From positions 107,180 through 146,503 of the forward strand of contig JBFMAB010000122.1 in assembly GCA_040755835.1 (NCBI GenBank): DNA of 39,324 nt. Direction: 5' to 3'. Both the position numbers and the translations under genes were made by a program. The DNA is from Myxococcota bacterium. GTDB lineage: Bacteria > Myxococcota > Myxococcia > Myxococcales > Myxococcaceae. Within the stretch, counting starts at the first letter, position 1. The number at the start of each line of letters is the position of its first letter. The notes below the pieces were generated by a model. That model was not told the origin of the DNA and made no database searches. It saw nothing but the letters and a program-made list of their open reading frames with translations. This document shows, piece by piece, positions 1 through 39,324 of this stretch.

Positions 1-546
1 GCGCGGCTTGGCTTCGTGGGCGACGGCAGGTCGCTCGTCCTCATGACGCTCGAAGGCACCGCGACGCGGACGCTGCGCGCGTACCGGAGCGGCGCGTGGG
101 AGGAGCTGGGCGCTCCGCCGCCGCTCGCGTCGACGTCGTCGCTCCCTTTCATCGCCGTTGACGGGCAGCGCGTCTTCTTCCTCGAGTGGGACGAGGCGGC
201 GCAGCAGTCCATCGCGTGGGTCCACGACGGCGCCGCCTGGAGTGAGTGGGCGCGCTCGCAGGCCAGTGAGTGCTTCCACGCCCTCGCCGTGCATGGCGGC
301 GCGCTGTACACCTTCAGTGGCACTTCGCCCAACAGCGGCAGCGCGCCCAGAACGCGGGAGCTGGCGCGGCTCGACCGCGGCGCTGTGACGCGTGTCGCGC
401 TCCCGTTTGGCCCCGACTCGCGCGGCGACGTCATGCTGTACGAAGGCAGCTTCCTGGTGTCGGGCGGCGACGCGTTCTACGCGACGTATGGCGAACAGGG
501 GACGAGCGGCTTCAACGCGGTGCGACTCCATCGCGTGGCGCGGTAG
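1..546 (+). CDS. Partial CDS (3' end). Hypothetical protein, possibly beta-propeller-like. The reading frame is open to the window edge.
   Basis: The ORF 16..546 (GTG at 16) stays in frame and open back to base 1 (ARLGFVGDG...). Codon usage is typical for this GC content. No recognisable catalytic motifs. Confidence 0.4.
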   Translation, partial: ARLGFVGDGRSLVLMTLEGTATRTLRAYRSGAWEELGAPPPLASTSSLPFIAVDGQRVFFLEWDEAAQQSIAWVHDGAAWSEWARSQASECFHALAVHGGALYTFSGTSPNSGSAPRTRELARLDRGAVTRVALPFGPDSRGDVMLYEGSFLVSGGDAFYATYGEQGTSGFNAVRLHRVAR

Positions 547-826
547 CGCGGCGACCGCCGCTTCGTTTCCCGGCGCGTGGAGCGACTCCAACCTCGTCTC
601 CGCCGCGGACGATGTGCGAGCGCACGCGGCGGGCGCCATCGGCGTCACGTTCGTGCACAGGCAGCGCGCGGCGCGCGCCAGCGGCGGCGCGTCGGCGGCC
701 ACCTCGACGCGCGGTGCCTCCGTCAGGTGTCCGGCCACGTCGTGGTCGTGCGCCTCGTCGACGAAGCCGGTGAACCAGCCCGAATCCCCTCCGGCGCGGT
801 GCGCTTCACCGCGAAGGAGGCCTCTC

Positions 827-2509
827 TCACGACAGCGCCTTGACGTGAATCGGCGGCACGCGGCGCTCCACCGCGGCCTCCACCACGCGGCCGAGGCGCA
901 ACAGCAGATGCTCCTCCCACGGGCGGCCGAGCAGCTGGAGGCTCACGGGCAGGCCCGCGGCGTCGAAGCCCGCCGGCACCGCGAGCGCGGGGAAGCCGGT
1001 GAGGTTCCCGACGCGGACGAAGCGCATCAACTGGTCCACCACCGGGAGGTTGGACTCACCGTCGGGCAGCGTCTCTTCGGGAATCGGCGGCGCGGTGCAC
1101 GCGGTGGTGGGCGTGACGACGACGTCCACGTCGTTCATCAGCGCGAGGTACTCGCGCGTCAGCTTGTGCCGGTGCCGCATCGCGTGGACGAGGTCCGTCG
1201 CGCGGAAGTGCCGGCCGATGGCGAGGTTGGTGCGCGAGTCGAGCGCGAAGCGCGTGGAGTCCTCCTCCACGTCGTCGCGCATCGCCGTCGCCATCTCCGA
1301 GAGGATGATGACGGCGTGGCTCCAGAGAATGGTGTTGAGGTCCGGCGGCGGAATCTCCACCACCTTCGCGCCCGCGTCGGTGAGCGCCCGCACCGCTTCC
1401 CTGCAGCGCTTCACGACGTCGGGGTCCGCGTCCTCGAAGTACGGCGCGCAGAGGCCCAGGCGCACGCCGGCGAGGTTGCGGTTCTCGTAGGCCGACAGGT
1501 GCGCCGGCGGCTGCGCCTGCGACACGAAGTCGTGCGCGTCGGGGCCCGCGATGAGCGCGTACGCCGCCGCCACGTCGTCCACCGTGAGGCCGATGGGCCC
1601 GACGTGGCCCACGTTCCAGCAGAGCGCCGGCACGCCCGTCTCGGGGATGCGCCCCCACGTCGCCTTCAGGCCGACGACGCCGCACAGCCCCGCAGGGATG
1701 CGGATGGAGCCGCCGCCGTCCGCGCCGATGGCCACCGGGCACAGGCCCGCCGCCACCACCGCCGCCGAGCCGCTCGAGGAGCCGCCGGTGATGTGGCCCC
1801 GGTTCCACGGGTTCCGCGCCGGCCCGTAGTGCGGGTTCAACCCGATGGGGTTGATGCCGATTTCGTTCATGTTGGCCTTGCCGAGGATGACGGCGCCGCC
1901 GGCCTTCAGGCGCTCGGCCACCACCGAGTCCTTCGTGGCCACCCGCTTCAAGAACTTCGTCCCCAGCGTCGTGGGGAAGCCCGCGAGGTCCACCTCGTCC
2001 TTCAGCACGACTGGCACGCCGTCCAGGACGCTCCGCGCCTCGCCCGCGCGCAGGCGGCGCGCCGCGGCCTCCGCGTCCTTCAGCACCTCCTCCGGCTTGC
2101 GCGCGATGAAGAAGCCCATGCGCTCGTCGCGGCCGTCGAGGCGCTCGATGGCGTCATGCAGCCGCCGCACCACCGACACCGGGTCGCCGCCGTCGCGGTA
2201 CGCCTGCGCGTAGGCGGACACCGTCTCGAGGCGCGTCAGCCCGGCGAACCGCGCGCCGCTCGCGTGCACCGCGCGCTCCGCCAGCTGCAGCGGGCCCTGC
2301 GGCTCCGCCGCCGGCTCGCCGTGCGGCAGCGGCACCTGCACCGGCGACGCATCCCCCGCGCTCGCCTTCTTGAACGCCTCGAAGCCGGAGTCGTTGACCA
2401 GCTTCGACAGCAGCACGGGGCCCACGCCGCTCTCGAGGGCGTTGACGAAGGCCTTCAGTGGCAAGCCCGCGACACGCGGCGCCTTCACCGGGTTGCGATG
2501 GTAGGTCAT
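827..2509 (-). CDS. Amidase (amidase-signature family enzyme)
   Basis: 560-aa ORF with the Gly/Ser-rich amidase signature GGSSSGSAAVVAAG, the catalytic Ser region, and a conserved KDxxDxxGxPTTxG block (VLKDEVDLAGFPTTLGTKF). Confidence 0.85.
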   Translation of the reverse strand: MTYHRNPVKAPRVAGLPLKAFVNALESGVGPVLLSKLVNDSGFEAFKKASAGDASPVQVPLPHGEPAAEPQGPLQLAERAVHASGARFAGLTRLETVSAYAQAYRDGGDPVSVVRRLHDAIERLDGRDERMGFFIARKPEEVLKDAEAAARRLRAGEARSVLDGVPVVLKDEVDLAGFPTTLGTKFLKRVATKDSVVAERLKAGGAVILGKANMNEIGINPIGLNPHYGPARNPWNRGHITGGSSSGSAAVVAAGLCPVAIGADGGGSIRIPAGLCGVVGLKATWGRIPETGVPALCWNVGHVGPIGLTVDDVAAAYALIAGPDAHDFVSQAQPPAHLSAYENRNLAGVRLGLCAPYFEDADPDVVKRCREAVRALTDAGAKVVEIPPPDLNTILWSHAVIILSEMATAMRDDVEEDSTRFALDSRTNLAIGRHFRATDLVHAMRHRHKLTREYLALMNDVDVVVTPTTACTAPPIPEETLPDGESNLPVVDQLMRFVRVGNLTGFPALAVPAGFDAAGLPVSLQLLGRPWEEHLLLRLGRVVEAAVERRVPPIHVKALS

Positions 2510-2580
2510 GGCCGCGCACCGTAGCGCACTCGCCCGGTCGCGCCGTTGAATAGCCGGCGCTCCACCCGGTCCAAGGCGGC

Positions 2581-3015
2581 ATGAACCGAACCCTCCTTGG
2601 AGTGTCCCTGGCGGTGGCGATGGTGAGCGCGACGGCGGCCCGCGCGGATGACTGCGACGCGCCCTACGGGCGGTACCACGGCGCGGCGCCGGTGGTGGCG
2701 CAGCGGCCGCCTCCGATTCCCATCGTGGCGCCGCAGCAGAGTCCCCATGGCCGCTACGAATGGCGCGACGTGCAGCGCTGGGTGCCCGCGACGTCGACGC
2801 AGGTGTGGGTCGAAGGCCGCTGCGTCACCAGGCGCCACGGCCGGCGCGGCCGCTTCGAGCACACGCGCTGCACGCCCGGCCACTATGAGACCGTCACCAC
2901 GCCCGGCCGCTACGAGACGCGGCAGGAGTGGGTGTGGGTCGCGTTCCCGCCGCCGCCCGTCCGCTTCGGCGCGACGTTCGGCAACGGCGGCGGCTTCACG
3001 GTGACGATGCGCTGA
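2581..3015 (+). CDS. Small secreted hypothetical protein
   Basis: N-terminal signal peptide (MNRTLLGVSLAVAMVSATAARADD). 144 aa with two RYE-type repeats (GRYEWRD / GRYETRQEW). No homology recognised. Confidence 0.4.
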   Translation: MNRTLLGVSLAVAMVSATAARADDCDAPYGRYHGAAPVVAQRPPPIPIVAPQQSPHGRYEWRDVQRWVPATSTQVWVEGRCVTRRHGRRGRFEHTRCTPGHYETVTTPGRYETRQEWVWVAFPPPPVRFGATFGNGGGFTVTMR

Positions 3016-3149
3016 CCCCCGAGACCGCAGCGCGGCTTCAAGCGGGGGCTCCGGGCCGGTTCCGGGGCCCTCGTCGTTTTCCGCACTGGCGCGAGGCGCC
3101 CGGCTTCGAGCGCCGCTCCGGCGCGTTTTCGGGGTAGAACCTGAAGCCG

Positions 3150-5108
3150 GTGTCGGCGCCAACGCACAGGCCGGTCGTGGTGCTCCCTCCGGGGGGCCCG
3201 CTGCGCGCGCGGATCACCTCGCTGCTGGGCGCGGCGCAGGTGCCGGTGCTGGACGAGGCGCCGCACGACCTCGACGTCGCCATCATCGACCTGCAGGCGC
3301 CGGGGGCCCAGGCCGCCCGGGACGCGCTGCTCGAGGCCGCGCCGCGCGCCGCCATCTTCGGCGTGGCGCCGCCCGACCACCCGATGGACCCGGTGGTGCT
3401 CGAGGTCGTCGCGCCGTCCTCCCTCGACGCGGAGCTCGTGCCGCGCCTCGGCCACCTGCGCGCGCGCCTCGCGACGCTGAAAGAAGCGCAGCAACGCCAG
3501 CGCGACCTGAAGGTGCTGCTCGAGCTGACCGCCGCGTACGCCGAGGCCGCCGACGTCGACGAGCTGTTCCACGACGTCACCCGCCGCCTCGCCGAGGAGG
3601 TGCAGATCGACCGCGTGGCGCTCGTCGTCACCGACGCCGAGCGCGGGGAAGGCACCATCGTCGCGGCGAGCGATGACGCGGCGCTGAAGGATCTCCGCAT
3701 CGACCTCGCCCGCTACCCCGAGGTGCGCGAGGTGCTGCGCACCGGCAAGCCCGTCATCCTCGAGGACGCGCCGACGCATCCGATGCTCGAGGATGTGAAG
3801 GACGCCGTCTCGGCCCAGGGCATTCGCAACATCGCCGCGCTGCCGCTGGCGGTGCGCGGGCAGGTGGAAGGCGTGCTGCTCCTGCGCCGCACCACCGTGG
3901 GCGCCTTCAACCCGCGCGAAGTGGAGTTCCTCACGACCGCGGCGCACGCCACCGCCGTCGCGTTCCGCAACCTGACGCGCCTCGAGCGCGTGCGCGGGCA
4001 GCGCGAGAAGGAGAAGTCGGCCCGCATCGCCGCCGAGGAGCGCGCCGCCACCTTCAAGCGCTACCAGGCGTACTTCGACCACCTGTCCGACGGCGTGGCG
4101 ATTCTCGACAGCCGGGCGTGCGTCGTGTCGCTGAACCCCGCGGGCCTCAAGCTGCTCGACGTCGACGCGAAGCAGGCGGTGGGCCGGCACATCAACGCGC
4201 TCACCAACCCCACCGACGACGCACTGCTCATCGACGTCCTCTACTCGGTGTCGAAGGGGGAGGCGCGCGGCGACGTGGACCTGCACGTGCGCACGCTCGC
4301 GGGCCGGCGGTTGACGCTGTCGGTGTCGGCGGCGCCGATGGCGGGCGACACCGCGGGCGAAGGCGTGGCGGTGCTGACGTTGCGCGACGTGACGCGACAG
4401 CGCGCCATGGCCAAGGAGCTGCGGCAGACGACGGACTTCCTCGAGCGGCTCATCGACTCGTCGGTGGACGCGGTCATCGCCGCCGACCTGCGCGGCAACA
4501 TCATGCTGTTCAACAAGGCCGCCGAAGCCATCTGCGGCTACAGCGCCGCCGAGGTCATCGGGAAGCTGCACGTCACGCAGCTGTACCCGGAGGGCGTCGC
4601 GAAGGAGCTGATGGCGAAGCTCCGCAGCGGCGAGCACGGCGGCAAGGGCCGGCTCACGACCAGCCGCGTCGAGATTCTGAACCGCGCCGGCGAGAGAATC
4701 CCCGTCAACATGACCGCCAGCATCATCTACGAGGGCGCCCGGGAGACGGCGACGGTGGGCATCTTCACCGACCTGCGCGATCGGCTGAACCTCGAGCGGC
4801 GGCTCACCGACGCCGAGGCCCGGCTGCTCGAGAGCGAGAAGAACGCCGTCATCGTCGCGCTCGCCGGCACCGCCGCGCACGAGCTGAACCAGCCGCTCAC
4901 CTCGGTGATGGGCTACGCCGAGCTGCTCAAGCGGAAGATCAAGGACTCCGACCCGTCCTACCGGGCGGTCGACATCATCCACCGTGAGGCCGAGCGCATG
5001 GCGGAGATCGTGAAGAAGATCGGCAAGATCACCCGCTTCGAGACCAAGGCGTACGTGGGCTCGGCGCAGATCGTGGACCTCGACAAGGCGGCGGGTCATG
5101 AAGACTGA
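3150..5108 (+). CDS. Multidomain sensor: degenerate receiver-like N-terminus, GAF, two PAS domains and a HisKA (DHp) domain, with no HATPase_c catalytic domain
   Basis: GAF-like region (LAEEVQIDRVALVVTD...GVLLLRR), PAS regions, and an H-box (AAHELNQPLTSVMGYAELLKRK) followed by only about 60 aa. The N/G1/G2 ATPase boxes are absent. Confidence 0.7.
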   Translation: MSAPTHRPVVVLPPGGPLRARITSLLGAAQVPVLDEAPHDLDVAIIDLQAPGAQAARDALLEAAPRAAIFGVAPPDHPMDPVVLEVVAPSSLDAELVPRLGHLRARLATLKEAQQRQRDLKVLLELTAAYAEAADVDELFHDVTRRLAEEVQIDRVALVVTDAERGEGTIVAASDDAALKDLRIDLARYPEVREVLRTGKPVILEDAPTHPMLEDVKDAVSAQGIRNIAALPLAVRGQVEGVLLLRRTTVGAFNPREVEFLTTAAHATAVAFRNLTRLERVRGQREKEKSARIAAEERAATFKRYQAYFDHLSDGVAILDSRACVVSLNPAGLKLLDVDAKQAVGRHINALTNPTDDALLIDVLYSVSKGEARGDVDLHVRTLAGRRLTLSVSAAPMAGDTAGEGVAVLTLRDVTRQRAMAKELRQTTDFLERLIDSSVDAVIAADLRGNIMLFNKAAEAICGYSAAEVIGKLHVTQLYPEGVAKELMAKLRSGEHGGKGRLTTSRVEILNRAGERIPVNMTASIIYEGARETATVGIFTDLRDRLNLERRLTDAEARLLESEKNAVIVALAGTAAHELNQPLTSVMGYAELLKRKIKDSDPSYRAVDIIHREAERMAEIVKKIGKITRFETKAYVGSAQIVDLDKAAGHED

Positions 5109-7032
5109 CGCGCGCCAGCGCGCCTTCGGCGCATCGAGCCCCGCGGCCGACGCCTTCCAGGCCTTCTTCGACATGGTCGACGCGCCCGCCGCGCTGTGCG
5201 GCGTGGACCTGAAGATCGTCATCGCCAACCCGCCGTTCGAGGTGCTGTGCGGCGCGAAGGACCTCACCGGTCAGCTGGTCACGGATTACCTGTCGAGCGC
5301 CGCGCTGTGCGTGCCCGAGGACGGCCACACCCACGACGTCGAGGTCACCTGCAAGACGGGGCAGGAGGTCACGCTGACCGTCTCGCGCCGCGGCGAGACG
5401 GTGGCGGTGGTGGCGCGGCGCCTGTCGCCGATGCTGGACAGCCTCGCGGCCGCGGGCCGGGCGCTCATCGAGCAGGCGCGCGTCGAGAGCGAGCTCCTCG
5501 ACATCGGCCGGCACGTGGCCGGCGCCACCAGTGAGGAGGAGCTGGTCGCGACGGTGGCGCGCGGCGTGAAGAGCCTGTTTCCGCACCGCGCCTTCTGTGT
5601 GCGCATCGTCGACCCGCGCACCTGCGCGCTCACCTCGCTGTACGCCGAGGGGCGCCTGCGCGACGGCGCGCGCGACGTGTTCCACCTGCGCCGCTCGATG
5701 GTGGAGAAGACGCACCTCGACCCGCGCGGGCTGCCGGCGGAGCGGGTGAAGGTGACGTCGGGCGAGCTGCCGCTGCTCTTCCAGGGCAGCGTGCGCGGCA
5801 TCTCCGCGCCGCTGGTGGCGTCGGGGCAGTTCTTCGGCGCGGTGAACCTGGAGTACCCGCCGGGCCTCTCGGCCGACGTGCTGTCCGACGAGCGCATCGT
5901 CATCCAGCTCGCGAACCAGGTGGCGGTCGCGGTGCGCAACGCGAAGCTCATCGACGAGCTGACGTTCGTGCGGAAGTACCTCGAGGAGCTGCTCGAGAAC
6001 GCGAACGCGCTCATCCTCGTCGCCAACCGCGACGGCCGGGTGGTGGTCTTCAACGGCGCGCTGGTGAGGCTGACCGGCTACGGCAAGGCCGAGGTGTTGG
6101 GCACCGACGTGGCGAAGCTGGTGCCGGAGTCCGAGCGGTTGAAGCTCTTGCGCGTCCTGGACGCGTCGCTCAAGGGCGAGGCGGTGTCGGGCGTGGAGAC
6201 GGCGCTGCTCGGCCGCGACGGCCGGGAGATGCGCGTGGCCTTCGCCACCAGCGCGGTGACGAGCCAGTCCGGCGAGGTGGAAGGCGTCATCGCCATCGGG
6301 CAGGACCTGACGCGCATGCGCGAATTGGAGAAGCGCATCATCCAGGCGGAGAAGCTGGCGTCGCTGGGGCAGCTGGCCGCGAGCGTGGTGCATGAAATCA
6401 ACAACCCGATGACGGCCGTGGCCACGTACGCCGACGCGCTGCTGAAGCGCAGCCTCATGTCGCCGAACGCGGACCCGGCCGACGTCGACAAGTACAAGCG
6501 CATCGTCGACAACTCTGAGCGCGTGCTGCGCTTCACGCGCGACCTCGTCAGCTACGCACGGCCCGCGCAGGACAAGCCGGAAGAGGTCGAGGTCAACCAG
6601 GTGCTCGATCGCGCGGTGGGCTTCTGCGAGCACGTGTTGGTGAAGTACGGCGTCGCGCTCGAGCGCAACTACGGCCAGGTCGGCCCGTTCCTCGCGGTGA
6701 AGCAGAACCTGGTGCAGGTCTTCGTGAACCTCATCACCAACGCGTGTCACGCCACGCATGCCGGCGGGCGCATCACGTTGGCCACCACGAAGGTGGACGA
6801 CCACGTGCTGGTGACGGTGACGGACACCGGCTCGGGCATGGCGCCCGAGGTGCAGGCCCGCATCTTCGAGCCGTTTTTCACCACCAAGCCCGACGGCAAG
6901 GGCACGGGCCTCGGCCTGTCCATCGTGCAGGGCATCATCGAGAGCCACGGCGGCACCATCTCCGTGGAGAGCGCGCCGGGGAAGGGCACCACCTTCACCG
7001 TGAAGCTGCCGATGCTGCGCCGGCTGGGCTGA
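5098..7032 (+). CDS. PAS-GAF-PAS sensor histidine kinase (complete HisKA + HATPase_c)
   Basis: H-box (EKLASLGQLAASVVHEINNPMTAV), N-box (NLITNACHAT), G1/G2 (DTGSGMAPE...GTGLGLSIVQGIIESHGGTISVES). Its ATG overlaps the previous gene's stop (ATGAAGACTGA). Confidence 0.85.
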   Translation: MKTDARQRAFGASSPAADAFQAFFDMVDAPAALCGVDLKIVIANPPFEVLCGAKDLTGQLVTDYLSSAALCVPEDGHTHDVEVTCKTGQEVTLTVSRRGETVAVVARRLSPMLDSLAAAGRALIEQARVESELLDIGRHVAGATSEEELVATVARGVKSLFPHRAFCVRIVDPRTCALTSLYAEGRLRDGARDVFHLRRSMVEKTHLDPRGLPAERVKVTSGELPLLFQGSVRGISAPLVASGQFFGAVNLEYPPGLSADVLSDERIVIQLANQVAVAVRNAKLIDELTFVRKYLEELLENANALILVANRDGRVVVFNGALVRLTGYGKAEVLGTDVAKLVPESERLKLLRVLDASLKGEAVSGVETALLGRDGREMRVAFATSAVTSQSGEVEGVIAIGQDLTRMRELEKRIIQAEKLASLGQLAASVVHEINNPMTAVATYADALLKRSLMSPNADPADVDKYKRIVDNSERVLRFTRDLVSYARPAQDKPEEVEVNQVLDRAVGFCEHVLVKYGVALERNYGQVGPFLAVKQNLVQVFVNLITNACHATHAGGRITLATTKVDDHVLVTVTDTGSGMAPEVQARIFEPFFTTKPDGKGTGLGLSIVQGIIESHGGTISVESAPGKGTTFTVKLPMLRRLG

Positions 7033-7144
7033 GCCGGGCGGCTGGGCGCGGCTCGCGCAAGTCGGCCCACACGGCCTCTGGCCCGGGGCCGGCGGGGTTT
7101 GAGGCCATCGGCGCGTCAGGGCTGCCCCGGTTGGCAGCGGCGGG

Positions 7145-7960
7145 CTATTCGGCGCCGTCGACTTCCTTCAGGAACTCCTCGCGCGAGATGAGCCCCTTGC
7201 GGGCCATGATGCGCATGAGCGCCCAGAATTTCCGCTCGAGCTTGGCGACCTCGTCCTCGTCGTCCGCGGCGCTGCCGAAGAGGAAGTCGAGGTCCTTCGA
7301 CACGCCGGCGCCGCCCTTCTTCTTCACCTGCGCCTGCGACTGCCGCTCGCTGATGAGCTGCTCGAGCGCCGGGTCGGGCGTGCCGGGGGGCAGCGGGTTC
7401 GACGCGGAGACGATTTCCTCGCCCATCACCGTCGGCGGCTCGTCCTCCGCGGGCTCGAGCCGCACCGAGCCGCTCGCCACGCTCACCGGCGCGCGCGCCC
7501 GCGCCTCGGCGTCGGACACCTTGTGGTAGTAGCGGAGGATCGCCGCGCGAATCTGCGAGTGCGTGGAGACGTAGGCCGCCACCTTGAGGCCGGTGGTGAA
7601 CTCGATCTCCTCCATCGCGCTCTGGTTGAGCGGGTCCGACAGCGCCACCATGAGCCGCTTGTTCGGCGTGCCCTTGCCCTCGATGGCGAAGGGGAACAGC
7701 TCGTGCTGCTCGCAGAAGCGCGCGCGGAGCATGTGCACCGCGGACCAGTCGACCGCCACCTGCGTCAGGTCCACCGTCGCGAGGCCCAGGGACTGCCCCA
7801 GCACCTGCGCGAGCATCACCTCGGTGATGACACCCTGCTGGATGAGCGTGATGCCCAGCCGCTGGCGCGTGCGCTTCTGCGCCAACAGCCCGGCCTCGAG
7901 CTGCGCCTGGGTGATCGCCCGTCGCTCGACCAGGAGCTCGCCAATTCGCTTCCGCGTCAT
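7145..7960 (-). CDS. MshEN / T2SS-E N-terminal domain protein (predicted c-di-GMP receptor domain) with a disordered acidic C-terminal region
   Basis: The N-terminus matches the GspE/MshE N-domain. The 24-residue RLGxxL(I/L)xxG(V/L)(I/L)xxxxLxxxLxxQ c-di-GMP-binding motif appears as RLGITLIQQGVITEVMLAQVLGQS. An ATG at 7960 is preceded by a GGGGG RBS; a GTG at 7978 is the alternative start. Confidence 0.7.
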   Translation of the reverse strand: MTRKRIGELLVERRAITQAQLEAGLLAQKRTRQRLGITLIQQGVITEVMLAQVLGQSLGLATVDLTQVAVDWSAVHMLRARFCEQHELFPFAIEGKGTPNKRLMVALSDPLNQSAMEEIEFTTGLKVAAYVSTHSQIRAAILRYYHKVSDAEARARAPVSVASGSVRLEPAEDEPPTVMGEEIVSASNPLPPGTPDPALEQLISERQSQAQVKKKGGAGVSKDLDFLFGSAADDEDEVAKLERKFWALMRIMARKGLISREEFLKEVDGAE

Positions 7961-8050
7961 CAGACCCCCGACTACCACGCGGCCTCTCGTGTAGGAAAAA
8001 TCAAGGACCTTTCGCCGCTTGTCGTGGTCCGTAATCCGAAGTCGGTTGCC

Positions 8051-8080
8051 TTGACACCCTTTTCACGCGGGGCCTATGGT
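8051..8080 (+). promoter_or_regulatory. Candidate sigma70-type promoter for the tolQ/exbB-like operon
   Basis: TTGACA (8051-8056), an 18-nt spacer, then TATGGT (8075-8080), lying in a lower-GC divergent intergenic region about 70 nt upstream of the 8147 ATG. Confidence 0.3.
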
Positions 8081-8146
8081 GCGCCGGCTTTTCCGGGTTT
8101 TGTGATCCGGGAAGACGGCAAGGGACCCTTTGGAGGTACATCTGAA

Positions 8147-8878
8147 ATGACGCTTGGACTTCTGAGCATTCTGGCGAGTGAGGCGGCCGAAGGTGGCGAG
8201 AGCGGGGGGCTGTTCGCCCGCATCGCCGAGTCGTGGAACGAGGGTGGCTGGGGTATGTACCCCATCGCCTTCTTCTTCGTGATCGGCATCGCCATCACCG
8301 TCGAGCGCATCATCGTGTTGTTCTTCTCGGCGGCCATCAACAAGGACGGCTTCCTCCGTGGCCTGAAGAAGCACATCTACGCGGGCGACCTGGACAAGGC
8401 GATCAACTACGTCGCGGGCCAGAAGCCCACGCCGCTCACCAACGTCATCAAGTCGGGCCTGATGAACGTCCCGAAGGGCGAGGAAGAAGTGCAGGCGGCG
8501 CTCGACGAGGCCAGCCTCCGCGAGAACCCGAAGCTCGAGGCGCGCACCGGTTACCTCGCGATGCTCGGTAACGCCGCGATGCTCGCCGGTCTGCTCGGCA
8601 CGGTCGACGGTCTGATCGGCTCCTTCAAGGCCGTGGCGCACGCGTCGCCTGCCGACCGCGCGACCATCCTCGCCGGCTCCATCGGCGAGGCCATGAACTG
8701 CACCCGCTTCGGCCTCATCGCCGCGATCCCGCTCCTCATCTTCTTCTCGGTCCTCAACGGCCGGACCCAGTCGCTCATCAACGACATCAACGAGACGTCG
8801 GTGTCGGTGCTGAACCTGGTCGTGCAGAACAAGGACAAGTTCAAGAACATGAGCGTCCCGGCCCAGGCCGAGGACTAA
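8147..8878 (+). CDS. MotA/TolQ/ExbB-family proton-channel protein (AglR/TolQ-like)
   Basis: Three transmembrane segments and the conserved C-terminal TolQ/ExbB block (GLLGTV...FGLIAAIPLLIFFSVLNGR). GGAGG RBS at 8132-8136. The internal ATG at 8147 was chosen over the long upstream ORF start. Confidence 0.85.
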   Translation: MTLGLLSILASEAAEGGESGGLFARIAESWNEGGWGMYPIAFFFVIGIAITVERIIVLFFSAAINKDGFLRGLKKHIYAGDLDKAINYVAGQKPTPLTNVIKSGLMNVPKGEEEVQAALDEASLRENPKLEARTGYLAMLGNAAMLAGLLGTVDGLIGSFKAVAHASPADRATILAGSIGEAMNCTRFGLIAAIPLLIFFSVLNGRTQSLINDINETSVSVLNLVVQNKDKFKNMSVPAQAED

Positions 8879-8981
8879 GCCGGTTCGAAGCGAAGGGTCC
8901 CGGTTGGACGGGTGGGGTGGAAACCTCGCCTGTCCAGCCACTGTCAGGTGACGTAAACGGCGCCCGAAGCGGGGAGCCGAG

Positions 8982-8999
8982 GGAGCGGGTGCCCGCTCC
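8982..8999 (+). promoter_or_regulatory. Perfect hairpin (GGAGCGGG/CCCGCTCC) immediately upstream of the first exbD/tolR-like RBS
   Basis: The palindrome ggagcgggtgcccgctcc ends 14 nt before the ATG at 9014 and abuts the GAGGAG RBS. Confidence 0.25.
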
Positions 9000-9013
9000 A
9001 CGAGGAGACGACG

Positions 9014-9499
9014 ATGGCCGGCGGTATGGACTTGGGTGGTGGTGGCGGCAAGGGCAAGAAGCCCCTCGACACGACCATCAACCTGGTGCCCTTCATCGAC
9101 CTCATGGCGGTCACGATCGTCTTCTTGATCATGACGGCCGTGTGGACGCAGCTGGGCCGCCTCCAGGTGTCGCAGTCGGGGCAGAACGCGTCGGAAGAGC
9201 AGCCGCAGGACCCGAACCAGCTTCAGCCGGTGACGCTGCTCATCACCGAGAAGGAGCTCAAGCTGTCGGTCGGCGGCGCGCAGCTCGAGCCGATCCCCAT
9301 TACGCGTGACGACAAGCAGCGCGTGGACGTGGCGCGGCTCATCGACAAGCTCAAGGAGCTGAAGACGCAGCAGCCTGAGCAGAACGCCATCACCGTCTCG
9401 ACCGAAGACAACGTGAGGTACGAAGACCTGGTGCGGGTCATCGACACGTGCATCGGCGGCCAGTTCCCCTCCGTGTCGGTTTCGCCGGCTTCGTCGTAA
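9014..9499 (+). CDS. ExbD/TolR-family protein (AglQ/TolR-like)
   Basis: 161 aa. A single N-terminal TM plus the ExbD signature (INLVPFIDLMAVTIVFLIM) and a periplasmic domain. Confidence 0.8.
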   Translation: MAGGMDLGGGGGKGKKPLDTTINLVPFIDLMAVTIVFLIMTAVWTQLGRLQVSQSGQNASEEQPQDPNQLQPVTLLITEKELKLSVGGAQLEPIPITRDDKQRVDVARLIDKLKELKTQQPEQNAITVSTEDNVRYEDLVRVIDTCIGGQFPSVSVSPASS

Positions 9500-9527
9500 G
9501 CGGCAACGAAAGCGAGTTCACAAGACC

Positions 9528-10112
9528 ATGGCCATCATCACGCCAGGCAAGCGGTTCGGTAAGCGGCTGATGCACTCGAAGATCTTCGGCCACCACGCCA
9601 TGTTGGGGAAGAAGTCCGTCTTCTCCGACCTGAACGTGACGCCGCTGGTCGACATGTTCGTCATCCTCGTGCTCTTCCTCATCGCCAACTTCTCGGCGAC
9701 GGGTGAAATCCTCGCGATGTCGAAGGACATCCAGCTGCCCGAGGCGGCGAACACCGACGAGCTGCAGCTCGCGCCGGTCGTGCAGGTGTCGACGGAGTCG
9801 GTCATCGTGTCCGGCATCATGATTGGCCGGGTCGACGACCTGACCCGCGAGGACTACCTCAACATCCCCGCGCTCGAGGAGAAGCTGCGCGAGATGAAGA
9901 AGGAGTTCGAGGATCTGCACAACGCGGCCAACGACTCCGGCGCCTTCAAGGGCGACGTGAACATCCAGGCGGACAAGCAGGTGCAGTTCCGCATCATCAA
10001 GCGCGTGATGTTCAGCTGCGCCTCGGCCGGCTACGGCAACATCGCCTTCGCGACGATGGCTGCGGGCAGCGAAAACGGTGCGAAGAAGGAAGAGACCGCG
10101 TCCCGCGACTGA
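9528..10112 (+). CDS. ExbD/TolR-family protein, second paralog (AglS/TolR-like)
   Basis: 194 aa. ExbD signature (LNVTPLVDMFVILVLFLIANF). Same strand, 28 nt downstream of the previous gene. Confidence 0.8.
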   Translation: MAIITPGKRFGKRLMHSKIFGHHAMLGKKSVFSDLNVTPLVDMFVILVLFLIANFSATGEILAMSKDIQLPEAANTDELQLAPVVQVSTESVIVSGIMIGRVDDLTREDYLNIPALEEKLREMKKEFEDLHNAANDSGAFKGDVNIQADKQVQFRIIKRVMFSCASAGYGNIAFATMAAGSENGAKKEETASRD

Positions 10113-10138
10113 CTCGCGCTTCGCTGACGCCAGACGAG

Positions 10139-10168
10139 CCCCGGGCGCCCCACGGCCCCGGGGTTTTT
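10139..10168 (+). terminator. Rho-independent terminator candidate after the TolQ-TolR-TolR module
   Basis: GC stem CCCCGGG (10139-45) / CCCGGGG (10157-63) with an 11-nt loop, followed by TTTTT (10164-68). It lies 27 nt after the stop at 10112. Confidence 0.45.
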
Positions 10169-10221
10169 CGTCTTCGCGAAGGGCGCGGTAGAACCCGGCC
10201 ACACCCACATCGGAGCAGCCC

Positions 10222-10545
10222 ATGCTCGCCCTCACCCTGTCCGTGCTGTTGTCCGCAGCGCCCGCGCAGCTCACCATCGAGGTGCAGCCCGAGGGCTGCG
10301 TGGTGAAGGTGGACGGGAAGAAGGCCGGCACCGGGGCGAAGCCCTTCACGGTGAAACTCAAGCCCGGGAAGCACACCATTCGCGTCGAATACAGGGGTGA
10401 CGCCACCACCGAGGAGCTGGCGCTGAAGGCGGGCGAGAAGAAGACGTGGAAGTGGGAGTTCACCGGCGTTTCGCCGGAGCCCCAGAAGGAGGAGGCCGAG
10501 AAGGCCGAGGCCGGCCCGGCCGGCGAGGTGGCCCCGTCGCCTTGA
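10222..10545 (+). CDS. Small secreted PEGA-domain-like protein
   Basis: Signal peptide, then a PEGA-like beta motif (IEVQPEGCVVKVDGKKAGTGAKPFTVKLKPGKHTIRVE) and a Lys/Glu-rich tail. Confidence 0.5.
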   Translation: MLALTLSVLLSAAPAQLTIEVQPEGCVVKVDGKKAGTGAKPFTVKLKPGKHTIRVEYRGDATTEELALKAGEKKTWKWEFTGVSPEPQKEEAEKAEAGPAGEVAPSP

Positions 10546-10605
10546 GGGCTCGTCGAGTCGCTCGACCCTCGGGGCTGCGCTAACCTTCACGTCCGGTGCA
10601 CCGCG

Positions 10606-11313
10606 ATGCCGAATGACCCGGACGATCCGAAGAACTCGTCAGCCGTGGCCGACCTCTTCCCGTTCGACGAGCTGTCGACGGGTGAGACGTCGTCGCTGCT
10701 CAAGCGCGCGAAGCTGGTGACGGGCTTCCAGGACGACCCGACGCCCGAAGTCGACCCGACGCTCAAGCCCACCACCGGCCGCTTCCTCGCGCTCAAGGCC
10801 GCCGCCGACTCGTCGCGGCCGGCCACCGGCGCGCACGCGGCGCTCAAGCCGTCGGCGCCCCTGCCGCCGCGGCCGGGAGGCACCGGCTCGATGCCCGCCT
10901 TCAAGCCGGGCACGACGTCCAGCCAGCCGGCCTTCAACCCGTCGGCGCCGAGGCCGGGCCAGCCCGCGTACCACCCGTCAGCGCCGAGGCCCGGCACGTC
11001 GAGCCAGCCCGCGTACCACCCGTCAGCGCCGCGCGCGGGCACCTCGAGCCAGCCGGCCTTCAACCCGTCGGCCCCGCGGCCACGCCCCAGTACCGGCGCG
11101 CACGCGGCGCTCGACCCGGACGCGCTGCAGCGGGAGATCCGCGCGCGTGCCCGCCACGACGCCGCCGTCGCGCCGCCTCCCGGCGCGAAGCCCGGCCGCC
11201 CGGTGAAGCCGCCGCTGGCCGCCGAGGACACCTTCGTGAAGAAGAAAATCCGCCAGGCGGAGAACAACCTGCCCGACTGGGACTTCGACACCGACGACGA
11301 GGACGCCGGCTGA
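10606..11313 (+). CDS. Pro/Ser-rich low-complexity protein with tandem 14-15-aa repeats (SSQPA[F/Y][N/H]PSAPRPG) and an acidic C-terminus
   Basis: ORF with consistent codon bias, four tandem imperfect repeats, and a C-terminal DWDFDTDDEDAG. No TM segment or signal peptide. Confidence 0.5.
   Translation: MPNDPDDPKNSSAVADLFPFDELSTGETSSLLKRAKLVTGFQDDPTPEVDPTLKPTTGRFLALKAAADSSRPATGAHAALKPSAPLPPRPGGTGSMPAFKPGTTSSQPAFNPSAPRPGQPAYHPSAPRPGTSSQPAYHPSAPRAGTSSQPAFNPSAPRPRPSTGAHAALDPDALQREIRARARHDAAVAPPPGAKPGRPVKPPLAAEDTFVKKKIRQAENNLPDWDFDTDDEDAG
10891..11092 (+). repeat. Tandem 42-45-bp coding repeat, about 4 copies
   Basis: The unit agccagccSgcSttcaacccgtcRgcgccgMgSccSggcacStcg repeats with few substitutions inside the Pro-rich gene. 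Confidence 0.6.
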
Positions 11314-11330
11314 AACGCGCGCCGCCCGCC

Positions 11331-11993
11331 GTGACGAGCCTCTCCCCAGGACCGGGCCAGCCACTCAAGCCAGGCGAGCTGCGCGAGGTGCTGGGCGCCT
11401 TCGTCCTCGCCGAGGCCCGCGAGCCGGGCGAGGTGGCCGTCACCCTGGGCCCGAGGGAGCGCGCGCTGCTCGCGGACATGCCCTGGCCGGTGCGGCGCGC
11501 CGAGTGGCTCGCCGGGCGACGCGTCGCCAAGCGCCTGCTGGAGCGCGCCTTCCAGCTGGCGCCCGGGCGCGTCGAGGTGCTGCCGCTCGAGTCCGGCGCG
11601 CCGCGCGTCTTCGTCGACGGCGAGGCGCGGGCCGACCTGGTGCTGAACCTCTCGCACACCCGCGGCTGGGCCGTGGCCGCCGCGTCCACCGCCGCCGTGG
11701 GCATCGACGCCTGCGACGACGCCGACGGGCCGCGCCTCGAGCGCATCGGCCGGCGCGTCTTCTCCGAAGGCGAGGCCGAGGGCTGCGGCGCGCACGCGAG
11801 CGCCCGCACCCAGGCCGCCGTCTGGGCGCTCAAGGAGGCGGGCCTCAAGCTGCGCATCGGCGGCATCTTCGACCCCGGCGCCCGCAGCATCCGCGTGGTG
11901 TCGCTGGAGCCGGCCCGCATCGCCGACCCGTCGGTGCAGGTGGCGCTCTTGCGCCTGCCCAGCGCCGCCGTCGCCGTCGCCCGCGAGGCCTGA
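11331..11993 (+). CDS. Sfp-type 4'-phosphopantetheinyl transferase
   Basis: PPTase motifs GIDACD (the Mg-binding GxD) and WALKEAGLK (W/FxxKEAxxK). 220 aa. Confidence 0.75.
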   Translation: MTSLSPGPGQPLKPGELREVLGAFVLAEAREPGEVAVTLGPRERALLADMPWPVRRAEWLAGRRVAKRLLERAFQLAPGRVEVLPLESGAPRVFVDGEARADLVLNLSHTRGWAVAAASTAAVGIDACDDADGPRLERIGRRVFSEGEAEGCGAHASARTQAAVWALKEAGLKLRIGGIFDPGARSIRVVSLEPARIADPSVQVALLRLPSAAVAVAREA

Positions 11994-12270
11994 GGCGCCC
12001 GGCCACCTTCGTGGCGCTCGACAGCATCCAGAAGGCCTTCCCCGGCGAGGGCAAGCCCTTCACCTGCGACAACCGGCGCAGGCCACCGGCGCGTACCAGC
12101 GCGCGCCGGTGACGCCGTCGCGCTTCGACCGCGTGGCGCGAAGCTGACGCGAAGGCGCGCACCGACGGCGAGAAGAAGGGCCTCGAAACCTTCGTCGCCG
12201 CGGGCTGCACGGCGCGCCACCTGCCGACGCCCACGCCCGCGCCCGACGCTGGGCCCGGGGAAGCCGGCGC
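11994..12270 (+). pseudogene. Decayed fragment of a di-haem cytochrome c peroxidase (CCP/MauG family) gene
   Basis: Across two frames it reads ...YQRAPVTPSRFDRVA | ADAKARTDGEKKGLETFVAAGCTARH. These match the CCP blocks FExTLxTPxSPFDRYL and TxxEKRGLxLFxxxGCxxCH. The haem CxxCH motif is mutated to CTARH (TGC to CGC). There is a frameshift and stop near 12135-12150. The N-terminal two thirds and the distal part are missing. Confidence 0.35.
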
Positions 12271-12410
12271 CCGGCCTCGAGGGACGACGGGCGCGCGGAC
12301 CGGGACGACGCCGAAGCCGGACCCGACGTCAGGCGGCGCCCGGGAACGCGAGCGCCTCACCGGGCCTGCGCCTGGGGAGGCTTCTTCGTTTCACAGCGCG
12401 AGCAGGCGCT

Positions 12411-13634
12411 TCAGCGCACGAGCTCGCGCGCCTGCGCCACCTTCTCCCCGTTGGGGAAGCGCTTCAGGTAGTCGGCGGCGACCTTCTTCGCCTCGGCCTT
12501 CCGCTTGCTGCGCACCAGCACGTCCAGCCAGCGGCCCATGGCCTCGGGCGCGGTGTCGGCGTTGGGCGCCTCCTTCACGGCCTGGGAGAACCACCTCACC
12601 GCCTGCTGGTCGTCGTGCTCGACGTTGGCCGCGAGGTCGCCCAGGCGAATGGCGGCGGCCACGGCGGCGTCGCTGCCGGGGAAGCGCTCGCGCACCTGCA
12701 GCCACGCCTCGCGGGCGTACGCGGGGTGGCGCGCCTTCTTCGCGGTGTCGCCGAGCAGCAGCACGTCGCTCTTCGGGAGCGAGCGGGTGAGCCAGCTGAA
12801 GCCGGCCTCGTCCGCGGCTTGGATGGCGCCGACCGCGTCGCCGGTGTCGGCGAGGTAACGCCACGACGGGCCCTGGGCCTTCGGCCGCTCCGGCGCGGCC
12901 TGCGGCGTGCGCTTCTCGGACAGCACGCGCACCACCGGCGGCGACGTCTGCGGCGCGCGCTCGGCCTCGGCCACCGCGGGCGGCGTCTCGAGGTACAGCG
13001 AGGCGCGCGGCGGGTTGGAGAAGGCCTCCAGCTTCTGCCGCGAGGTGACGCGCTGCTTCGACAGCCCCGGGCCGTCGACCTCGACGATGCCCTCCTCCAT
13101 CTCCACCTCGATGCCGCCCGCCTCCGGGTTCCACCGCAGCTCGAACTTCGTGCCCACCACGGCGACGCGGTACGGGCCGGCGTGGAAGTTCCAGCGCGTC
13201 TGCTTGTCGCGGTGCACCACCGCCACGTGCGCGGCGCCCTTCTCGAGCAGCACATCGGCGCCGTGGGCCGTCACCTTCGTCACGCGGATCTGCGAGTCCT
13301 TGCGGAGCAGCACCTCGGTGCCGTCGCTGAAGTCGATGGCTTCGTCGCCGGCCTGCGCGAGGACAAACTCGCCAGACGAGCCGGGCTGGCCGCGCACGGT
13401 GAGGCTGAGCGGCGTCTCGGGCCACACCACGAAGGCCACCACCGCCGCGGCGGCGGCCGCCGACAGCACGGGCACCACGAAGCGCCACATCGACGGCGCC
13501 GGCGTGTCGACGCCGTGCAGCTTCTCGGCGAAGCGCGCGCGCGCCCTCGCCAGCACGGCCTGGTCACTCGCCGGACCGGCGTTCTGCCCCTGCCGCTCCA
13601 GCGCCTCGGTGTACTTGTCGCTGAAATCCTTCAT
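12411..13634 (-). CDS. FecR-domain anti-sigma factor with a C-terminal TPR-like region
   Basis: Start MKDFSDKYTEAL overlaps the sigma stop (TCATGA at 13631-13636). One TM (FVVPVLSAAAAAAVVAFVVW). FecR-like beta region (VGTKFELRWNPEAGGIEVEMEEGIVEV). Helical C-terminus. The longer upstream ORF start was rejected. Confidence 0.7.
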   Translation of the reverse strand: MKDFSDKYTEALERQGQNAGPASDQAVLARARARFAEKLHGVDTPAPSMWRFVVPVLSAAAAAAVVAFVVWPETPLSLTVRGQPGSSGEFVLAQAGDEAIDFSDGTEVLLRKDSQIRVTKVTAHGADVLLEKGAAHVAVVHRDKQTRWNFHAGPYRVAVVGTKFELRWNPEAGGIEVEMEEGIVEVDGPGLSKQRVTSRQKLEAFSNPPRASLYLETPPAVAEAERAPQTSPPVVRVLSEKRTPQAAPERPKAQGPSWRYLADTGDAVGAIQAADEAGFSWLTRSLPKSDVLLLGDTAKKARHPAYAREAWLQVRERFPGSDAAVAAAIRLGDLAANVEHDDQQAVRWFSQAVKEAPNADTAPEAMGRWLDVLVRSKRKAEAKKVAADYLKRFPNGEKVAQARELVR

Positions 13635-14317
13635 GACCCGAAGGACCTCCCTTCCGCGAGCCAGGCGCGAATCTCCGGTTCCCGCTGCACCAGCTCGTTG
13701 AACTCGGCTTCCGCCTTCCAGATGCGGCGCTTCGCCGTCGACAGCGACACGCCTACCGTCTCGGCCACCTCGGTCAGCTCCAGGCCTTCGAAGTAGCGGA
13801 GCGTGAAGCACAGTCTCTCGTCGACGCCCAGGCGGTCCAGCACCGCCTTCACGCGCCTCAGCACGAGGCGTTCCTGCACCGCGTCGGACGTGGTGAGCGC
13901 CGGCAGGCCGCTCGTTTCGAGCGCCTCGTCGTTGCCCTCGTCGCCGCCGCCCAGCGGCAGCCACTTCCGCCAGCGGCGCTTCTTGAGCATCGAGCGCGCG
14001 GTGAAGACGGTGAGGCTGCGCAGCCAGGGCTTCAGCTTGTCGGCCTCGCGCACGCGGCCCACGCCCTCGAGCGCGCGGGAGAAGACTTCCTGCACCATGT
14101 CTTCGAGCTCGCCGTCCGCGCCCATCACCCGGCGCAGCACCGACAGCACGTAGGGCGCGAAGCGATCGTAGAAGGCGAGCCACGCCCCGGGCCGGCGCGC
14201 GCGCAAGGCCTCGAGCAGCCGCTCGTCGCTCCCCGCAAAGGCCACCGACGGCGTCGGTCTGGTCATCGCAGCATCCACGCAGGCCCCCAGTCTCCCGGGG
14301 AATCTCCCGCGGTTCAT
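13631..14317 (-). CDS. ECF (sigma-70 family, group IV) RNA polymerase sigma factor
   Basis: Region 2 (DMVQEVFSRAL...) and a region-4 helix-turn-helix (FEGLELTEVAETVGVSLSTAKRRIWKAE). The alternative start is MTRPT at 14266. Confidence 0.8.
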   Translation of the reverse strand: MNRGRFPGRLGACVDAAMTRPTPSVAFAGSDERLLEALRARRPGAWLAFYDRFAPYVLSVLRRVMGADGELEDMVQEVFSRALEGVGRVREADKLKPWLRSLTVFTARSMLKKRRWRKWLPLGGGDEGNDEALETSGLPALTTSDAVQERLVLRRVKAVLDRLGVDERLCFTLRYFEGLELTEVAETVGVSLSTAKRRIWKAEAEFNELVQREPEIRAWLAEGRSFGS

Positions 14318-14428
14318 CCCGTGAAAAATCAGGCAGTTATCAAGCGTGACCGGCTGATTTCGTGGATCAGCGGGCCCGCCCCTGGGGTGTGTCCGGCCGC
14401 GCAGGTGTCCTGAGGGGGTCGCCGCGGT

Positions 14429-15763
14429 TCATCCGAGGCGGAAGCGGCGGATGACGGCCTGGAGCTCTTCGGACAGGGTGGTGAGTTCCTGGGCGGACGC
14501 GGTCATCTGGCCGACGGCCTGGGATTGCTCCTCGATGACGCGCTTGATGGCCTCGGTGGCCAGGGCGTTCTCGCGGGCGACGCCGGAGATGTCGGTGATG
14601 GCCTGCACCATGGCCTGGCTGGATTGCTGCTGGGCCTGCGCGGCGGTGGAGATGTGGGCCACCTTGTCGGCGCCGTCCCTGGCGGAGTCGGAGATGGCGG
14701 CCATCGAGCGCACGATGAGCGAGAGGTCCTCGCGGCCCTGCGCGAGCTCTTCGATGCCCTCCTTCATCGCGGTGACGACGTGCACCGACTGGCCGGAGAT
14801 GTCGCGGGCGAGGCGGCTGATGGCCTCGGCGGACTTGCCGGCGGACTCGGCCAGCTTGCGCACCTCGTCGGCGACGACGGCGAAGCCGCGGCCGTACTCA
14901 CCGGCGCGCGCGGCCTCGATGGTGGCGTTGAGCGCGAGGAGGTTCGTCTGCTGCGCGACCTGGGTGATGGCGTCGACGATCTTGGAGATCTCCTGCGTCT
15001 TCTCGCCGAACTTGAAGACCTCCTGGCTGGCGGTCTCGATGCGGCTGAACACCTTGCGCACCTTCTCGCCGGCGAGTCGCGCGGCGGTGCTGCCTTCTTC
15101 AGCGGACTGCGAGGTGGCGGCAGCGGCCTTGGTCGACTCCTCGGCGGAGCGGGCGGTGCGCTGCAGCACCTCGGCCATCTCGGTGATGGTGCCCTTCGCG
15201 CGCGCCACCAGCGAGGACTGCGCCTCGGCGCCCGCGGCGATGCGCTTCATCGACTCGCCGATCTCGGAGGCCTGCGCGTTGACGCCGGTGGCCGATGCCT
15301 CGAGGCCGGTGGCCGCGTCGGCGACGGCTTCCGCGGTGTGTTGGATGGAGGACACCAGCTCGCGCAGGTTCTCCTGCATGTCGTCGATGGCGACGGCGAG
15401 CTCGTCGATGTCGTCGCGCACGCTGGACGCGTCGAGCTGCACGCGCCGCGAGAGGTCGCCGCGCGAAATCTCAAGCGCCGTCTGCGACAGCTGCTGCACG
15501 CGCGCGACGCGCAACAGCAGCCACGGCAGGGTCACCGCGAGGATGAGCGTCACCAGGAAGGCCGCGATGATTTTCAGCGCCCAGTCCCACGCGTTGCCCA
15601 CGTAGAAGACGCCCACCAGGGCGGTGGCCAGTACCACGTAGCCGGCGAGGATCTTCAAATGCAGCGACACCTGCGCCCGCCGCACGTCCCCCTGCCGCAC
15701 GACGCGCTCCACCGGCTGCCGCCTCGACAGCCCACCAGCCGCCACGTCGGAGGGTCTGCGCAC
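14429..15763 (-). CDS. Methyl-accepting chemotaxis protein (two TMs, HAMP, MCP signalling domain)
   Basis: Two N-terminal TM helices, HAMP, and the highly conserved MCP signalling core ([34 protein letters not shown]). Confidence 0.85.
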
Positions 15764-15975
15764 GAGGGGGAGATTTAGCCCCAGACGCCCCCGCCCTCCA
15801 GTTTGCTCCGGCTGTTGCCAGGCCGGGCTTCAGGAGCGCAAGGCGCCGCGCGCGCGGGCGAAGCTGCACGTCGCGTCCGAGGCAGCCTGAGTCCACAGGC
15901 CTGTCGCACCTGCACCCACCGCCCGAGAAGAACGCGACGCGCCGGGGCGGGCGTGTAGACTCGCAGCGGTTTCGC

Positions 15976-18009
15976 GTGGCCACGCCCAGCTTCATCGCCC
16001 CGACCAGTCCGCTCGATCGGCGGCGGCTCGGGAAGTATGAGGTGCTGTGCCGTCTGTCGACGGGCGGCATGAGCGAGATCTACCTCGCGCACCAGACGGG
16101 CCTGGCGGGCTTCAACAAGTTGGTGGTGCTGAAGACCATTCTCCCCGACATCGGCGGGGAAGAAGACTTCGTGCGCATGTTCCTCGACGAGGCCCGCACG
16201 ACGGCGGCCTTCAACCACCCGAACATCGCGCAGGTGTACGAGCTGGACACGGACGACGGCCAGCTCTTCATGGCGATGGAGTTCGTCCAGGGTTGCACGC
16301 TGGTGGAGATGGCGCGGGCCTGCCGCGCGGCGCGCGAGGCGATCCCCATCGGCTTCACGCTGGCGGCGGTGCGTGACACCGCGCTGGCGCTCCACTACGC
16401 GCACACCTTCACCGACGCGCGCGGCCGCAAGCAGATCGTCATCCACCGCGACGTCGCCGAGAAGAACATCATGGTGACGTACGAGGGCGTCACCAAGCTG
16501 CTGGACTTCGGCATCGCCAAGGCGCTGGGGCGCTCGGGCCGCACCGGCGTGGGCATGGTGAAGGGGACGAGCGGCTACATGTCCCCCGAGCAGATCCGCG
16601 GCGAGCCGCTCGACGGGCGCAGCGACATCTTCGCGTTGGGGGTGGTGGCCCACGAGTGCCTCACCGGCCTGCGGCTCTTCCACGGCAAGTCGCCCGAGGA
16701 AGGGATGATGGCGGCGCTCAAGGAGAACGTCGTCCCGCCGTCGAGGTGGAACCCGCAGGTGCCGCCGGCGGTGGACGCGGTCGTGCTCAAGGCGCTGCAG
16801 CGCGATCGCGAAGCGCGCTTCGCCACGGCCCTGGAGTTCGCGCGCGAAATCGACCGCGTCGGCCACGGGCTCATCTGGCACCCGGAGCAGAGCGGCGAGC
16901 TGGTGCTGAAGTACTTCAACGACCGCCGTGCCGAGACGCGCCGGTTGCTCGAGTCGTCCGTCAACCAGGAGGTGACCGGCGAGATCCGGGTGAAGTCCAT
17001 CATCCAGAAGGTGCGCGCCACCGCGTCGACGCCGGGCACGGACGCTCCGAAACCCGAGCAGGCCACGCCCGCGCCCACCCCCGTCATCAGCGCGGCGCTG
17101 CGGCGCCCGACGCAGAACATGCCGCCGGCGACGCAGGGCACGGCGCCGAACATCAACCCTGTCACGCTGCGGCAGCCCGACCCGACCACCTCGCCGGCGC
17201 GCCCGAAGGTGCTGCGCGCCGACCCGCCGCCGGCCCCCGCGCCGCGCGCCATCGACCTGACGCCGCGGGCGAGCGAGTTCGACGACGACGAGGCCGACGC
17301 GAAGACGATTCCCGCGGCGGCGCTGCCCGACGAGGTCCGCGAGCTCCGCAAGCGCATGCTGGAGGCCGCTCAGGCGAAGAAGGCCTCGCCCACCGGCACC
17401 ACCACGCCCGTCGCTGCGTCGGTGCGAACGAGCCGTCCGGACACCAGCTCCATCACCGAGCCCACGCCCGTGCAGCCGCCGGCGCCGGTGGTGGCCTCCG
17501 CCGCCCGCGCCAACCTCGCCACGGAGCCGGAGCGCCGGCCGGTGCTGCCGGTGACGGACGCGAGCCCGGCGCTCAAGGTGCCACCGCGCGACACCGACGG
17601 CGACACGCTCAGCATCACCAACCGCGGGTCGCCGCCCACCGACTGGGACGACGACGACGTGGGCGCGCGCACCACCATCGCCCGCCCCGACGAGGTGCTG
17701 GGGCAGATCAAGAAGCAGCAGTCCGACGACGACCTCCGCGCGACGCAGGAGCGCGAGCCCTCGTCGGTGTACCTGCGCGAGGTGCGCTGGCGGAGCCGCG
17801 CGTTGATGGTGGTGCTGGTGGCGATGGCGCTGCTCGCCGTCGTGGGCATCCTGGTGCTGCTGGAGGTCATCCCCCTGGGCGCCGCCGACGAGCCGCAGGC
17901 GGAAGCAATACCCGCCGTCGTCCAACCCACGGCAGACACCGCGGCCGAGGCGCCGCCCGAGCCGCTGCCCGACGTCCCCGCGCCCACACCCGCGCCGAAC
18001 AAGAGGTAG
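15976..18009 (+). CDS. Hanks-type Ser/Thr protein kinase with a Pro-rich linker and a C-terminal TM segment
   Basis: Kinase subdomains: VLK (Lys), HRD catalytic loop (HRDVAEKN), DFG, SPE. Long Pro/Ala-rich region. TM (ALMVVLVAMALLAVVGILVLL). Confidence 0.85.
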   Translation: MATPSFIAPTSPLDRRRLGKYEVLCRLSTGGMSEIYLAHQTGLAGFNKLVVLKTILPDIGGEEDFVRMFLDEARTTAAFNHPNIAQVYELDTDDGQLFMAMEFVQGCTLVEMARACRAAREAIPIGFTLAAVRDTALALHYAHTFTDARGRKQIVIHRDVAEKNIMVTYEGVTKLLDFGIAKALGRSGRTGVGMVKGTSGYMSPEQIRGEPLDGRSDIFALGVVAHECLTGLRLFHGKSPEEGMMAALKENVVPPSRWNPQVPPAVDAVVLKALQRDREARFATALEFAREIDRVGHGLIWHPEQSGELVLKYFNDRRAETRRLLESSVNQEVTGEIRVKSIIQKVRATASTPGTDAPKPEQATPAPTPVISAALRRPTQNMPPATQGTAPNINPVTLRQPDPTTSPARPKVLRADPPPAPAPRAIDLTPRASEFDDDEADAKTIPAAALPDEVRELRKRMLEAAQAKKASPTGTTTPVAASVRTSRPDTSSITEPTPVQPPAPVVASAARANLATEPERRPVLPVTDASPALKVPPRDTDGDTLSITNRGSPPTDWDDDDVGARTTIARPDEVLGQIKKQQSDDDLRATQEREPSSVYLREVRWRSRALMVVLVAMALLAVVGILVLLEVIPLGAADEPQAEAIPAVVQPTADTAAEAPPEPLPDVPAPTPAPNKR

Positions 18010-18337
18010 CGCGAAAGTCCTCCCCGCGCCTGAAGCCCCGAGCCACGCGTTGCTCGCGCCCGGGGGTCCGCGGCCGAGCGACGAGCGCTGCGGGCCGCCG
18101 GGGAGCGGCGCCACCACCTCGCCCATGCCCCCGACGTGCAGTGGCTGACGGCCGGCGTGCGGCGGTGAGGGCGGGTACGGACCACACGTGCGCGCCGGGG
18201 CTCGAACCTCTCCGGGCAGAGCGCCAGGGGCGGCACCGGCACCGCGGTGCCCGGGCCGACGGACGGCGCCCGGGCGCTTCGCGTCCTTCGGGGCGGAGAG
18301 GAGCGACCGCACGGGCGCCGCGCGGCACGACGCGCCC

Positions 18338-18899
18338 ATGCGGACGCGCGTCTTCGGGCTCTCGACTGGCCTCGCGCTGTCCGTGCTGTCCCTCGCCGCG
18401 TGCGGGGCCGCCGCGCCGGCGTGCGCCGGCGACGCGTGTGCGCGCGAGGCCGCCGGCTGCGCGCACACGGCGGGCACCTGCGCGATGAATTCCTCCGGCT
18501 CGTCGTGCACGCAGGCGTGCGAGGGCCCGGCGGCCTGCGCGCTGGACCTCGGCGGCGCCGCGTCGGCGACGTGTATCTGCACGGCGAGCTGCACCGGCAC
18601 CGCGGGCGACGACGTCACGCTCCTGCAACAGCAGCTCGACGTGCTCGGTGAACGCCGGCGCGCGCCTCACTGCCACTTGCACCAGCTCGTCGAAGGGCAC
18701 CTTCCAGGGCGGGTCCGGCACCGGCGTGCGCTGCAGCAACAGCGCGGAGTGCGCACTCGCGTGCACCGGCATGAGCTGCGCCATCCTCTACAACGACAGC
18801 GCGAGTTTCACGTGCACGGGTGCGGCCTGCGGCATCACCTGCCGCGCGGGCCACGCCACGACGTGTCCCGACGGCCGGCTGGTGTGTGGCACGTCGTGA
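18338..18899 (+). CDS. Cys-rich secreted lipoprotein, apparently interrupted by a 1-nt frameshift near 18608-18616
   Basis: Signal peptide and lipobox (LSVLSLAAC). The Cys-rich frame 0 runs to about 18613 (..CTASCTGTAGDD). A similarly Cys/Ser/Thr-rich frame +1 continues to the stop at 18899 (..TCTGAACGITCRAGHATTCPDGRLVCGTS). Frame 0 beyond 18613 and frame +1 before 18600 both look noncoding (Arg-rich). Confidence 0.35.
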
Positions 18900-18976
18900 T
18901 GACGCGCGCCACCGCGTCGGTCTTCCTCCGCCTGGCCGTCGTCCTGCCCGAAGGTGTGCAAGGTTTACCCCGGTCC

Positions 18977-19768
18977 ATGGCCCGTCCCCGCAAACCGCCC
19001 AAGTGGCTGGAGGCCGCCCGGCAACGCCCTCCCGGCGGAGGAAACGACTGGCTCGCGCGGGCCCTGTCGCGCGCCGGCGCGCTGCCCTTCGGCGACGCGG
19101 AGGCCGCGGTGCGGGCGGGCCGCGTCACCGTCGACGGGCGCGTCGTCACGCAGCCGCTCGCGCCGGTGACGGCCACCGCTCGCGTCGCCGTGGACGGGAA
19201 GCCCGTGGACGTGAAGCCGACCACGCGCGTGGTGATGTTCCACAAGCCGGCGGGGCTGGTGACGGCGGGCAGGGACGCCGAGGGGCGGGGCACCGTCTTC
19301 GAGGCGCTCCGCCGCGCGCTGCCGCCCGCCCTGCAGGGCTACGGCTGGCACGCGGTGGGCCGGCTCGACCGCGACACCACCGGGCTGTTGCTGTTCACCA
19401 ACGACGAGCGCTTCGTCGCGCACGCCACGCGGCCCGAGACGCACCTTCCGAAGCGCTACGTGGCGCGCGTCGGCGCGAAGGTGACGGAGGCGAAGCTGGC
19501 GCAGCTGCGCGCTGGCGTGACGCTGGAGCCCGGCGTCATCTCGAAGCCGGCGGGCGCGCAGGCGCGCGGCGACGACGTGGTGGAGCTGACGCTGACAGAG
19601 GGCCGCTACCACCAGGTGAAGCGCATGCTGAACGCGGTGGGGCTGCCGACGCTGGCGCTGCACCGCGAGGCGGTGGGCGCGCTGGTGCTGGACGTGGCGG
19701 TGGGCGCGGTGCGGGAGCTGTCGGCCGACGAGGTGCGCGAGGCCCTCGGCTACGCGCCGCGTGCCTAA
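18977..19768 (+). CDS. Pseudouridine synthase, RsuA/RluB family (S4 domain plus catalytic domain)
   Basis: S4-like N-terminus (WLARALSRAGALPFGDAEAAVRAGRVTVDG), catalytic-Asp motif GRLDRDTTGLLLFTND, and YHQVKRMLNAVG. The internal ATG at 18977 was chosen. Confidence 0.8.
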   Translation: MARPRKPPKWLEAARQRPPGGGNDWLARALSRAGALPFGDAEAAVRAGRVTVDGRVVTQPLAPVTATARVAVDGKPVDVKPTTRVVMFHKPAGLVTAGRDAEGRGTVFEALRRALPPALQGYGWHAVGRLDRDTTGLLLFTNDERFVAHATRPETHLPKRYVARVGAKVTEAKLAQLRAGVTLEPGVISKPAGAQARGDDVVELTLTEGRYHQVKRMLNAVGLPTLALHREAVGALVLDVAVGAVRELSADEVREALGYAPRA

Positions 19769-20196
19769 CTCAGAGACGCGCCCTGCAGCAGCACCGCGCC
19801 GACGGCCGCGATGACGTACGGCACCATGCCCGCGGCGGCCGCGTAGTCCCTGGCGAGGCGCTGACCGAGGAAGAGCGAGAGGAGCGAGACGCCCGCGACG
19901 CACGCGCCGAGGAACGCCACCGCGCTGTGTCGCGTGAAGACGTTGGCGAGGCACCCGGCGGCCGACAGCACGCCGGCCAGCACCTCGAGCACCGTGATGG
20001 TGAAGAGCATCAAGCGCGGGAAGCGGCCCAGCGGCGTCTTCGCGAGGTAGCCGCCGATGTATTCGCGGTTCCCCTTCCAATCGAGCACCTTGTCGAGGCC
20101 CGACTGCAGGAAGAGGACGCTGAAGAAGGCGCTCGCCAGCACCTGCGCTGCCCAGAGGCTCACGGAGTGCGTCATGGGCGAGAGCTTGTAGCTCAA
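19765..20196 (-). CDS. DoxX-family integral membrane protein
   Basis: 143 aa with four TM helices and a DoxX-like pattern. Convergent 4-nt overlap with the pseudouridine synthase stop. Confidence 0.65.
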   Translation of the reverse strand: MSYKLSPMTHSVSLWAAQVLASAFFSVLFLQSGLDKVLDWKGNREYIGGYLAKTPLGRFPRLMLFTITVLEVLAGVLSAAGCLANVFTRHSAVAFLGACVAGVSLLSLFLGQRLARDYAAAAGMVPYVIAAVGAVLLQGASLS

Positions 20197-20203
20197 TCCG
20201 CCG

Positions 20204-20692
20204 TCAGCCGCCCTTCAGCAGCGTCAGCAGCGTCCGGGGCAGGAGGAAGCGCAAGCTGGCCTGGCCCAGCGTGATGACGGCGCCGTCGTGCAGCGGCACG
20301 CGCGCGCCCTTGGCCACCGCGTCCCCGTCGAGCCACGTGCCATTCTTCGACTGCGCGTCGCACAGCATCCACGTCTTCTGGCGCTCGTCGAACTGCAGCC
20401 AGGCGTGGAAGCGGCTCACCGAGGTGTCGTCGATGATGACGTCGTTGGACTCCACGCGGCCCAGCGTGATGCCCATGGGGAACGCGTTGTTGGTGCGCTG
20501 GGCCTTCTCGACGAAGAAGAGCTGCGGGTCGCTGTCCTCGGGCGGCTTGCCCACCACCAGGGCGCCCGTCTTCTCCCAGTCCTCGGCGGCCGCCGCGCCC
20601 TTGCGCTCGAAGAGGAGCACCGGCGTGGTGAGGCGGAGCTCGACCGCTCGGGGGTCCTTGCGCCACTGCTGGGAGAGGTCGCTGAGCAGCAT
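20204..20692 (-). CDS. FHA-domain protein
   Basis: FHA signature: GR...NDVIIDDTSVSRFHAWLQF...DAQSKNGTWLDGDAV (the GR...S.HA...NGT core). Confidence 0.7.
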   Translation of the reverse strand: MLLSDLSQQWRKDPRAVELRLTTPVLLFERKGAAAAEDWEKTGALVVGKPPEDSDPQLFFVEKAQRTNNAFPMGITLGRVESNDVIIDDTSVSRFHAWLQFDERQKTWMLCDAQSKNGTWLDGDAVAKGARVPLHDGAVITLGQASLRFLLPRTLLTLLKGG

Positions 20693-20728
20693 GCGTTCGC
20701 GGACGGCGAGGCTAGCAGCACCGCCAAT

Positions 20729-22720
20729 TCACCGCCGCCGTGCACCGGCGAGCAGGTGGTCCGCGTTCTCCGCGTACACCTTCCGCAGCACCTCGGGCGG
20801 CAGACCCAGGCCGGAGATGCGCCACCGGCCCTGGATGGGCGTCGGGTGGGCGAAGTCGCGGTCGCGCGTCTCGAAGAAGCGCCAGGTGGCGGTGAAGAAG
20901 TGGGACACGTCGGCGGGCGTGGGCGGCGTGGCGCCGGTGCTGCCCAGCATCAGCTGCGCGTCGGTGGGGCCCACGCCGAGGTCGGTGCCGAAGAGGATGC
21001 GGTCCTGGTAGCGGACGAAGAGGTCGCGGAGCGCCTCGGGCGGCTGTCGGCCCAGCTCCGGCACGCGCGCCGCGGTGTCGACGTACAGGTTGGGCAGCGC
21101 GTCCAGCATCGCGGCGACGGCCCACGGGTCCTCCGGGTCGTTCCCGAAGTGCACGCCGATGAAGGTGGTGCGCGGGTGCCGCGCGACGCGGCGGCCGTAG
21201 GCGGCGAAGAGCGCGTCCCACGACGGGACGTCGGCGCCCGCGTAGCGCCACCCCGGGTGCGCGGAGAGCTCGTCGATGCGCTCATTGGCCTCGGTCGCCG
21301 GCTGCCAGAAGGCCTTCGGGTCGCCAGTGTGAATCGAGATGGGCAGCCCCAGCTCGCCGGCCTTCTCGAAGAGCGGGTCGAGGCGCGGGTCGTCCACCCC
21401 CAGCAGCGTGCCGTCCGGCGCGCGCGCGCCGAGTCCGAGGGACTTGAAGAACTTGAGCCCCTTCGCGCCGAGCCGCTGCGCCGCCTCCGTCTGCGCCACC
21501 AGCTCGTCGATGGAGAGTTCGCCCCTGGCGAAGGCGCCCACCGGCGGGTTGGCGAACACGACGACGCGGCCGTTCGTGCTGCGGGCGGCCTCCACCGAGG
21601 CCTCGAGGCCCTCGCCCGGCCAGCCGCCCGACAGGTTGATGGCGACGTCGATGCCCCACGCGTCCATCAGCGCGACGAGGCGAGGCACGTCGGCGGGCGA
21701 GACGTGCACGTGCGCGTCCACCTTGCGGTAGCGCGGGGCGCCATCGGCGGTGGCCTTGTCGGGAGGCAGGTAGATGCGCTCGCCCTGGTCCAGCACCACC
21801 CACTCGCGCGACGCATCGTCGGCGAGGAAGAGCGCCTTCGCGGCGTCGATGTCGAGGCCGGGCATCTTCGCGAGGCCCTTCGCCCAGGGCTGGAAGAAGT
21901 TGTCGTAGTGCGTCGGGAGGACGCGGCGCGGCTTCGCTTCCGCGAGCAGGCCGTCCACCTTGGCCTTCGTCTGCGCTTCACCGGTGACGCCGACGATGAG
22001 GGTGGCGGCGGGCGGCGCGTTCAGCTCGCCGGGCGCGAAGGTGCTGGTGGGGTGGAACCACAGCGAGGTGCCGTTGGCCTCGAGGCGGTAGAAGAGCGTC
22101 TCGTCGAGGGCGTACTCGAAGAAGCGCAGCGGGCCCGCGGTGGGCGAGACGACGCCGCCCATGGGGTGCGAGATGCCGGCGATGTCGGCATGGCGGGTGC
22201 CGCGCACGTCGATGGTGAAGGTACCCACCGTGAAGTGGTCGCCGGGCTTCACGAGGCGGGTGCGCCCGGCGGGGACGCCGCGGCTCAGCGCGAGGTTGAC
22301 GGTGGACTGCGAGCCGATGACGAGCGCACCGGTGCGCAGGGCAATGGCCGGCACGTCGAGCGCATGGTCATGGTGCGTGTGGTTGACGAGAATGGCGTCG
22401 GCCTTCGGGCACTCCTTCGCGCCGAGGGCTTCGTCCGGCGACAAGGGAGCGAGCAGCGCGAGCGGCGGCGGGCGCGTCGGCGTCGGGTCGAGCAGCAGCG
22501 TGGTGGTGCCGTCGCTCACCTCGTAGCCGGAGACGCCGAGGTAGCGGACGCTGAGGCCGTCGGTTCGCGGCGTGCGGAGCGCGGCAGGTCCACGGTGTGC
22601 GGCGGGGACGGTCCACGGCACGTGGCGCACGGCGACGAGGAAGACGGCGACGGCCAGCGCGGGGAGAGCGAGCAGCGCGGCGAGCGCGACGAGGAGGCGG
22701 CGGCGGAGGCGGGGTGTCAC
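20729..22720 (-). CDS. Membrane-anchored fusion of an MBL-fold metallo-hydrolase domain and an amidohydrolase (TIM-barrel) domain
   Basis: GTG start (VTPRLRRRLLVALAALLALPALAVAVFLV is the signal/anchor). MBL motif HTHHDH, then an amidohydrolase metal site (VDAHVHV) and a conserved C-terminal HxGxxD-like region. The upstream 748 codons of the 1411-aa ORF were rejected. Confidence 0.65.
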   Translation of the reverse strand: MTPRLRRRLLVALAALLALPALAVAVFLVAVRHVPWTVPAAHRGPAALRTPRTDGLSVRYLGVSGYEVSDGTTTLLLDPTPTRPPPLALLAPLSPDEALGAKECPKADAILVNHTHHDHALDVPAIALRTGALVIGSQSTVNLALSRGVPAGRTRLVKPGDHFTVGTFTIDVRGTRHADIAGISHPMGGVVSPTAGPLRFFEYALDETLFYRLEANGTSLWFHPTSTFAPGELNAPPAATLIVGVTGEAQTKAKVDGLLAEAKPRRVLPTHYDNFFQPWAKGLAKMPGLDIDAAKALFLADDASREWVVLDQGERIYLPPDKATADGAPRYRKVDAHVHVSPADVPRLVALMDAWGIDVAINLSGGWPGEGLEASVEAARSTNGRVVVFANPPVGAFARGELSIDELVAQTEAAQRLGAKGLKFFKSLGLGARAPDGTLLGVDDPRLDPLFEKAGELGLPISIHTGDPKAFWQPATEANERIDELSAHPGWRYAGADVPSWDALFAAYGRRVARHPRTTFIGVHFGNDPEDPWAVAAMLDALPNLYVDTAARVPELGRQPPEALRDLFVRYQDRILFGTDLGVGPTDAQLMLGSTGATPPTPADVSHFFTATWRFFETRDRDFAHPTPIQGRWRISGLGLPPEVLRKVYAENADHLLAGARRR

Positions 22721-22900
22721 GCGCGGCCTTGTGTCGGAGTGACCCGCCCGGCGCCAGCCAGCGCGCGCAGAACCGTCGGAGGCGTCGGGAATCGCGCGGG
22801 CGTGGGCGCGTGGGCTTGCGTGCGCGCGGTGACTCGGGCCAGATGCGCGTCCGTCCGCGGGCGGCCGGCGCCTGCGCGTCTTGTTTCCCGGGGAGTCGCC

Positions 22901-24058
22901 ATGACCACCAACGCCTTCCGCTCCGTGCTGCTCGCGGCCTTCGCGGCCGTCGCGTTCGCCGCGTGTTTCTCGGCCGTGCCCGAGGGCGCGACCTGTACCA
23001 CCGACGCCGACTGCGGCAGCGGCAAGGTGTGCGCCAACGGCGCGTGCACGACGGTGTCCGACGACGGCGGCGCGGGTGGCGGGACGGGTGGCGGCACGGC
23101 CGGTGGCGCGGGTGGCGGTGACGACGCGGGCCAGGGCGGCGGCGCGGGTGGTGGAGACGACGCGGGCCAGGGCGGCGGCGCGGGTGGTGGCACGGCGCCG
23201 GACGGGGGCATGCCGGACGCGGGCGTGTGCGGCTGCATGAGCGTGCTGGGCTGCCAGCCGGGCGACTCGCCGCTGGCGTGCGGGACGGGTGGCGCGGGCA
23301 CGATGTGCGTGAACTGTGGCATCGGCGAGCAGTGCGTCAACGGCGCGTGCGTGATGGCGGCCTGCGGGCCGATGACGTGCAACGGCTGCTGCACGAACAA
23401 CTTCTGCGTGACGCCGACGCAGCAGAACCGATTGGCGTGCGGGTCGAATGGCGCGGCGTGCATGGGCTGCGGCATGGGCCAGCAGTGCACGAACGGCGCG
23501 TGCGTGACGCCGCCGCCCTGCGACGCGACGACGTGCCCGACGGGCTGCTGTCAGAACGGCCAGTGCCAGCCGGGCAACACCAACCGCTCGTGCGGTACGG
23601 GTGGCGCGGCGTGCATGCCGTGCGGCCTGGGGAACCAGTGCGTGGCGGGCGCGTGCTTGACGCCGGACGGCGGCGCGGTGACGCCGGTGGCGGCGGGCTC
23701 GCCGTGCACGTCGTCGATGGGGTGTCAGCCGCCGCAGGGCGCGTTCTGCATCCGGGAGTCCGCGTTCGGGCAGCCGTCTGGCTACACGGGCGGCTACTGC
23801 TCCGCGCAGTGCGGGACGATGCAGCCGTGCGCGTCGGGCGTGTGCGTGACGGAGCCCCTCTTCGGGGTGAGCGGCAGCACCTGCCGGGCGAGCTGCACGG
23901 GGCCGGGCCTGGGGCAGTCGACGTGCCGGACGGGCTACGTGTGCGTGGGCATCGCGGGCGCCACGACGGGCTACTGCCGGCCGAACTGCAACAATGGCGG
24001 CCTGGCGGCGTGCCCGACGGGGCAGATGTGTGACGCGATGACGGGCTACTGCCAGTGA
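22901..24058 (+). CDS. Secreted Cys-rich tandem-repeat lipoprotein
   Basis: GGGAG RBS, signal peptide and lipobox (AVAFAAC), a Gly-rich spacer, then about three 44-aa repeats of TCxxGCCxNxxCxxxxxNRxxCGxxGAACMxCGxGxQCxxGACV, and a Cys-rich C-terminal domain. Confidence 0.7.
   Translation: MTTNAFRSVLLAAFAAVAFAACFSAVPEGATCTTDADCGSGKVCANGACTTVSDDGGAGGGTGGGTAGGAGGGDDAGQGGGAGGGDDAGQGGGAGGGTAPDGGMPDAGVCGCMSVLGCQPGDSPLACGTGGAGTMCVNCGIGEQCVNGACVMAACGPMTCNGCCTNNFCVTPTQQNRLACGSNGAACMGCGMGQQCTNGACVTPPPCDATTCPTGCCQNGQCQPGNTNRSCGTGGAACMPCGLGNQCVAGACLTPDGGAVTPVAAGSPCTSSMGCQPPQGAFCIRESAFGQPSGYTGGYCSAQCGTMQPCASGVCVTEPLFGVSGSTCRASCTGPGLGQSTCRTGYVCVGIAGATTGYCRPNCNNGGLAACPTGQMCDAMTGYCQ
23099..23198 (+). repeat. 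Direct 42-bp DNA repeat encoding the Gly-rich spacer (GGDDAGQGGGAGGG, two copies)
   Basis: gacgacgcgggccagggcggcggcgcgggtggtgg is repeated in tandem. Confidence 0.6.
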
Positions 24059-24096
24059 GGGGTGGCGGCGCGTGCCCGACGCGCCCGCCTCAGGCT

Positions 24097-24795
24097 CTAC
24101 GCCGACGCGTCCGGCGACGCAGCCGCCGGCTGCTTGCTCTCCATCACCTTCTTCGACACGAACACGTACACCCCGAACGCCACGAGCAGCGCGGGAATCA
24201 TCCACACGAAGTTCTTCCGCACCATGTCCGTGCCGCTGTGCACGAGCTCCGCGTACGTCATCGTCGCGGTGCTCTTCCCAATCACGTACCCGATGACGGT
24301 CAGCACCGTCACCCACAGGCCGGCGCCGAGCCCCGTCCACAACGTGAAGCTCTTGAGCGGCATCCTCGCGATGCCCGCGGGGATGGAGATGAGCTGGCGG
24401 ATCGCTGGCAGCAGCCGGCACACGAACGTCGCGCCCGCGCCATAGCGCCGGAACAGCTCCTCGGCCCGGCGCAGCTTGGGCGGCGGCAGCAGGAAGTACT
24501 TCCCGTACTTCTCCAGGAACGGTGTGCCGAGCCAGCTGAACAGGAAGTAGTTCACGTACGCGCCCAGCAGCGAGCCCGCCGTGCCCGCGAGGACGGCCAC
24601 CGTCGCGTCCATCACCGGGTTGCCCAGCGTCAGGCCCCCGCGCGCCGCGAGGAACCCCGCGGGGATCATCACCACCTCGCTCGGGAACGGGATGAAGGAG
24701 CTCTCGATGGTCATGAACAGCACCACCAGCAAAAACCCCCACGTCGGCGCGTAGGCGGCGAGGGTCTCGATGTGGGCGATCAACATCTCGGTCAC
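24097..24795 (-). CDS. DedA-family (SNARE-associated / TVP38) membrane protein
   Basis: DedA signature (FIPFPSEVVMIPAGFLAA...G, RLLPAIRQLISIPAG) and multiple TMs. Confidence 0.8.
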   Translation of the reverse strand: MTEMLIAHIETLAAYAPTWGFLLVVLFMTIESSFIPFPSEVVMIPAGFLAARGGLTLGNPVMDATVAVLAGTAGSLLGAYVNYFLFSWLGTPFLEKYGKYFLLPPPKLRRAEELFRRYGAGATFVCRLLPAIRQLISIPAGIARMPLKSFTLWTGLGAGLWVTVLTVIGYVIGKSTATMTYAELVHSGTDMVRKNFVWMIPALLVAFGVYVFVSKKVMESKQPAAASPDASA

Positions 24796-24860
24796 GGGTC
24801 TGGCCTCCGGTCGCGGGGCGGATTACCACCATTCCCTCGGCATGCGAAACGAGGGCTGTC

Positions 24861-25520
24861 ATGGGTGAGGCGATCGACCGGGTGCGCGCCGCCGTGCGCC
24901 GGCTCAAGGTGTTTCCGCTGCCGTCCGTCGTCCTGCTCCCCGGCACCGTCCAGCCCCTCCACATCTTCGAGCAGCGCTACCGTGACATGGTGAAGGCCGC
25001 CCTCGAGTCCGACGGCGTCTTCGCCATGGCCCAGGTCCTCCCCGGCCAGGAAAACCGCCTCGCCGGCTCGCCCGAGCTCGAGCCCATGCTCTGCGCCGGC
25101 GTCATCGGCATGCACGAGCAGCTCGAGGACGGCCGCTACAACCTCGTCCTCGTCGGCGTCGCCCGCGTCCGTCTGGTGCGCGAGCTGCCGCAGGTCGCCA
25201 GCTACCGCGAGGTCGAGGCCGAGCTCGTCGAGGATCCGCCCGTCGACTCCGAGGAAGAGGTTCCTCTCCGCCAGGCCGTGCTCGAGCTCATCGCCCGCGT
25301 CCCCGACGAGGTGGGCGACAAGGTGGCCACCGTCACCAGCCGCCTGCACGGCGGGCAGCTCGCCGACGTCGTCGCCGGCACCATTCTCCAGGAGCCCGCC
25401 CAGCGCTTCGAGGTCCTCCTCCAGACCGACGTCCGCGCCCGCCTCCGCGAGGTCACCGACGAGGTCATGCAGGTCGTCGCCCGCCTGAAGCCGAAGAAGC
25501 AGAAAGGGCTGCTCCATTGA
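24861..25520 (+). CDS. Lon N-terminal (LON substrate-binding) domain protein
   Basis: The N-terminus FPLPSVVLLPGTVQPLHIFEQRYRDMV matches the Lon N-domain start (PLFPLxxxVLFPGxxLPLxIFExRY). About 220 aa, with no ATPase or protease domain. Confidence 0.7.
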   Translation: MGEAIDRVRAAVRRLKVFPLPSVVLLPGTVQPLHIFEQRYRDMVKAALESDGVFAMAQVLPGQENRLAGSPELEPMLCAGVIGMHEQLEDGRYNLVLVGVARVRLVRELPQVASYREVEAELVEDPPVDSEEEVPLRQAVLELIARVPDEVGDKVATVTSRLHGGQLADVVAGTILQEPAQRFEVLLQTDVRARLREVTDEVMQVVARLKPKKQKGLLH

Positions 25521-25570
25521 CCTCGGGCGCCAGCCTTGAATTCCCCGGTTTTTCGGGCGTTGATCGGTCC

Positions 25571-26317
25571 GTGACGCGCCACTTCCACCAGTTGGGCCTC
25601 CGGGCCGCCCTGTGGGCCTTCGTCGCCCTGGCCCTGCCCGCGTGGGGCGCCGACGGCGACTGGGAAACCGTCCTCGAAGGTCCCATCACCATCAAGAACC
25701 GCGCGGTGCCCAACAGCGCCGTGAAGGAGATTTGGGCCGAGGGCGACATGGCCGCGCCCGTGCAGGACATCCAGGACACGCTGATGAAGCCGGAGCTGTT
25801 CCGCAGCTTCATGCCGTACCTGAAGGACTCGCGGGAGATCAGCAAGAAGCTCGAAGACGGCAGCGTGTACGTCTACACGCTCATCGACCTCCCGGTGGTC
25901 GGCAAGCGCGACTACATCGTGCGCGTGTGGCTGCGCGAAGGCGTCAAGCCGGACGGCACCGGCACCTTCCGCAACGAGTGGAAGGCCGAGCCCGACTACC
26001 TCCCGCTGCGCTCCAACATCACTCGCGTGCGCCTCAACACCGGGGGCTGGACCATCACCCCCGTCGGTGACGGCTCGAAGAGCCACGTCGTGTACCAGTT
26101 CGCCGTCGACCCCGGCGGCTGGGTCCCGTCCTTCGCCGTCAACATGGGCAACGAGAAGGGCGTCGGCGACACCTTCCGCGCCGTGGAGAAGGAAGCGCAG
26201 AGGCGCCGCGACGAGCGCCTCGCGAAGCAAGCCAGGGCCGCGAAGGAAGCGAAGGCGGCCGAGGCGAAGGCCGAAACCCCCAGCGCCACGCCGGCCCCCG
26301 CGGTCGCCGCGCCCTGA
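25571..26317 (+). CDS. Secreted START/SRPBCC (Bet v1-like) domain protein with a Lys/Ala/Glu-rich tail
   Basis: Signal peptide ([20 protein letters not shown]) and a START-like core ([21 protein letters not shown]...GGWTITP...[16 protein letters not shown]). A GTG start was chosen; the TTG at 25517 overlaps the upstream gene and is the alternative. Confidence 0.55.
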
Positions 26318-26469
26318 CTGGTGGACGTGACGCCGGCGCGCCCGGCGGCTCCTTCAGCTCCGCGTCCCCGTTCCGCATCGCCTCACCGGCAGGTCGGTCC
26401 TTGAACCCGCCGGGGGGGCGCGCTATGGGGCGAGCCGCTTCAGTCACCCTTACGCGGAACGGCCACACC

Positions 26470-27636
26470 ATGATCAAGGACTACCTCTTCACCTCCGAGT
26501 CGGTCACCGAGGGGCACCCGGACAAGATCTGTGACCAGATCTCCGACGGTGTCGTCGACGCGCTGATCGCGAAGGATCCCCGCGCCCGCATCGCGGTGGA
26601 GACGCTGGTGAAGACGGGCCTCGCCATCGTGGCCGGCGAGGTCACCACCAACGCGTGGATCGACATCCCCACCATCGTCCGCAAGACCATCACCCACATC
26701 GGCTACACCGACTCGTCGATGGGCTTCGACGGCCACACCTGTGGCGTCATGGTCGCCATCGAGGGCCAGTCGCAGGACATCGCCCGCGGCGTCGACGAGA
26801 AGGGCGGCAAGGAGCAGGGCGCGGGCGACCAGGGCATGATGTTCGGCTACGCGTGCAACGAGACGCCGGAGCTGATGCCCGCGCCCATCCAGTACGCGCA
26901 CACGCTGACCCGCAAGCTGTCCGAGGTGCGCCGCAAGAAGCACTCCTGGCTGCGCCCCGACGGCAAGTCGCAGGTCACCGTCGAATACAAGGACGGCAAG
27001 CCCGTGCGCATCGACGCGGTGGTCGTGTCCACCCAGCACGCCGAGGACGTCAGCAACAAGAAGATCAAGGACGTCGTGATGGAGGAGGTCATCAAGGCCT
27101 CGCTGCCCGCGAAGCTGATGGACAAGAAGACCAAGTTCTTCATCAACCCGACCGGGCGCTTCGTCGTCGGCGGCCCGATGGGCGACTCGGGCCTCACGGG
27201 CCGGAAGATCATCGTCGACACCTACGGCGGCATGGGTCGTCACGGCGGCGGCGCCTTCTCGGGCAAGGACCCGTCGAAGGTCGACCGCTCGGCGGCGTAC
27301 ATGGGCCGCTACATCGCGAAGAACGTGGTGGCCGCGGGCCTCGCGAGCCGCTGCGAGCTGCAGGTGTCCTACGCCATCGGCGTGGCCGAGCCGGTCAGCG
27401 TGATGGTGGAGACGTTCGGCACCGCCACGGTCGCCGAGGACCGCATCGCCCGCGCGGTCCGCGAGGTCTTCGGCCTGAAGCCCCGGCAGATCATCGAGCA
27501 CCTCGACCTGCTCAAGCCCATCTACCAGCGCACCGCCGCGTACGGCCACTTCGGCCGGCCGGAGTTCAGCTGGGAGAAGACGGACAAGAAGGACGCGCTC
27601 CGTGACGCCGTCGGCGCCAAGGTGAAGGCGGCCTGA
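26470..27636 (+). CDS. metK: S-adenosylmethionine synthetase
   Basis: MetK motifs: [51 protein letters not shown]. 388 aa. Confidence 0.95.
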
Positions 27637-27653
27637 GCCGACCGGAGTCGTCG

Positions 27654-29003
27654 ATGACGAAGGGCCGGCAGGGCGCATCGCACGCAGGCTCGCTGGCGGC
27701 GCTGGCCGCCTCGCTGGACACGGCCAAGCGCGCGCTGCCGGCGTCGGCGGCCGCGTCGAAGTCGAAGGACGCGCTGCGCGAGGCGCTCCGCGAGAAGCCG
27801 CCGGCCCGGGTCGAGGCGGAGGCGCCGTCTGTTTCCTCGCACGACGCGAAGTCCGCCGTGGCGTCGGGGGCGCGTGAGGCGAAGCCGACCACTGGGGCGC
27901 GGGCGCGGGACGCGAAGGCGAGCGCTTCGTCGAGTCGGGGGCCGTCGACGGCTGCACGCGGCGCGAAACCGGGCCCCGCTTCCAGCCGGGGGACTTCCGG
28001 GCCCGGGCACGACGCGGAGGGGAGCGCAACTGCGAGTCGGGGACCGTCGGCCCCTGCGCGCGACGCGAAGCCGAGCCCCGCGCCCAGCCGGCGAACGTCC
28101 GCGCCGGCGCGTGACGGGAAGCCCGGCGCCGCCTCCAGCCGACATGCCCGCGAGCCTGCGCGGGAAGCCAGGCCCAGCGTCCCTGCCGGCCGAGCGGCGA
28201 CGGCGCCGCCGCGCGACGAGAGCCGTCCTTCCAGCCGAGGTGCTTCCCCGCCCGCGCGCGAGGAGAAGCGCAGCGCCGCCGTCAGCCGCAGCGCGCCGGC
28301 GCCGGTGCGTGACGCGAAGGCGAGCGCCAGCGCGGGCCGCGTCGAGCCGAGGTCCGCCGCGTCCGCGCGAGCCGGTTCGGCGCCGCCCGTCCCGGCGCTC
28401 TCGTCTGCGGTTCCGCGCGCCGCAGCGCTGGCGTCGATGGCGCGCGCGCCGAGCCCTGTGCCCGCGCGCACGCCCGTCTCCCGACCGGTGGGCTCGGCGG
28501 TGTCGCCCCCGGTGGGGAACTCGCGCCGCCGCTACCCGCGGGCGGAGCTCACGGTGAAGGCGCGGCTCTCGCTCGCCGACGACCCGTCGCGCGTCTTCGA
28601 GGCGTCGCTGCCGACGGTGAACATCTCCGTGGGCGGGCTCTTCCTCGAGTCCAGCTTCTTCCTGAAGCTGGGCACCAGGCTGCTGGTGCACCTCTCGCTC
28701 CCGCCGAAGGGCCGCGAGGTGACGGTGAAGGGTGAAGTCGTGCGCGTCGAGTCGTCGGACGCCGGCCCGTCGGGCTTCGCCCTGCGCTTCACCGAGTACC
28801 TCGACGGCAGCGAGGTGGCGCTCGCCACCCACTTCCTCTCGCCGGTGCTGCGCGAGTTCATCAGCAGCTACGCGAAGCAGCACCGCTTCGACGCGAGCGC
28901 CGAGTACCTGGCGCACACCGCGGACGTGCTGGCCGCCTGGGAATTGAAGAAGGCCGAGCTCGGCGGCGACGTCTGGCAGATGACCTGGCGCGACGCGCGA
29001 TGA
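27654..29003 (+). CDS. PilZ-domain protein with a long N-terminal Ser/Ala/Arg/Pro low-complexity repeat region
   Basis: C-terminal PilZ motifs RRRYPRAEL (RxxxR) and NISVGGLFLES (D/NxSxGG). About 290 aa of degenerate ARDAKP/SRGPS repeats. Starts 18 nt after metK. Confidence 0.7.
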   Translation: MTKGRQGASHAGSLAALAASLDTAKRALPASAAASKSKDALREALREKPPARVEAEAPSVSSHDAKSAVASGAREAKPTTGARARDAKASASSSRGPSTAARGAKPGPASSRGTSGPGHDAEGSATASRGPSAPARDAKPSPAPSRRTSAPARDGKPGAASSRHAREPAREARPSVPAGRAATAPPRDESRPSSRGASPPAREEKRSAAVSRSAPAPVRDAKASASAGRVEPRSAASARAGSAPPVPALSSAVPRAAALASMARAPSPVPARTPVSRPVGSAVSPPVGNSRRRYPRAELTVKARLSLADDPSRVFEASLPTVNISVGGLFLESSFFLKLGTRLLVHLSLPPKGREVTVKGEVVRVESSDAGPSGFALRFTEYLDGSEVALATHFLSPVLREFISSYAKQHRFDASAEYLAHTADVLAAWELKKAELGGDVWQMTWRDAR

Positions 29004-29821
29004 CGCTGTTTCAGGCCATCGTGCTCGGCCTGGTGCAGGGCCTCACCGAGTTTCTGCCCATCTCCTCCACCGCCCACCTGAAAATCGTCCCGGCGCTGCT
29101 CGGCTGGGGTGACCCGGGCGCGGCGTACTCCGCCGTCATCCAGCTGGGCACGGTGGGCGCGGTGCTGGTCTACTTCGCGAAGGACCTCGGGCGCCTGGCG
29201 CGCGGCTTCGTGAAGGGGCTCGTGGACCGGCGCCCGTGGGACAGTGAGGAGTCGCGGCTCGCGTGGTTCGTCGGCCTGGGCACGCTGCCCATCGGCGTGC
29301 TGGGGCTCGCCTTCAAGAAGTCCATCGAGACGACATTCCGCTCGCTGTACGTCATCTCAGGCTCCCTCATCGCGCTGGCGGTGGCGCTCTTCGTCGTCGA
29401 GCGCGTCGCGAAGCACGTCCGCACGCTGAAGGAGATGACGCTCAAAGACGGGCTCCTCATCGGCGCGTGGCAGGCGCTGGCGCTCATCCCCGGAAGCTCG
29501 CGCTCGGGGACCACCATCACCGGCGGCCTGTCGCTGGGCTTCACGCGCGAGGACGCGGCGCGCTACTCCTTTCTCCTCTCGATTCCCGCCACCACGCTGG
29601 CCGGGTTGTTCGAGTTGAAGCACCTGCTGGAGGCGAGCGAGCGGCCGTCGACGCTCGTGCTGGTGGTGGGCACCGCGGTGTCCTTCGCGTCGGGCCTGGC
29701 GGCGATTCACGGCCTGTTGCGCTTCCTGCGCACGCGCTCGACGCTGGTGTTCATCGTCTACCGCGTGGCGCTGGGGCTGCTCCTGCTCGGCCTGTTGACG
29801 GCGGGCGTCCTGCAGCCGTGA
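29000..29821 (+). CDS. uppP: Undecaprenyl-diphosphate phosphatase (BacA/UppP)
   Basis: The N-terminus MTLFQAIVLGLVQGLTEFLPISSTAHL and the PGSSRSG motif are diagnostic. ATGA overlap with the PilZ gene. Confidence 0.9.
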   Translation: MTLFQAIVLGLVQGLTEFLPISSTAHLKIVPALLGWGDPGAAYSAVIQLGTVGAVLVYFAKDLGRLARGFVKGLVDRRPWDSEESRLAWFVGLGTLPIGVLGLAFKKSIETTFRSLYVISGSLIALAVALFVVERVAKHVRTLKEMTLKDGLLIGAWQALALIPGSSRSGTTITGGLSLGFTREDAARYSFLLSIPATTLAGLFELKHLLEASERPSTLVLVVGTAVSFASGLAAIHGLLRFLRTRSTLVFIVYRVALGLLLLGLLTAGVLQP

Positions 29822-29878
29822 CGGTCGGCCATTGCGGTCGCGGCGCCGCGCGGGCCCGGGCGCTACACTCGGCCCGTC

Positions 29879-30475
29879 GTGGAGGCCGTCTCTTCTCTCG
29901 TCAGCGATGCCGCCGGACGTGACTTCTTCGAGCGCCTGCGCGCGCGCCTGCGCACGGTGCCCTCGAAGACGCTCGAGGCGCCGGGCCTCACGCTGAAGGA
30001 GGCGGCGGTGCTGGCGCCGCTCTTCTGGAGGAACGGCGAGCCGTGGACGTACCTCACGCAACGGCCGATGACGCTGCGCAAGCACCCCGGGCAAATTTCC
30101 TTTCCTGGCGGCGGGCGGGACGCGAGCGACCTGACGCCGCTGCACACCGCGCTGCGCGAGACGCGCGAGGAGCTCGGCCTCCCGGTGGAGCGCGTCGACG
30201 TGCTGGGCATGCTGGGGGCCATGCCCACCATCACTTCGTACTGGGTGACGCCCTTCGTTGGCGTGGTGCCGGCCGAGGCGCCGCTCTCGCCCAACCCGGG
30301 AGAGATCGCGCAGGTGCTGGAGGCGCCGCTGTGGCGGCTCCGGCGGGAGAAGCGGCGCATCTACGAGGCGGACCGCGACGTCTACGTGTGGGACGCGGGC
30401 CGAGACGTGGTGTGGGGCGCCACCTGGCGCATGCTGCACCAGCTGCTCGAGCACGTGGAGGCCGTGGGTCGCTGA
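29879..30475 (+). CDS. Nudix hydrolase, CoA-pyrophosphatase-like
   Basis: Nudix box (GQISFPGGGRDASDLTPLHTALRETREELGL) and an upstream LAPLF-type CoA-pyrophosphatase motif. Confidence 0.75.
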   Translation: MEAVSSLVSDAAGRDFFERLRARLRTVPSKTLEAPGLTLKEAAVLAPLFWRNGEPWTYLTQRPMTLRKHPGQISFPGGGRDASDLTPLHTALRETREELGLPVERVDVLGMLGAMPTITSYWVTPFVGVVPAEAPLSPNPGEIAQVLEAPLWRLRREKRRIYEADRDVYVWDAGRDVVWGATWRMLHQLLEHVEAVGR

Positions 30476-30621
30476 CGCCTGCGCCGCGCCAGGCGAGGAC
30501 GGCGCCGACGCGCGGCCGTCCGTGGCCCGCCGGGTCCGCGCAGCCACCGCGGGGCCGCGGGCGGTCGGCGGGAAGCGTCGCCCCGCGACGGCGCGGGCTG
30601 CGTGGCGCGGGCGGGCACTGC

Positions 30622-30709
30622 CCTCGCTGCGGCGGAGCGGGCGCTTTCGAGGCGTCTGTCACCTGGGACCGGCGACACGCCCTGCCGTCCGCGTCCTCGC
30701 TGCGGCGGA
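30622..30709 (+). repeat. 15-nt perfect direct repeat (CCTCGCTGCGGCGGA, two copies 73 nt apart) in an unassigned GC-rich segment
   Basis: Copies at 30622-30636 and 30695-30709. The flanks are partly similar (..gcggagcgggcgc / ..gcggaccggcgcc). Confidence 0.3.
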
Positions 30710-30740
30710 CCGGCGCCGGCGACGCGTCCCCATCACGTCC

Positions 30741-31661
30741 GTGGCGGCGCCACGCCGGGCCCCCGGTCCCTCGCCGCATCGGGCTGCCTCGTGGCACTCT
30801 CCCGTCGCGACGTCCGGCGACGGCGAGCTTACGCGGGCGGTCGAGGCGGCCCGTGCCCGCGTCGACGCGCTCGAGGCGGAAGGTGAGGCCGCGCAGCGCC
30901 AGGCCCGTGCCCCGTGGGACGCGAAGCTCGCCGCCGCGCGCGCTGAGGTCGCCCGACTGGAGGCCGAGGTGAAGGCGCTGGCCGCGCGCGCCGAGGCGCT
31001 GGAGGACGAGGCGCTGCGCGTTCGCCTGGGCGCGGGCGGGAGCGGGCCCACCGCCTGGTGGGCGCGAACCGTGTTCGTCGTCGTGACCTGCCTCGGCAGC
31101 ACGGCGTGGCTGGTGGAGCTGCACGGGCCGGTGGCGCTGGCCGCGGCGCTCGCGCTGCCGGCCGCCTTCGTCGTCGGGCGGTGGTGGGGGCGCGCGGTGG
31201 CTGACGAACGCGCCCTCCGCGACCAGCTCGAGGCGCTGCAGGCGCGCGCCCGCGTTCTCGAGGCCCGCGCGCAGGCCGGCGTGGACGAGGCGGCGGTGGC
31301 GTTGGAGTACCAGGCGTTGCTGGCGGACCTCGACGCGCGACGTGCGGCCCTCCTGTCGCGGCGAGAGGCGCTGGCCACCGACGTCGCGCGCGCCGAGGAG
31401 GTGCTGGGGTACGCCCTCGAGCAGCAGGCGGCGGAGATGGGGGACGAGGCGTCGCCGCGGCATGGCTCCGACACCGAGCAATTCGTCGGCTGGGTCGTGG
31501 GCCTCGCGGGCGCCGCGCTGGCGGTCGTCGTGCCCGCGCTGCTGGGCGCCGGCCGACCGCTGGTCGAGCAGACGTTGCTGGCCGTGGGCGGCCTTTCGGT
31601 GGCGGTCGGGGTCGCGGCGCGCCACGCGGTGCGCAGCGGCCGCGGGCGGCGCGCGCGCTGA
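30741..31661 (+). CDS. Coiled-coil membrane protein (two TM hairpins separated by Ala/Arg/Glu-rich coiled coils). Start unresolved.
   Basis: A convincing coding frame from about 30800 (GELTRAVEAARARVDALEAEGE...) with TM pairs (TVFVVVTCLGSTAWLV / VALAAALALPAAFVVG and FVGWVVGLAGAALAVVVPALL / LLAVGGLSVAVGVAA). There is no in-frame ATG. GTG candidates are at 30741 and 30522. Confidence 0.45.
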   Translation: MAAPRRAPGPSPHRAASWHSPVATSGDGELTRAVEAARARVDALEAEGEAAQRQARAPWDAKLAAARAEVARLEAEVKALAARAEALEDEALRVRLGAGGSGPTAWWARTVFVVVTCLGSTAWLVELHGPVALAAALALPAAFVVGRWWGRAVADERALRDQLEALQARARVLEARAQAGVDEAAVALEYQALLADLDARRAALLSRREALATDVARAEEVLGYALEQQAAEMGDEASPRHGSDTEQFVGWVVGLAGAALAVVVPALLGAGRPLVEQTLLAVGGLSVAVGVAARHAVRSGRGRRAR

Positions 31662-31685
31662 GCCCTCGTCGCGGCACGCAGCCGT

Positions 31686-34322
31686 GTGTTCAAATCAGCC
31701 GCTCTCCCCGGGGGGACCACCTTCGTGCGGCACGCCGCGCTCATCGAACAATTCGAGCAGTCCGTCAGCGAGCAGGGCGTGCGCGTCGTCGCGCTGCACT
31801 CGCCACGCGGGCTGGGCCGCTCGCACACGCTGCGCGCCTTCGCCGAGGAGCTGGGCGGCCGCGGCGAGCGCGTGGACGTGGTGGACGCGCGCCACTCGGG
31901 CGTGACGGCGGGCGGTTGCCTCGACGCGCTGCTGCGCCTGCGCCTCGGCGTCGCGCCCGACGCGCCCGCCGGGGAGGTGCGCGCCGTCCTCGAGGCGCAG
32001 CATGCCGACGTCGAGCCGCTGTCGCGCGAATTCCTCGCCTTCGTGCTGGGCGCCGAGGCGGACGGCTGGGACACGGCGCGCCTCGACTCCGCCGCGCGCT
32101 GGGAAGGCGCCGTCGCCGAGGTGGTGCGCTTTTTGGGCGCCGACGGCAAGGCGTGGGCATGGTGCATCGACGACGCCGCGTCGCTCGACGCGCAGACCGT
32201 GCAGGTGCTGGAGCTGTTGGGCCGCCACGCGGGCACGCCCGGGCTGGTGGTGCTGGCGGTCGCCGAGGAGGAGGCGGCGGCGTTGGAGTCGCGCTTCAAG
32301 GCGCTGCGGGCCGCGGAGCGCTTTGCGCGCGTGGCGCTGCCGCTGCCTGCGCTGGACCAGCTGGCCCGGGACTTCTCGCAGGAGGCGGTGAGCGCCGCGC
32401 GCGGCGTGCCGCTGACGTCGGCGCTGTTGCGCGCGTCGGGTGCGCCGCCGGAGCCGTCGACGGTGGAGTCGGCCGTGCGCGCGGTGGTGGCGGGCCTGGG
32501 CGACGTGGAGCGCGCGGCCCTGGACATCCTCTGCGTCGCCGGCGGCCGGCTGCCCGAGAGCGCGCTCGACGTGACGCTGGGCGGCTCCTTCGCGCGCGCG
32601 GGCGAGACGCTGGAAAAGCACTTCCTGTGCGGGCGCGGTCCGACGCGGCGCTTCCCCGGCACCCGCGAGCTGTGGGTGCGCTACCCGTGGTTGGTCGCCG
32701 AGCGCGCGCGCGCGTCGGCGGGGCTGGCGGGGGGCTGGCTGGCGACGCTGGGCGTGTGGGCCGAAGAGGAGCTCCGCCGCGTCGGCGTGCGCCGCGAGCA
32801 CCTCGCGCTGGCGTTGCCGCTCCTCATTCGCGCGGCGGCGGCGTCCGGCGACGCGACGCGCGCCACGCTGGCGCACGAGTTGGCGTCCCGGCTCGAGGCC
32901 AACCCCGAGGCGCTGGGCCAGGCCTTCCAGCGAGCCGTGGGCGTACGGCGGCTGGTGCTGGCCCGGCGCCAGGTGGAGGAGCGCACGTTCCGCGGCGAGG
33001 TGACGCAGGCCGTGGCTGACGCCACCGCGGCCGTGCGGCAGGTGCCGCCGGGCGCCACGGTGCTGCCGCCCGGCTGGGCCGAGCTGGTCTTCGACGGCGT
33101 GGAGGACGAGCTCGAGCGCTGGGACCGGCTGTCTCTCGAGGAGGCCAGCGTGGCCGTCGAGCTCGCGCGCGCCGAGGCGCTGTCGCAGCTGGGTCGCGCG
33201 GGCGAGACGGCGCGCGCCTTTCAGGCGCTGGAGGAGCGGCTACCGCGGCTGCCGCGCAGTCCGGCCGCCAGCGCCTTGTGGCTCCGCTGGGCGCGCACCT
33301 GGTCCTGGTTCCAGGCGGAGATGCTGGCCGACGGGCCGGCGGCGCTGGCCACCTGCGAGCGCGTGCGACGCGTGGTGCCGCACGAGGACCTCGCGTCGTC
33401 CTTCCATGCGCCCGCCTTCCTCCGCGCCGAGCAGGTGGCGCACTCGCGCGGCGGGGACCGCGCGCGCGCGGAGGCGCTGGCGGACGAGCTCATCACCCTG
33501 TCCCGCGAGCGCGGCTCGCCGCGCGACGAGTGCGTGGCGTGGAACGCGCGGGCGCTGCTGCACCTGCGCGAAGGCGAGCTCTCTCGCGCCCGCTCGGACT
33601 TCGAGCGCTCGCTCGACCTCGCCCGGCGCGTCGGTTACCGACGCCGCGAGGCCATCGCGCTCCACAACCTCGGGCTGACGCTGTGCCGCCTCGGCGAGTA
33701 TGGCGCCGCGGTGGCCTGCCAGGAGCGCTACCTCGCGCTGTCCGAGCGCATCGGCAACTTCGCCGCGCGCGCCTATGCGCCCGCCGCCATCGCGCAGGTG
33801 CTGGTGCAGACGCAGGACGTGGCGCGCGCCGAGCTGGAGCTGTCCAGCGCGCGCCGCGCCGCCGAGGAGAACGGCTGGCCGGGCCTCGTGGCGTGGACGC
33901 GGCACCTGTCGGGGCTCCTCAAGCTGGGCCGTCATTGCGAGAAGAAGGACAGGCTGCAGCTGTCGCTGGCGCGCGCCGACTTCCTGGCGTGTCTCGACAT
34001 CCTCGAAGACACGAAGGCCGGCTGGTCCGAGGAGCTCGACCCCGCGGAGGTGGCCGGCTGCTTGGTGCTGTCGTGGTTGTTCGCCGGCAACGAGGCGCGG
34101 GCCCGCGCCGCGCTGCCCCGCGCCGAGCGGCTCGCCGGCGAGAGCCCTCTTTCGGCGAAGTTCGTCGAGGCGGTGCGCGACGTGGTGGACGCGAAGGAGC
34201 CTGACGCGGCGCTCGCCTGGCTGGAGGAGCGAGGCCACGCCCGGGAGCTGCAGCTGTGGCGTCGCTTCCTGCCCGCGCTGCAGCTCGAGCGCCGGCGCGC
34301 CGCGAAGGCGGCGAGGGGCTGA
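31686..34322 (+). CDS. Large STAND/AAA-like NTPase-domain protein with C-terminal TPR repeats
   Basis: N-terminal P-loop-like region (VVALHSPRGLGRSHTL), in which the canonical Walker-A Lys is an Arg. Walker-B-like hhhhDDA (WAWCIDDAASLD). A long helical array with TPR-like repeats (AIALHNLGLTLCRLGEYGAAVACQERYLALSERIG). Confidence 0.6.
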   Translation: MFKSAALPGGTTFVRHAALIEQFEQSVSEQGVRVVALHSPRGLGRSHTLRAFAEELGGRGERVDVVDARHSGVTAGGCLDALLRLRLGVAPDAPAGEVRAVLEAQHADVEPLSREFLAFVLGAEADGWDTARLDSAARWEGAVAEVVRFLGADGKAWAWCIDDAASLDAQTVQVLELLGRHAGTPGLVVLAVAEEEAAALESRFKALRAAERFARVALPLPALDQLARDFSQEAVSAARGVPLTSALLRASGAPPEPSTVESAVRAVVAGLGDVERAALDILCVAGGRLPESALDVTLGGSFARAGETLEKHFLCGRGPTRRFPGTRELWVRYPWLVAERARASAGLAGGWLATLGVWAEEELRRVGVRREHLALALPLLIRAAAASGDATRATLAHELASRLEANPEALGQAFQRAVGVRRLVLARRQVEERTFRGEVTQAVADATAAVRQVPPGATVLPPGWAELVFDGVEDELERWDRLSLEEASVAVELARAEALSQLGRAGETARAFQALEERLPRLPRSPAASALWLRWARTWSWFQAEMLADGPAALATCERVRRVVPHEDLASSFHAPAFLRAEQVAHSRGGDRARAEALADELITLSRERGSPRDECVAWNARALLHLREGELSRARSDFERSLDLARRVGYRRREAIALHNLGLTLCRLGEYGAAVACQERYLALSERIGNFAARAYAPAAIAQVLVQTQDVARAELELSSARRAAEENGWPGLVAWTRHLSGLLKLGRHCEKKDRLQLSLARADFLACLDILEDTKAGWSEELDPAEVAGCLVLSWLFAGNEARARAALPRAERLAGESPLSAKFVEAVRDVVDAKEPDAALAWLEERGHARELQLWRRFLPALQLERRRAAKAARG

Positions 34323-34344
34323 CGGGGACGCCGGGTCCAGTACC

Positions 34345-35742
34345 ATGCGGGCGATGGAAGACTTCGACCTGGTGGTCATCGGCGGCGGCGCGGCGGGCGA
34401 GAAGGGCGCCGCGCAGGCCGCCTACTTCGGGAAGAAGGTGGCGCTCGTCGAGCGGGAGCCGTCCTTCGGCGGCGCGATGGTGAACACCGGGACGCTGCCG
34501 TCGAAGACGCTGCGCGAGTCGGCGCTCTACCTGTCAGGCTTCCGCCAGCGCGGGCTGCACGGCGTGGAGATGGGGCTGACGCGGCAGGCGACGGTGGACG
34601 ACCTGCTGTTCCGCCTCGAGCAGGTGGTGGCGGCCGAGCGGCTGCGCATCGCCGCCAACCTCGACCGGCACCGGGTGCGCTGCTTCCAGGGCGAGGCGCG
34701 CTTCGTCGACCCGCACACCATCGCGGTGAAGGGCGAGGCGGGCGAGACGCGGCTGTCCGCGCGGCACGTCCTCATCGCGACGGGCAGCACGCCACGCCGG
34801 CCGGCGGCCTTCCCGTTCGAGCACCAGCGCGTCTACGACTCCGACGAAATCGTCCGCGTGCACGCCATTCCGGGGACGATGGTGGTGGTGGGCGGCGGCG
34901 TCATCGGCTGCGAGTACGCGTGCCTCTTCGCCACGCTGGGCGCGAAGGTGACGGTGGTGGAGGCGCGGCCCACCATCCTCGGATTCCTCGACGGCGAGGT
35001 GGTGGCGCTGCTGGAGGGGCGGATGCGCGCGCTGGGCATCGACTTCAAGAAGCCGGCGCAGGTCGCGCGCTGCGAGGCGGCGGCCGACGGCGTGGCGCTG
35101 ACGCTGGAGGACGGTGCGCGGCTCGAGGCGGACCTCGCGCTGGTGTGCGCCGGGCGGCAGGGCAACGTCGCGGCGCTGGACCTCGCCGCGGCGGGGCTTC
35201 AGGCGAACGCGCGCGGGCAGCTGGAGGTGGACGCGCGCTTCCGCACGAAGGTGCCCCACATCGCCGCGGTGGGTGACGTCATCGGCTTTCCGGCGCTGGC
35301 GTCGACGTCGATGGAGCAGGCCCGCGTCGCCGTCGTCCACTTCTTCGACCTCAAGTACAAGACGTCGATGGCGCCGGTGTTCCCGTACGGCATCTTCACC
35401 ATCCCCGAGGTGTCGATGGTGGGGGAGAGCGAGGAGGCGCTGCAGAAGGCGGGCGTCCCCTACGTGAAGGGCGTGGCGGACCTCTCGGCGAACGCGCGCG
35501 GCGCGATGATTGGCGAGACGGGGCTTCTCAAGTTGCTGTTCCGCGGGGACGACATGAAGCTGGTCGGCGTGCACCTCCTCGGCGAAGGCGCCACCGAGTT
35601 GGTGCACGTGGGGTTGATGGCGATGCTGGCCGGCGCGACGGCCGACCTCTTCATCGAGGCGTGCTTCAACTACCCGACGCTGTCCGAGGCCTACAAGTAC
35701 GCGACGTACGACGCGCTGAGGCGGCGCCAGGAAGGACGGTGA
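34345..35742 (+). CDS. sthA: Soluble pyridine nucleotide transhydrogenase-like flavoprotein (SthA/UdhA-like; FAD/NAD(P) disulfide-reductase fold lacking the redox disulfide)
   Basis: FAD-binding GxGxxG (DLVVIGGGAAGEKGA). GTLPSKTL in place of the Cys-containing redox-active-disulfide motif of lipoamide dehydrogenases, aligning with the E. coli SthA motif GTIPSKAL. NAD(P)-binding VVVGGGVIGCEYA. A C-terminal motif FNYPTLSEAY matching SthA FNYPTMAEAY. Confidence 0.8.
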   Translation: MRAMEDFDLVVIGGGAAGEKGAAQAAYFGKKVALVEREPSFGGAMVNTGTLPSKTLRESALYLSGFRQRGLHGVEMGLTRQATVDDLLFRLEQVVAAERLRIAANLDRHRVRCFQGEARFVDPHTIAVKGEAGETRLSARHVLIATGSTPRRPAAFPFEHQRVYDSDEIVRVHAIPGTMVVVGGGVIGCEYACLFATLGAKVTVVEARPTILGFLDGEVVALLEGRMRALGIDFKKPAQVARCEAAADGVALTLEDGARLEADLALVCAGRQGNVAALDLAAAGLQANARGQLEVDARFRTKVPHIAAVGDVIGFPALASTSMEQARVAVVHFFDLKYKTSMAPVFPYGIFTIPEVSMVGESEEALQKAGVPYVKGVADLSANARGAMIGETGLLKLLFRGDDMKLVGVHLLGEGATELVHVGLMAMLAGATADLFIEACFNYPTLSEAYKYATYDALRRRQEGR

Positions 35743-35747
35743 GCGGC

Positions 35748-36299
35748 ATGTGGAACCCGGACCAGTTCGCGCGGGCGCTGGACTTCGCGGCGAAGGCGCA
35801 CGGCGAGCAGAAGGTGCCGGGCACCGGCTTCCCGTACACGACGCACGTCACCAAGGTGGCGATGGAGGTGCTGCGCGCCTGTGTGGGCGAGACGTCGTTC
35901 GACGTGGACCTCGCGTGCACCTGCGCCCTGCTGCACGACTGCATGGAGGACGCCGGTGTCACCCGGGCGCAGCTGGTGGCGGAGTTCGGCGAGGCGGTGG
36001 CGGCGGGCGTGCAGGCGCTCACCAAGGACGAGGCCGTGCCGAAGACGCAGCGCATGGCCGACAGCCTCGCGCGCATCCGCGCGCAGCCGCGCGAGGTGTG
36101 GCTGGTGAAGCTGGCCGACCGCATCACCAACCTCGAGGCGCCGCCGCGCTCCTGGAGTCGGGAGAAGCGGCTCGCCTACCGCGAGGAGGCGCGCGCGATT
36201 CACGCCGCGCTGGCGGAGGCGCACGCGGGGCTCGCGGAGCGGCTGGCCGCGCGCATCGAGGCGTACCAGGCCTGGCTCGAGCCCGGCGGGGCGTCGTGA
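35748..36299 (+). CDS. HD-domain phosphohydrolase, RelA/SpoT-type (p)ppGpp-hydrolase-like (small alarmone hydrolase)
   Basis: AHGEQKVPGTGFPYTTHVTKVA ... LLHDCMEDAG. This is the HD motif arrangement of the RelA/SpoT hydrolase domain. 183 aa, with no synthetase domain. Confidence 0.7.
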   Translation: MWNPDQFARALDFAAKAHGEQKVPGTGFPYTTHVTKVAMEVLRACVGETSFDVDLACTCALLHDCMEDAGVTRAQLVAEFGEAVAAGVQALTKDEAVPKTQRMADSLARIRAQPREVWLVKLADRITNLEAPPRSWSREKRLAYREEARAIHAALAEAHAGLAERLAARIEAYQAWLEPGGAS

Positions 36300-36496
36300 G
36301 GCCCAGCGCGGCGAGGCGGCGGCCCGCGGCTCCGTGGTGGCGATGGTGATGGAGGAGGTTCCTCGACTGGCAGGCGAGGTCCTTCGCCGCGCTGGCGCTG
36401 AAGCGCCGGGCGGCGCCGAAACGGGAGGCCTCGGGTGGCGACGCCCGGGGCCTTCATCGTTTCCGGAGGCAGGCGGCTGTGCTCTACAGCCGCGCC

Positions 36497-37585
36497 ATGG
36501 CACCTCGTCGCGCGGCGTCCTCCAGCGTCTTCCCCGTCATCATGGCCGGCGGCAGCGGCACGCGCTTCTGGCCGCTCTCGCGCGCCGGGCGCCCCAAGCA
36601 GTTCCTCCCGCTGGCCACGAGGAAGCCGCTCATCGCCGAGACGCTGGCGCGCATGGCAGGCCTGGCCACGCCGAAGCAGACGCGCGTGGTGTGCGGCGCG
36701 GCGCACGCGAAGCTGGTGGTGAAGGCGCTGCCGGCGCTGCCGAAGGGCAACGTGCTGGTCGAGCCCATCGCGCGCAACACGGCGCCGGCCATCGCGTTGG
36801 CGACGGCGCACGTCGCGGCGGTGGACCTGCAAGGCGTCATCGTCGTGCTGCCGAGCGACCAGCACGTCGCCGACGTCAAGGCCTTCCAGCGGTCGATTTC
36901 GGAGACGGTGGCGGCGGCGCGTGAAGGGCACATCGTGACGCTGGGCATTCGGCCCACGCGGCCCGAGACGGGGTACGGCTACATCCGCGTCGGCGCGCCG
37001 CTGTCGGGGACGGCGCGGAAGGTGGCGGCCTTCGTCGAGAAGCCGGACGTGGTGAAGGCGAGAGGCTACCTCGCGGCGGGCGACTACCTGTGGAACGCGG
37101 GCATCTTCGTCTTTCGCGCGGACGTCATGCTGAGCGCCTTTGCGCAGCACATGCCGGAGCTCTCGCTGCGGCTCGACGTCATCCGCGCGGCGCTCGGCAC
37201 GAAGCGGGAGAAGGCGACGGTGGCGCGCGAGTTTCCGAAGTTGCCCAGCATCAGCATCGACTACGGCGTCGCCGAGAAGGCGTCGAACATCGCCGTGGTG
37301 CCGTCGGACTGCGGCTGGAGCGACGTGGGCAGCTTCAACGCGCTGTCCGACGTGCGGCCCACCGACGCGGACGGCAATGTGACGGAGGGCAAGCTGCCGC
37401 TCGTCATCGACTCGAAGGGCTGCGTGGTGCTGGGCGGCGACCGCCCGGTCGCGGTGGTGGGCATGACGGACGTCGTGGTGGTGGACGCCGGCGACGCGGT
37501 GCTGGTGCTGCCGAAGGACAAGAGCCAGGACGTGCGGAAGGTCGTCGAGGCGCTCAAGGCGAGGAAGCTGGCGCAGTACCTGTAG
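36497..37585 (+). CDS. manC: Mannose-1-phosphate guanylyltransferase (GDP-mannose pyrophosphorylase, ManC/CpsB-type nucleotidyltransferase domain)
   Basis: N-terminal PVIMAGGSGTRFWPLSR...KQFL motif and the nucleotidyltransferase core (GYGYIRVG...FVEKPD...YLWNAGIFVF). Confidence 0.8.
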   Translation: MAPRRAASSSVFPVIMAGGSGTRFWPLSRAGRPKQFLPLATRKPLIAETLARMAGLATPKQTRVVCGAAHAKLVVKALPALPKGNVLVEPIARNTAPAIALATAHVAAVDLQGVIVVLPSDQHVADVKAFQRSISETVAAAREGHIVTLGIRPTRPETGYGYIRVGAPLSGTARKVAAFVEKPDVVKARGYLAAGDYLWNAGIFVFRADVMLSAFAQHMPELSLRLDVIRAALGTKREKATVAREFPKLPSISIDYGVAEKASNIAVVPSDCGWSDVGSFNALSDVRPTDADGNVTEGKLPLVIDSKGCVVLGGDRPVAVVGMTDVVVVDAGDAVLVLPKDKSQDVRKVVEALKARKLAQYL

Positions 37586-37601
37586 CGCTCACCATTCCGC
37601 G

Positions 37602-38642
37602 TCAGCCCGCCCGCCTCGCGCGCAGCGCGGCCCAGTCGACGAGGTTGACCGTCTCCTTCGCGAGCGCCACCTCCAGCACCTCGCGCGGCTCCACCACGTC
37701 GCCGCCCACCTGGAACGGCATCGGCCGCGACAGGTGCAGCCGCACGCGCGTGACGAACCAGTCGTGCATGCCCGGCAGCTCGTCGCCGCGCCACAGCTTG
37801 AACATGTTGTTTACGCCGATGAGGACGTGCTGGTCGTACACGCGGAAGTTGAGCCGCCCTGGCACCGCGTGCGCGCGCGGAAACGCCTTGAAGGCCGCGC
37901 CCCAGTAGGGCTCGGTGCCGCAGGCCGCCACGGACATGGGCCCTTCGTAGAGCGTGCGTCCCTCCACCGGCACCGCGTGGCCATGCGCCCAGGTGAGCGC
38001 CGGCTCCCCGACGTTCTCCAGGCGCAGCTGCGTGCGGCCCTCGCGGTGGCGCCGCAGCTCCTCGGGTACGGTGATGCGGAACAGCGAGTACAGGTAGCCC
38101 CACACGCCCTTGCTGGCGTGCGCGGCGAGGCGGCTGCCGAGGAGCTGGTTCTCCCGCTTCTCCAGGTTGCGCTTGTAGTCGTGCAGCAGCGTCGCGTCCC
38201 AGCCGACGCCGGTGAAGTGGCACAGCCGGCCTTCCACCTCGATGAGGTGAAAGCGGCGCGTGGGCGGCGCGTGGGCGAGGCGCGGCAGCAGGGGCAGCGT
38301 CTTCTCGTAGCGCCGCGCGCCCACCGCGATGGGCCAGCCGTTGCCGGTGCCCAGCCGCAACAGGCCGATGGTGGGGAACTCCTTCGCGCCGGCCTCGCGC
38401 AGCAGGTTGAGCAGGGTGACGATGGTGCCGTCGCCGCCGCCGCACAGGAGCAGCCGCGGCGGGTGGCGCACCAGCTGGGCGGCGTGCTCGCGCGCCTCGT
38501 CGAAGGACGACGACGCGTAGATGCGCGCCTCGGGCAGCTCGCGGCGCAGCCCTTCCACGCGCGCCGGCGTCACGCGCTTGGCGCGTCCGTTGAACCAGGC
38601 AGCGACGTGGGCGCCCCGGCCGATGCTCTCGACGGCGGACAT
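37602..38642 (-). CDS. Diacylglycerol-kinase catalytic-domain family lipid kinase (YegS/BmrU-like)
   Basis: DAGK_cat motif LLLCGGGDGTIVTLLN and the downstream GxGxGN-like LRLGTGNGW. Confidence 0.75.
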   Translation of the reverse strand: MSAVESIGRGAHVAAWFNGRAKRVTPARVEGLRRELPEARIYASSSFDEAREHAAQLVRHPPRLLLCGGGDGTIVTLLNLLREAGAKEFPTIGLLRLGTGNGWPIAVGARRYEKTLPLLPRLAHAPPTRRFHLIEVEGRLCHFTGVGWDATLLHDYKRNLEKRENQLLGSRLAAHASKGVWGYLYSLFRITVPEELRRHREGRTQLRLENVGEPALTWAHGHAVPVEGRTLYEGPMSVAACGTEPYWGAAFKAFPRAHAVPGRLNFRVYDQHVLIGVNNMFKLWRGDELPGMHDWFVTRVRLHLSRPMPFQVGGDVVEPREVLEVALAKETVNLVDWAALRARRAG

Positions 38643-38699
38643 CGGGAGGCAGTTTGGCCGGAAACGGGGCCTGCGCGCACCGGGGAAGCGCGCCGTGCG

Positions 38700-38927
38700 A
38701 AGGGCGTTGTCATCGCCTCGCCGGAGTTCAATGGCAGCATCCCCCGTTCGCTGAAGAGCCTCCTCGACTGCGCCTCGCGGCCGCCGAGGGTTTCCCCGGA
38801 GCCTGTACCGTCTCGCGCGCCGAGGAGGCGTTCGACGAGGCGGGGCAGCTCAAAGGAAGAGCGGCAGCGGGCCAACCTCGCCGGCTTCCTCGACCGCTAC
38901 GTGGCCGAGCTGACGCTGCGCCCGTGA
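38700..38927 (+). pseudogene. Decayed remnant of an NAD(P)H-dependent FMN reductase gene
   Basis: Frame A reads KGVVIASPEFNGSIPRSLKSLLDCASRP, matching the conserved DAVxIATPEYNGSxPGxLKNAxDWLSRP block. Frame B (38654 ORF) reads ..TVSRAEEAFDEAGQL, matching the conserved ..AEEAFDEDGRL block. Frame A ends ..LAGFLDRYVAELTLRP, a C-terminal helix. About 75 N-terminal codons and about 60 internal codons are missing, and the frame shifts twice. Confidence 0.4.
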
Positions 38928-39324
38928 GCCGTTTGCACGTCATCCCGAGCGCCGTCGCTCACCGGTGATGCCCGGCCCCTGCGCGGCGGTGGCTTTCGGC
39001 GCCGGAGCCGCAGCCCTCCGTCGCGTCCTGCGCAGCTCCTCAGCCCAGGCGCAGCGCCCGGAGCAGCGCCGCGCGCAGCAGCGCGAGCGCCATGGCGCTG
39101 ATGCCGGCGGCGAGCAGCGTCTGATGGCCATCGAGCGTCTGGGAGCCGTCGCTCCACACCGTGCCCACGGGCGTCAGCCAGCTCACTGCCGGTTGCTCTG
39201 AAGAGCAGTCGAAAAATCAGGCCGTCCGCAACTTCGACTGATCGCGCTCGATCATGACGACGTGAGTCCGAGGGTCCGCACGAAGGAGCCGCAGCGAGAC
39301 CAGGGCTGGCTGTTTGTGCCGGCG

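Follow-up and report, generated by a model that had tools for sequence, protein, structure and literature searches.

The window (the whole 39-kb stretch of DNA that was analysed) carries two overlapping genes, P1 and P2, which together probably make up a conserved two-protein sensor whose parts are translationally coupled. P1 appears to be a non-enzymatic, kinase-like protein with a fully intact phospho-acceptor bundle. P2 has both features of a class I (HisKA-type) kinase, the DHp with its H-box and a HATPase_c domain. The functional partnership of the two is well supported by comparison across genomes; a physical P1-P2 complex, phosphorylation in trans and a role for the C-terminal tail of P1 are what we infer in addition.

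Gene pair and domain content

The features of the locus are listed in Table 1. At the junction (...GGT CAT GAA GAC TGA) the ATG of P2 is at 5098-5100 and the TGA of P1 is at 5106-5108, in a +1 frame overlap. This 11-nt overlap probably reflects translational coupling. The preliminary description had noted the overlap and the lack of an adjacent response regulator; both observations hold, and no receiver gene is present in the whole 39-kb window.

Table 1. Features of the P1/P2 locus, in window coordinates.
Feature	Position	Strand	Description and basis
P1 gene	3150..5108	+	652 aa, GTG start; ORF and translation, Pfam, AlphaFold
P1 degenerate receiver	3150..3524	+	Residues 1-125, REC-derived; hhalign, alignment, AlphaFold
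P1 GAF	3552..3962	+	Residues 135-271; Pfam GAF 4.2e-16
P1 PAS domain 1	4074..4403	+	Residues 309-418; Pfam PAS_4
P1 PAS domain 2	4437..4772	+	Residues 430-541; Pfam PAS 9.6e-23; terminal DLR motif
P1 signalling helix and DHp hairpin	4773..5036	+	Residues 542-629; Pfam, AlphaFold, Foldseek, phmmer
P1 tail	5037..5105	+	Residues 630-652, FETKAYVGSAQIVDLDKAAGHED; conservation, AlphaFold, kinase-model alignment
P1/P2 overlap	5098..5108	+	11 nt, P2 start codon to P1 stop codon, ATGAAGACTGA; sequence
P2 gene	5098..7032	+	644 aa, ATG start; complete soluble sensor histidine kinase; ORF, Pfam
P2 sensor region	5527..6306	+	Weak GAF (144-279) and PAS (295-403); Pfam
P2 DHp	6364..6564	+	Residues 423-489; Pfam HisKA 1.3e-8
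P2 catalytic ATP-binding domain	6703..7014	+	Residues 536-639; Pfam HATPase_c 4.3e-32

P1 is laid out as a degenerate receiver, GAF, PAS, PAS and DHp, followed by a conserved tail. The HisKA match covers residues 571-624 (Pfam, 1.6e-13), and the phospho-acceptor His577 (codon 4878-4880) lies within AAHELNQPLT. The DHp hairpin is predicted by AlphaFold with a pLDDT above 90 and has its second helix at 602-629. Its Foldseek and phmmer matches are the DHp domains of ZraS, FixL chimeras, CpxA, LvrB and GacS. Pfam gives no HATPase_c match in P1 even at E 0.1, and an ATPase-like fold is absent from the full-length AlphaFold model (pLDDT 80). All stretches of the protein are assigned to domains by Pfam and AlphaFold, with no space left for a HATPase_c. 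The domain is also absent from the 120 best-matching P1 homologues, which are 543-666 aa long and 62-95% identical. The GAF, two PAS and HisKA with a conserved His that had been read from the translation are recovered by Pfam, and the cryptic ATPase domain that had been raised as a counter-argument is found by neither method.

P1 therefore has the DHp and H-box of a class I kinase and lacks a HATPase_c on the same chain. Since it has no ATP-binding domain, P1 should not be filed as a kinase. It has the features of the 'HisKA, no HATPase' class: PAS/GAF sensors at the N-terminus, a HisKA with a conserved His at the C-terminus, and a HATPase that is genuinely absent. The distance from the DLR motif to His577 is exactly 36 residues and is kept in 139 of 141 family members. 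This fixed spacing suggests that the bundle is still under sensor control. As an AtoS protein P1 scores 110 bits against an NCBIfam cut-off of 646, and both proteins fall below the curated cut-off as EspA, EspC, AtoS, FixL or CckA equivalogs.

P2 has its phospho-acceptor His432 (codon 6391-6393) within VVHEINNPM. In the translation, boxes N, G1, F and G2 can all be read intact (NLITNACHA, DTGSGM, FEPFFTTK and GTGLGLS). The kinase core and the second PAS of the PAS-GAF-PAS order described earlier are confirmed; the GAF match is weak (E 0.005, below the Pfam cut-off) and the N-terminal PAS is not detected by Pfam. The distance from the DLT motif to His432 is 29 residues and is kept in 28 of 30 P2-like proteins, so the P1 linker exceeds that of P2 by one heptad. 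P2 has only partial, sub-threshold NCBIfam matches to AtoS (270 bits against 646), EspC (219 against 1200) and EspA. Because P2 is a complete kinase, the earlier term 'split' pair is not literally correct.

The pseudo-receiver and the C-terminal tail of P1

The N-terminus of the window clade matches the canonical receivers of other family members with a probability of 94.9% (hhalign, E 4e-8), which bears out its earlier reading as degenerate and receiver-like. P1 keeps the equivalent of Asp57 (Asp47, in VAIIDLQ) as its only receiver pocket residue; in the alignment the DD pair, Thr87 and Lys109 are replaced. AlphaFold predicts alternating strands and helices for residues 9-87 with a pLDDT of about 88-91. 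In many family members the N-terminal receiver is canonical, with DD, D, T and K all in place; P0135, P0141 and P0154 are examples with the full pocket (Pfam Response_reg, 1e-24 to 1e-27). These relatives show that P1 descends from a REC-(GAF/PAS)n-HisKA protein, an ancestry missed in the preliminary description, and that the receiver decayed to a pseudo-receiver in this lineage. Formally, the P1 of other lineages is a response-regulator-type partner of the kinase.

About 24 residues follow DHp helix 2 in the AlphaFold model, not the roughly 60 reported before. The tail is predicted to be disordered in the monomer (pLDDT below 50) and follows the pattern YET-x-YVG-xxx-I-x-DLD. Its mean identity to 74 distant representatives is 62%, against 27-33% for the GAF and the first PAS. 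The full-length kinase models PhoR, WalK, CreC and PnpS align with P1 through residue 646. The tail is therefore a remnant of the DHp-ATPase linker and the first ATPase-domain strand of complete kinases, and the extension of 60 residues falls away as an argument against a frameshift.

Conservation of the pair across genomes

The P1-type DHp is present in 144 of the best 150 cluster representatives (50% identity), nearly all with HELNQPL. The DHp and tail are the best conserved parts of P1: their identity is 62-70%, while that of the sensor domains is 16-50%, and AHELNQPL is nearly invariant. The His, the next Glu and the whole H-box are invariant in receiver-intact, receiver-degenerate and fused members alike. 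The dN/dS is 0.12-0.13 for P1 and 0.20 for P2; the P1 value shows purifying selection. The family was seen only in uncultured bacteria.

Several Myxococcota orders are represented among the 63 informative loci (Archangium-like clade, Kofleriaceae, Polyangiaceae, Sandaracinaceae, Haliangiales and Nannocystineae). In 53 of them P1 is directly followed by a P2-like gene with DHp and ATPase domains, which gives the co-occurrence proposed as a check a positive answer. The other 10 have a P1-like gene with no P2-like neighbour, so a partner in cis is not required. The 11-nt overlap is repeated in 22 close loci. Most other paired loci overlap by 4 nt (ATGA, GTGA or TTGA) or are separated by no more than 18 nt; one junction (L041) reads as a 35-nt overlap with one choice of start codon and as a 37-nt gap with another. 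Three receiver-intact members (L028, L029 and L035) also precede a P2-like kinase, with an ATGA overlap.

At least 10 cluster representatives are natural single-chain fusions, P1-like and then P2-like, and several of these recur in independent assemblies. The five fused chains scanned with Pfam all have two HisKA and one HATPase_c. Such fusions show that the two proteins are functionally linked. Fusion of the two ORFs had been put forward as an outcome that would count against the pair; fusions do exist elsewhere, but they support the partnership.

Proposed mechanism and alternatives

The preliminary description had offered a hetero-oligomer, phosphorylation in trans or a phosphatase partner, three options that the sequence data do not separate. 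In the preferred reading, with a probability of roughly 0.4, P2 would use its one ATP-binding domain to phosphorylate both its own His432 and, in trans, His577 on P1. The device would then have one catalytic domain for two DHp bundles, with a separate GAF/PAS array gating each of them, and either bundle could donate a phosphoryl group to, or withdraw it from, an unlinked response regulator. The P1 tail, as a relic of the junction to a lost catalytic domain, would dock the partner. Since AlphaFold gives the tail no structure in the monomer, its docking role is a guess. It is doubtful, though conceivable, that one catalytic domain serves two histidine bundles with the tail recruiting the ATP-binding domain of the partner, and that the single-chain versions work likewise. 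P2 keeps its own histidine and has no need of P1 for signalling. An invariant H-box is equally expected of a phosphatase or a phosphotransferase, and in the receiver-intact relatives the kinase could phosphorylate the receiver of P1 instead.

A close rival, itself rather unlikely, is that P1 is a dedicated phosphatase or phosphate sink whose DHp dephosphorylates a regulator phosphorylated by P2. Kinase and phosphatase would then sit on two separately sensed proteins in fixed proportion, and switch-like responses would be possible. A HisKA-type DHp holds phosphatase activity without needing an ATP-binding domain. Galperin et al. propose the same role for 'HisKA, no HATPase' proteins (PMC5847659), and separating the two activities gives ultrasensitivity (Amin et al., PMC3591291). 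In helix 1, P1 and P2 resemble each other at the positions that face the regulator (PLTSVMGYAELL vs PMTAVATYADAL); however, helix 2 is very different between the two bundles, which argues against a shared regulator. The strict spacing from sensor to DHp fits a regulated phosphatase as well as a phospho-acceptor. A further point against this reading is that at His+4 P1 has Gln (HELNQ) rather than the Thr or Asn of the HisKA phosphatase motif; Gln at this position is typical of the FixL/DctB subfamily. A pure phosphatase also does not need the absolute invariance of His and Glu, which is seen in more than 140 clusters.

A phosphorelay is improbable. Here P2 would phosphorylate the receiver of P1, and the phosphoryl group would reach a terminal regulator by way of His577, in the manner of Spo0B or ChpT. 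The canonical N-terminal receiver of many family members would allow this, and the receiver-intact members that precede a P2-like kinase form a classic kinase-regulator gene pair. A receiver with an ATPase-less DHp is also how a fused Spo0F-Spo0B would be expected to look. However, the window clade and most fused forms have lost the metal-binding DD pair, the Thr and the Lys from the receiver, which therefore cannot take up phosphate in the usual way. Yet their H-box is still invariant, and a relay therefore cannot be the mechanism for the window locus. In addition, about 450 residues of sensor domains lie between the receiver and the DHp.

There is a similarly small chance that P1 is a RetS-like modulator, in which a mixed DHp bundle blocks or tunes autophosphorylation of P2 and P1 has no phosphate chemistry of its own. 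Hetero-association of two DHp regions has a structural precedent in RetS-GacS (PDB 7n0e, a fold match; PMC5992135). The order of PAS, coiled coil and DHp is in the same heptad phase in P1 and P2, and translational coupling would suit a stoichiometric complex. A pure blocker, however, does not need an invariant His-Glu and a whole H-box. The two DHp domains are only about 27% identical, and because their linkers differ in length by one full heptad, a mixed dimer would hold the PAS domains out of register.

An artefact or decay, either a frameshift in one long kinase gene or a pseudogene of a duplicated kinase, is conceivable from the single-polypeptide versions in other lineages, but is refuted by conservation: the ATPase-less P1 has the same stop, 11-nt overlap and lengths in 22 independent genomes, the split state is found in at least 50, its dN/dS shows purifying selection, and its tail is among the most conserved segments. 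The preliminary description had also held that the pair is not a simple frameshifted kinase.

Comparison with known systems

Proteins like P1 belong to a known class, described as 'nonenzymatic HK-like proteins', 'HisKA, no HATPase' or, in P2CS, 'possible incomplete histidine kinases' (PMC5847659, PMC3591291). About 3.7% of HisKA proteins in SMART have no HATPase, with no partner or mechanism known (PMC3591291, PMC5847659). What sets P1 apart from that class in general is that its large family is found in bacteria (Myxococcota and relatives), and that it has a conserved tail specific to the family, an overlapping gene for a complete kinase and natural fusions. The REC-(PAS/GAF)n-HisKA architecture has been described as apparently archaea-specific (Galperin et al. 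2018, PMC5847659), and the ancestral form of P1 has the same layout.

CheA3 of Rhodobacter sphaeroides has a phosphorylatable His and no kinase domain, is phosphorylated by CheA4 and is also a phosphatase (PMC3591291). By analogy, P1 may be a His carrier with the kinase domain on its partner. CheA3/CheA4 is of the CheA P1/Hpt class rather than DHp, however, and P1/P2 has no chemotaxis scaffold. CheA4 has no acceptor histidine of its own, unlike P2. A strict split kinase of this type was rejected, since P2 is self-sufficient with its His432 H-box and intact ATPase domain. The isolated DHp of EnvZ (domain A) is phosphorylated in trans by a separate ATP-binding domain (domain B) and keeps phosphotransfer and phosphatase activities (PMC3591291). 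That system was engineered by splitting one kinase in vitro, whereas P1/P2 is a natural pair in which each protein has its own sensors.

P1 was also rejected as a protein of the Spo0B/ChpT type, since it has no C-terminal alpha/beta domain and its sequence matches ordinary kinase DHp domains rather than Spo0B or ChpT. Spo0B and ChpT are four-helix-bundle His carriers without kinase activity that act between a kinase and a terminal regulator; they keep a degenerate ATPase-like domain, have no sensor domains and are divergent in sequence. P1, in contrast, has three sensor domains and a textbook HisKA H-box, and nothing that resembles an ATPase domain. In Pseudomonas aeruginosa, RetS and GacS form a multikinase network in which the two communicate directly through their DHp regions, not through a shared regulator (PMC5992135). 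Both are membrane-bound hybrid kinases with an ATPase domain of their own; they are unlinked, and we know of no translational coupling or fusion for them.

Significance

The coupled and fused P1/P2 family appears to be undescribed, within a general class that is known but uncharacterised. Of all HisKA proteins, a few percent have no ATPase domain. Annotation routinely mislabels these as kinases, and a mechanism has been demonstrated for essentially none of them (PMC3591291, PMC5847659). The P1 family is an unusually clean test case because it is large, strongly selected and uniformly built. Gene overlap and natural fusions identify a probable partner, and the short conserved tail is open to deletion or mutation. 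P1-type proteins should not be called histidine kinases in annotation. The family extends the REC-(PAS/GAF)n-HisKA architecture, previously thought archaeal, to bacteria. Whether P2 phosphorylates P1 in trans or P1 is a phosphatase arm bears on how kinase-less sensors are wired into two-component networks, and the pair bears on how two sensor arrays may be combined on one catalytic domain. If the shared catalytic domain is true, the thousands of 'HisKA, no HATPase' proteins may borrow the catalytic domain of a neighbour, which would be a general answer to their role.

Domain organization of the gene pair

The window has a G+C content of 72% and carries two overlapping sensor genes, whose products are referred to as P1 and P2. 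The two genes share 11 nt, from the P2 ATG (5098-5100) through the P1 stop codon (5106-5108), inside ATGAAGACTGA. A Pfam search, which the preliminary description had proposed, assigns a GAF, two PAS and a HisKA domain to P1 and gives no HATPase_c match in this protein even at E 0.1. P2 has both HisKA and HATPase_c, and its ATP-binding boxes are legible in the translated sequence. Both proteins give only partial NCBIfam matches, far under the cut-offs for AtoS, EspA, EspC, FixL and CckA; therefore, neither belongs to a named family.

The full-length AlphaFold model of P1 (pLDDT 80) consists of a small N-terminal domain, GAF, a long coiled coil, PAS, PAS, a helical hairpin and a tail, with no ATPase-like fold. 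A separate model of residues 545-652, made from 120 homologous fragments, has the same hairpin at pLDDT >90 and the tail at <50. Its alignment came from a search with a 108-aa DHp-tail query, which matched short metagenomic fragments only. In fold and sequence the hairpin resembles the DHp domains of ZraS, FixL chimeras, CpxA, ERS1, LvrB and GacS/RetS. A cryptic ATPase domain in P1 is ruled out, since every segment is accounted for and the full-length model contains none. The reading frames, Pfam and the AlphaFold model thus bear out the preliminary description of a DHp-only protein overlapping a complete kinase; its estimate of about 60 aa past the DHp is too long, as only about 24 residues follow the end of the modeled hairpin.

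Features of the window, with the mean identity of P1 regions to 74 distant representatives
Feature	Residues	Window position	Strand	Mean identity	Source or remark
P1 gene		3150-5108	+		652 aa, strong third-position GC bias
P1 N-terminal domain				16%	
P1 small alternating strand/helix domain	9-87				AlphaFold
P1 GAF	135-271			33%	Pfam
P1 PAS1	309-418			27%	Pfam
P1 PAS2	430-541			50%	Pfam
P1 motif-to-His stretch	541-577	4770-4880			
P1 helical hairpin	542-596 and 602-629				AlphaFold
P1 HisKA	571-624				Pfam
P1 DHp helix 1				70%	
P1 DHp helix 2				65%	
P1 tail	630-652			62%	
P1 low-confidence tail	631-652				AlphaFold
P2 gene		5098-7032	+		644 aa, strong third-position GC bias
P2 GAF, weak	144-279				Pfam
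P2 PAS	295-403				Pfam
P2 motif-to-His stretch	403-432	6304-6393			
P2 HisKA	423-489				Pfam
P2 HATPase_c, strong	536-639				Pfam, 4e-32
Amidase gene		827-2509	-		
GRYE-protein gene		2581-3015	+		144 aa
Weak terminator-like hairpin		3053-3070			
MshEN-domain gene		7145-7978	-		Convergent with P2
ExbB-ExbD-ExbD cluster		~8150-10112	+		
~14-kb block		10222-24800			

Conservation of the pair

The best 120 P1 homologues are 62-95% identical to P1 and nearly all 620-660 aa long (range 543-666), and HATPase_c is absent from all of them. Scanning a single genome for each species gave 68 relatives, all in metagenome-assembled Myxococcota or 'Deltaproteobacteria', and the reading frames at these loci were searched for matches to CheY, to the DHp of P1 and to the DHp and ATPase domains of P2. 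A P1-type DHp is present at 65 loci, two of which are not judgeable. A P2-like gene with DHp and ATPase domains lies immediately 3' in 50 of the 65, the 5' part of such a gene is found at the contig end in three more, and the P1-type gene stands alone in ten. The check for co-occurrence suggested earlier therefore gives pairing at 53 of the 63 informative loci, among which are those of an Archangium-like clade, Kofleriaceae, Polyangiaceae, Sandaracinaceae, Haliangiales and Nannocystineae.

The identical 11-nt overlap occurs in 22 close loci (ATGAAGAnTGA, with ATGACGAGTrA in three of them), and in almost all the other paired loci the genes overlap by 4 nt (ATGA/GTGA/TTGA) or by 1 nt, or are no more than 18 nt apart. 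Compared with the two nearest relatives (dS ~0.4), dN/dS is 0.12-0.13 for P1 and 0.20 for P2. The conserved stop and overlap together with the low dN/dS rule out frameshifting, misassembly and pseudogene decay, in agreement with the initial view that P1 is not part of a frameshifted single kinase. A programmed +1 frameshift producing a P1-P2 fusion was considered because natural fusions exist. It was dropped, as GGT CAT GAA GAC TGA contains no slippery motif; the conserved junction nucleotides are accounted for by the coding of ...AxHE(E/D) with its stop and of MK....

One sub-clade of P1-like proteins (L025, L027, L031, L053 and representatives P0132, P0201, P0255) has the tail variant ...RYG..TDMIDL, followed by 135-290 residues of low-complexity proline/alanine-rich sequence. 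No P2-like gene lies downstream in L025, L031 or L053, and the L027 contig is too short there to judge. In L058 (1760-4346) and L059 (1833-5826) a stand-alone P1-like gene is followed by an overlapping ~100-aa reading frame with no Pfam match. Further on, both loci encode a large PRK-domain (phosphoribulokinase/uridine-kinase) protein, with an RNase J gene between in L059, and L067 (2940-4670) encodes one as well. An Ignavibacteria MAG (L069 1180-2160) has a 180-aa DHp-only reading frame and, 4 nt on, a 146-aa ATPase-only one; this is either a literal DHp/ATPase split or a frameshift.

The DHp, the tail and sensor spacing

An exhaustive search covered 1.84 billion cluster representatives, and the best 150 matches were analyzed. 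A P1-type DHp is present in 144 of these 150, nearly all with the exact heptapeptide HELNQPL (exceptions are HQLNQPL and HELSQPL). No part of P1 is nearly as well conserved as its C-terminal 90 residues. Aligning 66 loci, and separately 121 fragments, gives a signature that varies little or not at all, AAHELNQPLT ... ERMAEIV(K/R)KIG.IT.YET..YVG...I.DLD. Full-length kinase models (PhoR, WalK, CreC, PnpS, VanS) align with P1 up to residue 644-646, and the tail matches, by eye, the stretch of P2 that connects DHp helix 2 with the ATPase domain and takes in the initial strand and helical turn of that domain. The tail is thus what remains of the junction with an ATPase domain that was lost; it is under strong constraint, yet unstructured in the monomer model.

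The histidine lies 36 residues past the PAS 'D-L-R/T' motif in 139 of 141 P1-type proteins and 29 residues past it in 28 of 30 P2-type proteins, a difference of exactly one heptad. Heptad periodicity in PAS kinases is reportedly known from engineered FixL chimeras. The fixed spacing, one heptad off that of P2, shows a P1 bundle that appears to be still mechanically coupled to its own sensor domains, as in real PAS kinases. At the regulator-specificity positions the P1 and P2 DHp domains are, by eye, similar in helix 1 and dissimilar in helix 2.

Receiver ancestry and natural fusions

The N-terminal domain matches CheY in about 20 P1-type representatives and in the Polyangiaceae loci L028, L029, L035 and L039. 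Three relatives (P0135, P0141, P0154) score 1e-24 to 1e-27 for Pfam Response_reg and have the DD pair, acceptor Asp, Thr and Lys all present. The N-terminus of the window clade aligns with these receivers (hhalign probability 94.9%, E 4e-8) and retains the acceptor-equivalent Asp (VAIID47LQ) alone; other residues stand in place of the DD pair, Thr and Lys. The ancestral protein was thus REC-GAF-PAS-PAS-HisKA, by the usual convention a response-regulator-type protein beside its kinase, and the receiver has become a pseudo-receiver in the P1 of the window.

Ten representatives are single-chain P1-P2 forms of 927-1641 aa (P0126, P0133, P0134, P0139, P0140, P0144, P0178, P0196, P0217, P0243). In each, a P1-like part with DHp and tail motif precedes additional PAS/GAF domains, another DHp of the P2 type and a single ATPase domain; in the five scanned, Pfam finds two HisKA stretches and one HATPase_c. 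Only a proline-rich linker of ~25 residues separates the two DHps of P0140. Several fusions are seen again in independent assemblies, and three are on long contigs with anaerobe-type neighbors. Since the parts follow the gene order of the split pair, the fusions are Rosetta-stone evidence of P1 and P2 acting together. The long fusions P0133, P0134 and P0196 (L070 3906-10344, L072 4058-10896, L073 4094-10878) lie immediately 3' of LarB-like (AIRC) and LarC-like (Ni_insertion) genes, and two of these loci have a CheW-CheY-CheA-CheC-CheD cluster upstream.

Genomic neighborhood

CheY-seeded phmmer and Pfam find no receiver gene in the whole window, which extends the earlier remark that no response regulator is adjacent, and no conserved receiver gene lies beside the pair across the loci examined. 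The closest genome relative (L002, 92% identity) has a stand-alone receiver gene (2918-3469, minus strand) divergent from its P1 gene. This receiver was set aside as the cognate regulator because it is not conserved across loci. Synteny between the window and L002 breaks at ~3110, and the window has the amidase gene upstream instead.

The gene directly upstream of P1 encodes a protein with a signal peptide, repeated GRYE motifs and no Pfam match, and is kept in about 20 Archangium-like loci; the terminator-like hairpin lies between it and P1. Downstream, the MshEN gene and then the ExbB-ExbD-ExbD cluster follow the pair in Archangium-like loci with long enough flanks, except that L020 has no MshEN match. 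In a Vulgatibacter MAG a stand-alone P1-like gene is likewise followed by this ExbB-ExbD-ExbD trio (L060 5753-7704). As a clue to function this neighborhood was rejected, because it is found only in the Myxococcia-type clade (with Vulgatibacter) and Polyangia lack it; it is treated as lineage synteny. Between the ExbD genes and the VTT and LON-substrate-binding genes the window has a block of ~14 kb; in Archangium L001 the two sets of genes are adjacent. The block encodes a PEGA protein, a phosphopantetheinyl transferase, FecR with an ECF sigma factor, a chemoreceptor, a Ser/Thr kinase, a pseudouridine synthase, DoxX, an FHA protein and a ~1100-aa reading frame with a weak metallo-beta-lactamase-fold match.

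Possible mechanisms

A partnership between P1 and P2 is well supported (probability of roughly 0.85). The favored chemistry, held tentatively at somewhat less than even odds, is trans-phosphorylation of P1 by P2. The single ATP-binding domain of P2 would serve both its own His432 and His577 of P1, so that two bundles with different sensor arrays would share one catalytic domain. A separate ATP-binding domain can phosphorylate an isolated DHp, as seen in EnvZ reconstitution and in the CheA3/CheA4 split kinase (PMC3591291). Trans-phosphorylation is also favored because the His, the adjacent Glu and the whole H-box are invariant in forms with and without a functional receiver, both fused and split, because the ATPase-junction relic is conserved, and because translational coupling suggests a fixed stoichiometry.

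A close rival, although on the unlikely side, is that P1 acts as a phosphatase arm on a regulator phosphorylated by P2. Galperin et al. (PMC5847659) proposed a phosphatase role for such proteins, and modeling shows that a separate phosphatase design gives ultrasensitivity (PMC3591291). A phosphorelay from P2 through the P1 receiver and His577 to a regulator is attractive for relatives with an intact receiver; it is improbable overall and not plausible for the P1 of the window, whose receiver pocket is degenerate. A blocking P1-P2 heterodimer, as in RetS, is similarly doubtful, since it leaves the invariant H-box unexplained.

Comparison with known systems

HisKA proteins without a HATPase domain make up ~3.7% in SMART (PMC3591291), and P2CS has a category of 'possible incomplete histidine kinases'. 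Galperin et al. (PMC5847659) described 'nonenzymatic HK-like proteins', a definition that fits P1, and listed REC-(PAS/GAF)n-HisKA as apparently archaea-specific with no function ascribed. P1 has no catalytic domain and so is not a histidine kinase; with its degenerate receiver pocket the P1 of the window is not a response regulator. The pair is not a strict split kinase, because P2 is complete. Unlike Spo0B/ChpT, P1 has no pseudo-ATPase domain, and the 'kinase-like' RedE of M. xanthus differs in having HATPase_c.

The literature on tandem-DHp kinases and HisKA-only partners yielded general mentions of incomplete kinases only, and a 2026 preprint on incomplete kinases covers the opposite case, HATPase without HisKA. 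No description was found there of the P1 family, its tail motif, its consistent linkage with a complete kinase or the fusions with two HisKA and one HATPase. All family members encountered in this analysis come from metagenomes or MAGs and none from cultured species, which may explain this absence.

The pair is a genuine two-gene sensor module, conserved and under selection. It is not yet a new principle; the class is known but mechanistically unexplored, and the pair offers a very good handle on it.

Follow-up and report, generated by a model that had tools for sequence, protein, structure and literature searches.

The window, that is the whole stretch of 39,324 nt of Myxococcota DNA that was analysed, contains a stand-alone gene for an MshEN-domain protein that stands back to back with three genes for one MotA/TolQ/ExbB-type and two ExbD/TolR-type proteins (Table 1). 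An earlier note, made from the sequence alone, had placed the MshEN gene, the TolQ-TolR-TolR set and a terminator at these positions, and Pfam, a consensus scan and RNA folding recovered all of them there; the intergenic region, given as 187 bp, measures 186 bp (7961-8146). The terminator consists of a stem at about 10132-10163 followed by UUUUUCGUCUU (-46.1 kcal/mol, z = -3.8; 0 of 200 shuffled sequences were as stable). The sensor-kinase pair HK1/HK2 (3150..7032), convergent to the MshEN gene, is a conserved neighbour and possibly associated with it. No pil, msh or gsp genes occur near the MshEN gene in the window.

Table 1. Features of the locus, with positions in the window
Feature	Position	Strand	Basis and remarks
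HK1, GAF-PAS-PAS-HisKA, without ATPase domain	3150-5108	+	Pfam
HK2, PAS-HisKA-HATPase_c	5098-7032	+	Pfam; 11-nt overlap with HK1
Stand-alone MshEN protein, 271 aa	7145..7960	-	PF05157, NF053729; orthologue of MXAN_6863 (ABF89935) by sequence
C-terminal two-helix module LERKFWALMRIMARKGLISREEFLKEV, residues 234-271	7148..7261	-	Conservation and AF2 model
Acidic, Pro-containing linker, residues 157-233	7262..7492	-	pI 4.4; mostly low-confidence model
MshEN_C subdomain, residues 58-147	7520..7789	-	Pfam MshEN; pLDDT >90
53-residue c-di-GMP-binding module (predicted)	7790..7948	-	Residues 5-57: half-sites I and II
Candidate extended -10 of MshEN gene, TGGTAGTCG	7969..7977	-	9-17 nt before ATG
aglR promoter (predicted), TTGACA-18-TATGGT	8051..8080	+	Consensus scan: 1 site vs 0.2 expected
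aglR, MotA/TolQ/ExbB-type channel subunit, 243 aa	8147..8878	+	PF01618, 4.9e-24
aglQ, ExbD/TolR-type plug/stator subunit, 161 aa	9014..9499	+	PF02472, 2.1e-19
aglS, second ExbD/TolR-type subunit, 194 aa	9528..10112	+	PF02472, 1.6e-18
Intrinsic terminator ending aglRQS operon	10132..10174	+	Consensus scan and RNA fold

By sequence comparison, the three motor genes (8147-10112, plus strand) are orthologues of M. xanthus AglR, AglQ and AglS (MXAN_6862-6860), because they agree in size, in the motor Asp and in synteny with MXAN_6863. The order R-Q-S is the same, the lengths of 243, 161 and 194 aa are close to the published 245, 162 and 194 aa, and Myxococcus loci carry three ORFs of exactly 245, 162 and 194 aa beside the MXAN_6863 orthologue. 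The transmembrane Asp of AglQ is D29 in the window and D28 in the Myxococcus orthologue, and identity to the Myxococcus proteins is 72% for AglR, about 60% for AglQ and about 65% for AglS. The Agl-type motor that had been proposed from one TolQ and two TolR homologs was thereby borne out. In M. xanthus, the proton-driven AglRQS motor serves gliding and spore-coat assembly, neither of which can dispense with aglRQS according to published genetics, and the aglQ D28N substitution removes proton conductance and leaves the motility machinery paralysed. The motor function of the window's genes would be that established in M. xanthus, transferred by orthology to an uncultured lineage.

The MshEN protein matches Pfam MshEN (PF05157) over residues 58-147 (E = 6.8e-17) and NCBIfam NF053729 ('c-di-GMP_motif') over residues 5-56 (58.2 bits, cut-off 38). 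With the 24-residue c-di-GMP motif defined as in Wang et al. (2016), two half-sites were identified. Half-site II (residues 34-57, RLGITLIQQGVITEVMLAQVLGQS), the near-perfect copy recognised earlier, fits at all constrained positions but the last (Q to S); half-site I (residues 5-28, RIGELLVERRAITQAQLEAGLLAQ), which had been missed, deviates by I for L at position 2 and by R for the turn G at position 10 (R14). Their spacer, KRTRQ (residues 29-33), has exactly the five residues found between the tandem 24-residue half-sites of VcMshE. Among 115 family members, site I has R1, G3, L17, L21 and Q24 in 100% and site II has R1, L2, G3, L17 and L21 in 97-100%; in site I, position 2 is I instead of L and the turn G is replaced by R, K or N in 30%, and in site II Q24 is replaced by S in 98%; the ligand-contact residues are also conserved across paralogues. 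The AF2 model (pLDDT >90 at residues 11-150) has its best PDB match in 5htl, VcMshE with c-di-GMP (TM 0.88, rmsd 1.9 Å, 34% identity), and thus shows the MshEN fold of the MshE/PilB/PilF-type ATPases. From motif and fold, the protein is likely to bind one c-di-GMP through its tandem half-sites. The missing turn Gly of half-site I (R14) and the Ser of half-site II in place of a ribose/phosphate-contacting Gln count against binding and a role at the motor.

Unlike the MshE/PilB/PilF-type ATPases, the window protein has no C-terminal ATPase domain in a Pfam scan, and its output part would consist of a flexible tail and a helical hairpin. The linker is modelled as largely disordered (pLDDT <50 at residues 162-192), which agrees with the disordered acidic tail of the earlier note, but the tail ends in a conserved helical module that the note did not include. 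Short conserved motifs in the linker, GEEI (about 180-183) and KDLDFLFG (222-229), were seen in alignments A1/A2. Of 149 representatives of clusters formed at 50% identity, 72 carry the module, and L241, E242, F245, W246, L248, R250, K255, G256, E262 and F263 are conserved in the wider family. The two helices of the module (residues 234-254 and 260-269) have a model pLDDT of about 62-82, and the first of them is amphipathic (muH 0.68). The module's matches to RHH_4 and SHOCT were sub-threshold only, and its profile had no match in the PDB. The module is probably a docking or oligomerisation element. Sister clades not adjoining aglR have the DL.[FY]L.G motif as well, and paralogues with this motif and the same module adjoin unrelated genes. 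Because the module is shared with paralogues and the aglR-adjacent clade has no more than three positions of its own (R79, E120, G180), no AglR-specific interface is visible.

With 50-53% identity to the Myxococcus orthologues, the window protein is, on sequence grounds, the orthologue of MXAN_6863. The published MXAN_6863 qPCR primers match inside the orthologous gene in loci L004, L005 and L029, and the N-terminal sequence printed in Wang et al. (2016) is identical in L004 and L029. Both proteins have the MshEN domain, the acidic linker (GEEI, DLD[FY]LFG), the C-terminal LERKFWALMRIMARKGL module, R at the turn of half-site I and a place next to aglR; they differ in length (271 aa in the window, 296 aa in MXAN_6863) and in the last residue of half-site II, which is S in the window and A in Myxococcus. 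In the table of MshEN proteins of Wang et al. (2016, Supplementary Table 3), MXAN_6863 shares the first column with PilB, and FrgA and PulE stand in the second; MXAN_6863 is also one of the 17 MshEN genes given by Kuzmich (2022). In the literature searched, no paper beyond these two lists named MXAN_6863, and no experimental study of it or of the window protein was found. The protein itself had therefore been listed before; only its linkage to aglRQS has apparently gone undiscussed.

The divergent MshEN/aglRQS pair is strictly conserved, as the proposal of the earlier note requires. All 30 genome loci, which span Myxococcus, Corallococcus, Pyxidicoccus, Hyalangium, Archangium and Cystobacter, have it, as do 24 loci from metagenomes. 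It is also present in P0260, P0267, P0252 and P0273, four more members of the clade, with identity as low as 36%. The survey covers genera of one myxobacterial group and metagenome relatives, the aglRQS genes of Anaeromyxobacter, Polyangia and Bdellovibrio lying outside it. A rough NJ tree places all MshEN proteins encoded next to aglR in a single clade. On the other side of the MshEN gene, most loci have the convergent kinase pair, from which it is separated by insertions of 0-6.6 kb (0.8-6.6 kb in many lineages), or a radical-SAM gene. The pairing of MshEN and aglRQS genes is a well-supported lead, of the kind that gene neighbourhood can give.

The intergenic region varies from 95 to 368 bp across loci with the pair. 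Of 39 intergenic regions, 36 keep the CCTTGACAC block of the predicted aglR promoter, and a Shine-Dalgarno GGAGG precedes aglR at 8132-8136. On the opposite strand, most of the 14 loci displayed from the alignment of 39 regions keep a TG.TA block where the candidate -10 of the MshEN gene lies. Of the transcription starts mapped for MXAN_6863 in M. xanthus, the strongest coincides with the start codon (offset 0); the candidate -10 fits a leaderless or near-leaderless mRNA, as predicted for the window. Myxococcus-type regions, of about 325 bp as against 186 bp in the window, carry a strongly conserved 22-bp element that is absent from the window's clade, and no operator-like repeat was conserved across all intergenic regions.

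The gene neighbourhood suggests a c-di-GMP input to the motor. AglR would form a MotA/TolQ/ExbB-type proton channel, modelled as a pentamer, with an AglQ-AglS heterodimer as its ExbD/TolR-type core. Such a motor would use proton-motive force to move the Glt gliding and Nfs spore-coat complexes, acting through TolA/TonB-like GltG/NfsG encoded elsewhere. The MshEN protein, small and cytoplasmic and apparently transcribed from its own promoter back to back with aglR, combines an intact MshEN domain with an acidic flexible tail ending in a conserved amphipathic helical hairpin. An aglRQS operon paired with a c-di-GMP adaptor for its motor is the explanation that we favour, as plausible though somewhat short of probable; more tentatively, the tail may dock on the cytoplasmic face of AglR5QS or on a cytoplasmic platform in a c-di-GMP-dependent manner. 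The docked protein would then tune motor engagement or partner choice, as YcgR-like PilZ proteins do on MotA stators. YcgR, whose target is flagellar MotA, is a functional analogue only: it is likewise a small cytoplasmic c-di-GMP receptor, but its receptor domain is PilZ rather than MshEN and its motor the flagellum rather than the Tol-like Agl, and action of an MshEN protein on a motor of the MotA/TolQ/ExbB family is hypothetical. Published precedents are the interference of c-di-GMP-bound YcgR with flagellar rotation, the reported c-di-GMP regulation of gliding in Bdellovibrio and the cGAMP requirement of its Agl-type gliding. Against the proposal, gliding of M. xanthus was unaffected when c-di-GMP was raised or lowered by heterologous enzymes and when each of 24 GGDEF/EAL/HD-GYP genes was singly inactivated; published transposon hits in the M1 cluster fall only in aglR and aglS, and a structural model of the Agl-Glt machine with 17 proteins makes no mention of c-di-GMP.

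HK1/HK2, as a second conserved neighbour, could be the real partner. The MshEN protein would then be an adaptor for these kinases, or a generic c-di-GMP adaptor, and its place beside aglRQS inherited synteny without direct action on the motor. We regard this as rather unlikely, while several observations point to it: the convergent kinases, 13-55 bp away or overlapping in places, are found in the window and most loci; a GAF-PAS-HisKA kinase is convergent to paralogous-clade MshEN genes not beside aglR (L112 and L118), that of L112 being 39-62% identical to HK2/HK1; many paralogues have the same output module; and the insensitivity of M. xanthus gliding to c-di-GMP levels fits as well. However, the kinase link is broken by the larger insertions in many Myxococcus, Pyxidicoccus and Corallococcus loci and by replacement with the radical-SAM gene in L113/L114, whereas the link to aglR holds throughout the clade; convergent orientation implies no shared regulation, while the promoters of aglR and the MshEN gene lie together in one short region. 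That short region could instead be the target of the MshEN protein, acting as a c-di-GMP-responsive local transcription factor with an RHH-like C-terminal module. One c-di-GMP receptor of the RHH type, CdbA, is already known in M. xanthus, and the MshEN gene is divergent from its upstream neighbour in five of the seven distant relatives or paralogues with an upstream flank. A divergent layout is usual for local regulators. Although 20 of 23 C-terminal segments gave RHH_4 (PF13467) matches, the best (E = 0.0024) reached 18.3 bits against a cut-off of 25, and the matches omit the ribbon: the expected strand, EVEKLERKFW, has hydrophobics at i, i+3, i+7 and i+8, a helical pattern, and lies in the single helix modelled at 234-254. 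An acidic run, DDEDE, precedes the segment, and the absent PDB match, the lack of a common operator-like repeat and the absence of the 22-bp element from the window's clade also make a transcription factor improbable.

Reading the motor genes as an ExbB-ExbD-ExbD set for TonB-dependent uptake, or as TolQR of a Tol-Pal system, with partners just outside the locus, would suit their Pfam families, which are those of ExbB/TolQ and ExbD/TolR, and an ECF sigma/FecR pair at 12411-14317, of a type often linked to TonB-dependent transducers. None of the three proteins comes near the equivalog cut-offs for TolQ, ExbB, TolR and ExbD (for AglR, 62 vs 221 bits for TolQ and 54 vs 206 bits for ExbB), and together with the orthology to aglRQS this ruled the reading out as extremely improbable. 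The ECF/FecR genes sit in a lineage-specific insertion, M. xanthus encodes a complete Tol-Pal cluster separately, in MXAN_5753-5757, and the ORFs scanned or read across the window contained no TolA, TolB, Pal, TonB_C or TonB-dependent receptor domain. The missing TolA or TonB partner of the earlier note is thus true of the locus, and M. xanthus aglRQS likewise has no Tol-Pal or TonB genes in cis, but not of the machine, since in M. xanthus GltG/NfsG is the partner of AglR, and TonB-C-terminal-like domains are present in GltG and GltJ, which are encoded in other clusters. Agl belongs to the superfamilies of TolQ-TolR-TolA and ExbB-ExbD-TonB, with a predicted 5:2 assembly (AglR5 and an AglQ-AglS plug) and GltG in the role of TolA. 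It differs from them in a core that is a heterodimer of two ExbD paralogues rather than a homodimer, in partners (GltG/GltJ/NfsG) encoded elsewhere, and in an output of surface transport instead of envelope integrity or uptake.

Downstream of aglS the loci diverge, with a HAD gene, PEGA or VTT following, and the window differs here from M. xanthus. The PEGA (Pfam, 9.9e-07) and Pro-rich genes, which the earlier note had described after the motor genes, are present, but are lineage-specific, not conserved with the pair and not part of the system. The Pro-rich gene contains a 45-nt repeat in 2.8 copies (10958-11081).

Analysis of the window (G+C content about 70%) revealed that the gene set described in the earlier note, comprising a MshEN protein, one ExbB-type protein, two ExbD-type proteins, a terminator, a PEGA protein and a Pro-rich protein, largely stood: all six genes are real, with small corrections to their description. 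The MshEN gene and aglR are separated by 186 bp, and aglR, aglQ and aglS have a single common promoter and a single common terminator, with a hairpin followed by a U-run 3' of aglS (-46.1 kcal/mol, z = -3.8). The features of the window are collected in the table.

Features of the MshEN/aglRQS locus and its surroundings (window positions)
Feature	Position	Strand	Length	Remark
HK1, sensor kinase (GAF-PAS-PAS-HisKA)	3150-5108	+		Paired with HK2
HK2, sensor kinase (PAS-HisKA-HATPase_c)	5098-7032	+		Paired with HK1
MshEN gene	7145-7960	-	271 aa	Predicted c-di-GMP receptor
C-terminal module of the MshEN protein	7148-7261	-	~35 residues	
aglR promoter	8051-8080			TTGACA-18-TATGGT
aglR, MotA/ExbB-type	8147-8878	+	243 aa	Pfam match
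aglQ, ExbD-type	9014-9499	+	161 aa	Pfam match
aglS, second ExbD-type	9528-10112	+	194 aa	Pfam match
Lineage-specific region	~10200-24050			Compared with L125/L126
Pro-rich repeat protein gene	10606-11313	+		
Gly/Cys-rich secreted repeat protein gene	~22900-24058	+		
VTT_dom and LON_substr_bdg genes	24097-25520			

A MotA/TolQ/ExbB-type gene and, after it, two distinct ExbD/TolR-type genes make up the layout of the Agl motor of M. xanthus, in which AglR (MXAN_6862), AglQ (MXAN_6861) and AglS (MXAN_6860) have 245, 162 and 194 aa (Luciano et al., 2011), compared with 243, 161 and 194 aa in the window. The ORFs that run divergently from the MshEN gene in Myxococcus loci have exactly these M. xanthus lengths (245, 162 and 194 aa), and the window proteins share 72%, about 60% and about 65% identity with these AglR, AglQ and AglS ORFs. 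In a search with AglR, the best 120 matches were all at least 74% identical. The motor aspartate of AglQ is D29 in the window, within the motif PFIDLM, and D28 in the Myxococcus orthologues; the published M. xanthus mutation D28N leaves the motility machinery paralysed and without proton conductance. Because of the synteny with an orthologue of MXAN_6863 (recognized by published primers and N-terminal sequence), the published lengths found in the Myxococcus neighbours and their identity of 58-74% to the window proteins, sequence comparison assigns the motor to MXAN_6862-6860, and not to MXAN_3003-3005 or the Tol-Pal genes MXAN_5753/5754. The Agl-type reading of the TolQ-TolR-TolR set in the earlier note was thus borne out by gene sizes, motor aspartate and synteny.

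The energisers of other systems fit the genes poorly. No TolA, TolB, Pal, TonB, TonB_C or receptor domain was detected in the window. A Tol-Pal identity was rejected on this ground and because the equivalog cut-offs were not reached (62 against 221 bits for TolQ, TIGR02796; 35-37 against 127 for TolR, TIGR02801). The same applies to an ExbB-ExbD-TonB energiser (54 against 206 bits for ExbB, TIGR02797; 24-26 against 153 for ExbD, TIGR02803), so that membership of a TonB-dependent uptake clade, which the earlier note had named among the findings that would refute its reading, is set aside by the missed cut-offs and the established aglRQS orthology. M. xanthus has a separate, complete Tol-Pal cluster, and the lack of a TolA or TonB partner in cis is an already known trait of its Agl system. 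[quoted passage not shown] No glt or nfs genes were found within the 39-kb window. Some relatives have a third, AglQ-like ExbD-type gene (40-58% identity) downstream of aglS (L002 7327-7815, L023 7459-7902, L047 2528-2890 and L053 3275-3631).

The protein encoded divergently from the motor matches Pfam MshEN (PF05157) at residues 58-147 (E = 6.8e-17, 61.7 bits against a cut-off of 23.1) and the 53-residue c-di-GMP module NF053729 of NCBIfam at residues 5-56 (58.2 bits against 38). Both scores exceed the curated cut-offs, in agreement with the T2SSE_N/MshEN assignment made earlier. The 24-residue binding motif claimed for it is also present on alignment, as half-site II at residues 34-57 (RLGITLIQQGVITEVMLAQVLGQS); half-site I precedes it at residues 5-28 (RIGELLVERRAITQAQLEAGLLAQ), with a spacer of exactly 5 residues as in VcMshE. 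Half-site II fits the relaxed pattern of Wang et al., and half-site I misses it solely at the turn Gly (R14); among 115 family members, 78 fit at site I and 111 at site II. Contact residues are essentially invariant in these 115 proteins, and the recurrent deviations are, in site I, Leu to Ile at position 2 and a missing turn Gly (30% of members, including the window protein) and, in site II, Gln to Ser at the end. According to Wang et al., changes of charged or polar residues shift affinity by at most about 5-fold, while mutation of any conserved hydrophobic residue causes a drop of more than 10-fold. From these mutational data and the deviations of the window's sites, binding of c-di-GMP is predicted with good support and is likely but not certain.

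The AF2 model (pLDDT > 90 for residues 11-150) predicts the MshEN fold, with a four-helix N subdomain and an alpha/beta C subdomain; its top Foldseek match was 5htl_B, VcMshE with c-di-GMP (E = 7.6e-10, TM 0.88, rmsd 1.9 A, 34% identity). A secretion ATPase of the MshE/PilB/GspE type was rejected, as the protein has only 271 aa and no ATPase domain, and its scores of 68.5 bits for PilB and 16 bits for GspE are far below the respective cut-offs (675 and 630).

MXAN_6863 (8415686-8416576, plus strand) is one of 17 listed MshEN genes, and qPCR primers for it have been published (Kuzmich et al., 2022). These primers lie within the orthologous gene of three Myxococcus-type loci (L004, L005 and L029; forward exact, reverse with 1-2 mismatches), and the N-terminus of MXAN_6863 printed in Wang et al. 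(2016) is identical to those of L004 and L029, identifying the window protein by sequence as the MXAN_6863 orthologue. Although the L005 record (BNCN01000005.1) bears the title 'Comamonas sp. KCTC 72670', its aglRQS/MXAN_6863 locus is of Myxococcus type (forward primer exact, reverse with two mismatches), and the record is probably mislabelled or contaminated. Supplementary Table 3 of Wang et al. (2016) places MXAN_6863 in the first column with PilB, and FrgA and PulE in the second. A literature search for MXAN_6863, MXAN_RS33245 and MshEN with gliding found no main-text mention, the gene appearing only in supplementary lists. A 2025 structural model of the Agl-Glt machine leaves c-di-GMP unmentioned, and a 2026 Tn-seq preprint takes the M1 locus as MXAN_6860-6862 only. 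The genes themselves are orthologues of the known aglRQS and MXAN_6863; it is their pairing that is apparently undiscussed in the literature searched.

After residue 156 the MshEN protein continues as an acidic, Pro-containing linker (pI 4.4, mostly low-confidence in the AF2 model) carrying two short conserved motifs, GEEI and KDLDFLFG. It ends in a conserved C-terminal module (LERKFWALMRIMARKGLISREEFLKEV) modelled as two helices, the first amphipathic. The module is undescribed and follows the pattern LE[RK]KFWALMR..A[RK]KG[LIV].[TS]..EF. A search with the MshEN protein gave 149 representatives of 50%-identity clusters, of which 72 have the module; the small MshEN proteins that share it therefore form a large family. 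RHH_4 and SHOCT matched it below threshold only, and no PDB match was obtained at E <= 10. A ribbon-helix-helix identity was rejected, since the best RHH_4 score was 18.3 against a cut-off of 25 bits, covered just profile positions 16-47, and the would-be ribbon is modelled as helix. Comparison of the C-terminal hairpin with the MshEN_N hairpin by hhalign, on the idea of a third degenerate copy, gave the expected register but a probability of 4.7%, and the idea was dropped. What looks like a partial duplication is present in one related locus: a second copy of the 3'-terminal 50 codons (L055 7996-8142, 48% protein identity) is situated downstream of the complete MshEN gene, at a distance of about 1.3 kb.

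When the MshEN protein was searched against one genome per species, 31 loci were obtained from Myxococcus, Corallococcus, Pyxidicoccus, Hyalangium, Archangium, Cystobacter and related MAGs. The gene is divergent from aglR-aglQ-aglS in all 30 genome loci having upstream sequence and in 24 metagenome loci, and the seven members without a match have at most 444 nt upstream; conservation of the neighbourhood, which the earlier note had proposed to check, is therefore found among these relatives. The intergenic length varies from 95 to 368 bp. Downstream of aglS, a HAD hydrolase gene is found in 21 loci, PEGA and Pro-rich genes in the window only, and VTT/LON genes in L125. The MshEN/aglRQS pairing is thus real and much tighter than the surrounding synteny. 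Among more distant family members, three (P0260, P0267 and P0252, 46-47% identity) adjoin MotA_ExbB and then ExbD genes, as does P0273 (36%), whose short contigs have room for the aglR 5' end alone. Eight other relatives occur in unrelated contexts (P0261, P0269, P0263, P0271, P0275, P0277, P0283 and L062). In a rough neighbour-joining tree every aglR-adjacent protein falls within one clade; the pairing is therefore a stable trait that belongs to a single orthogroup and does not extend to the entire family.

On its other side the MshEN gene faces the convergent kinase pair, in which HK1 lacks an ATPase domain and extends 11 nt into the beginning of HK2. The convergent orientation is kept, and a similar kinase flanks paralogous MshEN genes in L112 and L118. 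In L118 (2380-2865) and L119 (228-713), a paralogous MshEN gene is divergent from a gene of the YajQ family, which reportedly binds c-di-GMP in Xanthomonas.

By orthology with the established M. xanthus system, the proton-driven AglR5QS motor would drive both the Glt gliding complex and the Nfs spore-coat complex. From the gene neighbourhood, and from the precedents of YcgR acting on flagellar rotation and of cyclic-dinucleotide control of gliding in Bdellovibrio, we infer that the MshEN protein may act on this motor, a meaning of the pairing that faces some negative published evidence. M. xanthus gliding is unaffected by c-di-GMP manipulation or by 24 turnover-gene deletions, one each, and aglR and aglS are the only M1 genes with published transposon insertions. 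The tail motifs are moreover common to paralogues elsewhere, and only three residues that might mark an AglR interface (R79, E120 and G180) are specific to the aglR-adjacent clade. However, sporulation also requires the Agl motor, and c-di-GMP is essential for M. xanthus development, so an effect limited to development would have escaped gliding assays. The true partner may instead be HK1/HK2, the second conserved neighbour of the MshEN gene, present also beside a paralogous MshEN clade; this link, however, is interrupted by insertions of 0.8-6.6 kb in many lineages, with a radical-SAM gene in L113/L114.

A more specific form of the motor link, tentative and in our judgement rather unlikely, is that MXAN_6863-type proteins would be a dedicated clutch or partner-switch for AglR5QS, responding to a cyclic dinucleotide (c-di-GMP, possibly cGAMP). 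For example, a rise of c-di-GMP in development might uncouple the motor from Glt, or switch it over to Nfs. If true, this would explain the absence of a c-di-GMP effect in colony-level gliding assays of growing cells, and the protein would be the first receptor of a second messenger to act on an envelope motor of the Tol/Exb type. Should the motor link prove false, the locus would be no more than an ordinary aglRQS orthologue beside an already catalogued gene. Both gliding and spore-coat assembly of myxobacteria are powered by the Agl motor, whose switching between these jobs and cytoplasmic regulation are only partly understood, and most of the about 17-22 MshEN proteins of M. xanthus are without a known role. 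A predicted c-di-GMP receptor that stays beside aglR amid changing flanks is a concrete candidate link between the c-di-GMP and Agl motor fields. The same lead may bear on the cyclic-dinucleotide control of Agl-type gliding in Bdellovibrio, whose report names no receptor.

The terminator is followed by a PEGA protein gene and then by the Pro-rich protein gene, which contains a 45-nt tandem repeat. The earlier note had pointed to both in place of Tol or TonB partners, but a role in the system was rejected: PEGA, Pro-rich and PPTase genes are absent from 110 of 110 related loci by tblastn, even from a locus with 87% MshEN identity. The Pro-rich protein is cytoplasmic and apparently disordered, with 15-residue repeats (SQPA[FY][NH]PSAPRPG..) and an acidic C-terminus; it has no family match and no homologue in any related locus. 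A TonB-like role was rejected, as the protein shows neither a TM helix nor a TonB_C domain. The lineage-specific region was delimited by comparison with L125/L126, whose VTT_dom and LON_substr_bdg genes directly follow aglS. Besides the PEGA, Pro-rich and PPTase genes, it contains FecR/ECF sigma, MCP, Ser/Thr kinase, pseudouridine synthase, DoxX, FHA protein and amidohydrolase-like genes and a Cys-rich secreted protein. The Gly/Cys-rich protein listed in the table has C..G.C-type repeats, and the GC skew around its gene is strongly positive.

The aglR promoter is conserved in 36 of 39 intergenic regions. No operator shared by all of these regions was found, and the elements common to most are this promoter, the Shine-Dalgarno sequence of aglR and, 9-17 nt before the MshEN start, a TG.TA block. 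The mapped transcription start of MXAN_6863 is its start codon, with which the position of the block agrees and which would imply a leaderless mRNA. A 22-bp element (TGAAATCTCACAGGAATTTTGC) was detected in intergenic regions of Myxococcus, Corallococcus, Pyxidicoccus and related type (L004-L030 and L039-L052), identical in 15 loci and near-identical in 9 more (24 in total); it is absent from window positions 7961-8146. It precedes the aglR -35 box by about 24 bp and the MshEN ATG by 120-153 bp. In M. xanthus, a ChIP summit of MrpC is located at -170 from MXAN_6863.

Follow-up and report, generated by a model that had tools for sequence, protein, structure and literature searches.

The window is the whole stretch of 39,324 nucleotides of DNA from an uncultured myxobacterium (Myxococcota) analysed here. 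It contains, on its minus strand, a single ORF in which an MBL-fold hydrolase domain and an Amidohydro_2 domain follow one N-terminal hydrophobic segment, with FHA-domain, DoxX-like and Ser/Thr kinase genes nearby. The features are:

20729..22720, minus strand: fused hydrolase ORF, 663 aa, GTG start; predicted signal-anchor, MBL-fold domain, short linker, Amidohydro_2 domain
22628..22696, minus strand: hydrophobic segment, residues 9–31, the sole one in the protein by Kyte-Doolittle scan, with RLRRR before it
21758..22558, minus strand: MBL-fold hydrolase domain, residues 55–321, ending in a family-wide LPPD (Pfam, invariant alignment columns, AlphaFold2, Foldseek)
22364..22381, minus strand: HxHxDH motif (HTHHDH, residues 114–119; motif scan, family alignment)
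21734..21757, minus strand: fusion junction and linker, K322–P329 (KATADGAP), from the DNA alignment with relative L001 and the blastn blocks against relative L003
20741..21733, minus strand: Amidohydro_2 TIM-barrel domain, residues 330–660, ligands H337, H339, H464, H524 and D580
21701..21721, minus strand: VDAHVHV, residues 334–340, the HxH motif on the first barrel strand
20204..20692, minus strand: neighbouring FHA-domain protein, 162 aa (Pfam FHA, E 5e-17)
19765..20196, minus strand: DoxX-like small membrane protein (Pfam DoxX), 7 nt downstream of the FHA gene
15976..18009, plus strand: Ser/Thr protein kinase with a C-terminal TM segment (Pfam Pkinase; context only)

A preliminary description, made from the letters alone, had read the hydrolase as one 663-aa ORF with an N-terminal anchor, an MBL-fold domain and an amidohydrolase-type domain, and all four assignments held. 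The frame reads through from 22720 to 20729 uninterrupted by a stop or frameshift. Going from the ATG of a divergent gene (at ~22901), the first start codon to be met is the GTG at 22720; it is matched by an aligned, conserved GTG in three relatives, and gene callers chose the same start, giving MTPRLRRR, in a relative with 91–94% identity. Third-position GC climbs at ~22756, consistent with this start, and the 180 nt upstream of the GTG are taken to be non-coding because they carry a 10-nt indel in L001. Upstream the frame is open to 24964, but no ATG, GTG or TTG lies between 22720 and the start of the divergent gene; the 1411-aa ORF listed at 20729..24964 is an open-frame artefact of 72% GC.

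Pfam searches placed residues 58–272 in Lactamase_B_3 (31.7 bits, cut-off 24) and Lactamase_B_2 (30.9 bits, cut-off 27). The metal ligands H114, H116, D118, H119, H177, D206 and H271 are invariant in an alignment of 10 family members, and H223 is kept in 90% of them. The AlphaFold2 model of this half (pLDDT 89.4) is an alpha-beta/beta-alpha sandwich. This fold is shared with the UlaG/UPF0173 (YtkL, TM1162, Igni18)/NAPE-PLD branch (COG2220), as are the HxHxDH motif and the His, Asp and His ligands that follow further along. Foldseek ranked 3bv6, 2wyl (UlaG), 3x2z, 6hrg and 4qn9 as the closest structures, with a probability of 1.0; the UlaG lactonase, 3bv6, TM1162 and NAPE-PLD are among the top matches. 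Identity to the branch is only 16–20%, with a TM-score of about 0.5–0.58. A profile search of PDB sequences found 7e3v at 3.6e-10 and UlaG at 2.8e-5, and the NCBIfam equivalogs were not reached (PRK00685, 35 versus 144; UlaG PRK11709, 25.2 versus 306). The MBL half differs from this branch by the membrane anchor at its N terminus, by its predicted location in the periplasm, by a conserved RHxP motif directly after the anchor, and by a family-specific C-terminal block, ...HYDNFFQP...LPPD.

The second half matched Pfam Amidohydro_2 (PF04909) over residues 374–656 with 75.4 bits (cut-off 26.4). In addition to VDAHVHV, the motifs IHTGD, GVHFGN and FGTDLG were found at residues 463, 522 and 577. 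All of 25 aligned members keep H337, H464, H524 and D580, with Asn in place of H339 in a few, and the ligand positions fit the strands of a confident AlphaFold2 model with a (beta/alpha)8 barrel. The Amidohydro_2 (COG2159) enzymes BB4693 (3irs), CAC3332 (3cjp), ACMSD, IDCase, LigW and LigI have the same barrel and share with the copy in the window the HxH on strand 1, the His residues after strands 5 and 6 and the Asp on strand 8. Structural identity to the characterised enzymes is 13–23%. Sequence-level orthology to ACMSD, IDCase, LigI, LigW or LigY was not found, and phmmer gave no PDB match at E ≤ 0.01 for this half, the best E of a profile being 0.26. The closest structural folds are themselves uncharacterised. 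Sequence-based searches of the PDB and NCBIfam with both halves returned superfamily-level matches only and no close characterised enzyme.

The Amidohydro_2 enzymes that have been characterised act in the cytoplasm, as decarboxylases, hydratases and lactonases in the breakdown of aromatic compounds or pyrimidines, whereas the family represented here is exported, its members being mostly lipoproteins in Myxococcota. Of 45 amidohydrolase homologues, 29 fit a strict lipobox pattern, and almost all the rest have a hydrophobic segment at the N terminus. Relatives in which the two hydrolases are split keep the lipobox and its Cys (for example ...LASGC followed by TCR), and in these the +2 residue of the mature amidohydrolase is Thr, Ser or Arg. 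In M. xanthus, Lys at +2 marks inner-membrane lipoproteins (PMC3222651). Given that +2 is one of these three residues rather than Lys, the ancestral lipid anchor probably sat in the outer membrane. From the fused copy the lipoprotein signal is absent, having been deleted, and the single Cys of the fused protein is residue 104.

AlphaFold2 modelled the N-terminal anchor as a helix over residues 3–30. It is predicted to be an N-in/C-out signal-anchor that places both catalytic domains in the periplasm, because the protein has this one N-terminal helix, preceded by RLRRR, because MBL relatives carry large N-terminal domains (180–370 aa) that lack a signal peptide ahead of the corresponding helix, and because the amidohydrolase homologues carry a lipobox or a hydrophobic N-terminal segment. 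The positive-inside bias is modest, with four Arg before the helix versus two to four basic residues after it. The predicted cytoplasmic part comprises residues 1–8 (MTPRLRRR) and includes Thr2 in a Thr-Pro. A hydrophobic stretch of 23 residues without an AxA site favours an uncleaved anchor. Tat export was also considered because of the RLRRRLL stretch.

The fusion had been called uncommon, and the searches bear this out. In a word-indexed search (5.8 billion entries), all 51 non-identical homologues covered one half only, and the exact copy alone had both Pfam domains among the 52 matches. None of the best 150 phmmer matches of the full protein to 1.84 billion cluster representatives spans both halves, and a scan of JGI metagenomes for other such fusions found none. 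Three proteins whose alignments apparently crossed the junction (P0130, P0072 and P0099) are single-domain proteins with N- or C-terminal extensions; longer matches carry partner domains other than MBL. Nothing relevant emerged from literature searches for this architecture or for similar fusions in which a signal peptide was lost. The domain arrangement is new; the folds are already known.

In L001 (~86% identity) the two halves are adjacent genes on one contig (P0003 and P0004), at 8001–9128 and 9164–10267. The same tandem pair occurs in L006 with a spacer of ~27 nt, while in L003 (91–92% nucleotide identity) the halves are split and a DUF998 gene separates them, and in L125 the two genes lie on opposite strands, 1.6 kb apart. 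The hydrolase genes are no more than 2 kb apart in five clade members. In a relative with ~80% identity, no MBL gene was called upstream of the amidohydrolase. At 79 other Myxococcota loci the amidohydrolase gene has no MBL gene within 6 kb, metagenome loci have none within 4–6 kb, and MBL relatives elsewhere have no amidohydrolase nearby. The gene pair is thus neighbouring only in a narrow Myxococcota clade, in variable order: tandem, interrupted or on opposite strands. The preliminary description had staked its fusion on the halves not being separate genes; separate genes they are in the relatives, but the window holds one intact ORF.

The DNA alignment with L001 showed a clean 146-nt gap in the window. 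In L001 these 146 nt hold the tail of the MBL gene with its stop codon, a 35-nt spacer and the lipoprotein signal peptide. Match blocks in blastn against L003 stop at 21758 and resume at 21737. The deletion restores the frame because (9164-8001) mod 3 = 2 and 146 mod 3 = 2. In the relatives the sequences flanking the junction show GCCGA-type microhomology only, and no long repeat was found there. The linker KATADGAP is unlike either parental end, and pLDDT falls below 50 on either side of it in AlphaFold2 models for which the halves were taken singly, a joint alignment of the fusion with both sets of half-length homologues having misplaced several MBL sequences. The fused sequence is 100% identical in three assemblies (a JGI contig, a Logan contig and an NCBI MAG protein), which may derive from a single read set or from sibling sets.

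These data make it likely that the ORF is a genuine and very recent in-frame fusion, by deletion, of two neighbouring genes for envelope metallohydrolases, with domains that are probably still active. An error of assembly or sequencing, in which the genome truly has two genes and the 146-nt segment was dropped, would be conceivable for metagenome-assembled sequence of 72% GC, the more so if the identical fused copies stem from one data set. Different pipelines (JGI, Logan and NCBI MAG) nevertheless gave the same junction, and in the relatives the two breakpoints show no k-mer-length repeat on which an assembly could have collapsed. The codons at the junction are unique and no simple join of the parental sequences, and the outcome is exactly in frame with the domain boundaries intact. 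We regard such an artefact as extremely improbable.

In the fusion by deletion, the ancestral state is the one that the relatives show. The first gene would have encoded a single-pass, N-in/C-out anchored MBL-fold hydrolase of the UlaG/UPF0173/NAPE-PLD-like branch. The second, 27–35 nt downstream, would have encoded a TIM-barrel hydrolase of the Amidohydro_2 type, synthesised as the precursor of a lipoprotein and bearing a lipobox and Cys. The deletion (146 nt relative to the L001-type order) took the final codons of the MBL gene with its stop, the spacer, and ~30 codons for the lipoprotein signal peptide and tether, and it corrected the +2 frame offset between the genes. The MBL signal-anchor would now carry the amidohydrolase domain along in export and tether it to the inner membrane via a flexible linker of roughly 12 residues, in place of its own lipid anchor. 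Since both active sites are intact, as judged from ligand conservation and the predicted folds, each domain most likely still performs its original hydrolysis in the periplasm.

The recent fusion is seen in one population. A neutral or mildly harmful lesion would also be confined in this way, with all copies 100% identical and the closest relatives (91–94% identity) still split; the amidohydrolase, without its lipid anchor, may then be mislocalised, misfolded or in the course of being lost. An in-frame outcome has a chance of one in three, the region has been repeatedly rearranged in relatives (DUF998 insertion, inversion, FHA gain or loss), and the Thr, Ser or Arg at +2 in relatives is not the M. 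xanthus inner-membrane signal. However, neither half has stops, frameshifts or ligand substitutions, the linker differs from both parental ends in a manner that suggests some time since the event, and the population is abundant enough for assembly of a 146-kb contig. The dN/dS of each half, measured against L001 and L003, is 0.15–0.22; this value speaks for function in both halves, but the periods before and after the fusion are not separable in it. On balance a lesion of this kind seems unlikely.

'Rosetta-stone' proteins, the subject of Marcotte/Enright-type fusion analysis, are fusions of neighbouring operon genes. The components here are likewise separate, adjacent and co-oriented in close relatives, and were joined by loss of a stop codon and spacer. 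Unlike the usual case, the deletion removed the export and lipidation signal of the downstream partner, so that the tether was swapped, and a single population shows the event. Because the pair is not co-conserved beyond the narrow clade, the fusion is a weak pointer to a functional link.

As first described, the FHA gene starts 36 nt downstream of the hydrolase on the same strand. No terminator-like site was found between the two genes, which may be co-transcribed. An FHA gene lies downstream of the hydrolase genes in L005, L006 and L125. It is absent from the corresponding position in L001, lies 885 nt off behind an antisense ORF in the ~80% relative, and is missing from the 79 other amidohydrolase loci; FHA orthologues at 64% and about 50% identity occur in unrelated contexts. 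The DoxX gene adjoins the FHA gene in the ~80% relative, and in L125 a He_PIG gene lies between them. The kinase gene does end 2.7 kb from the hydrolase stop codon, as had been reported, but it is on the opposite strand.

From the fusion and this neighbourhood the preliminary description had suggested a two-step hydrolytic enzyme under phospho-dependent regulation, that is, a dedicated membrane enzyme for two consecutive steps, controlled by the co-transcribed FHA protein and the Ser/Thr kinase. Tandem genes with spacers of 27–35 nt in L001 and L006, and the 2-kb proximity in the five clade members, fit the logic that fused genes are often functionally linked. The FHA gene follows the hydrolase closely with no terminator-like site, is again downstream in L006 and L125, the order kinase-RluB-DoxX-FHA is seen again in a relative, and the eight-residue cytoplasmic tail contains a Thr-Pro. 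The comparative evidence nonetheless does not support the two-step proposal: the halves are separate genes in every relative and neighbours only in a small clade, the amidohydrolase at the 79 other genome loci and the metagenome loci stands without an MBL gene within 4–6 kb, the MBL relatives elsewhere stand without an amidohydrolase, the L125 genes are on opposite strands, and the ~80% relative has no called upstream MBL gene. Regulation from the cytoplasm, by FHA protein or kinase, is likewise unsupported because both catalytic domains are predicted to be periplasmic, beyond the reach of either, with a cytoplasmic tail of only ~8 residues. The FHA linkage is also not conserved, given its absence in L001 and the unrelated contexts of the orthologues, and kinase and FHA genes are scattered through these loci, so that proximity alone is weak evidence. 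The regulated two-step enzyme is therefore very unlikely, and the FHA protein is a neighbour of the hydrolase and probably not its functional partner.

An adaptive fusion is similarly improbable. It would yield one periplasmic enzyme, tethered to the inner membrane, with two metal centres that work one after the other on a single envelope or extracellular substrate, for example by lactone ring opening or phosphodiester cleavage and then deacylation, possibly with input from the co-transcribed FHA protein through the tail containing Thr2. If true, the fusion would be a natural experiment showing a functional link between two uncharacterised families of Myxococcota envelope hydrolases.

Read as a recent fusion by deletion, the ORF offers a clean and datable case, of modest value, of the birth of a bacterial multidomain protein: one 146-nt deletion moved an exported enzyme onto the membrane anchor of its neighbour, and the unfused state is visible at 86–94% identity. 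The fusion does not open a long-standing question, and neither a new pathway nor phospho-regulation is indicated. The case also cautions that adjacency in one genome is a poor guide to regulation, here by FHA protein and kinase, or to pathway coupling. Two widespread and wholly uncharacterised families of exported Myxococcota metallohydrolases are brought to notice: the signal-anchored MBL hydrolases and the Amidohydro_2 lipoproteins, the latter with at least 576 relatives among species-representative genomes.

Hints to the substrate were taken from the fusion partners of the amidohydrolase family and from the UlaG-type structural matches of the MBL half. Amidohydrolase family members elsewhere are fused to CBM9, GDSL/SGNH, GH4, DUF2961 and GT1 modules, and the CBM9, SGNH and GH partners point to carbohydrate or ester substrates. 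As a best guess, the bond cleaved would be of the ester, lactone, phosphodiester or amide type, in a carbohydrate or lipid that is extracellular or associated with the envelope. No conserved neighbour that names a substrate was found in 100 amidohydrolase loci; a PilZ/PEGA-like gene lies upstream in 46 of them.

Since the window has a GC content of ~72%, both of its strands contain spurious ORFs of great length, and the minus-strand frame ending at 20729 stays open to 24964. The real start of the fusion ORF is the GTG at 22720, as the preliminary description had proposed. This codon is the first start codon past the ATG of the divergent gene (~22901), lies near the climb in third-position GC (~22756), is invariant in a four-way DNA alignment, and gives the same MTPRLRRR N-terminus at which gene callers start a 91–94% identical relative. 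In that alignment the 180 nt 5' of the GTG contain a 10-nt indel in L001, a relative with split genes, and are therefore non-coding. The 663-aa product has a sole hydrophobic segment (residues 9–31), Lactamase_B_3 and Lactamase_B_2 matches at residues 58–272 and an Amidohydro_2 match at residues 374–656, all above curated Pfam thresholds; HTHHDH occupies residues 114–119 and VDAHVHV residues 334–340. The architecture described from the sequence, an anchor followed by metallo-beta-lactamase (MBL)-fold and amidohydrolase domains, was borne out by these results.

Among 5.8 billion clusters searched, 52 homologues of the fused protein were found, only one of which, an exact copy, carried both Pfam domains. 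The remaining 51 span one half, as 330–375-aa MBL proteins or ~365-aa amidohydrolases, and include proteins 86–96% identical to the window. When the full fused protein was compared by phmmer with 1.84 billion representatives, 4577 matches were obtained, and each of the best 150 covers one half only. Any fused relative of at least 40% identity would rank above all 150. Three matches with alignments apparently over the junction were, on inspection, single-domain proteins. The fusion is uncommon, as had been claimed.

L001, a Logan contig (DRR438471) with ~86% amino-acid identity to the window, encodes the two halves as separate genes:
8001–9128, MBL gene, co-oriented with the amidohydrolase gene
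9164–10267, amidohydrolase gene, 35 nt from the MBL gene
The L001 MBL protein terminates in ...LPPDAPAAEPQPPVN at its stop codon, and the N-terminus of the amidohydrolase, MNARATLALCLALASGC/TCRDRTASSTPRDAGPRYRKVDAHVHV, is a signal peptide of the lipoprotein type with its lipobox cysteine; the window reads ...LPPDKATADGAPRYRKVDAHVHV at the corresponding point. DNA alignment with L001 revealed a single clean 146-nt gap in the window, running from the MBL tail and its stop codon across the spacer to include the signal peptide and tether. The downstream L001 gene is offset from the upstream one by +2 in reading frame ((9164−8001) mod 3 = 2), and the deletion joins both reading frames because 146 mod 3 is also 2. 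The ancestral state was two genes, and the deletion left the motifs of both intact; it converted two co-oriented neighbours into one in-frame ORF. The same tandem pair, with a ~27-nt spacer, is present in L006, a Myxococcales MAG (74% and 79.5% identity to the window halves). In L003, the closest split relative (~91–92% nucleotide identity), a DUF998 gene lies between the two genes on the opposite strand (1447–2127), and compared with L003 the window is short of a net 999 nt. The breakpoints have only short GCCGA-type microhomology in common.

The fused sequence was found in three places:
JGI contig 3300036768 (L004), 100% DNA identity to the window
Logan contig SRR29635775 (L005), 100% DNA identity to the window
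NCBI MAG protein MEW6435422.1, on a 146-kb contig
These copies are not independent lineages and may have reads in common, as would suit an assembly artefact. However, different pipelines agree on the fusion, the sequence being identical in the JGI and Logan contigs and the MAG protein. The relatives' breakpoints contain no long repeat over which an assembly could have collapsed, and the codons at the junction are unique. An artefact is thus very improbable, and the fusion is a real feature.

The amidohydrolase family is widespread, with at least 576 relatives in a profile scan of species-representative genomes, the best 80 of which are all from Myxococcota MAGs. At those loci, the only amidohydrolase genes that tblastn showed with an MBL orthologue beside them were those of L001/L002, L003, L006 and the window copies; within 6 kb of the 79 other amidohydrolase loci (≤70% identity) it detected none of the MBL, FHA and DoxX genes. 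Metagenome loci gave the same picture, and a metagenome MBL gene at 72% identity had no amidohydrolase in the 538 nt downstream. MBL relatives from other phyla had no amidohydrolase in their neighbourhood. In L125 (GCA_040752975.1) the amidohydrolase (77%) has the MBL orthologue (74%) 1.6 kb upstream but encoded on the other strand, and in another relative, of ~80% identity, no MBL gene was called upstream of the amidohydrolase. From these loci, only a narrow clade has the two genes as neighbours, their arrangement there is changeable, and one population has them fused. The fusion is thus a derived and recent state. It is a recent deletion in one population that joined two known folds, and not a conserved bifunctional system. 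A two-step hydrolytic enzyme had been suggested; with the halves separate in relatives and paired only within this clade, there is but a weak argument for an obligatory two-step pathway. The intergenic spot has been rearranged repeatedly in close relatives (tandem, insertion, inversion in L125, fusion).

Residues H114, H116, D118, H119, H177, D206 and H271 are invariant in the MBL family, every member of which ends this domain with LPPD. Those invariant in the amidohydrolase family are H337, H464, H524 and D580 (full-length numbering, half numbering + 320), and H339 is present in the window protein. Each half has a dN/dS of 0.15–0.22 against L001 and L003, and both domains would be expected to keep their activities. 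AlphaFold2 models gave pLDDT values of 89.4 for the MBL half, with an N-terminal helix at residues 3–30, and 93.9 for the amidohydrolase half; values below 50 on either side of the junction indicate a flexible linker of ~12 residues. The MBL half resembles 3bv6 (uncharacterised), the UlaG lactonase, TM1162, Igni18 and NAPE-PLD at TM-scores of ~0.5–0.58. Scores for NCBIfam equivalogs were far under their cut-offs, and PDB sequence searches gave no specific match. Structural neighbours assign both halves to their superfamilies but name no function; both are superfamily members outside every characterised family.

A strict lipobox pattern is present in 29 of 45 amidohydrolase homologues, and nearly all others have a hydrophobic N-terminal segment; the family is an exported one. 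MBL proteins have a single N-terminal helix preceded by basic residues; in distant members, 180–370-aa cytoplasmic domains (DUF6882) without a signal peptide precede the same helix, which argues for an N-in/C-out orientation. The prediction from this is a periplasmic location for both catalytic domains. In topology the fusion is coherent, in that the amidohydrolase is carried by the MBL anchor, through which it would be exported. In Myxococcus xanthus inner-membrane lipoproteins the +2 residue is typically Lys (PMC3222651); in the split relatives it is Thr, Ser or Arg, so the ancestral amidohydrolase probably had its anchor in the outer membrane, from which the fusion may move the tether to the inner membrane. 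The distant MBL members with N-terminal domains are P0047, P0048 (DUF6882), P0051, P0052, P0059 and L086 1503–3581; an RHxP motif directly after the helix is invariant and common to them, and at two of their loci DAGK_cat, MMPL and LplA genes are among the neighbours.

Amidohydrolase relatives in other organisms (P0094, P0173, P0080, P0133, P0100, P0154, P0175 and P0184) are fused to CBM9, GDSL/SGNH esterase, GH4, DUF2961, DUF819 and GT1 modules, a hint that this otherwise uncharacterised exported family acts on carbohydrates or esters. Given these partners, and with UlaG, a lactonase, and NAPE-PLD, a phosphodiesterase, among the MBL structural neighbours, we would guess at hydrolysis of ester, lactone, phosphodiester or amide linkages in carbohydrate or lipid, either of the envelope or extracellular. 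At 46 of ~100 other Myxococcota loci (L007–L120) a large same-strand protein precedes the amidohydrolase (median 172 nt upstream); by eye, its N-terminus is PilZ-like and its C-terminus PEGA-like, and it includes a low-complexity region and a TM segment. The PilZ-domain gene of the window (27702..29003) is not adjacent to the fusion ORF.

Phospho-dependent regulation had been proposed from a neighbouring FHA gene and Ser/Thr kinase; the genes nearby are:
20204..20692, minus strand, FHA ORF, starting 36 nt 3' of the fusion ORF
19765..20196, minus strand, DoxX-like ORF, a further 7 nt past the FHA ORF
15976..18009, plus strand, Ser/Thr kinase, opposite strand to the fusion ORF
The FHA ORF was confirmed on the same strand, no terminator-like sites were found between the fusion ORF, FHA and DoxX-like genes, and co-transcription with the FHA gene is plausible. 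Because the catalytic domains are predicted to be periplasmic, residues 1–8 are all of the fused protein that would be accessible to an FHA protein in the cytoplasm. The FHA protein is one of a family of small proteins widespread in Myxococcota, and its orthologues at 64% and ~50% have unrelated gene contexts. In the ~80% relative the FHA gene lies 885 nt from the amidohydrolase, with an antisense ORF between, and is followed by DoxX-RluB-kinase-MCP; L001 has no FHA gene at the corresponding position. The position of the FHA gene varies among relatives, and neither a functional link nor the proposed regulation is supported.

Other genes surrounding the fusion locus
12411..13670, minus strand, FecR-like anti-sigma
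13631..14323, minus strand, ECF sigma
14429..15796, minus strand, MCP with HAMP domain
within 18527..19768, plus strand, RluB-type pseudouridine synthase
22901..24058, plus strand, Cys-rich predicted lipoprotein, divergent from the fusion gene
24097..24795, minus strand, DedA/VTT-domain membrane protein
24861..25520, plus strand, stand-alone Lon N-terminal substrate-binding-domain protein
25517..26317, plus strand, weak START-like protein
26401..27636, metK

Signalling genes cluster beside the locus (12411..18009 and 18527..19768), and the FHA-DoxX-RluB-kinase-MCP order recurs in the ~80% relative. The DedA/VTT, Lon N-terminal and START-like genes separate the Cys-rich gene from metK. The Cys-rich predicted lipoprotein has Gly/Asp-rich tandem repeats (GGAGGGDDAGQGGGAGGG...) and only sub-threshold Pfam matches (DUF7107 and Dickkopf_N); it is kept in L001 (6808–7965, 385 aa). 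The divergent intergenic region (22721..22900, 180 nt) is about as conserved as flanking coding sequence among the window, L001 and L003, despite the 10-nt indel, and a terminator-like hairpin (22856..22876, plus strand) lies directly 5' of the Cys-rich gene start.

Follow-up and report, generated by a model that had tools for sequence, protein, structure and literature searches.

The window, a stretch of 39,324 nucleotides from a Myxococcota bacterium, contains at 22901–24058 an open frame whose 385-aa product has 49 Cys. The locus raises the question whether this frame is a gene and, if it is, what such a protein may do. The window has 72% GC and many long artefactual ORFs. Two of these, with 1,256 and 1,411 aa, extend across the same region, and a 257-aa antisense ORF lies in the same GC3 phase.

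The GC at codon positions 1, 2 and 3 was 0.60, 0.70 and 0.94 in this frame, and the third-position signal began at the ATG (22901), which is preceded by a Shine-Dalgarno-like sequence (Table 1). The product and P0001, a Myxococcota MAG protein annotated as hypothetical, were 100% identical, and the same gene call is present in NCBI. We found 136 protein homologues (>130 relatives), every one from Myxococcota MAGs, with all 48 mature Cys kept and the Cys columns invariant or nearly so. The dN/dS against two orthologues was 0.30–0.32, at a dS of 0.44–0.63. The stretch 22901–24058 is a real coding gene under purifying selection. An earlier note on this DNA had raised the possibility of a GC artefact, that is, a non-gene whose frame is open through high GC. 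The abundance of artefactual ORFs, including the antisense one, speaks for this reading, but we give it practically no chance and dropped it, because GC3, homologues and dN/dS all contradict it, as do the Shine-Dalgarno-like sequence and the NCBI gene call.

Table 1 Features of the lipoprotein gene and its upstream region, given as positions in the window.
Feature	Position	Strand	Evidence
Candidate promoter	22815–22848	+	Upstream-region alignment of the window and the orthologous loci L034 and L019
GC-rich hairpin (22856–22876) and a T-rich tract behind it, 5' leader, immediately upstream of the RBS	22856–22886	+	Terminator-like scan
Shine-Dalgarno-like GGGGAG, 5 nt 5' of the ATG	22890–22895	+	Read from sequence
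Coding sequence, 385-aa Cys-rich lipoprotein	22901–24058, stop codon included	+	ORF, GC3 0.94, homologues, dN/dS
Predicted lipoprotein signal peptide (aa 1–21) and lipobox F19-A-A-C22	22901–22966	+	Sequence; lipobox of homologues
Post-lipobox motif C-F-S-A-V-P-E	22964–22984	+	Residue counts in the family
N-terminal 4-Cys mini-domain (aa 32–49), C-x5-C-x5-C-x4-C	22994–23047	+	pLDDT ~90; alignment A1
Gly-rich low-complexity tether (aa 53–108)	23057–23224	+	pLDDT, alignment A1, TRF
Two tandem 36-bp units (23120–23155 and 23156–23191)	23120–23191	+	Repeat comparison
Repeat unit 1 (aa 110–150), degenerate, 8 Cys	23228–23350	+	Cys spacing; BLASTP vs unit 2
Repeat unit 2 (aa 155–201), full, 10 Cys	23363–23503	+	DNA repeat, Cys spacing, BLASTP vs unit 3
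Repeat unit 3 (aa 207–252), full, 10 Cys	23519–23656	+	DNA repeat, Cys spacing, BLASTP vs unit 2
C-terminal 16-Cys "head" domain (aa 262–385), beta-rich	23684–24055	+	HMM delimitation, alignment A2, AF2

A bacterial lipoprotein (signal peptidase II substrate) was defined by a positive n-region, a hydrophobic core and a lipobox [LVIAF]-[ASTG]-[AGS]-C. All three were found in the 385-aa protein, with M1 and R7 in the n-region and hydrophobic residues at aa 9–21. The lipobox was conserved in the homologues (ACF/AGCF; L/F-[AT]-[AG]-C), and Cys22 is predicted to be the lipidated first mature residue. Behind it, the family had F or L at position +2, V at +5 and E at +7. In Myxococcus xanthus, Lys at +2 retains lipoproteins in the inner membrane and Ala at +7 directs them to matrix export (PMC3222651). 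This protein has Phe at +2 and Glu at +7, so that these rules, which do not come from this uncultured lineage, would predict neither inner-membrane retention nor matrix export.

The mini-domain was predicted to form a beta-hairpin, and was missing or halved in some of the orthologues of alignment A1 (43 sequences, all Cys columns invariant). The Gly-rich spacer described in the earlier note was present. It was predicted to be disordered (pLDDT < 50), and its length differed among homologues in the same alignment. The note had attributed it to an exact 42-bp DNA duplication. A tandem repeat was found, but with a period of 36 bp; its two copies are 35/36 identical and each codes for DDAGQGGGAGGG. 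The pair lies inside a looser 12/36-bp periodic array (23065–23198, TRF). A recent expansion of the linker, as had been suggested, is supported by the near identity of the copies in spite of a dS of 0.44–0.63 to the nearest orthologues, and by the differing copy number in orthologues. When L034 and L019 were compared, one had two diverged copies and the other a single one.

Three Cys-rich tandem repeats follow, the number given in the earlier note, but their period is 51–53 aa instead of 44 aa. The 8 Cys per unit reported there apply only to unit 1, which is N-terminally truncated, lacking the first two Cys and having CGC in place of CC. The periodicity itself was upheld by BLASTP between units (E = 1e-11 for 2 vs 3, E = 1e-8 for 1 vs 2) and by the 153-bp spacing of the DNA repeat families. 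The Cys spacing of a full unit is C-x4-C-x2/3-CC-x4-C-x8/10-C-x6-C-x2-C-x5-C-x4-C, and was uniform across 340 repeat units. The repeats were predicted as beta-hairpins, with a pLDDT of 70–90.

The C-terminus carries the further Cys-rich domain that had been estimated at ~130 aa and measures 124 aa. Besides its Cys, the motifs T-G-Y-x-G-G-Y-C and C-R-x-G-Y-V-C were conserved in alignment A2. Its AF2 model had a pLDDT of 93.5 and a pTM of 0.83, and gave no fold match. Head and repeat unit are unrelated (hhalign probability 3.5%), and a common origin of the two was rejected on this basis. Head-related proteins formed at least 1,727 clusters, often lipoproteins and often tandem. Relatives had one to three head copies, with arrays of up to 11 elsewhere, and the head was also found standing alone, in tandem arrays, or fused to a matrixin-type protease. 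One head relative carries Peptidase_M10 and DUF7107 domains, with a MYXO-CTERM-like tail. In some relatives a C2 domain takes the place of the head (C2 was found in four long relatives), as expected of an exchangeable terminal module. Against an index of 5.8 billion proteins, the head-domain alignment returned short fragments alone.

From N to C, the modules have 4, 8, 10, 10 and 16 Cys, which gives the 48 of the mature protein. The mature Cys count was even in 121/145 relatives (p about 1e-16). The even count per module and this parity indirectly support disulfide bonding of the Cys.

Searches of Pfam, NCBIfam and PDB sequences with the protein gave nothing above threshold. When Pfam and NCBIfam were run on the protein, 43 orthologues and 30 distant relatives, we obtained sub-threshold mini-domain matches, apart from C2 and from Peptidase_M10 with DUF7107. 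PDB sequence searches with full-length, head and unit profiles returned Gly-linker noise and non-significant matches, and Foldseek with the full model had no match in the PDB below E = 1. The earlier description as a secreted, uncharacterised myxobacterial lipoprotein of Cys-rich repeats thus stands, given the lipobox, the hypothetical status of the identical protein and the empty searches. Membership in the myxobacterial Cys-rich repeat family TIGR04201 (Myxo_Cys_RPT) does not: the match had 17.7 bits (cut-off 25 bits) and covered a single stretch, aa 32–49, leaving the three tandem units unmatched. Among the orthologues, 5/43 matched TIGR04201 at E ≤ 0.1, the best (E = 0.0022) no better than the sub-cut-off match of this protein. 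DUF7107, Dickkopf_N and EB reached 21.4, 20.3 and 17.9 bits on aa 21–50, below gathering cut-offs of 24.6, 25 and 24.3.

We delimited an undescribed family (orthologues of P0001) by four features, a lipobox, a tether rich in Gly, one or more 10-Cys units (CxPxxCxGCCx4Cx8-10CGxxGxxCxxCx5Cx4C) and a 16-Cys C-terminal domain, all of which this protein carries. Relatives have one to seven repeat units; the two ends are kept and the tether length varies. The C-terminal HMM matched 97/120 relatives. Repeat and head appear to be sizeable families described in none of the databases searched (Pfam, NCBIfam, PDB).

For the function, we favor an outer-membrane-anchored lipoprotein acting as a tethered "stalk and head", with a probability of roughly 0.45. 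The architecture comprises the signal peptide, the mini-domain hairpin, the disordered Gly-rich tether, three beta-hairpin repeats and the 124-aa C-terminal domain. After export and lipidation, the Cys would be oxidised to disulfides, and the tether length would change via slippage of short DNA repeats. The repeats may act as a rigid spacer that resists proteases and can be adjusted in length, and this spacer would keep the C-terminal domain, likely the ligand-binding part, off the membrane. From a head held away in this manner we infer a role in adhesion or recognition, be it cell–cell, cell–matrix or of prey. Of the functions guessed in the earlier note, "adhesin" suits this anatomy best. 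As the anchor is N-terminal and the whole-chain AF2 pTM was 0.40, the head would be distal only in an extended chain. In this reading the side of the membrane may be either the periplasm or the cell surface, and none of the homologues has a known function.

A wider proposal is possible, if doubtful. The 124-aa 16-Cys and 51-aa 10-Cys domains would be undescribed families, the head possibly with a new fold, and parts of a modular surface-protein toolkit of Myxococcota. The head would serve as a general ligand-binding module, given its at least 1,700 clusters, its arrays and its occurrence in proteases, and C-F-x-[PA]-V-x-E would be a lineage-specific sorting or surface-export signal.

The strongest competitor, which we still consider rather unlikely, is an envelope lipoprotein that faces the periplasm and has a purely structural or spacer role, for example in bridging the periplasm, gauging its width or binding peptidoglycan, with no surface binding. 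Outer-membrane lipoproteins face the periplasm by default, a surface-export signal is not known for this lineage, and a tether plus rod would be equally suitable there. The Cys argument is the same for both locations, because the periplasm is oxidising. Surface exposure is favored by the fusion of the head to a secreted matrixin-type protease with a MYXO-CTERM-like tail, by the arrays of up to 11 heads, more typical of extracellular proteins, and by the rather high dN/dS of ~0.3, typical of exposed proteins. A peptidoglycan-binding domain was absent in Pfam and NCBIfam.

A role as protease inhibitor or coat protein, in which Kazal-, TIL- or antistasin-like repeats would shield the producer from its own or its competitors' secreted proteases, is improbable. 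Myxobacteria secrete many proteases, and tandem units of ~50 aa with five predicted disulfides are similar in general design to the inhibitor repeats of eukaryotes. The sources of two fragmentary relatives call them "peptidase" or "serine protease", and one head relative bears Peptidase_M10, but these names are labels on fragments, given with no explanation. Neither Kazal, TIL, antistasin, WAP nor hevein was listed by Pfam even at E ≤ 10, PDB profile searches with unit and head were empty for them, and PDB sequence or fold matches to inhibitors were non-significant. We found no conserved loop resembling a reactive site, and the freely varying repeat number suits a spacer better.

Slimmer still are the chances of a metallothionein-like protein binding Zn, Cu or Cd, or of a redox-buffering thiol reservoir, with Cys outside disulfides. 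Metal binding had been put forward in the earlier note, and 12.7% of the protein is Cys, including CC, CxC and CxxC motifs; His and Trp are absent. It is disfavoured by the export of the lipoprotein to an oxidising compartment, by the even Cys counts and by the fixed spacing over the 340 units, as in disulfide frameworks. Pfam gave no metallothionein match, and beta-hairpin domains were confidently predicted, whereas metallothioneins are without secondary structure. Nothing speaks in favor of the third guess, "toxin-like", as there is neither a toxin domain nor an immunity gene, and eight disulfides are predicted in the head. A SitA-type toxin delivered by outer-membrane exchange was rejected, with neither toxin domain (Pfam/NCBIfam) nor immunity gene, and 16 conserved Cys in the head.

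Among known systems, TraA of M. xanthus offers the closest parallel to a stalk that presents a head. It combines a PA14-like variable domain, TIGR04201 repeats and MYXO-CTERM, and its Cys-rich region, a run of beta-hairpins, was proposed as a disulfide-stiffened presentation stalk (PMC3325183; PMC12045341). Like TraA, the protein belongs to the myxobacterial envelope and is lipid-anchored, with a long Cys-rich beta-hairpin run that would be stiffened by disulfides and present a terminal domain, and the mini-domain weakly matches TIGR04201. The units differ (~51 aa with 10 Cys here, ~22 aa with 3–5 Cys in TIGR04201), as do the terminal domains (16-Cys head vs PA14), and the gene has no traB-like partner nearby. 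The anchor is an N-terminal lipobox instead of a C-terminal MYXO-CTERM, and therefore the polarity is reversed relative to TraA. Scans with Pfam and NCBIfam found neither PA14 nor MYXO-CTERM (TIGR03901) in the protein, whose last residues are MTGYCQ and which lacks a hydrophobic or Arg-rich tail. A TraA-like receptor identity was rejected for lack of both domains. The comparison is best read as a protein that would work like the Cys-rich stalk of TraA, yet lies outside the TraA family.

Other likenesses are looser. The mini-domain shares the hairpin-type spacing of the 4–6-Cys modules DUF7107, Dickkopf_N and EB, and so, on visual inspection, do the four closing Cys of each repeat. A bona fide DUF7107 is present in P0279, which is related to the head domain, but in our protein all such matches were below the cut-offs, the tandem repeats were undetected, and only 2/43 orthologues matched. 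Eukaryotic rods (furin-like/EGFR-IGF1R Cys-rich domains, laminin-type/integrin EGF repeats, TNFR CRDs) share the design of a stiff extracellular spacer from tandem units of ~40–50 aa with disulfide-pinned beta-hairpins. The best Foldseek alignments, none significant, were with Pvs25, IGF1R, SIBD-1 and Dkk4; all had E > 1 and another Cys framework, and ours is a bacterial lipoprotein. The sub-motif G-C-C-x-N-x-x-C-x(8-10)-C-G of each unit aligned with the alpha-conotoxin MII (GCCSNPVCHLEHSNLC; framework I, CC-C-C), but without significance (E = 0.27) and over 4/10 Cys. It suggests a possible 1-3/2-4 pairing, as a curiosity rather than homology.

In myxobacteria, kin recognition, gliding, predation and multicellular development all depend on the cell surface, yet the Cys-rich proteins of the envelope are mostly unannotated. 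This gene is a clean, compact example with a lipid anchor, a flexible tether, an adjustable repeat stalk and an exchangeable head. Defining the repeat and head families would supply an annotation for thousands of proteins now called "hypothetical". As the lineage is uncultured, the immediate pay-off is annotation, not mechanism, and the finding alone does not answer a long-standing question. From a structure or a ligand of the head one would learn the binding targets of a large part of the surface lipoproteins of myxobacteria.

The gene had no conserved operon partners, and its neighbors in the window did not recur within ±8 kb of the homologues, so that gene context carries no functional hint. 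The one exception was a gene for an MBL-fold protein, which recurred next to the closest orthologue. Downstream lies a convergent gene for a DedA/VTT membrane protein, and the surrounding genes are housekeeping. Rfam gave no match over the whole window, and a sigma-70 consensus scan upstream of the gene no site. In the candidate promoter, CTTGCG (22815–22820) and CAGATGCGC (22840–22848) were kept upstream of three orthologues. Read as hexamers TTGCGT (22816–22821) and CAGATG (22840–22845), it has a spacing of 18 nt. The 5' arm of the leader hairpin (CGGG-CGGCCGG) was also kept in the orthologues.

The window has a GC content of 72% and is crowded with long artefactual ORFs, two frames of >1,200 codons crossing the gene region, so the coding status of the Cys-rich ORF needed testing. 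The ORF encodes 385 aa with 49 Cys. GC content by codon position 1/2/3 in the called frame was 0.60/0.70/0.94. This GC3 signal starts at the ATG of the gene, and the upstream minus-strand gene has its own phase. A Shine-Dalgarno-like GGGGAG lies 5 nt 5' of the ATG. From end to end the product matched an NCBI and JGI call (“hypothetical protein AB1730_28335 [Myxococcota bacterium]”) with 100% identity, and it had 136 relatives at E ≤ 1e-3. The closest orthologues, in loci L034 and L019, shared 79% and 74% amino acid identity with it. Against these two, dS was 0.44–0.63 and dN/dS 0.30–0.32 in every module. The ORF is a real gene, and the purifying selection acting on it is rather relaxed; an origin as GC artefact is refuted by the GC3 signal from the ATG, the 136 relatives and the dN/dS of ~0.3. 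The Cys-rich feature sensed in the earlier note is genuine, with its metrics corrected here. Two ORFs of 1,256 (+) and 1,411 (−) codons are high-GC shadow frames and not genes, as is a 257-aa antisense ORF, which overlaps the gene and carries its GC3 phase.

Modules of the Cys-rich lipoprotein and neighbouring features of the window
Feature	Residues (aa)	Position (nt), strand
Cys-rich lipoprotein gene		22901-24058 (+)
Lipoprotein signal peptide, lipobox F-A-A-C22	1-22	
Post-lipobox motif C-[FL]-[SAT]-[PA]-V-x-E	22-28	22964-22984
4-Cys mini-domain, C-x5-C-x5-C-x4-C	32-49	
Gly-rich low-complexity region (tether)	53-108	
12/36-bp periodic array		23065-23198
36-bp duplication		23120-23155 / 23156-23191
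Cys-rich tandem units 1, 2, 3	110-150, 155-201, 207-252	
GCCxNxxC...CG sub-motif, units 2 and 3		23384-23446, 23543-23599
Short D-G-G linker	between unit 3 and C-terminal domain	
C-terminal domain, 124 aa, 16 Cys	262-385	
Candidate upstream elements		22815-22886
GC-rich hairpin		22856-22876
MBL-fold/amidohydrolase fusion		20729-22666 (−)
DedA/VTT gene		24097-24795 (−)
Ser/Thr protein kinase, FHA-domain and PilZ-domain proteins		15958-17925, 20204-20725, 27621-29003
MetK		26434-27636
Shadow frames		20288-24058 (+), 20729-24964 (−), 22717-23490 (−)

The tandem repeats far exceed chance. Three Cys-rich copies, as first described, were borne out by the 153-bp spacing of DNA repeat families in the gene and by BLASTP between the units (unit 1 vs unit 2, E = 1e-8; unit 2 vs unit 3, E = 1e-11, 58% identity). 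Their period is 51–53 aa and not 44 aa, and the proposed eight Cys per unit apply to the truncated unit 1 only, full units having 10. The Cys spacing, C-x4-C-x2/3-CC-x4-C-x8/10-C-x6-C-x2-C-x5-C-x4-C, was common to 340 units taken from relatives, with the consensus CxPxxCxGCCxxxxC...CGxxGxxCxxCxxGxxCxxGxC. Each module has an even number of Cys (4 + 8 + 10 + 10 + 16 = 48), and both His and Trp are absent from the protein. A CC-C-C framework is common to the unit and alpha-conotoxin MII (GCCSNPVCHLEHSNLC), hinting at a 1-3/2-4 pairing of four of the ten Cys; the alignment of the unit profile with this peptide was not significant (E = 0.27).

In the tether, what had been taken for an exact 42-bp duplication has a period of 36 bp, with 35/36 identical positions, and sits within a looser periodic array. 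L034 has two diverged copies of a 39-bp version and L019 has one copy. The suggested recent expansion of the linker holds, the copies in the window being near-identical despite a dS of ~0.5 to both loci. Tether length differs among relatives.

Among GTDB species representatives there were 29 loci, every one of them from a MAG, with the labels Myxococcota, Myxococcaceae, Archangium, Archangiaceae, Polyangiaceae or Haliangium; two of these are likely to be mis-binned contigs. Named protein relatives also came from Myxococcota MAGs, including Labilithrix, and none had a functional name, save two fragments that go by “peptidase” and “serine protease”. Alignment of 43 orthologues showed all Cys from C136 onward to be invariant and the remaining ones at least 90% conserved. 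The mature Cys count was even in 121 of 145 relatives (p ~1e-16), the exceptions being mostly mis-assigned lipoboxes or fragments. Architecture varied in an orderly way: relatives had one to seven full units and one, two or three C-terminal domains, and some orthologues lack the mini-domain or have half of it, so that Cys totals come to 45, 47 or 49. Four long relatives (P0066, P0078, P0081 and P0089) are lipoproteins in which about seven 10-Cys units of the same kind are followed by a terminal C2 domain (PF00168) in place of the 16-Cys head. This suggests that the stalk of repeats serves generally to carry terminal domains that can be exchanged.

When the C-terminal profile was run with HMMER against the full set of 1.84 billion cluster representatives, 1,727 proteins scored E ≤ 1e-3, of which 574 reached E ≤ 1e-10. 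In many the domain stood in 4–11 tandem copies, and many started with a canonical lipobox. Pfam matched none of them except P0279 (596 aa), in which a Peptidase_M10 (matrixin) and a DUF7107 are joined to the 16-Cys domain and to a hydrophobic/Arg-rich tail like MYXO-CTERM; secreted proteases thus make use of the head domain as well. Unit and head profiles were unrelated (hhalign probability 3.5%), and the head stands as a domain of its own.

The Pfam/TIGRFAM search proposed in the earlier note gave matches to the mini-domain region, all sub-threshold, and none to the three tandem units. From Pfam these were DUF7107 (21.4 bits), Dickkopf_N (20.3) and EB (17.9) at aa 21–50, and from NCBIfam TIGR04201 (Myxo_Cys_RPT) alone, which scored 17.7 bits where the cut-off is 25. 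Three profiles searched against PDB sequences returned nothing meaningful. AlphaFold2 modelled the whole protein from the 43-sequence alignment with an overall pLDDT of 74, the tether being disordered, the repeats forming beta-hairpins (70–90) and the C-terminal part reaching 80–90. The C-terminal domain alone, from 30 diverse sequences, reached a pLDDT of 93.5 and a pTM of 0.83, with about eight strands. Foldseek against PDB gave nothing below E = 1, the best, non-significant alignments being EGF-like, IGFBP-like, Dickkopf and knottin modules. Both modules are undescribed in current domain and structure databases, and the C-terminal domain possibly has a new fold.

We conclude that the gene encodes a putative stalk protein of the myxobacterial envelope, rich in Cys and composed of two undescribed modules. 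The protein is predicted to be exported, to receive a lipid at Cys22 and to go to the outer membrane. The last step is proposed because its +2 Phe and +7 Glu match neither M. xanthus signal, +2 Lys for inner-membrane retention or +7 Ala for matrix export (PMC3222651). The motif following the lipobox is conserved (+5 Val in 61 and +7 Glu in 53 of 81 relatives), although the region after it is variable; the motif could direct the sorting or export of lipoproteins in this lineage specifically. A structural spacer facing the periplasm is a possible but rather unlikely alternative. On the outer-membrane stalk reading, the Cys would be oxidised to disulfides, making the three units a stiff, protease-resistant rod; the tether would supply reach and flexibility, and the C-terminal domain would be the functional end, probably ligand-binding. 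A protease inhibitor or coat role is improbable, the resemblance being at the level of design only, without profile or fold support. Metal binding is less probable still, as the compartment, the even Cys counts, the constant Cys framework and the regular structure of the models all speak against it. A toxin role was rejected.

For the stalk, the closest functional analogue appears to be TraA, whose Cys-rich region was proposed as a rigid stalk (PMC3325183) and modelled as a disulfide-stiffened run of beta-hairpins setting the cell–cell distance (PMC12045341). The protein may work like TraA while standing outside its family: the repeat unit differs and is not matched by the TraA-type TIGR04201, the PA14 domain is absent, and the anchor is N-terminal, whereas that of TraA is MYXO-CTERM. 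Nothing in the feature contradicts expectations for surface proteins of myxobacteria; the host is uncultured, and the annotation value is clear.

The gene is monocistronic, between a divergent MBL-fold/amidohydrolase fusion and a convergent DedA/VTT gene. The fusion product has 645 aa, with MBL-fold (Lactamase_B_2/3) and Amidohydro_2 domains and an N-terminal hydrophobic segment. Only the closest orthologue (L034) kept an MBL-fold neighbour, more distant ones lying in unrelated contexts. The wider neighbourhood is housekeeping (Ser/Thr kinase, pseudouridine synthase, DoxX, FHA, Lon N-terminal-domain protein, MetK, PilZ). The kinase, FHA and PilZ genes are signalling genes typical of myxobacteria, and MetK is 87% identical to a copy in locus L017; no link between the gene and the signalling genes or MetK was seen. 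Upstream, CTTGCG and CAGATGCGC were kept in three orthologues; as the hexamers TTGCGT and CAGATG, the two would be separated by 18 nt. A GC-rich hairpin with a conserved 5' arm, then TTGTTT, stands right before the RBS. These elements, a candidate promoter and a candidate structure in the 5' leader, had no match in Rfam.

Follow-up and report, generated by a model that had tools for sequence, protein, structure and literature searches.

The window, that is, the whole 39,324-nucleotide stretch of DNA analyzed here, contains between metK and uppP a gene for a genuine PilZ domain protein, a true but rather ordinary addition to a myxobacterial PilZ family. We consider it moderately probable that this protein is a cytoplasmic single-PilZ receptor or adaptor for c-di-GMP, in which the PilZ barrel is followed by a helical tail with an AWE motif and preceded by a disordered linker built from repeats, and which is encoded in a metK-PilZ-uppP cluster (Table 1).

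Table 1. Features of the metK-PilZ-uppP locus and the gene for the MshEN protein (positions are those of the window)
Feature	Position	Strand	Description
MshEN protein gene	7145-7978	-	
metK	26470-27636	+	S-adenosylmethionine synthetase, 388 aa; upstream gene of the cluster
Intergenic spacer, 17 nt	27637-27653	+	metK to PilZ gene; read from the sequence
PilZ-family gene	27654-29003	+	449 aa, disordered N-terminal arm included; ORF listing
Conserved N-terminal motif	27654-27755	+	aa 1-34, core S13-LAALAASLDTAKRALP; alignments A1/A3
Disordered basic linker	27756-28409	+	aa 35-252; Ala/Ser/Arg/Pro-rich; net charge +20
Tandem DNA repeat	27897-28141	+	51 nt x4.8; 102 nt x1.9; TRF
Conserved pre-PilZ segment	28410-28523	+	aa 253-290; consensus RAAALxSLQRxPSPxPxRxP
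PilZ beta-barrel domain	28524-28817	+	aa 291-388; Pfam PF07238
Family-specific C-terminal tail	28818-29000	+	aa 389-449, 61 aa; three helices
ATGA stop/start overlap	29000-29003	+	uppP start codon over PilZ-gene stop codon
uppP/bacA	29000-29821	+	undecaprenyl-diphosphate phosphatase, 273 aa; Pfam BacA E=6.2e-81; downstream gene
Nudix hydrolase gene	29879-30475	+	Pfam NUDIX E=1.6e-13; frequent further downstream neighbor

The gene coordinates agree with the original prediction of a 449-aa ORF that follows metK after a short spacer and shares an ATGA with uppP. The metK product matched all three of the Pfam domains S-AdoMet_synt_N/M/C (E 2.5e-42 to 2.7e-70), and a Shine-Dalgarno-like GGAG (27644-27647) lies 6 nt 5' of the ATG of the PilZ gene at 27654. 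The same gene order, with metK 5' and uppP 3' of the PilZ gene, is present in ~45 related species-level genomes, in which metK is 70-93% identical; 26 of the related loci have the same ATGA (-3) overlap, and a Nudix gene follows uppP at a variable distance in most of them. A consensus scan detected neither a sigma-70 promoter nor an intrinsic terminator on the + strand, where the promoter part of the scan is uninformative for myxobacterial promoters and internal promoters may lie in metK or the PilZ gene. The junctions of metK, the PilZ gene, and uppP leave no space for a terminator, and none was detected. The 17-nt spacer, the ATGA overlap, the lack of a terminator, and the order kept in ~45 species together support that the PilZ gene is very probably co-transcribed with metK and uppP. 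As read from the sequence, the ATGA overlap is a translational-coupling arrangement, and the PilZ gene is most likely translationally coupled to uppP. The tight coupling to both neighbors that had been proposed is real and is kept in the related genomes. A search of the whole window with Rfam, which would include a SAM riboswitch before metK, gave zero matches.

The PilZ domain that had been claimed is real. PF07238 matches with E=1.5e-13 and a score of 51.4 bits (gathering cut-off, 22.5 bits), and both c-di-GMP motifs are present: RxxxR as R292-R296 (nt 28527-28541) within RRRYPR (aa 291-296), and [D/N]hSxxG as N323-I-S-V-G-G328 (nt 28620-28637). The 26 residues between R296 and N323 are within the canonical spacing of ~20-30 and compatible with a PilZ fold, the six-stranded beta-barrel of which was found. 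A sequence-profile search of the PDB using the core alignment gave zero matches. In 33 divergent members of the family (24-47% identity), R296, S325, and G328 never vary and R292 hardly does, and this invariance points to selection on the ligand site. Based on these features, the protein probably binds c-di-GMP. The domain had been placed at the C-terminus; it lies in the C-terminal part of the protein but not at its extreme end, as it is followed by the helical tail.

This tail, the most conserved segment of the family in our alignments, is predicted to form helices at aa 386-409, 416-435, and 440-446 (pLDDT 90+). It reads LATHFLSPVLREF...ADVLAAWELKKAELGGDVW in the window protein, which fits the family pattern FLxPxLxxF ... 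D.LAAWEL, and carries the invariant motif DVLAAWEL, with W429/E430 near-invariant (alignments A1, A2, and A4). We identified 106 homologs of the PilZ-gene product; PilZ plus tail is represented by ~43 sequences at 50% identity. These data support that a canonical PilZ barrel and a three-helix AWE tail define a family in the Myxococcota. One member is MXAN_2649 of M. xanthus DK1622, which is one of 24 PilZ-domain proteins that were catalogued and deleted, and its deletion caused no defect in motility, EPS, or development (Kuzmich et al. 2021, PMC8316039). This null result provides no phenotypic anchor for a function. The original prediction had overlooked the helical tail at the C-terminus, the conserved motif at the N-terminus, and this studied homolog.

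The N-terminal motif has the consensus MAR..K..SLxALAxxLDTRKRxLP (alignments A1/A3), and a short amphipathic helix is predicted at aa 14-20 (AF2 model, pLDDT ~60), for which AF2 gave no confident docking anywhere. A signal peptide was rejected as an identity for this motif, since Lys and Asp of the family consensus fall within what would be its hydrophobic core (KSLTALAKSLDTRKR). The N-terminus is indeed of low complexity: Ala/Ser/Arg/Pro repeats occupy aa 35-252, and AlphaFold pLDDT is 45-62 over aa 1-290 and 45-55 in the linker itself. The linker (A25 S17 R13 P13 K5 %; pI 11.6) contains 40 K+R versus 20 D+E and, at +0.09 per residue, is only mildly basic. It includes ~8-9 degenerate 17-aa units of PARDAKPSxAxSRxxSA, and repeats at the protein level span ~aa 83-233 (nt 27900-28352). 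Between related loci, the repeat units differ and the linker varies in length from 92 to 483 aa; it is missing in the most divergent clade members, L042, L047, and L048, and so is dispensable for the core function. We conclude that the linker is a translated, fast-evolving, repeat-built disordered region that lengthens and shortens through in-frame expansion of tandem repeats, with 51/102-nt units here and other units elsewhere. In the pre-PilZ segment, R255, A258, S261, and P266 are nearly invariant (alignment A1), and both AF2 models predict a short helix at aa 255-262 (pLDDT ~60). Basic extensions with a net charge of +10 to +40 recur in the family at the N- or the C-terminus.

We propose that c-di-GMP would be bound with the RxxxR arm (R292-R296) on one side and the barrel face bearing NxSxxG on the other. 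As the arm is located exactly at the junction of linker and barrel, the ligand would fix this junction and alter the presentation of the barrel and helical tail relative to the long tether, with the tail as a possible output surface. The basic linker, capped in the window's uncultured Myxococcaceae clade by a conserved ~20-aa N-terminal segment predicted as an amphipathic helix, could then hold the receptor on a partner or a polyanionic surface, for which nucleic acid would be likelier than membrane. This role of the linker as tether or polyanion-binding element is tentative, and we hold it with clearly less confidence than the receptor assignment.

An alternative, which we regard as unlikely, is that the protein is nucleoid- or RNA-associated, its basic repeats binding nucleic acid as histone H1-like tails do, with c-di-GMP as modulator of this association. 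Basic low-complexity extensions at either terminus fit a position-independent function, the whole protein has a pI of 11.1, some members contain KKAPAKKAPA repeats with a sub-threshold match to Pfam HC2, and the structural neighbors of the PilZ core include PlzA and MrkH. Precedents for PilZ proteins linked to nucleic acids reportedly include CdbS (in the CdbA/CdbS axis of M. xanthus), PlzA, and MrkH. However, the linker of the window protein is dominated by Ser, Ala, and Pro and contains the 20 acidic residues noted above, the HC2 match is compositional as well as below threshold, linker-less members exist, and the AF2 prediction contains no DNA-binding fold.

Somewhat less probable still is a degenerate or ligand-independent PilZ adaptor, for which c-di-GMP is irrelevant and which serves as a constitutive scaffold with the motifs kept. 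PlpA has conserved PilZ motifs and yet is reported to lack c-di-GMP binding, so that the motifs alone are not proof of binding, and the deletion of MXAN_2649 is without a c-di-GMP-related phenotype. The invariance of the ligand-site residues across members of such low identity argues against a loss of ligand dependence.

Another alternative, which we judge improbable, would make the protein a regulator of the undecaprenyl-phosphate (Und-P)/lipid II cycle that responds to c-di-GMP, binding or tuning UppP here and RodA/PBP2 in Myxococcus, and would link the level of the second messenger to the supply of the carrier for cell wall or polysaccharide. In this pathway, Und-PP is set free by RodA and recycled by UppP. 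The ATGA coupling to uppP kept in 26 loci is consistent with such a role, as are a DedA/VTT-family gene 4 kb upstream in the window and the position of the homolog in Myxococcus and Pyxidicoccus, directly 3' of mrdA-rodA on the same strand. The wider block in cultured Myxococcaceae is PBP2-rodA-(mgtE)-PilZ-trx-ccsA-hemA; orthology between the window clade and these species is not supported by shared genomic context. Against this role, an opposite-strand mgtE separates rodA from the PilZ gene in Archangium/Hyalangium-type genomes, one locus is without PBP2/rodA altogether, uppP is 1.3-4.2 kb distant from the PilZ gene in five clade-1 loci, and distant members adjoin pyrG, a GidA-family gene plus an integrase, VWA/PARP genes, or NlpC/P60 genes. 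Moreover, the active site of UppP faces the periplasm while PilZ is cytoplasmic. A literature search for a PilZ link to RodA/UppP, peptidoglycan, or the elongasome revealed nothing specific at survey level. The extended form, in which the family couples c-di-GMP to the Und-P/lipid II cycle (UppP; RodA/PBP2) and reaches its membrane partner by means of the fast-evolving, basic, disordered tether with a docking helix at the N-terminus, would be more doubtful again. We also considered rodA adjacency as a mark of a cell-wall function and found it weakened by the opposite-strand mgtE and the non-envelope contexts of the distant members. Because the family occupies other contexts elsewhere, the functional clue that had been seen in the metK/uppP neighborhood is not well supported; the locus is a caution against inferring function from context.

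Finally, it is extremely improbable that the low-complexity region is untranslated, the long ORF being a high-GC artifact and the true start lying at about residue 262-290. In 33/33 loci, with linkers of 92-483 aa, the N-terminal motif and PilZ share one reading frame that contains 0 stops; GGAG precedes the ATG at 27654; and in 24/24 loci the repeat periods can be divided by 3. The region is, as had been assumed, coding, and its start at 27654 is correct. In favor of an artifact, spurious long ORFs are frequent in this high-GC DNA, with two of 464 and 301 aa overlapping the region on the antisense strand; in-frame ATG/GTG codons occur at residues 262-287; short homologs begin just before RxxxR; and GC2 exceeds GC3 within aa 91-180. 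The N part of the gene has a GC3 of 0.87 and the C part one of 0.97, and the GC3 profile taken alone is ambiguous in aa 91-180, with Ala/Pro/Arg/Gly/Ser codons raising GC2 above GC3. By contrast, M262 is not conserved (L or Q in homologs), and the closest relatives, L001 and L070, open with the same MTKSRR...SLTALAASLDTRKRALPA. Against these two, the linker is too diverged for a codon-position substitution analysis to be informative: mismatches amount to 35-47% at each codon position, and gaps do not come reliably in threes. The antisense ORFs at 27522-28916 and 27566-28471 were rejected as genes, both having failed a GC3-based coding filter; a third ORF (28532-28861) passed the filter and is a typical mirror-frame ORF.

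Taken together, these results do not overturn current understanding. Few c-di-GMP outputs are known in organisms that carry ~two dozen PilZ proteins each, and if the family binds c-di-GMP, it adds one more orphan effector to these. It had been remarked that the window contains two types of c-di-GMP receptor and no GGDEF/EAL enzyme. This is true, in that a gene for an MshEN protein is present and no GGDEF or EAL domain or motif was found in the window ORFs scanned, but it carries no weight because the window is 39 kb of a genome of probably several Mb (one relative has a 9.4-Mb contig). The linker offers a clear-cut natural case of a disordered region in bacteria evolving through independent tandem-repeat expansions, all in frame, with a conserved anchor on either side.

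Compared to known systems, the canonical PilZ domains of solved structure, stand-alone or c-di-GMP-binding, of MotI/YpfA (5vx6), Alg44 (4rt0), PA0012 (8u0i), PP4397 (3kyf), and YcgR (5y6g) are only 15-27% identical to the window protein, and none has an AWE tail of three helices or a long disordered arm built from repeats. TIGR02266 (gmx_TIGR02266), the Myxococcus paralogous PilZ-like domain family of NCBIfam, matches partially over the barrel (E=3.6e-11); with 43.1 bits versus a cut-off of 68.7, the window protein is not a member by the NCBI criterion. As in the histone H1-like/HC2-type Lys-Ala-Pro repeat tails of bacterial nucleoid proteins, which the KKAPAKKAPA repeats of certain distant members of this PilZ family resemble, the linker is repetitive, proline-rich, and net positive, whereas its PARDAKPSxAxSRxxSA unit is Ser/Arg-rich with many acidic residues. 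Pfam HC2 did not match the window protein at E<=0.1, and its composition is not of the Lys-Ala-Pro type; the best HC2 match in the family, in the distant member P0309, is sub-threshold (32.7 versus a gathering score of 40 bits). We note that the mildly basic, Ser- and Asp/Glu-rich linker is unlike the KKAPA DNA-binding tails of those members. A literature search for PilZ proteins with disordered or lysine-rich tails gave nothing specific at survey level, and one for MXAN_2649 and the names MXAN_2648/2647 found MXAN_2649 only in the Kuzmich paper. The closest comparison is with MXAN_2649, the identity of which was established by locating the primers 2649_A/B/C, published for its deletion, in the M. 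xanthus homolog. It is 43% identical to the window protein over 146 aa (tblastn, E=2.9e-29), and the two share the PilZ core, the three-helix tail with DVLAAWEL, a basic N-terminal extension (Pro/Ala-rich in MXAN_2649), and the bare annotation "PilZ domain-containing protein." MXAN_2649 is shorter (230 aa, with an extension of ~70 aa), is without the SLxALAxxLDTRKR motif, and is encoded after mrdA-rodA and before a PPK2 gene rather than between metK and uppP. The PilZ barrel, AWE three-helix tail, and basic disordered extension thus make a recognizable subfamily, of which MXAN_2649 is a tractable member.

Based on a Pfam search, the product of the 449-aa ORF between metK and uppP contains a PilZ domain at aa 291-388 (E=1.5e-13; 51.4 bits, cut-off 22.5), which includes the RRRYPR (aa 291-296) and NISVGG (aa 323-328) motifs quoted in the original prediction of a PilZ protein. 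The domain lies in the C-terminal part of the protein, as predicted, but not at its end because a 61-residue tail follows. In an AlphaFold model of the core (PilZ barrel plus tail; aa 240-449, built from 93 sequences), the beta-barrel at about 296-383 and three tail helices (386-409, 416-435, and 440-446) all have pLDDT >90, and structural neighbours of the PilZ core include MrkH, BcsA/CeSA PilZ, YcgR, VCA0042, PA4608, and PlzA. A HMMER scan of 1.8 billion representatives gave 237 matches, and PilZ and the helical tail occur together in about 43 clusters at 50% identity. Across 33 divergent members at 24-47% identity, R296, S325, and G328 do not vary, while R292 and a W-E in the tail are nearly invariant. 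This conservation of ligand-contacting motifs argues for real c-di-GMP binding, and we consider it likely that the window protein binds this ligand. PlpA has the motifs and reportedly does not bind c-di-GMP (Kuzmich et al. 2021, PMC8316039), and motif conservation is, therefore, not proof of binding.

Genes and ORFs in the window
Feature	Position	Strand	Remarks
Sensor kinase	3150-5108	+	GAF-PAS-PAS-HisKA, without HATPase_c
Sensor kinase	5098-7032	+	PAS-HisKA-HATPase_c; consecutive, 11-nt overlap
MshEN-domain protein	7145-7978	-	277 aa; MshEN at aa 64-153, E=7e-17
ExbB/ExbD/ExbD/PEGA cluster	about 8400-10545	+	adjoins MshEN gene
Ser/Thr protein kinase	15976-18009	+	Pkinase, E=1.5e-31
1411-aa ORF	20729-24964	-	C-terminal roughly 820 aa (about 20729-23200): metallo-beta-lactamase-fold and Amidohydro_2
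DedA/VTT-domain membrane protein	24097-24795	-	Pfam VTT_dom match (E=1e-21); lies about 4.2 kb upstream of uppP
START-like gene	25517-26317	+	just upstream of metK
metK	26470-27636	+	all three S-AdoMet-synthetase Pfam domains
PilZ gene	27654-29003	+	449-aa ORF
uppP/bacA	29000-29821	+	Pfam BacA, E=6e-81
Putative ORF	30258-31661	+	467 aa, roughly 80% GC; downstream of Nudix gene; no Pfam match

The predicted low-complexity N-terminus was recovered as a linker, or arm, at aa 35-252 (25% Ala, 17% Ser, 13% Arg, and 13% Pro; 40 basic versus 20 acidic residues; pI 11.6). A degenerate unit of 17 residues (PARDAKPSxAxSRxxSA), present about eight to nine times, makes up the linker, and Tandem Repeats Finder detected a 51-nt x4.8/102-nt x1.9 array at 27897-28141. 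By itself, composition is ambiguous evidence for translation of the linker: the 70-80% GC DNA of the region has long spurious ORFs on the opposite strand too, GC3 is 0.87 in the N-terminal versus 0.97 in the C-terminal part, and GC2 exceeds GC3 in aa 91-180. The linker is too diverged from that of the two closest relatives for a nucleotide alignment to be informative there. The homologs were decisive. In alignments A1 and A3, 106 homologs have a common N-terminal motif (MAR..K..SLxALAxxLDTRKRxLP), followed by a variable linker and the conserved core. When one genome per GTDB species was scanned, 70 related loci were found, and the motif was detected in 32 of them. In these 32 and the window, it is always (33 of 33) located just after metK and in frame with PilZ, with 92 to 483 stop-free residues in between. 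Tandem DNA repeats were found in the linker of 24 of these loci; their periods range from 15 to 156 nt and are divisible by three in all 24, with repeat units that vary by lineage (SKSDVA x18, AGAAPKA x17, EKPAAKVAVVEKLAAKPV x6, and others). The in-frame motif, the absence of stop codons, and the repeat periods show that the linker is coding, contrary to the possibility that the low-complexity region is noncoding. Two conserved anchors flank it, and between them it evolves through in-frame expansions of repeats that arose independently. AlphaFold gave pLDDT values of 45-62 over aa 1-290, with short helices only at 14-20, 38-46, and 255-262. Because the most divergent clade members (L042, L047, L048, and L039-L043; 172-215 aa) have neither motif nor linker, the arm is accessory.

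Many family members have a net-positive extension (+10 to +40) rich in Pro/Ala/Ser/Gly/Thr, which is N-terminal in P0290, P0301, P0302, P0309, P0310, and P0324 and C-terminal in P0260, P0265, P0267, and P0271. KKAPAKKAPA (P0309) and KTKTKTK repeats occur, and the P0309 tail matches the histone H1-like HC2 family below threshold (32.7 versus 40 bits), a match that is compositional. The occurrence of the extension at either terminus suggests a generic tether or polyanion-binding role. Compared to these basic tails, the Ser/Arg/Asp-containing repeat of the window protein is far less basic, and such a role for its arm is possible but doubtful.

A 17-nt spacer with GGAG six bases 5' of the ATG separates the ORF from the metK stop codon, and, as originally described, the ORF's own stop codon overlaps the uppP start codon (ATGA, 29000-29003). 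Among the related loci, 46 of 70 have the order metK, PilZ, uppP, usually followed by a Nudix gene, and in three further loci, metK or uppP is past the contig end or undetected. The PilZ gene usually starts 0-90 nt after metK, and 26 loci have the same overlap with uppP. Based on the short gaps, the shared overlap, and the conserved order, the three genes are most probably co-transcribed in this clade, and co-transcription together with translational coupling is very plausible. Rfam gave no match anywhere in the window, including upstream of metK. In the gene call P0061 (ENA contig, 475 aa), the PilZ protein is joined to the C-terminal domain of MetK (PF02773). This fusion on a metagenome contig most likely reflects a frameshift or an artefact of gene calling, and it independently displays the metK-PilZ adjacency.

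This conserved order was, however, limited to one uncultured clade, and as a clue to PilZ function, the neighborhood is weak evidence. All 46 loci are from uncultured MAGs that carry the label Archangium sp. or Myxococcaceae bacterium, with 55-82% core identity; the closest relatives (L001 and L070) also share upstream LON-substrate-binding and START-like genes with the window. A few loci have uppP at a distance of 1.3-4.2 kb or metK at one of 3.7 kb. In Myxococcus and Pyxidicoccus, the PilZ gene has mrdA-rodA before it and a PPK2 gene and a ccsA-like gene after it, without mgtE. In Archangium/Hyalangium-type loci (L074, L077, and L080), mgtE lies on the opposite strand between rodA and the PilZ gene in the block mreC-mreD-PBP2-rodA/mgtE(-)/PilZ/thioredoxin(-)/orf/ccsA-like/hemA/hemC; one locus entirely lacks PBP2-rodA. 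Distant members adjoin pyrG (L071 and L072), are flanked by a GidA-family gene on one side and a tyrosine recombinase gene on the other, or occur with VWA/PARP genes or near NlpC/P60. Among the contexts compared, no neighbor is conserved family-wide. RodA makes undecaprenyl diphosphate, and UppP consumes it; the case for a functional link of the family to this carrier cycle is weak. A START/Polyketide_cyc2-like gene (L072 6177-6623, -) lies beside the distant member P0281 on a 7-Mb JGI contig; this, the START-like gene near metK in the window, and pyrG in L071/L072 are possibly coincidental.

The original prediction of two c-di-GMP receptor types and no GGDEF/EAL enzyme agrees with our scans: the MshEN protein comprises little beyond that domain and has no attached T2SSE ATPase, and neither the scanned window ORFs nor six-frame motif searches yielded a domain or motif of the GGDEF, EAL, or HD-GYP type. 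The absence is without significance because 39 kb is a fraction of a probably multi-megabase genome; a clade relative has a 9.4-Mb contig. A role as undecaprenyl-phosphate flippases has been proposed for some DedA-family proteins. If the DedA protein is one, two carrier-lipid recycling genes would be close together here; DedA paralogs are numerous, and this may be coincidence. The sensor kinase pair may represent a kinase that is truncated or split, or else a frameshift from sequencing. The 467-aa putative ORF is Ala/Arg-rich with coiled-coil-like stretches (EALEAEGEAAQRQ...LEAEVKALAARAEALEDE) and is a low-complexity candidate. The upstream part of the 1411-aa ORF has no domain match and partly overlaps the DedA gene in another frame; this 5' end is a high-GC artefact. 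A 947-aa ORF (15775-18618, -) opposite the Pkinase gene has no Pfam match and is probably spurious. That this kinase phosphorylates the Ser-rich arm is pure speculation.

The gene features described originally were all confirmed. In the window protein, the PilZ barrel is canonical and its ligand site conserved, the helical tail is specific to the family, and the disordered arm is translated and bears a conserved helix at its terminus; the gene is tightly linked to metK/uppP within one clade. In a possible mechanism, c-di-GMP would bind the RxxxR arm, at the linker-barrel junction, and the NxSxxG face; binding would fix the junction and alter the presentation of barrel and tail, with the helical tail as the likely output surface. 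The arm and N-terminal helix may hold the protein on a partner or polyanionic surface. Association with nucleic acid is an unlikely target, and envelope enzymes are a very improbable one.

Homologs from cultured Myxococcaceae (including Myxococcus, Corallococcus, Pyxidicoccus, Hyalangium, Archangium, Cystobacter, Vitiosangium, and Aggregicoccus) are 38-45% identical and 170-300 aa long. The M. xanthus copy (L066 5917-6609; 230 aa) is MXAN_2649 because the published deletion primers 2649_A, 2649_B, and 2649_C (Kuzmich et al. 2021 supplement, PMC8316039) map at L066 5408, 5929, and 6583, coinciding exactly with the C-terminus of RodA and with the homolog gene's first and last codons. All 24 M. 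xanthus PilZ genes have been deleted; defects in motility or development were seen only in the plpA, pixA, pixB, and pkn1 mutants, and EPS was normal in all 24 (PMC8316039). MXAN_2649 is, therefore, without known phenotype. The NCBIfam Myxococcus paralog-domain model TIGR02266 matched only below its cut-off. The window protein belongs to an already catalogued, uncharacterised PilZ subfamily, as a new member whose repeat-built disordered arm is unusually long.
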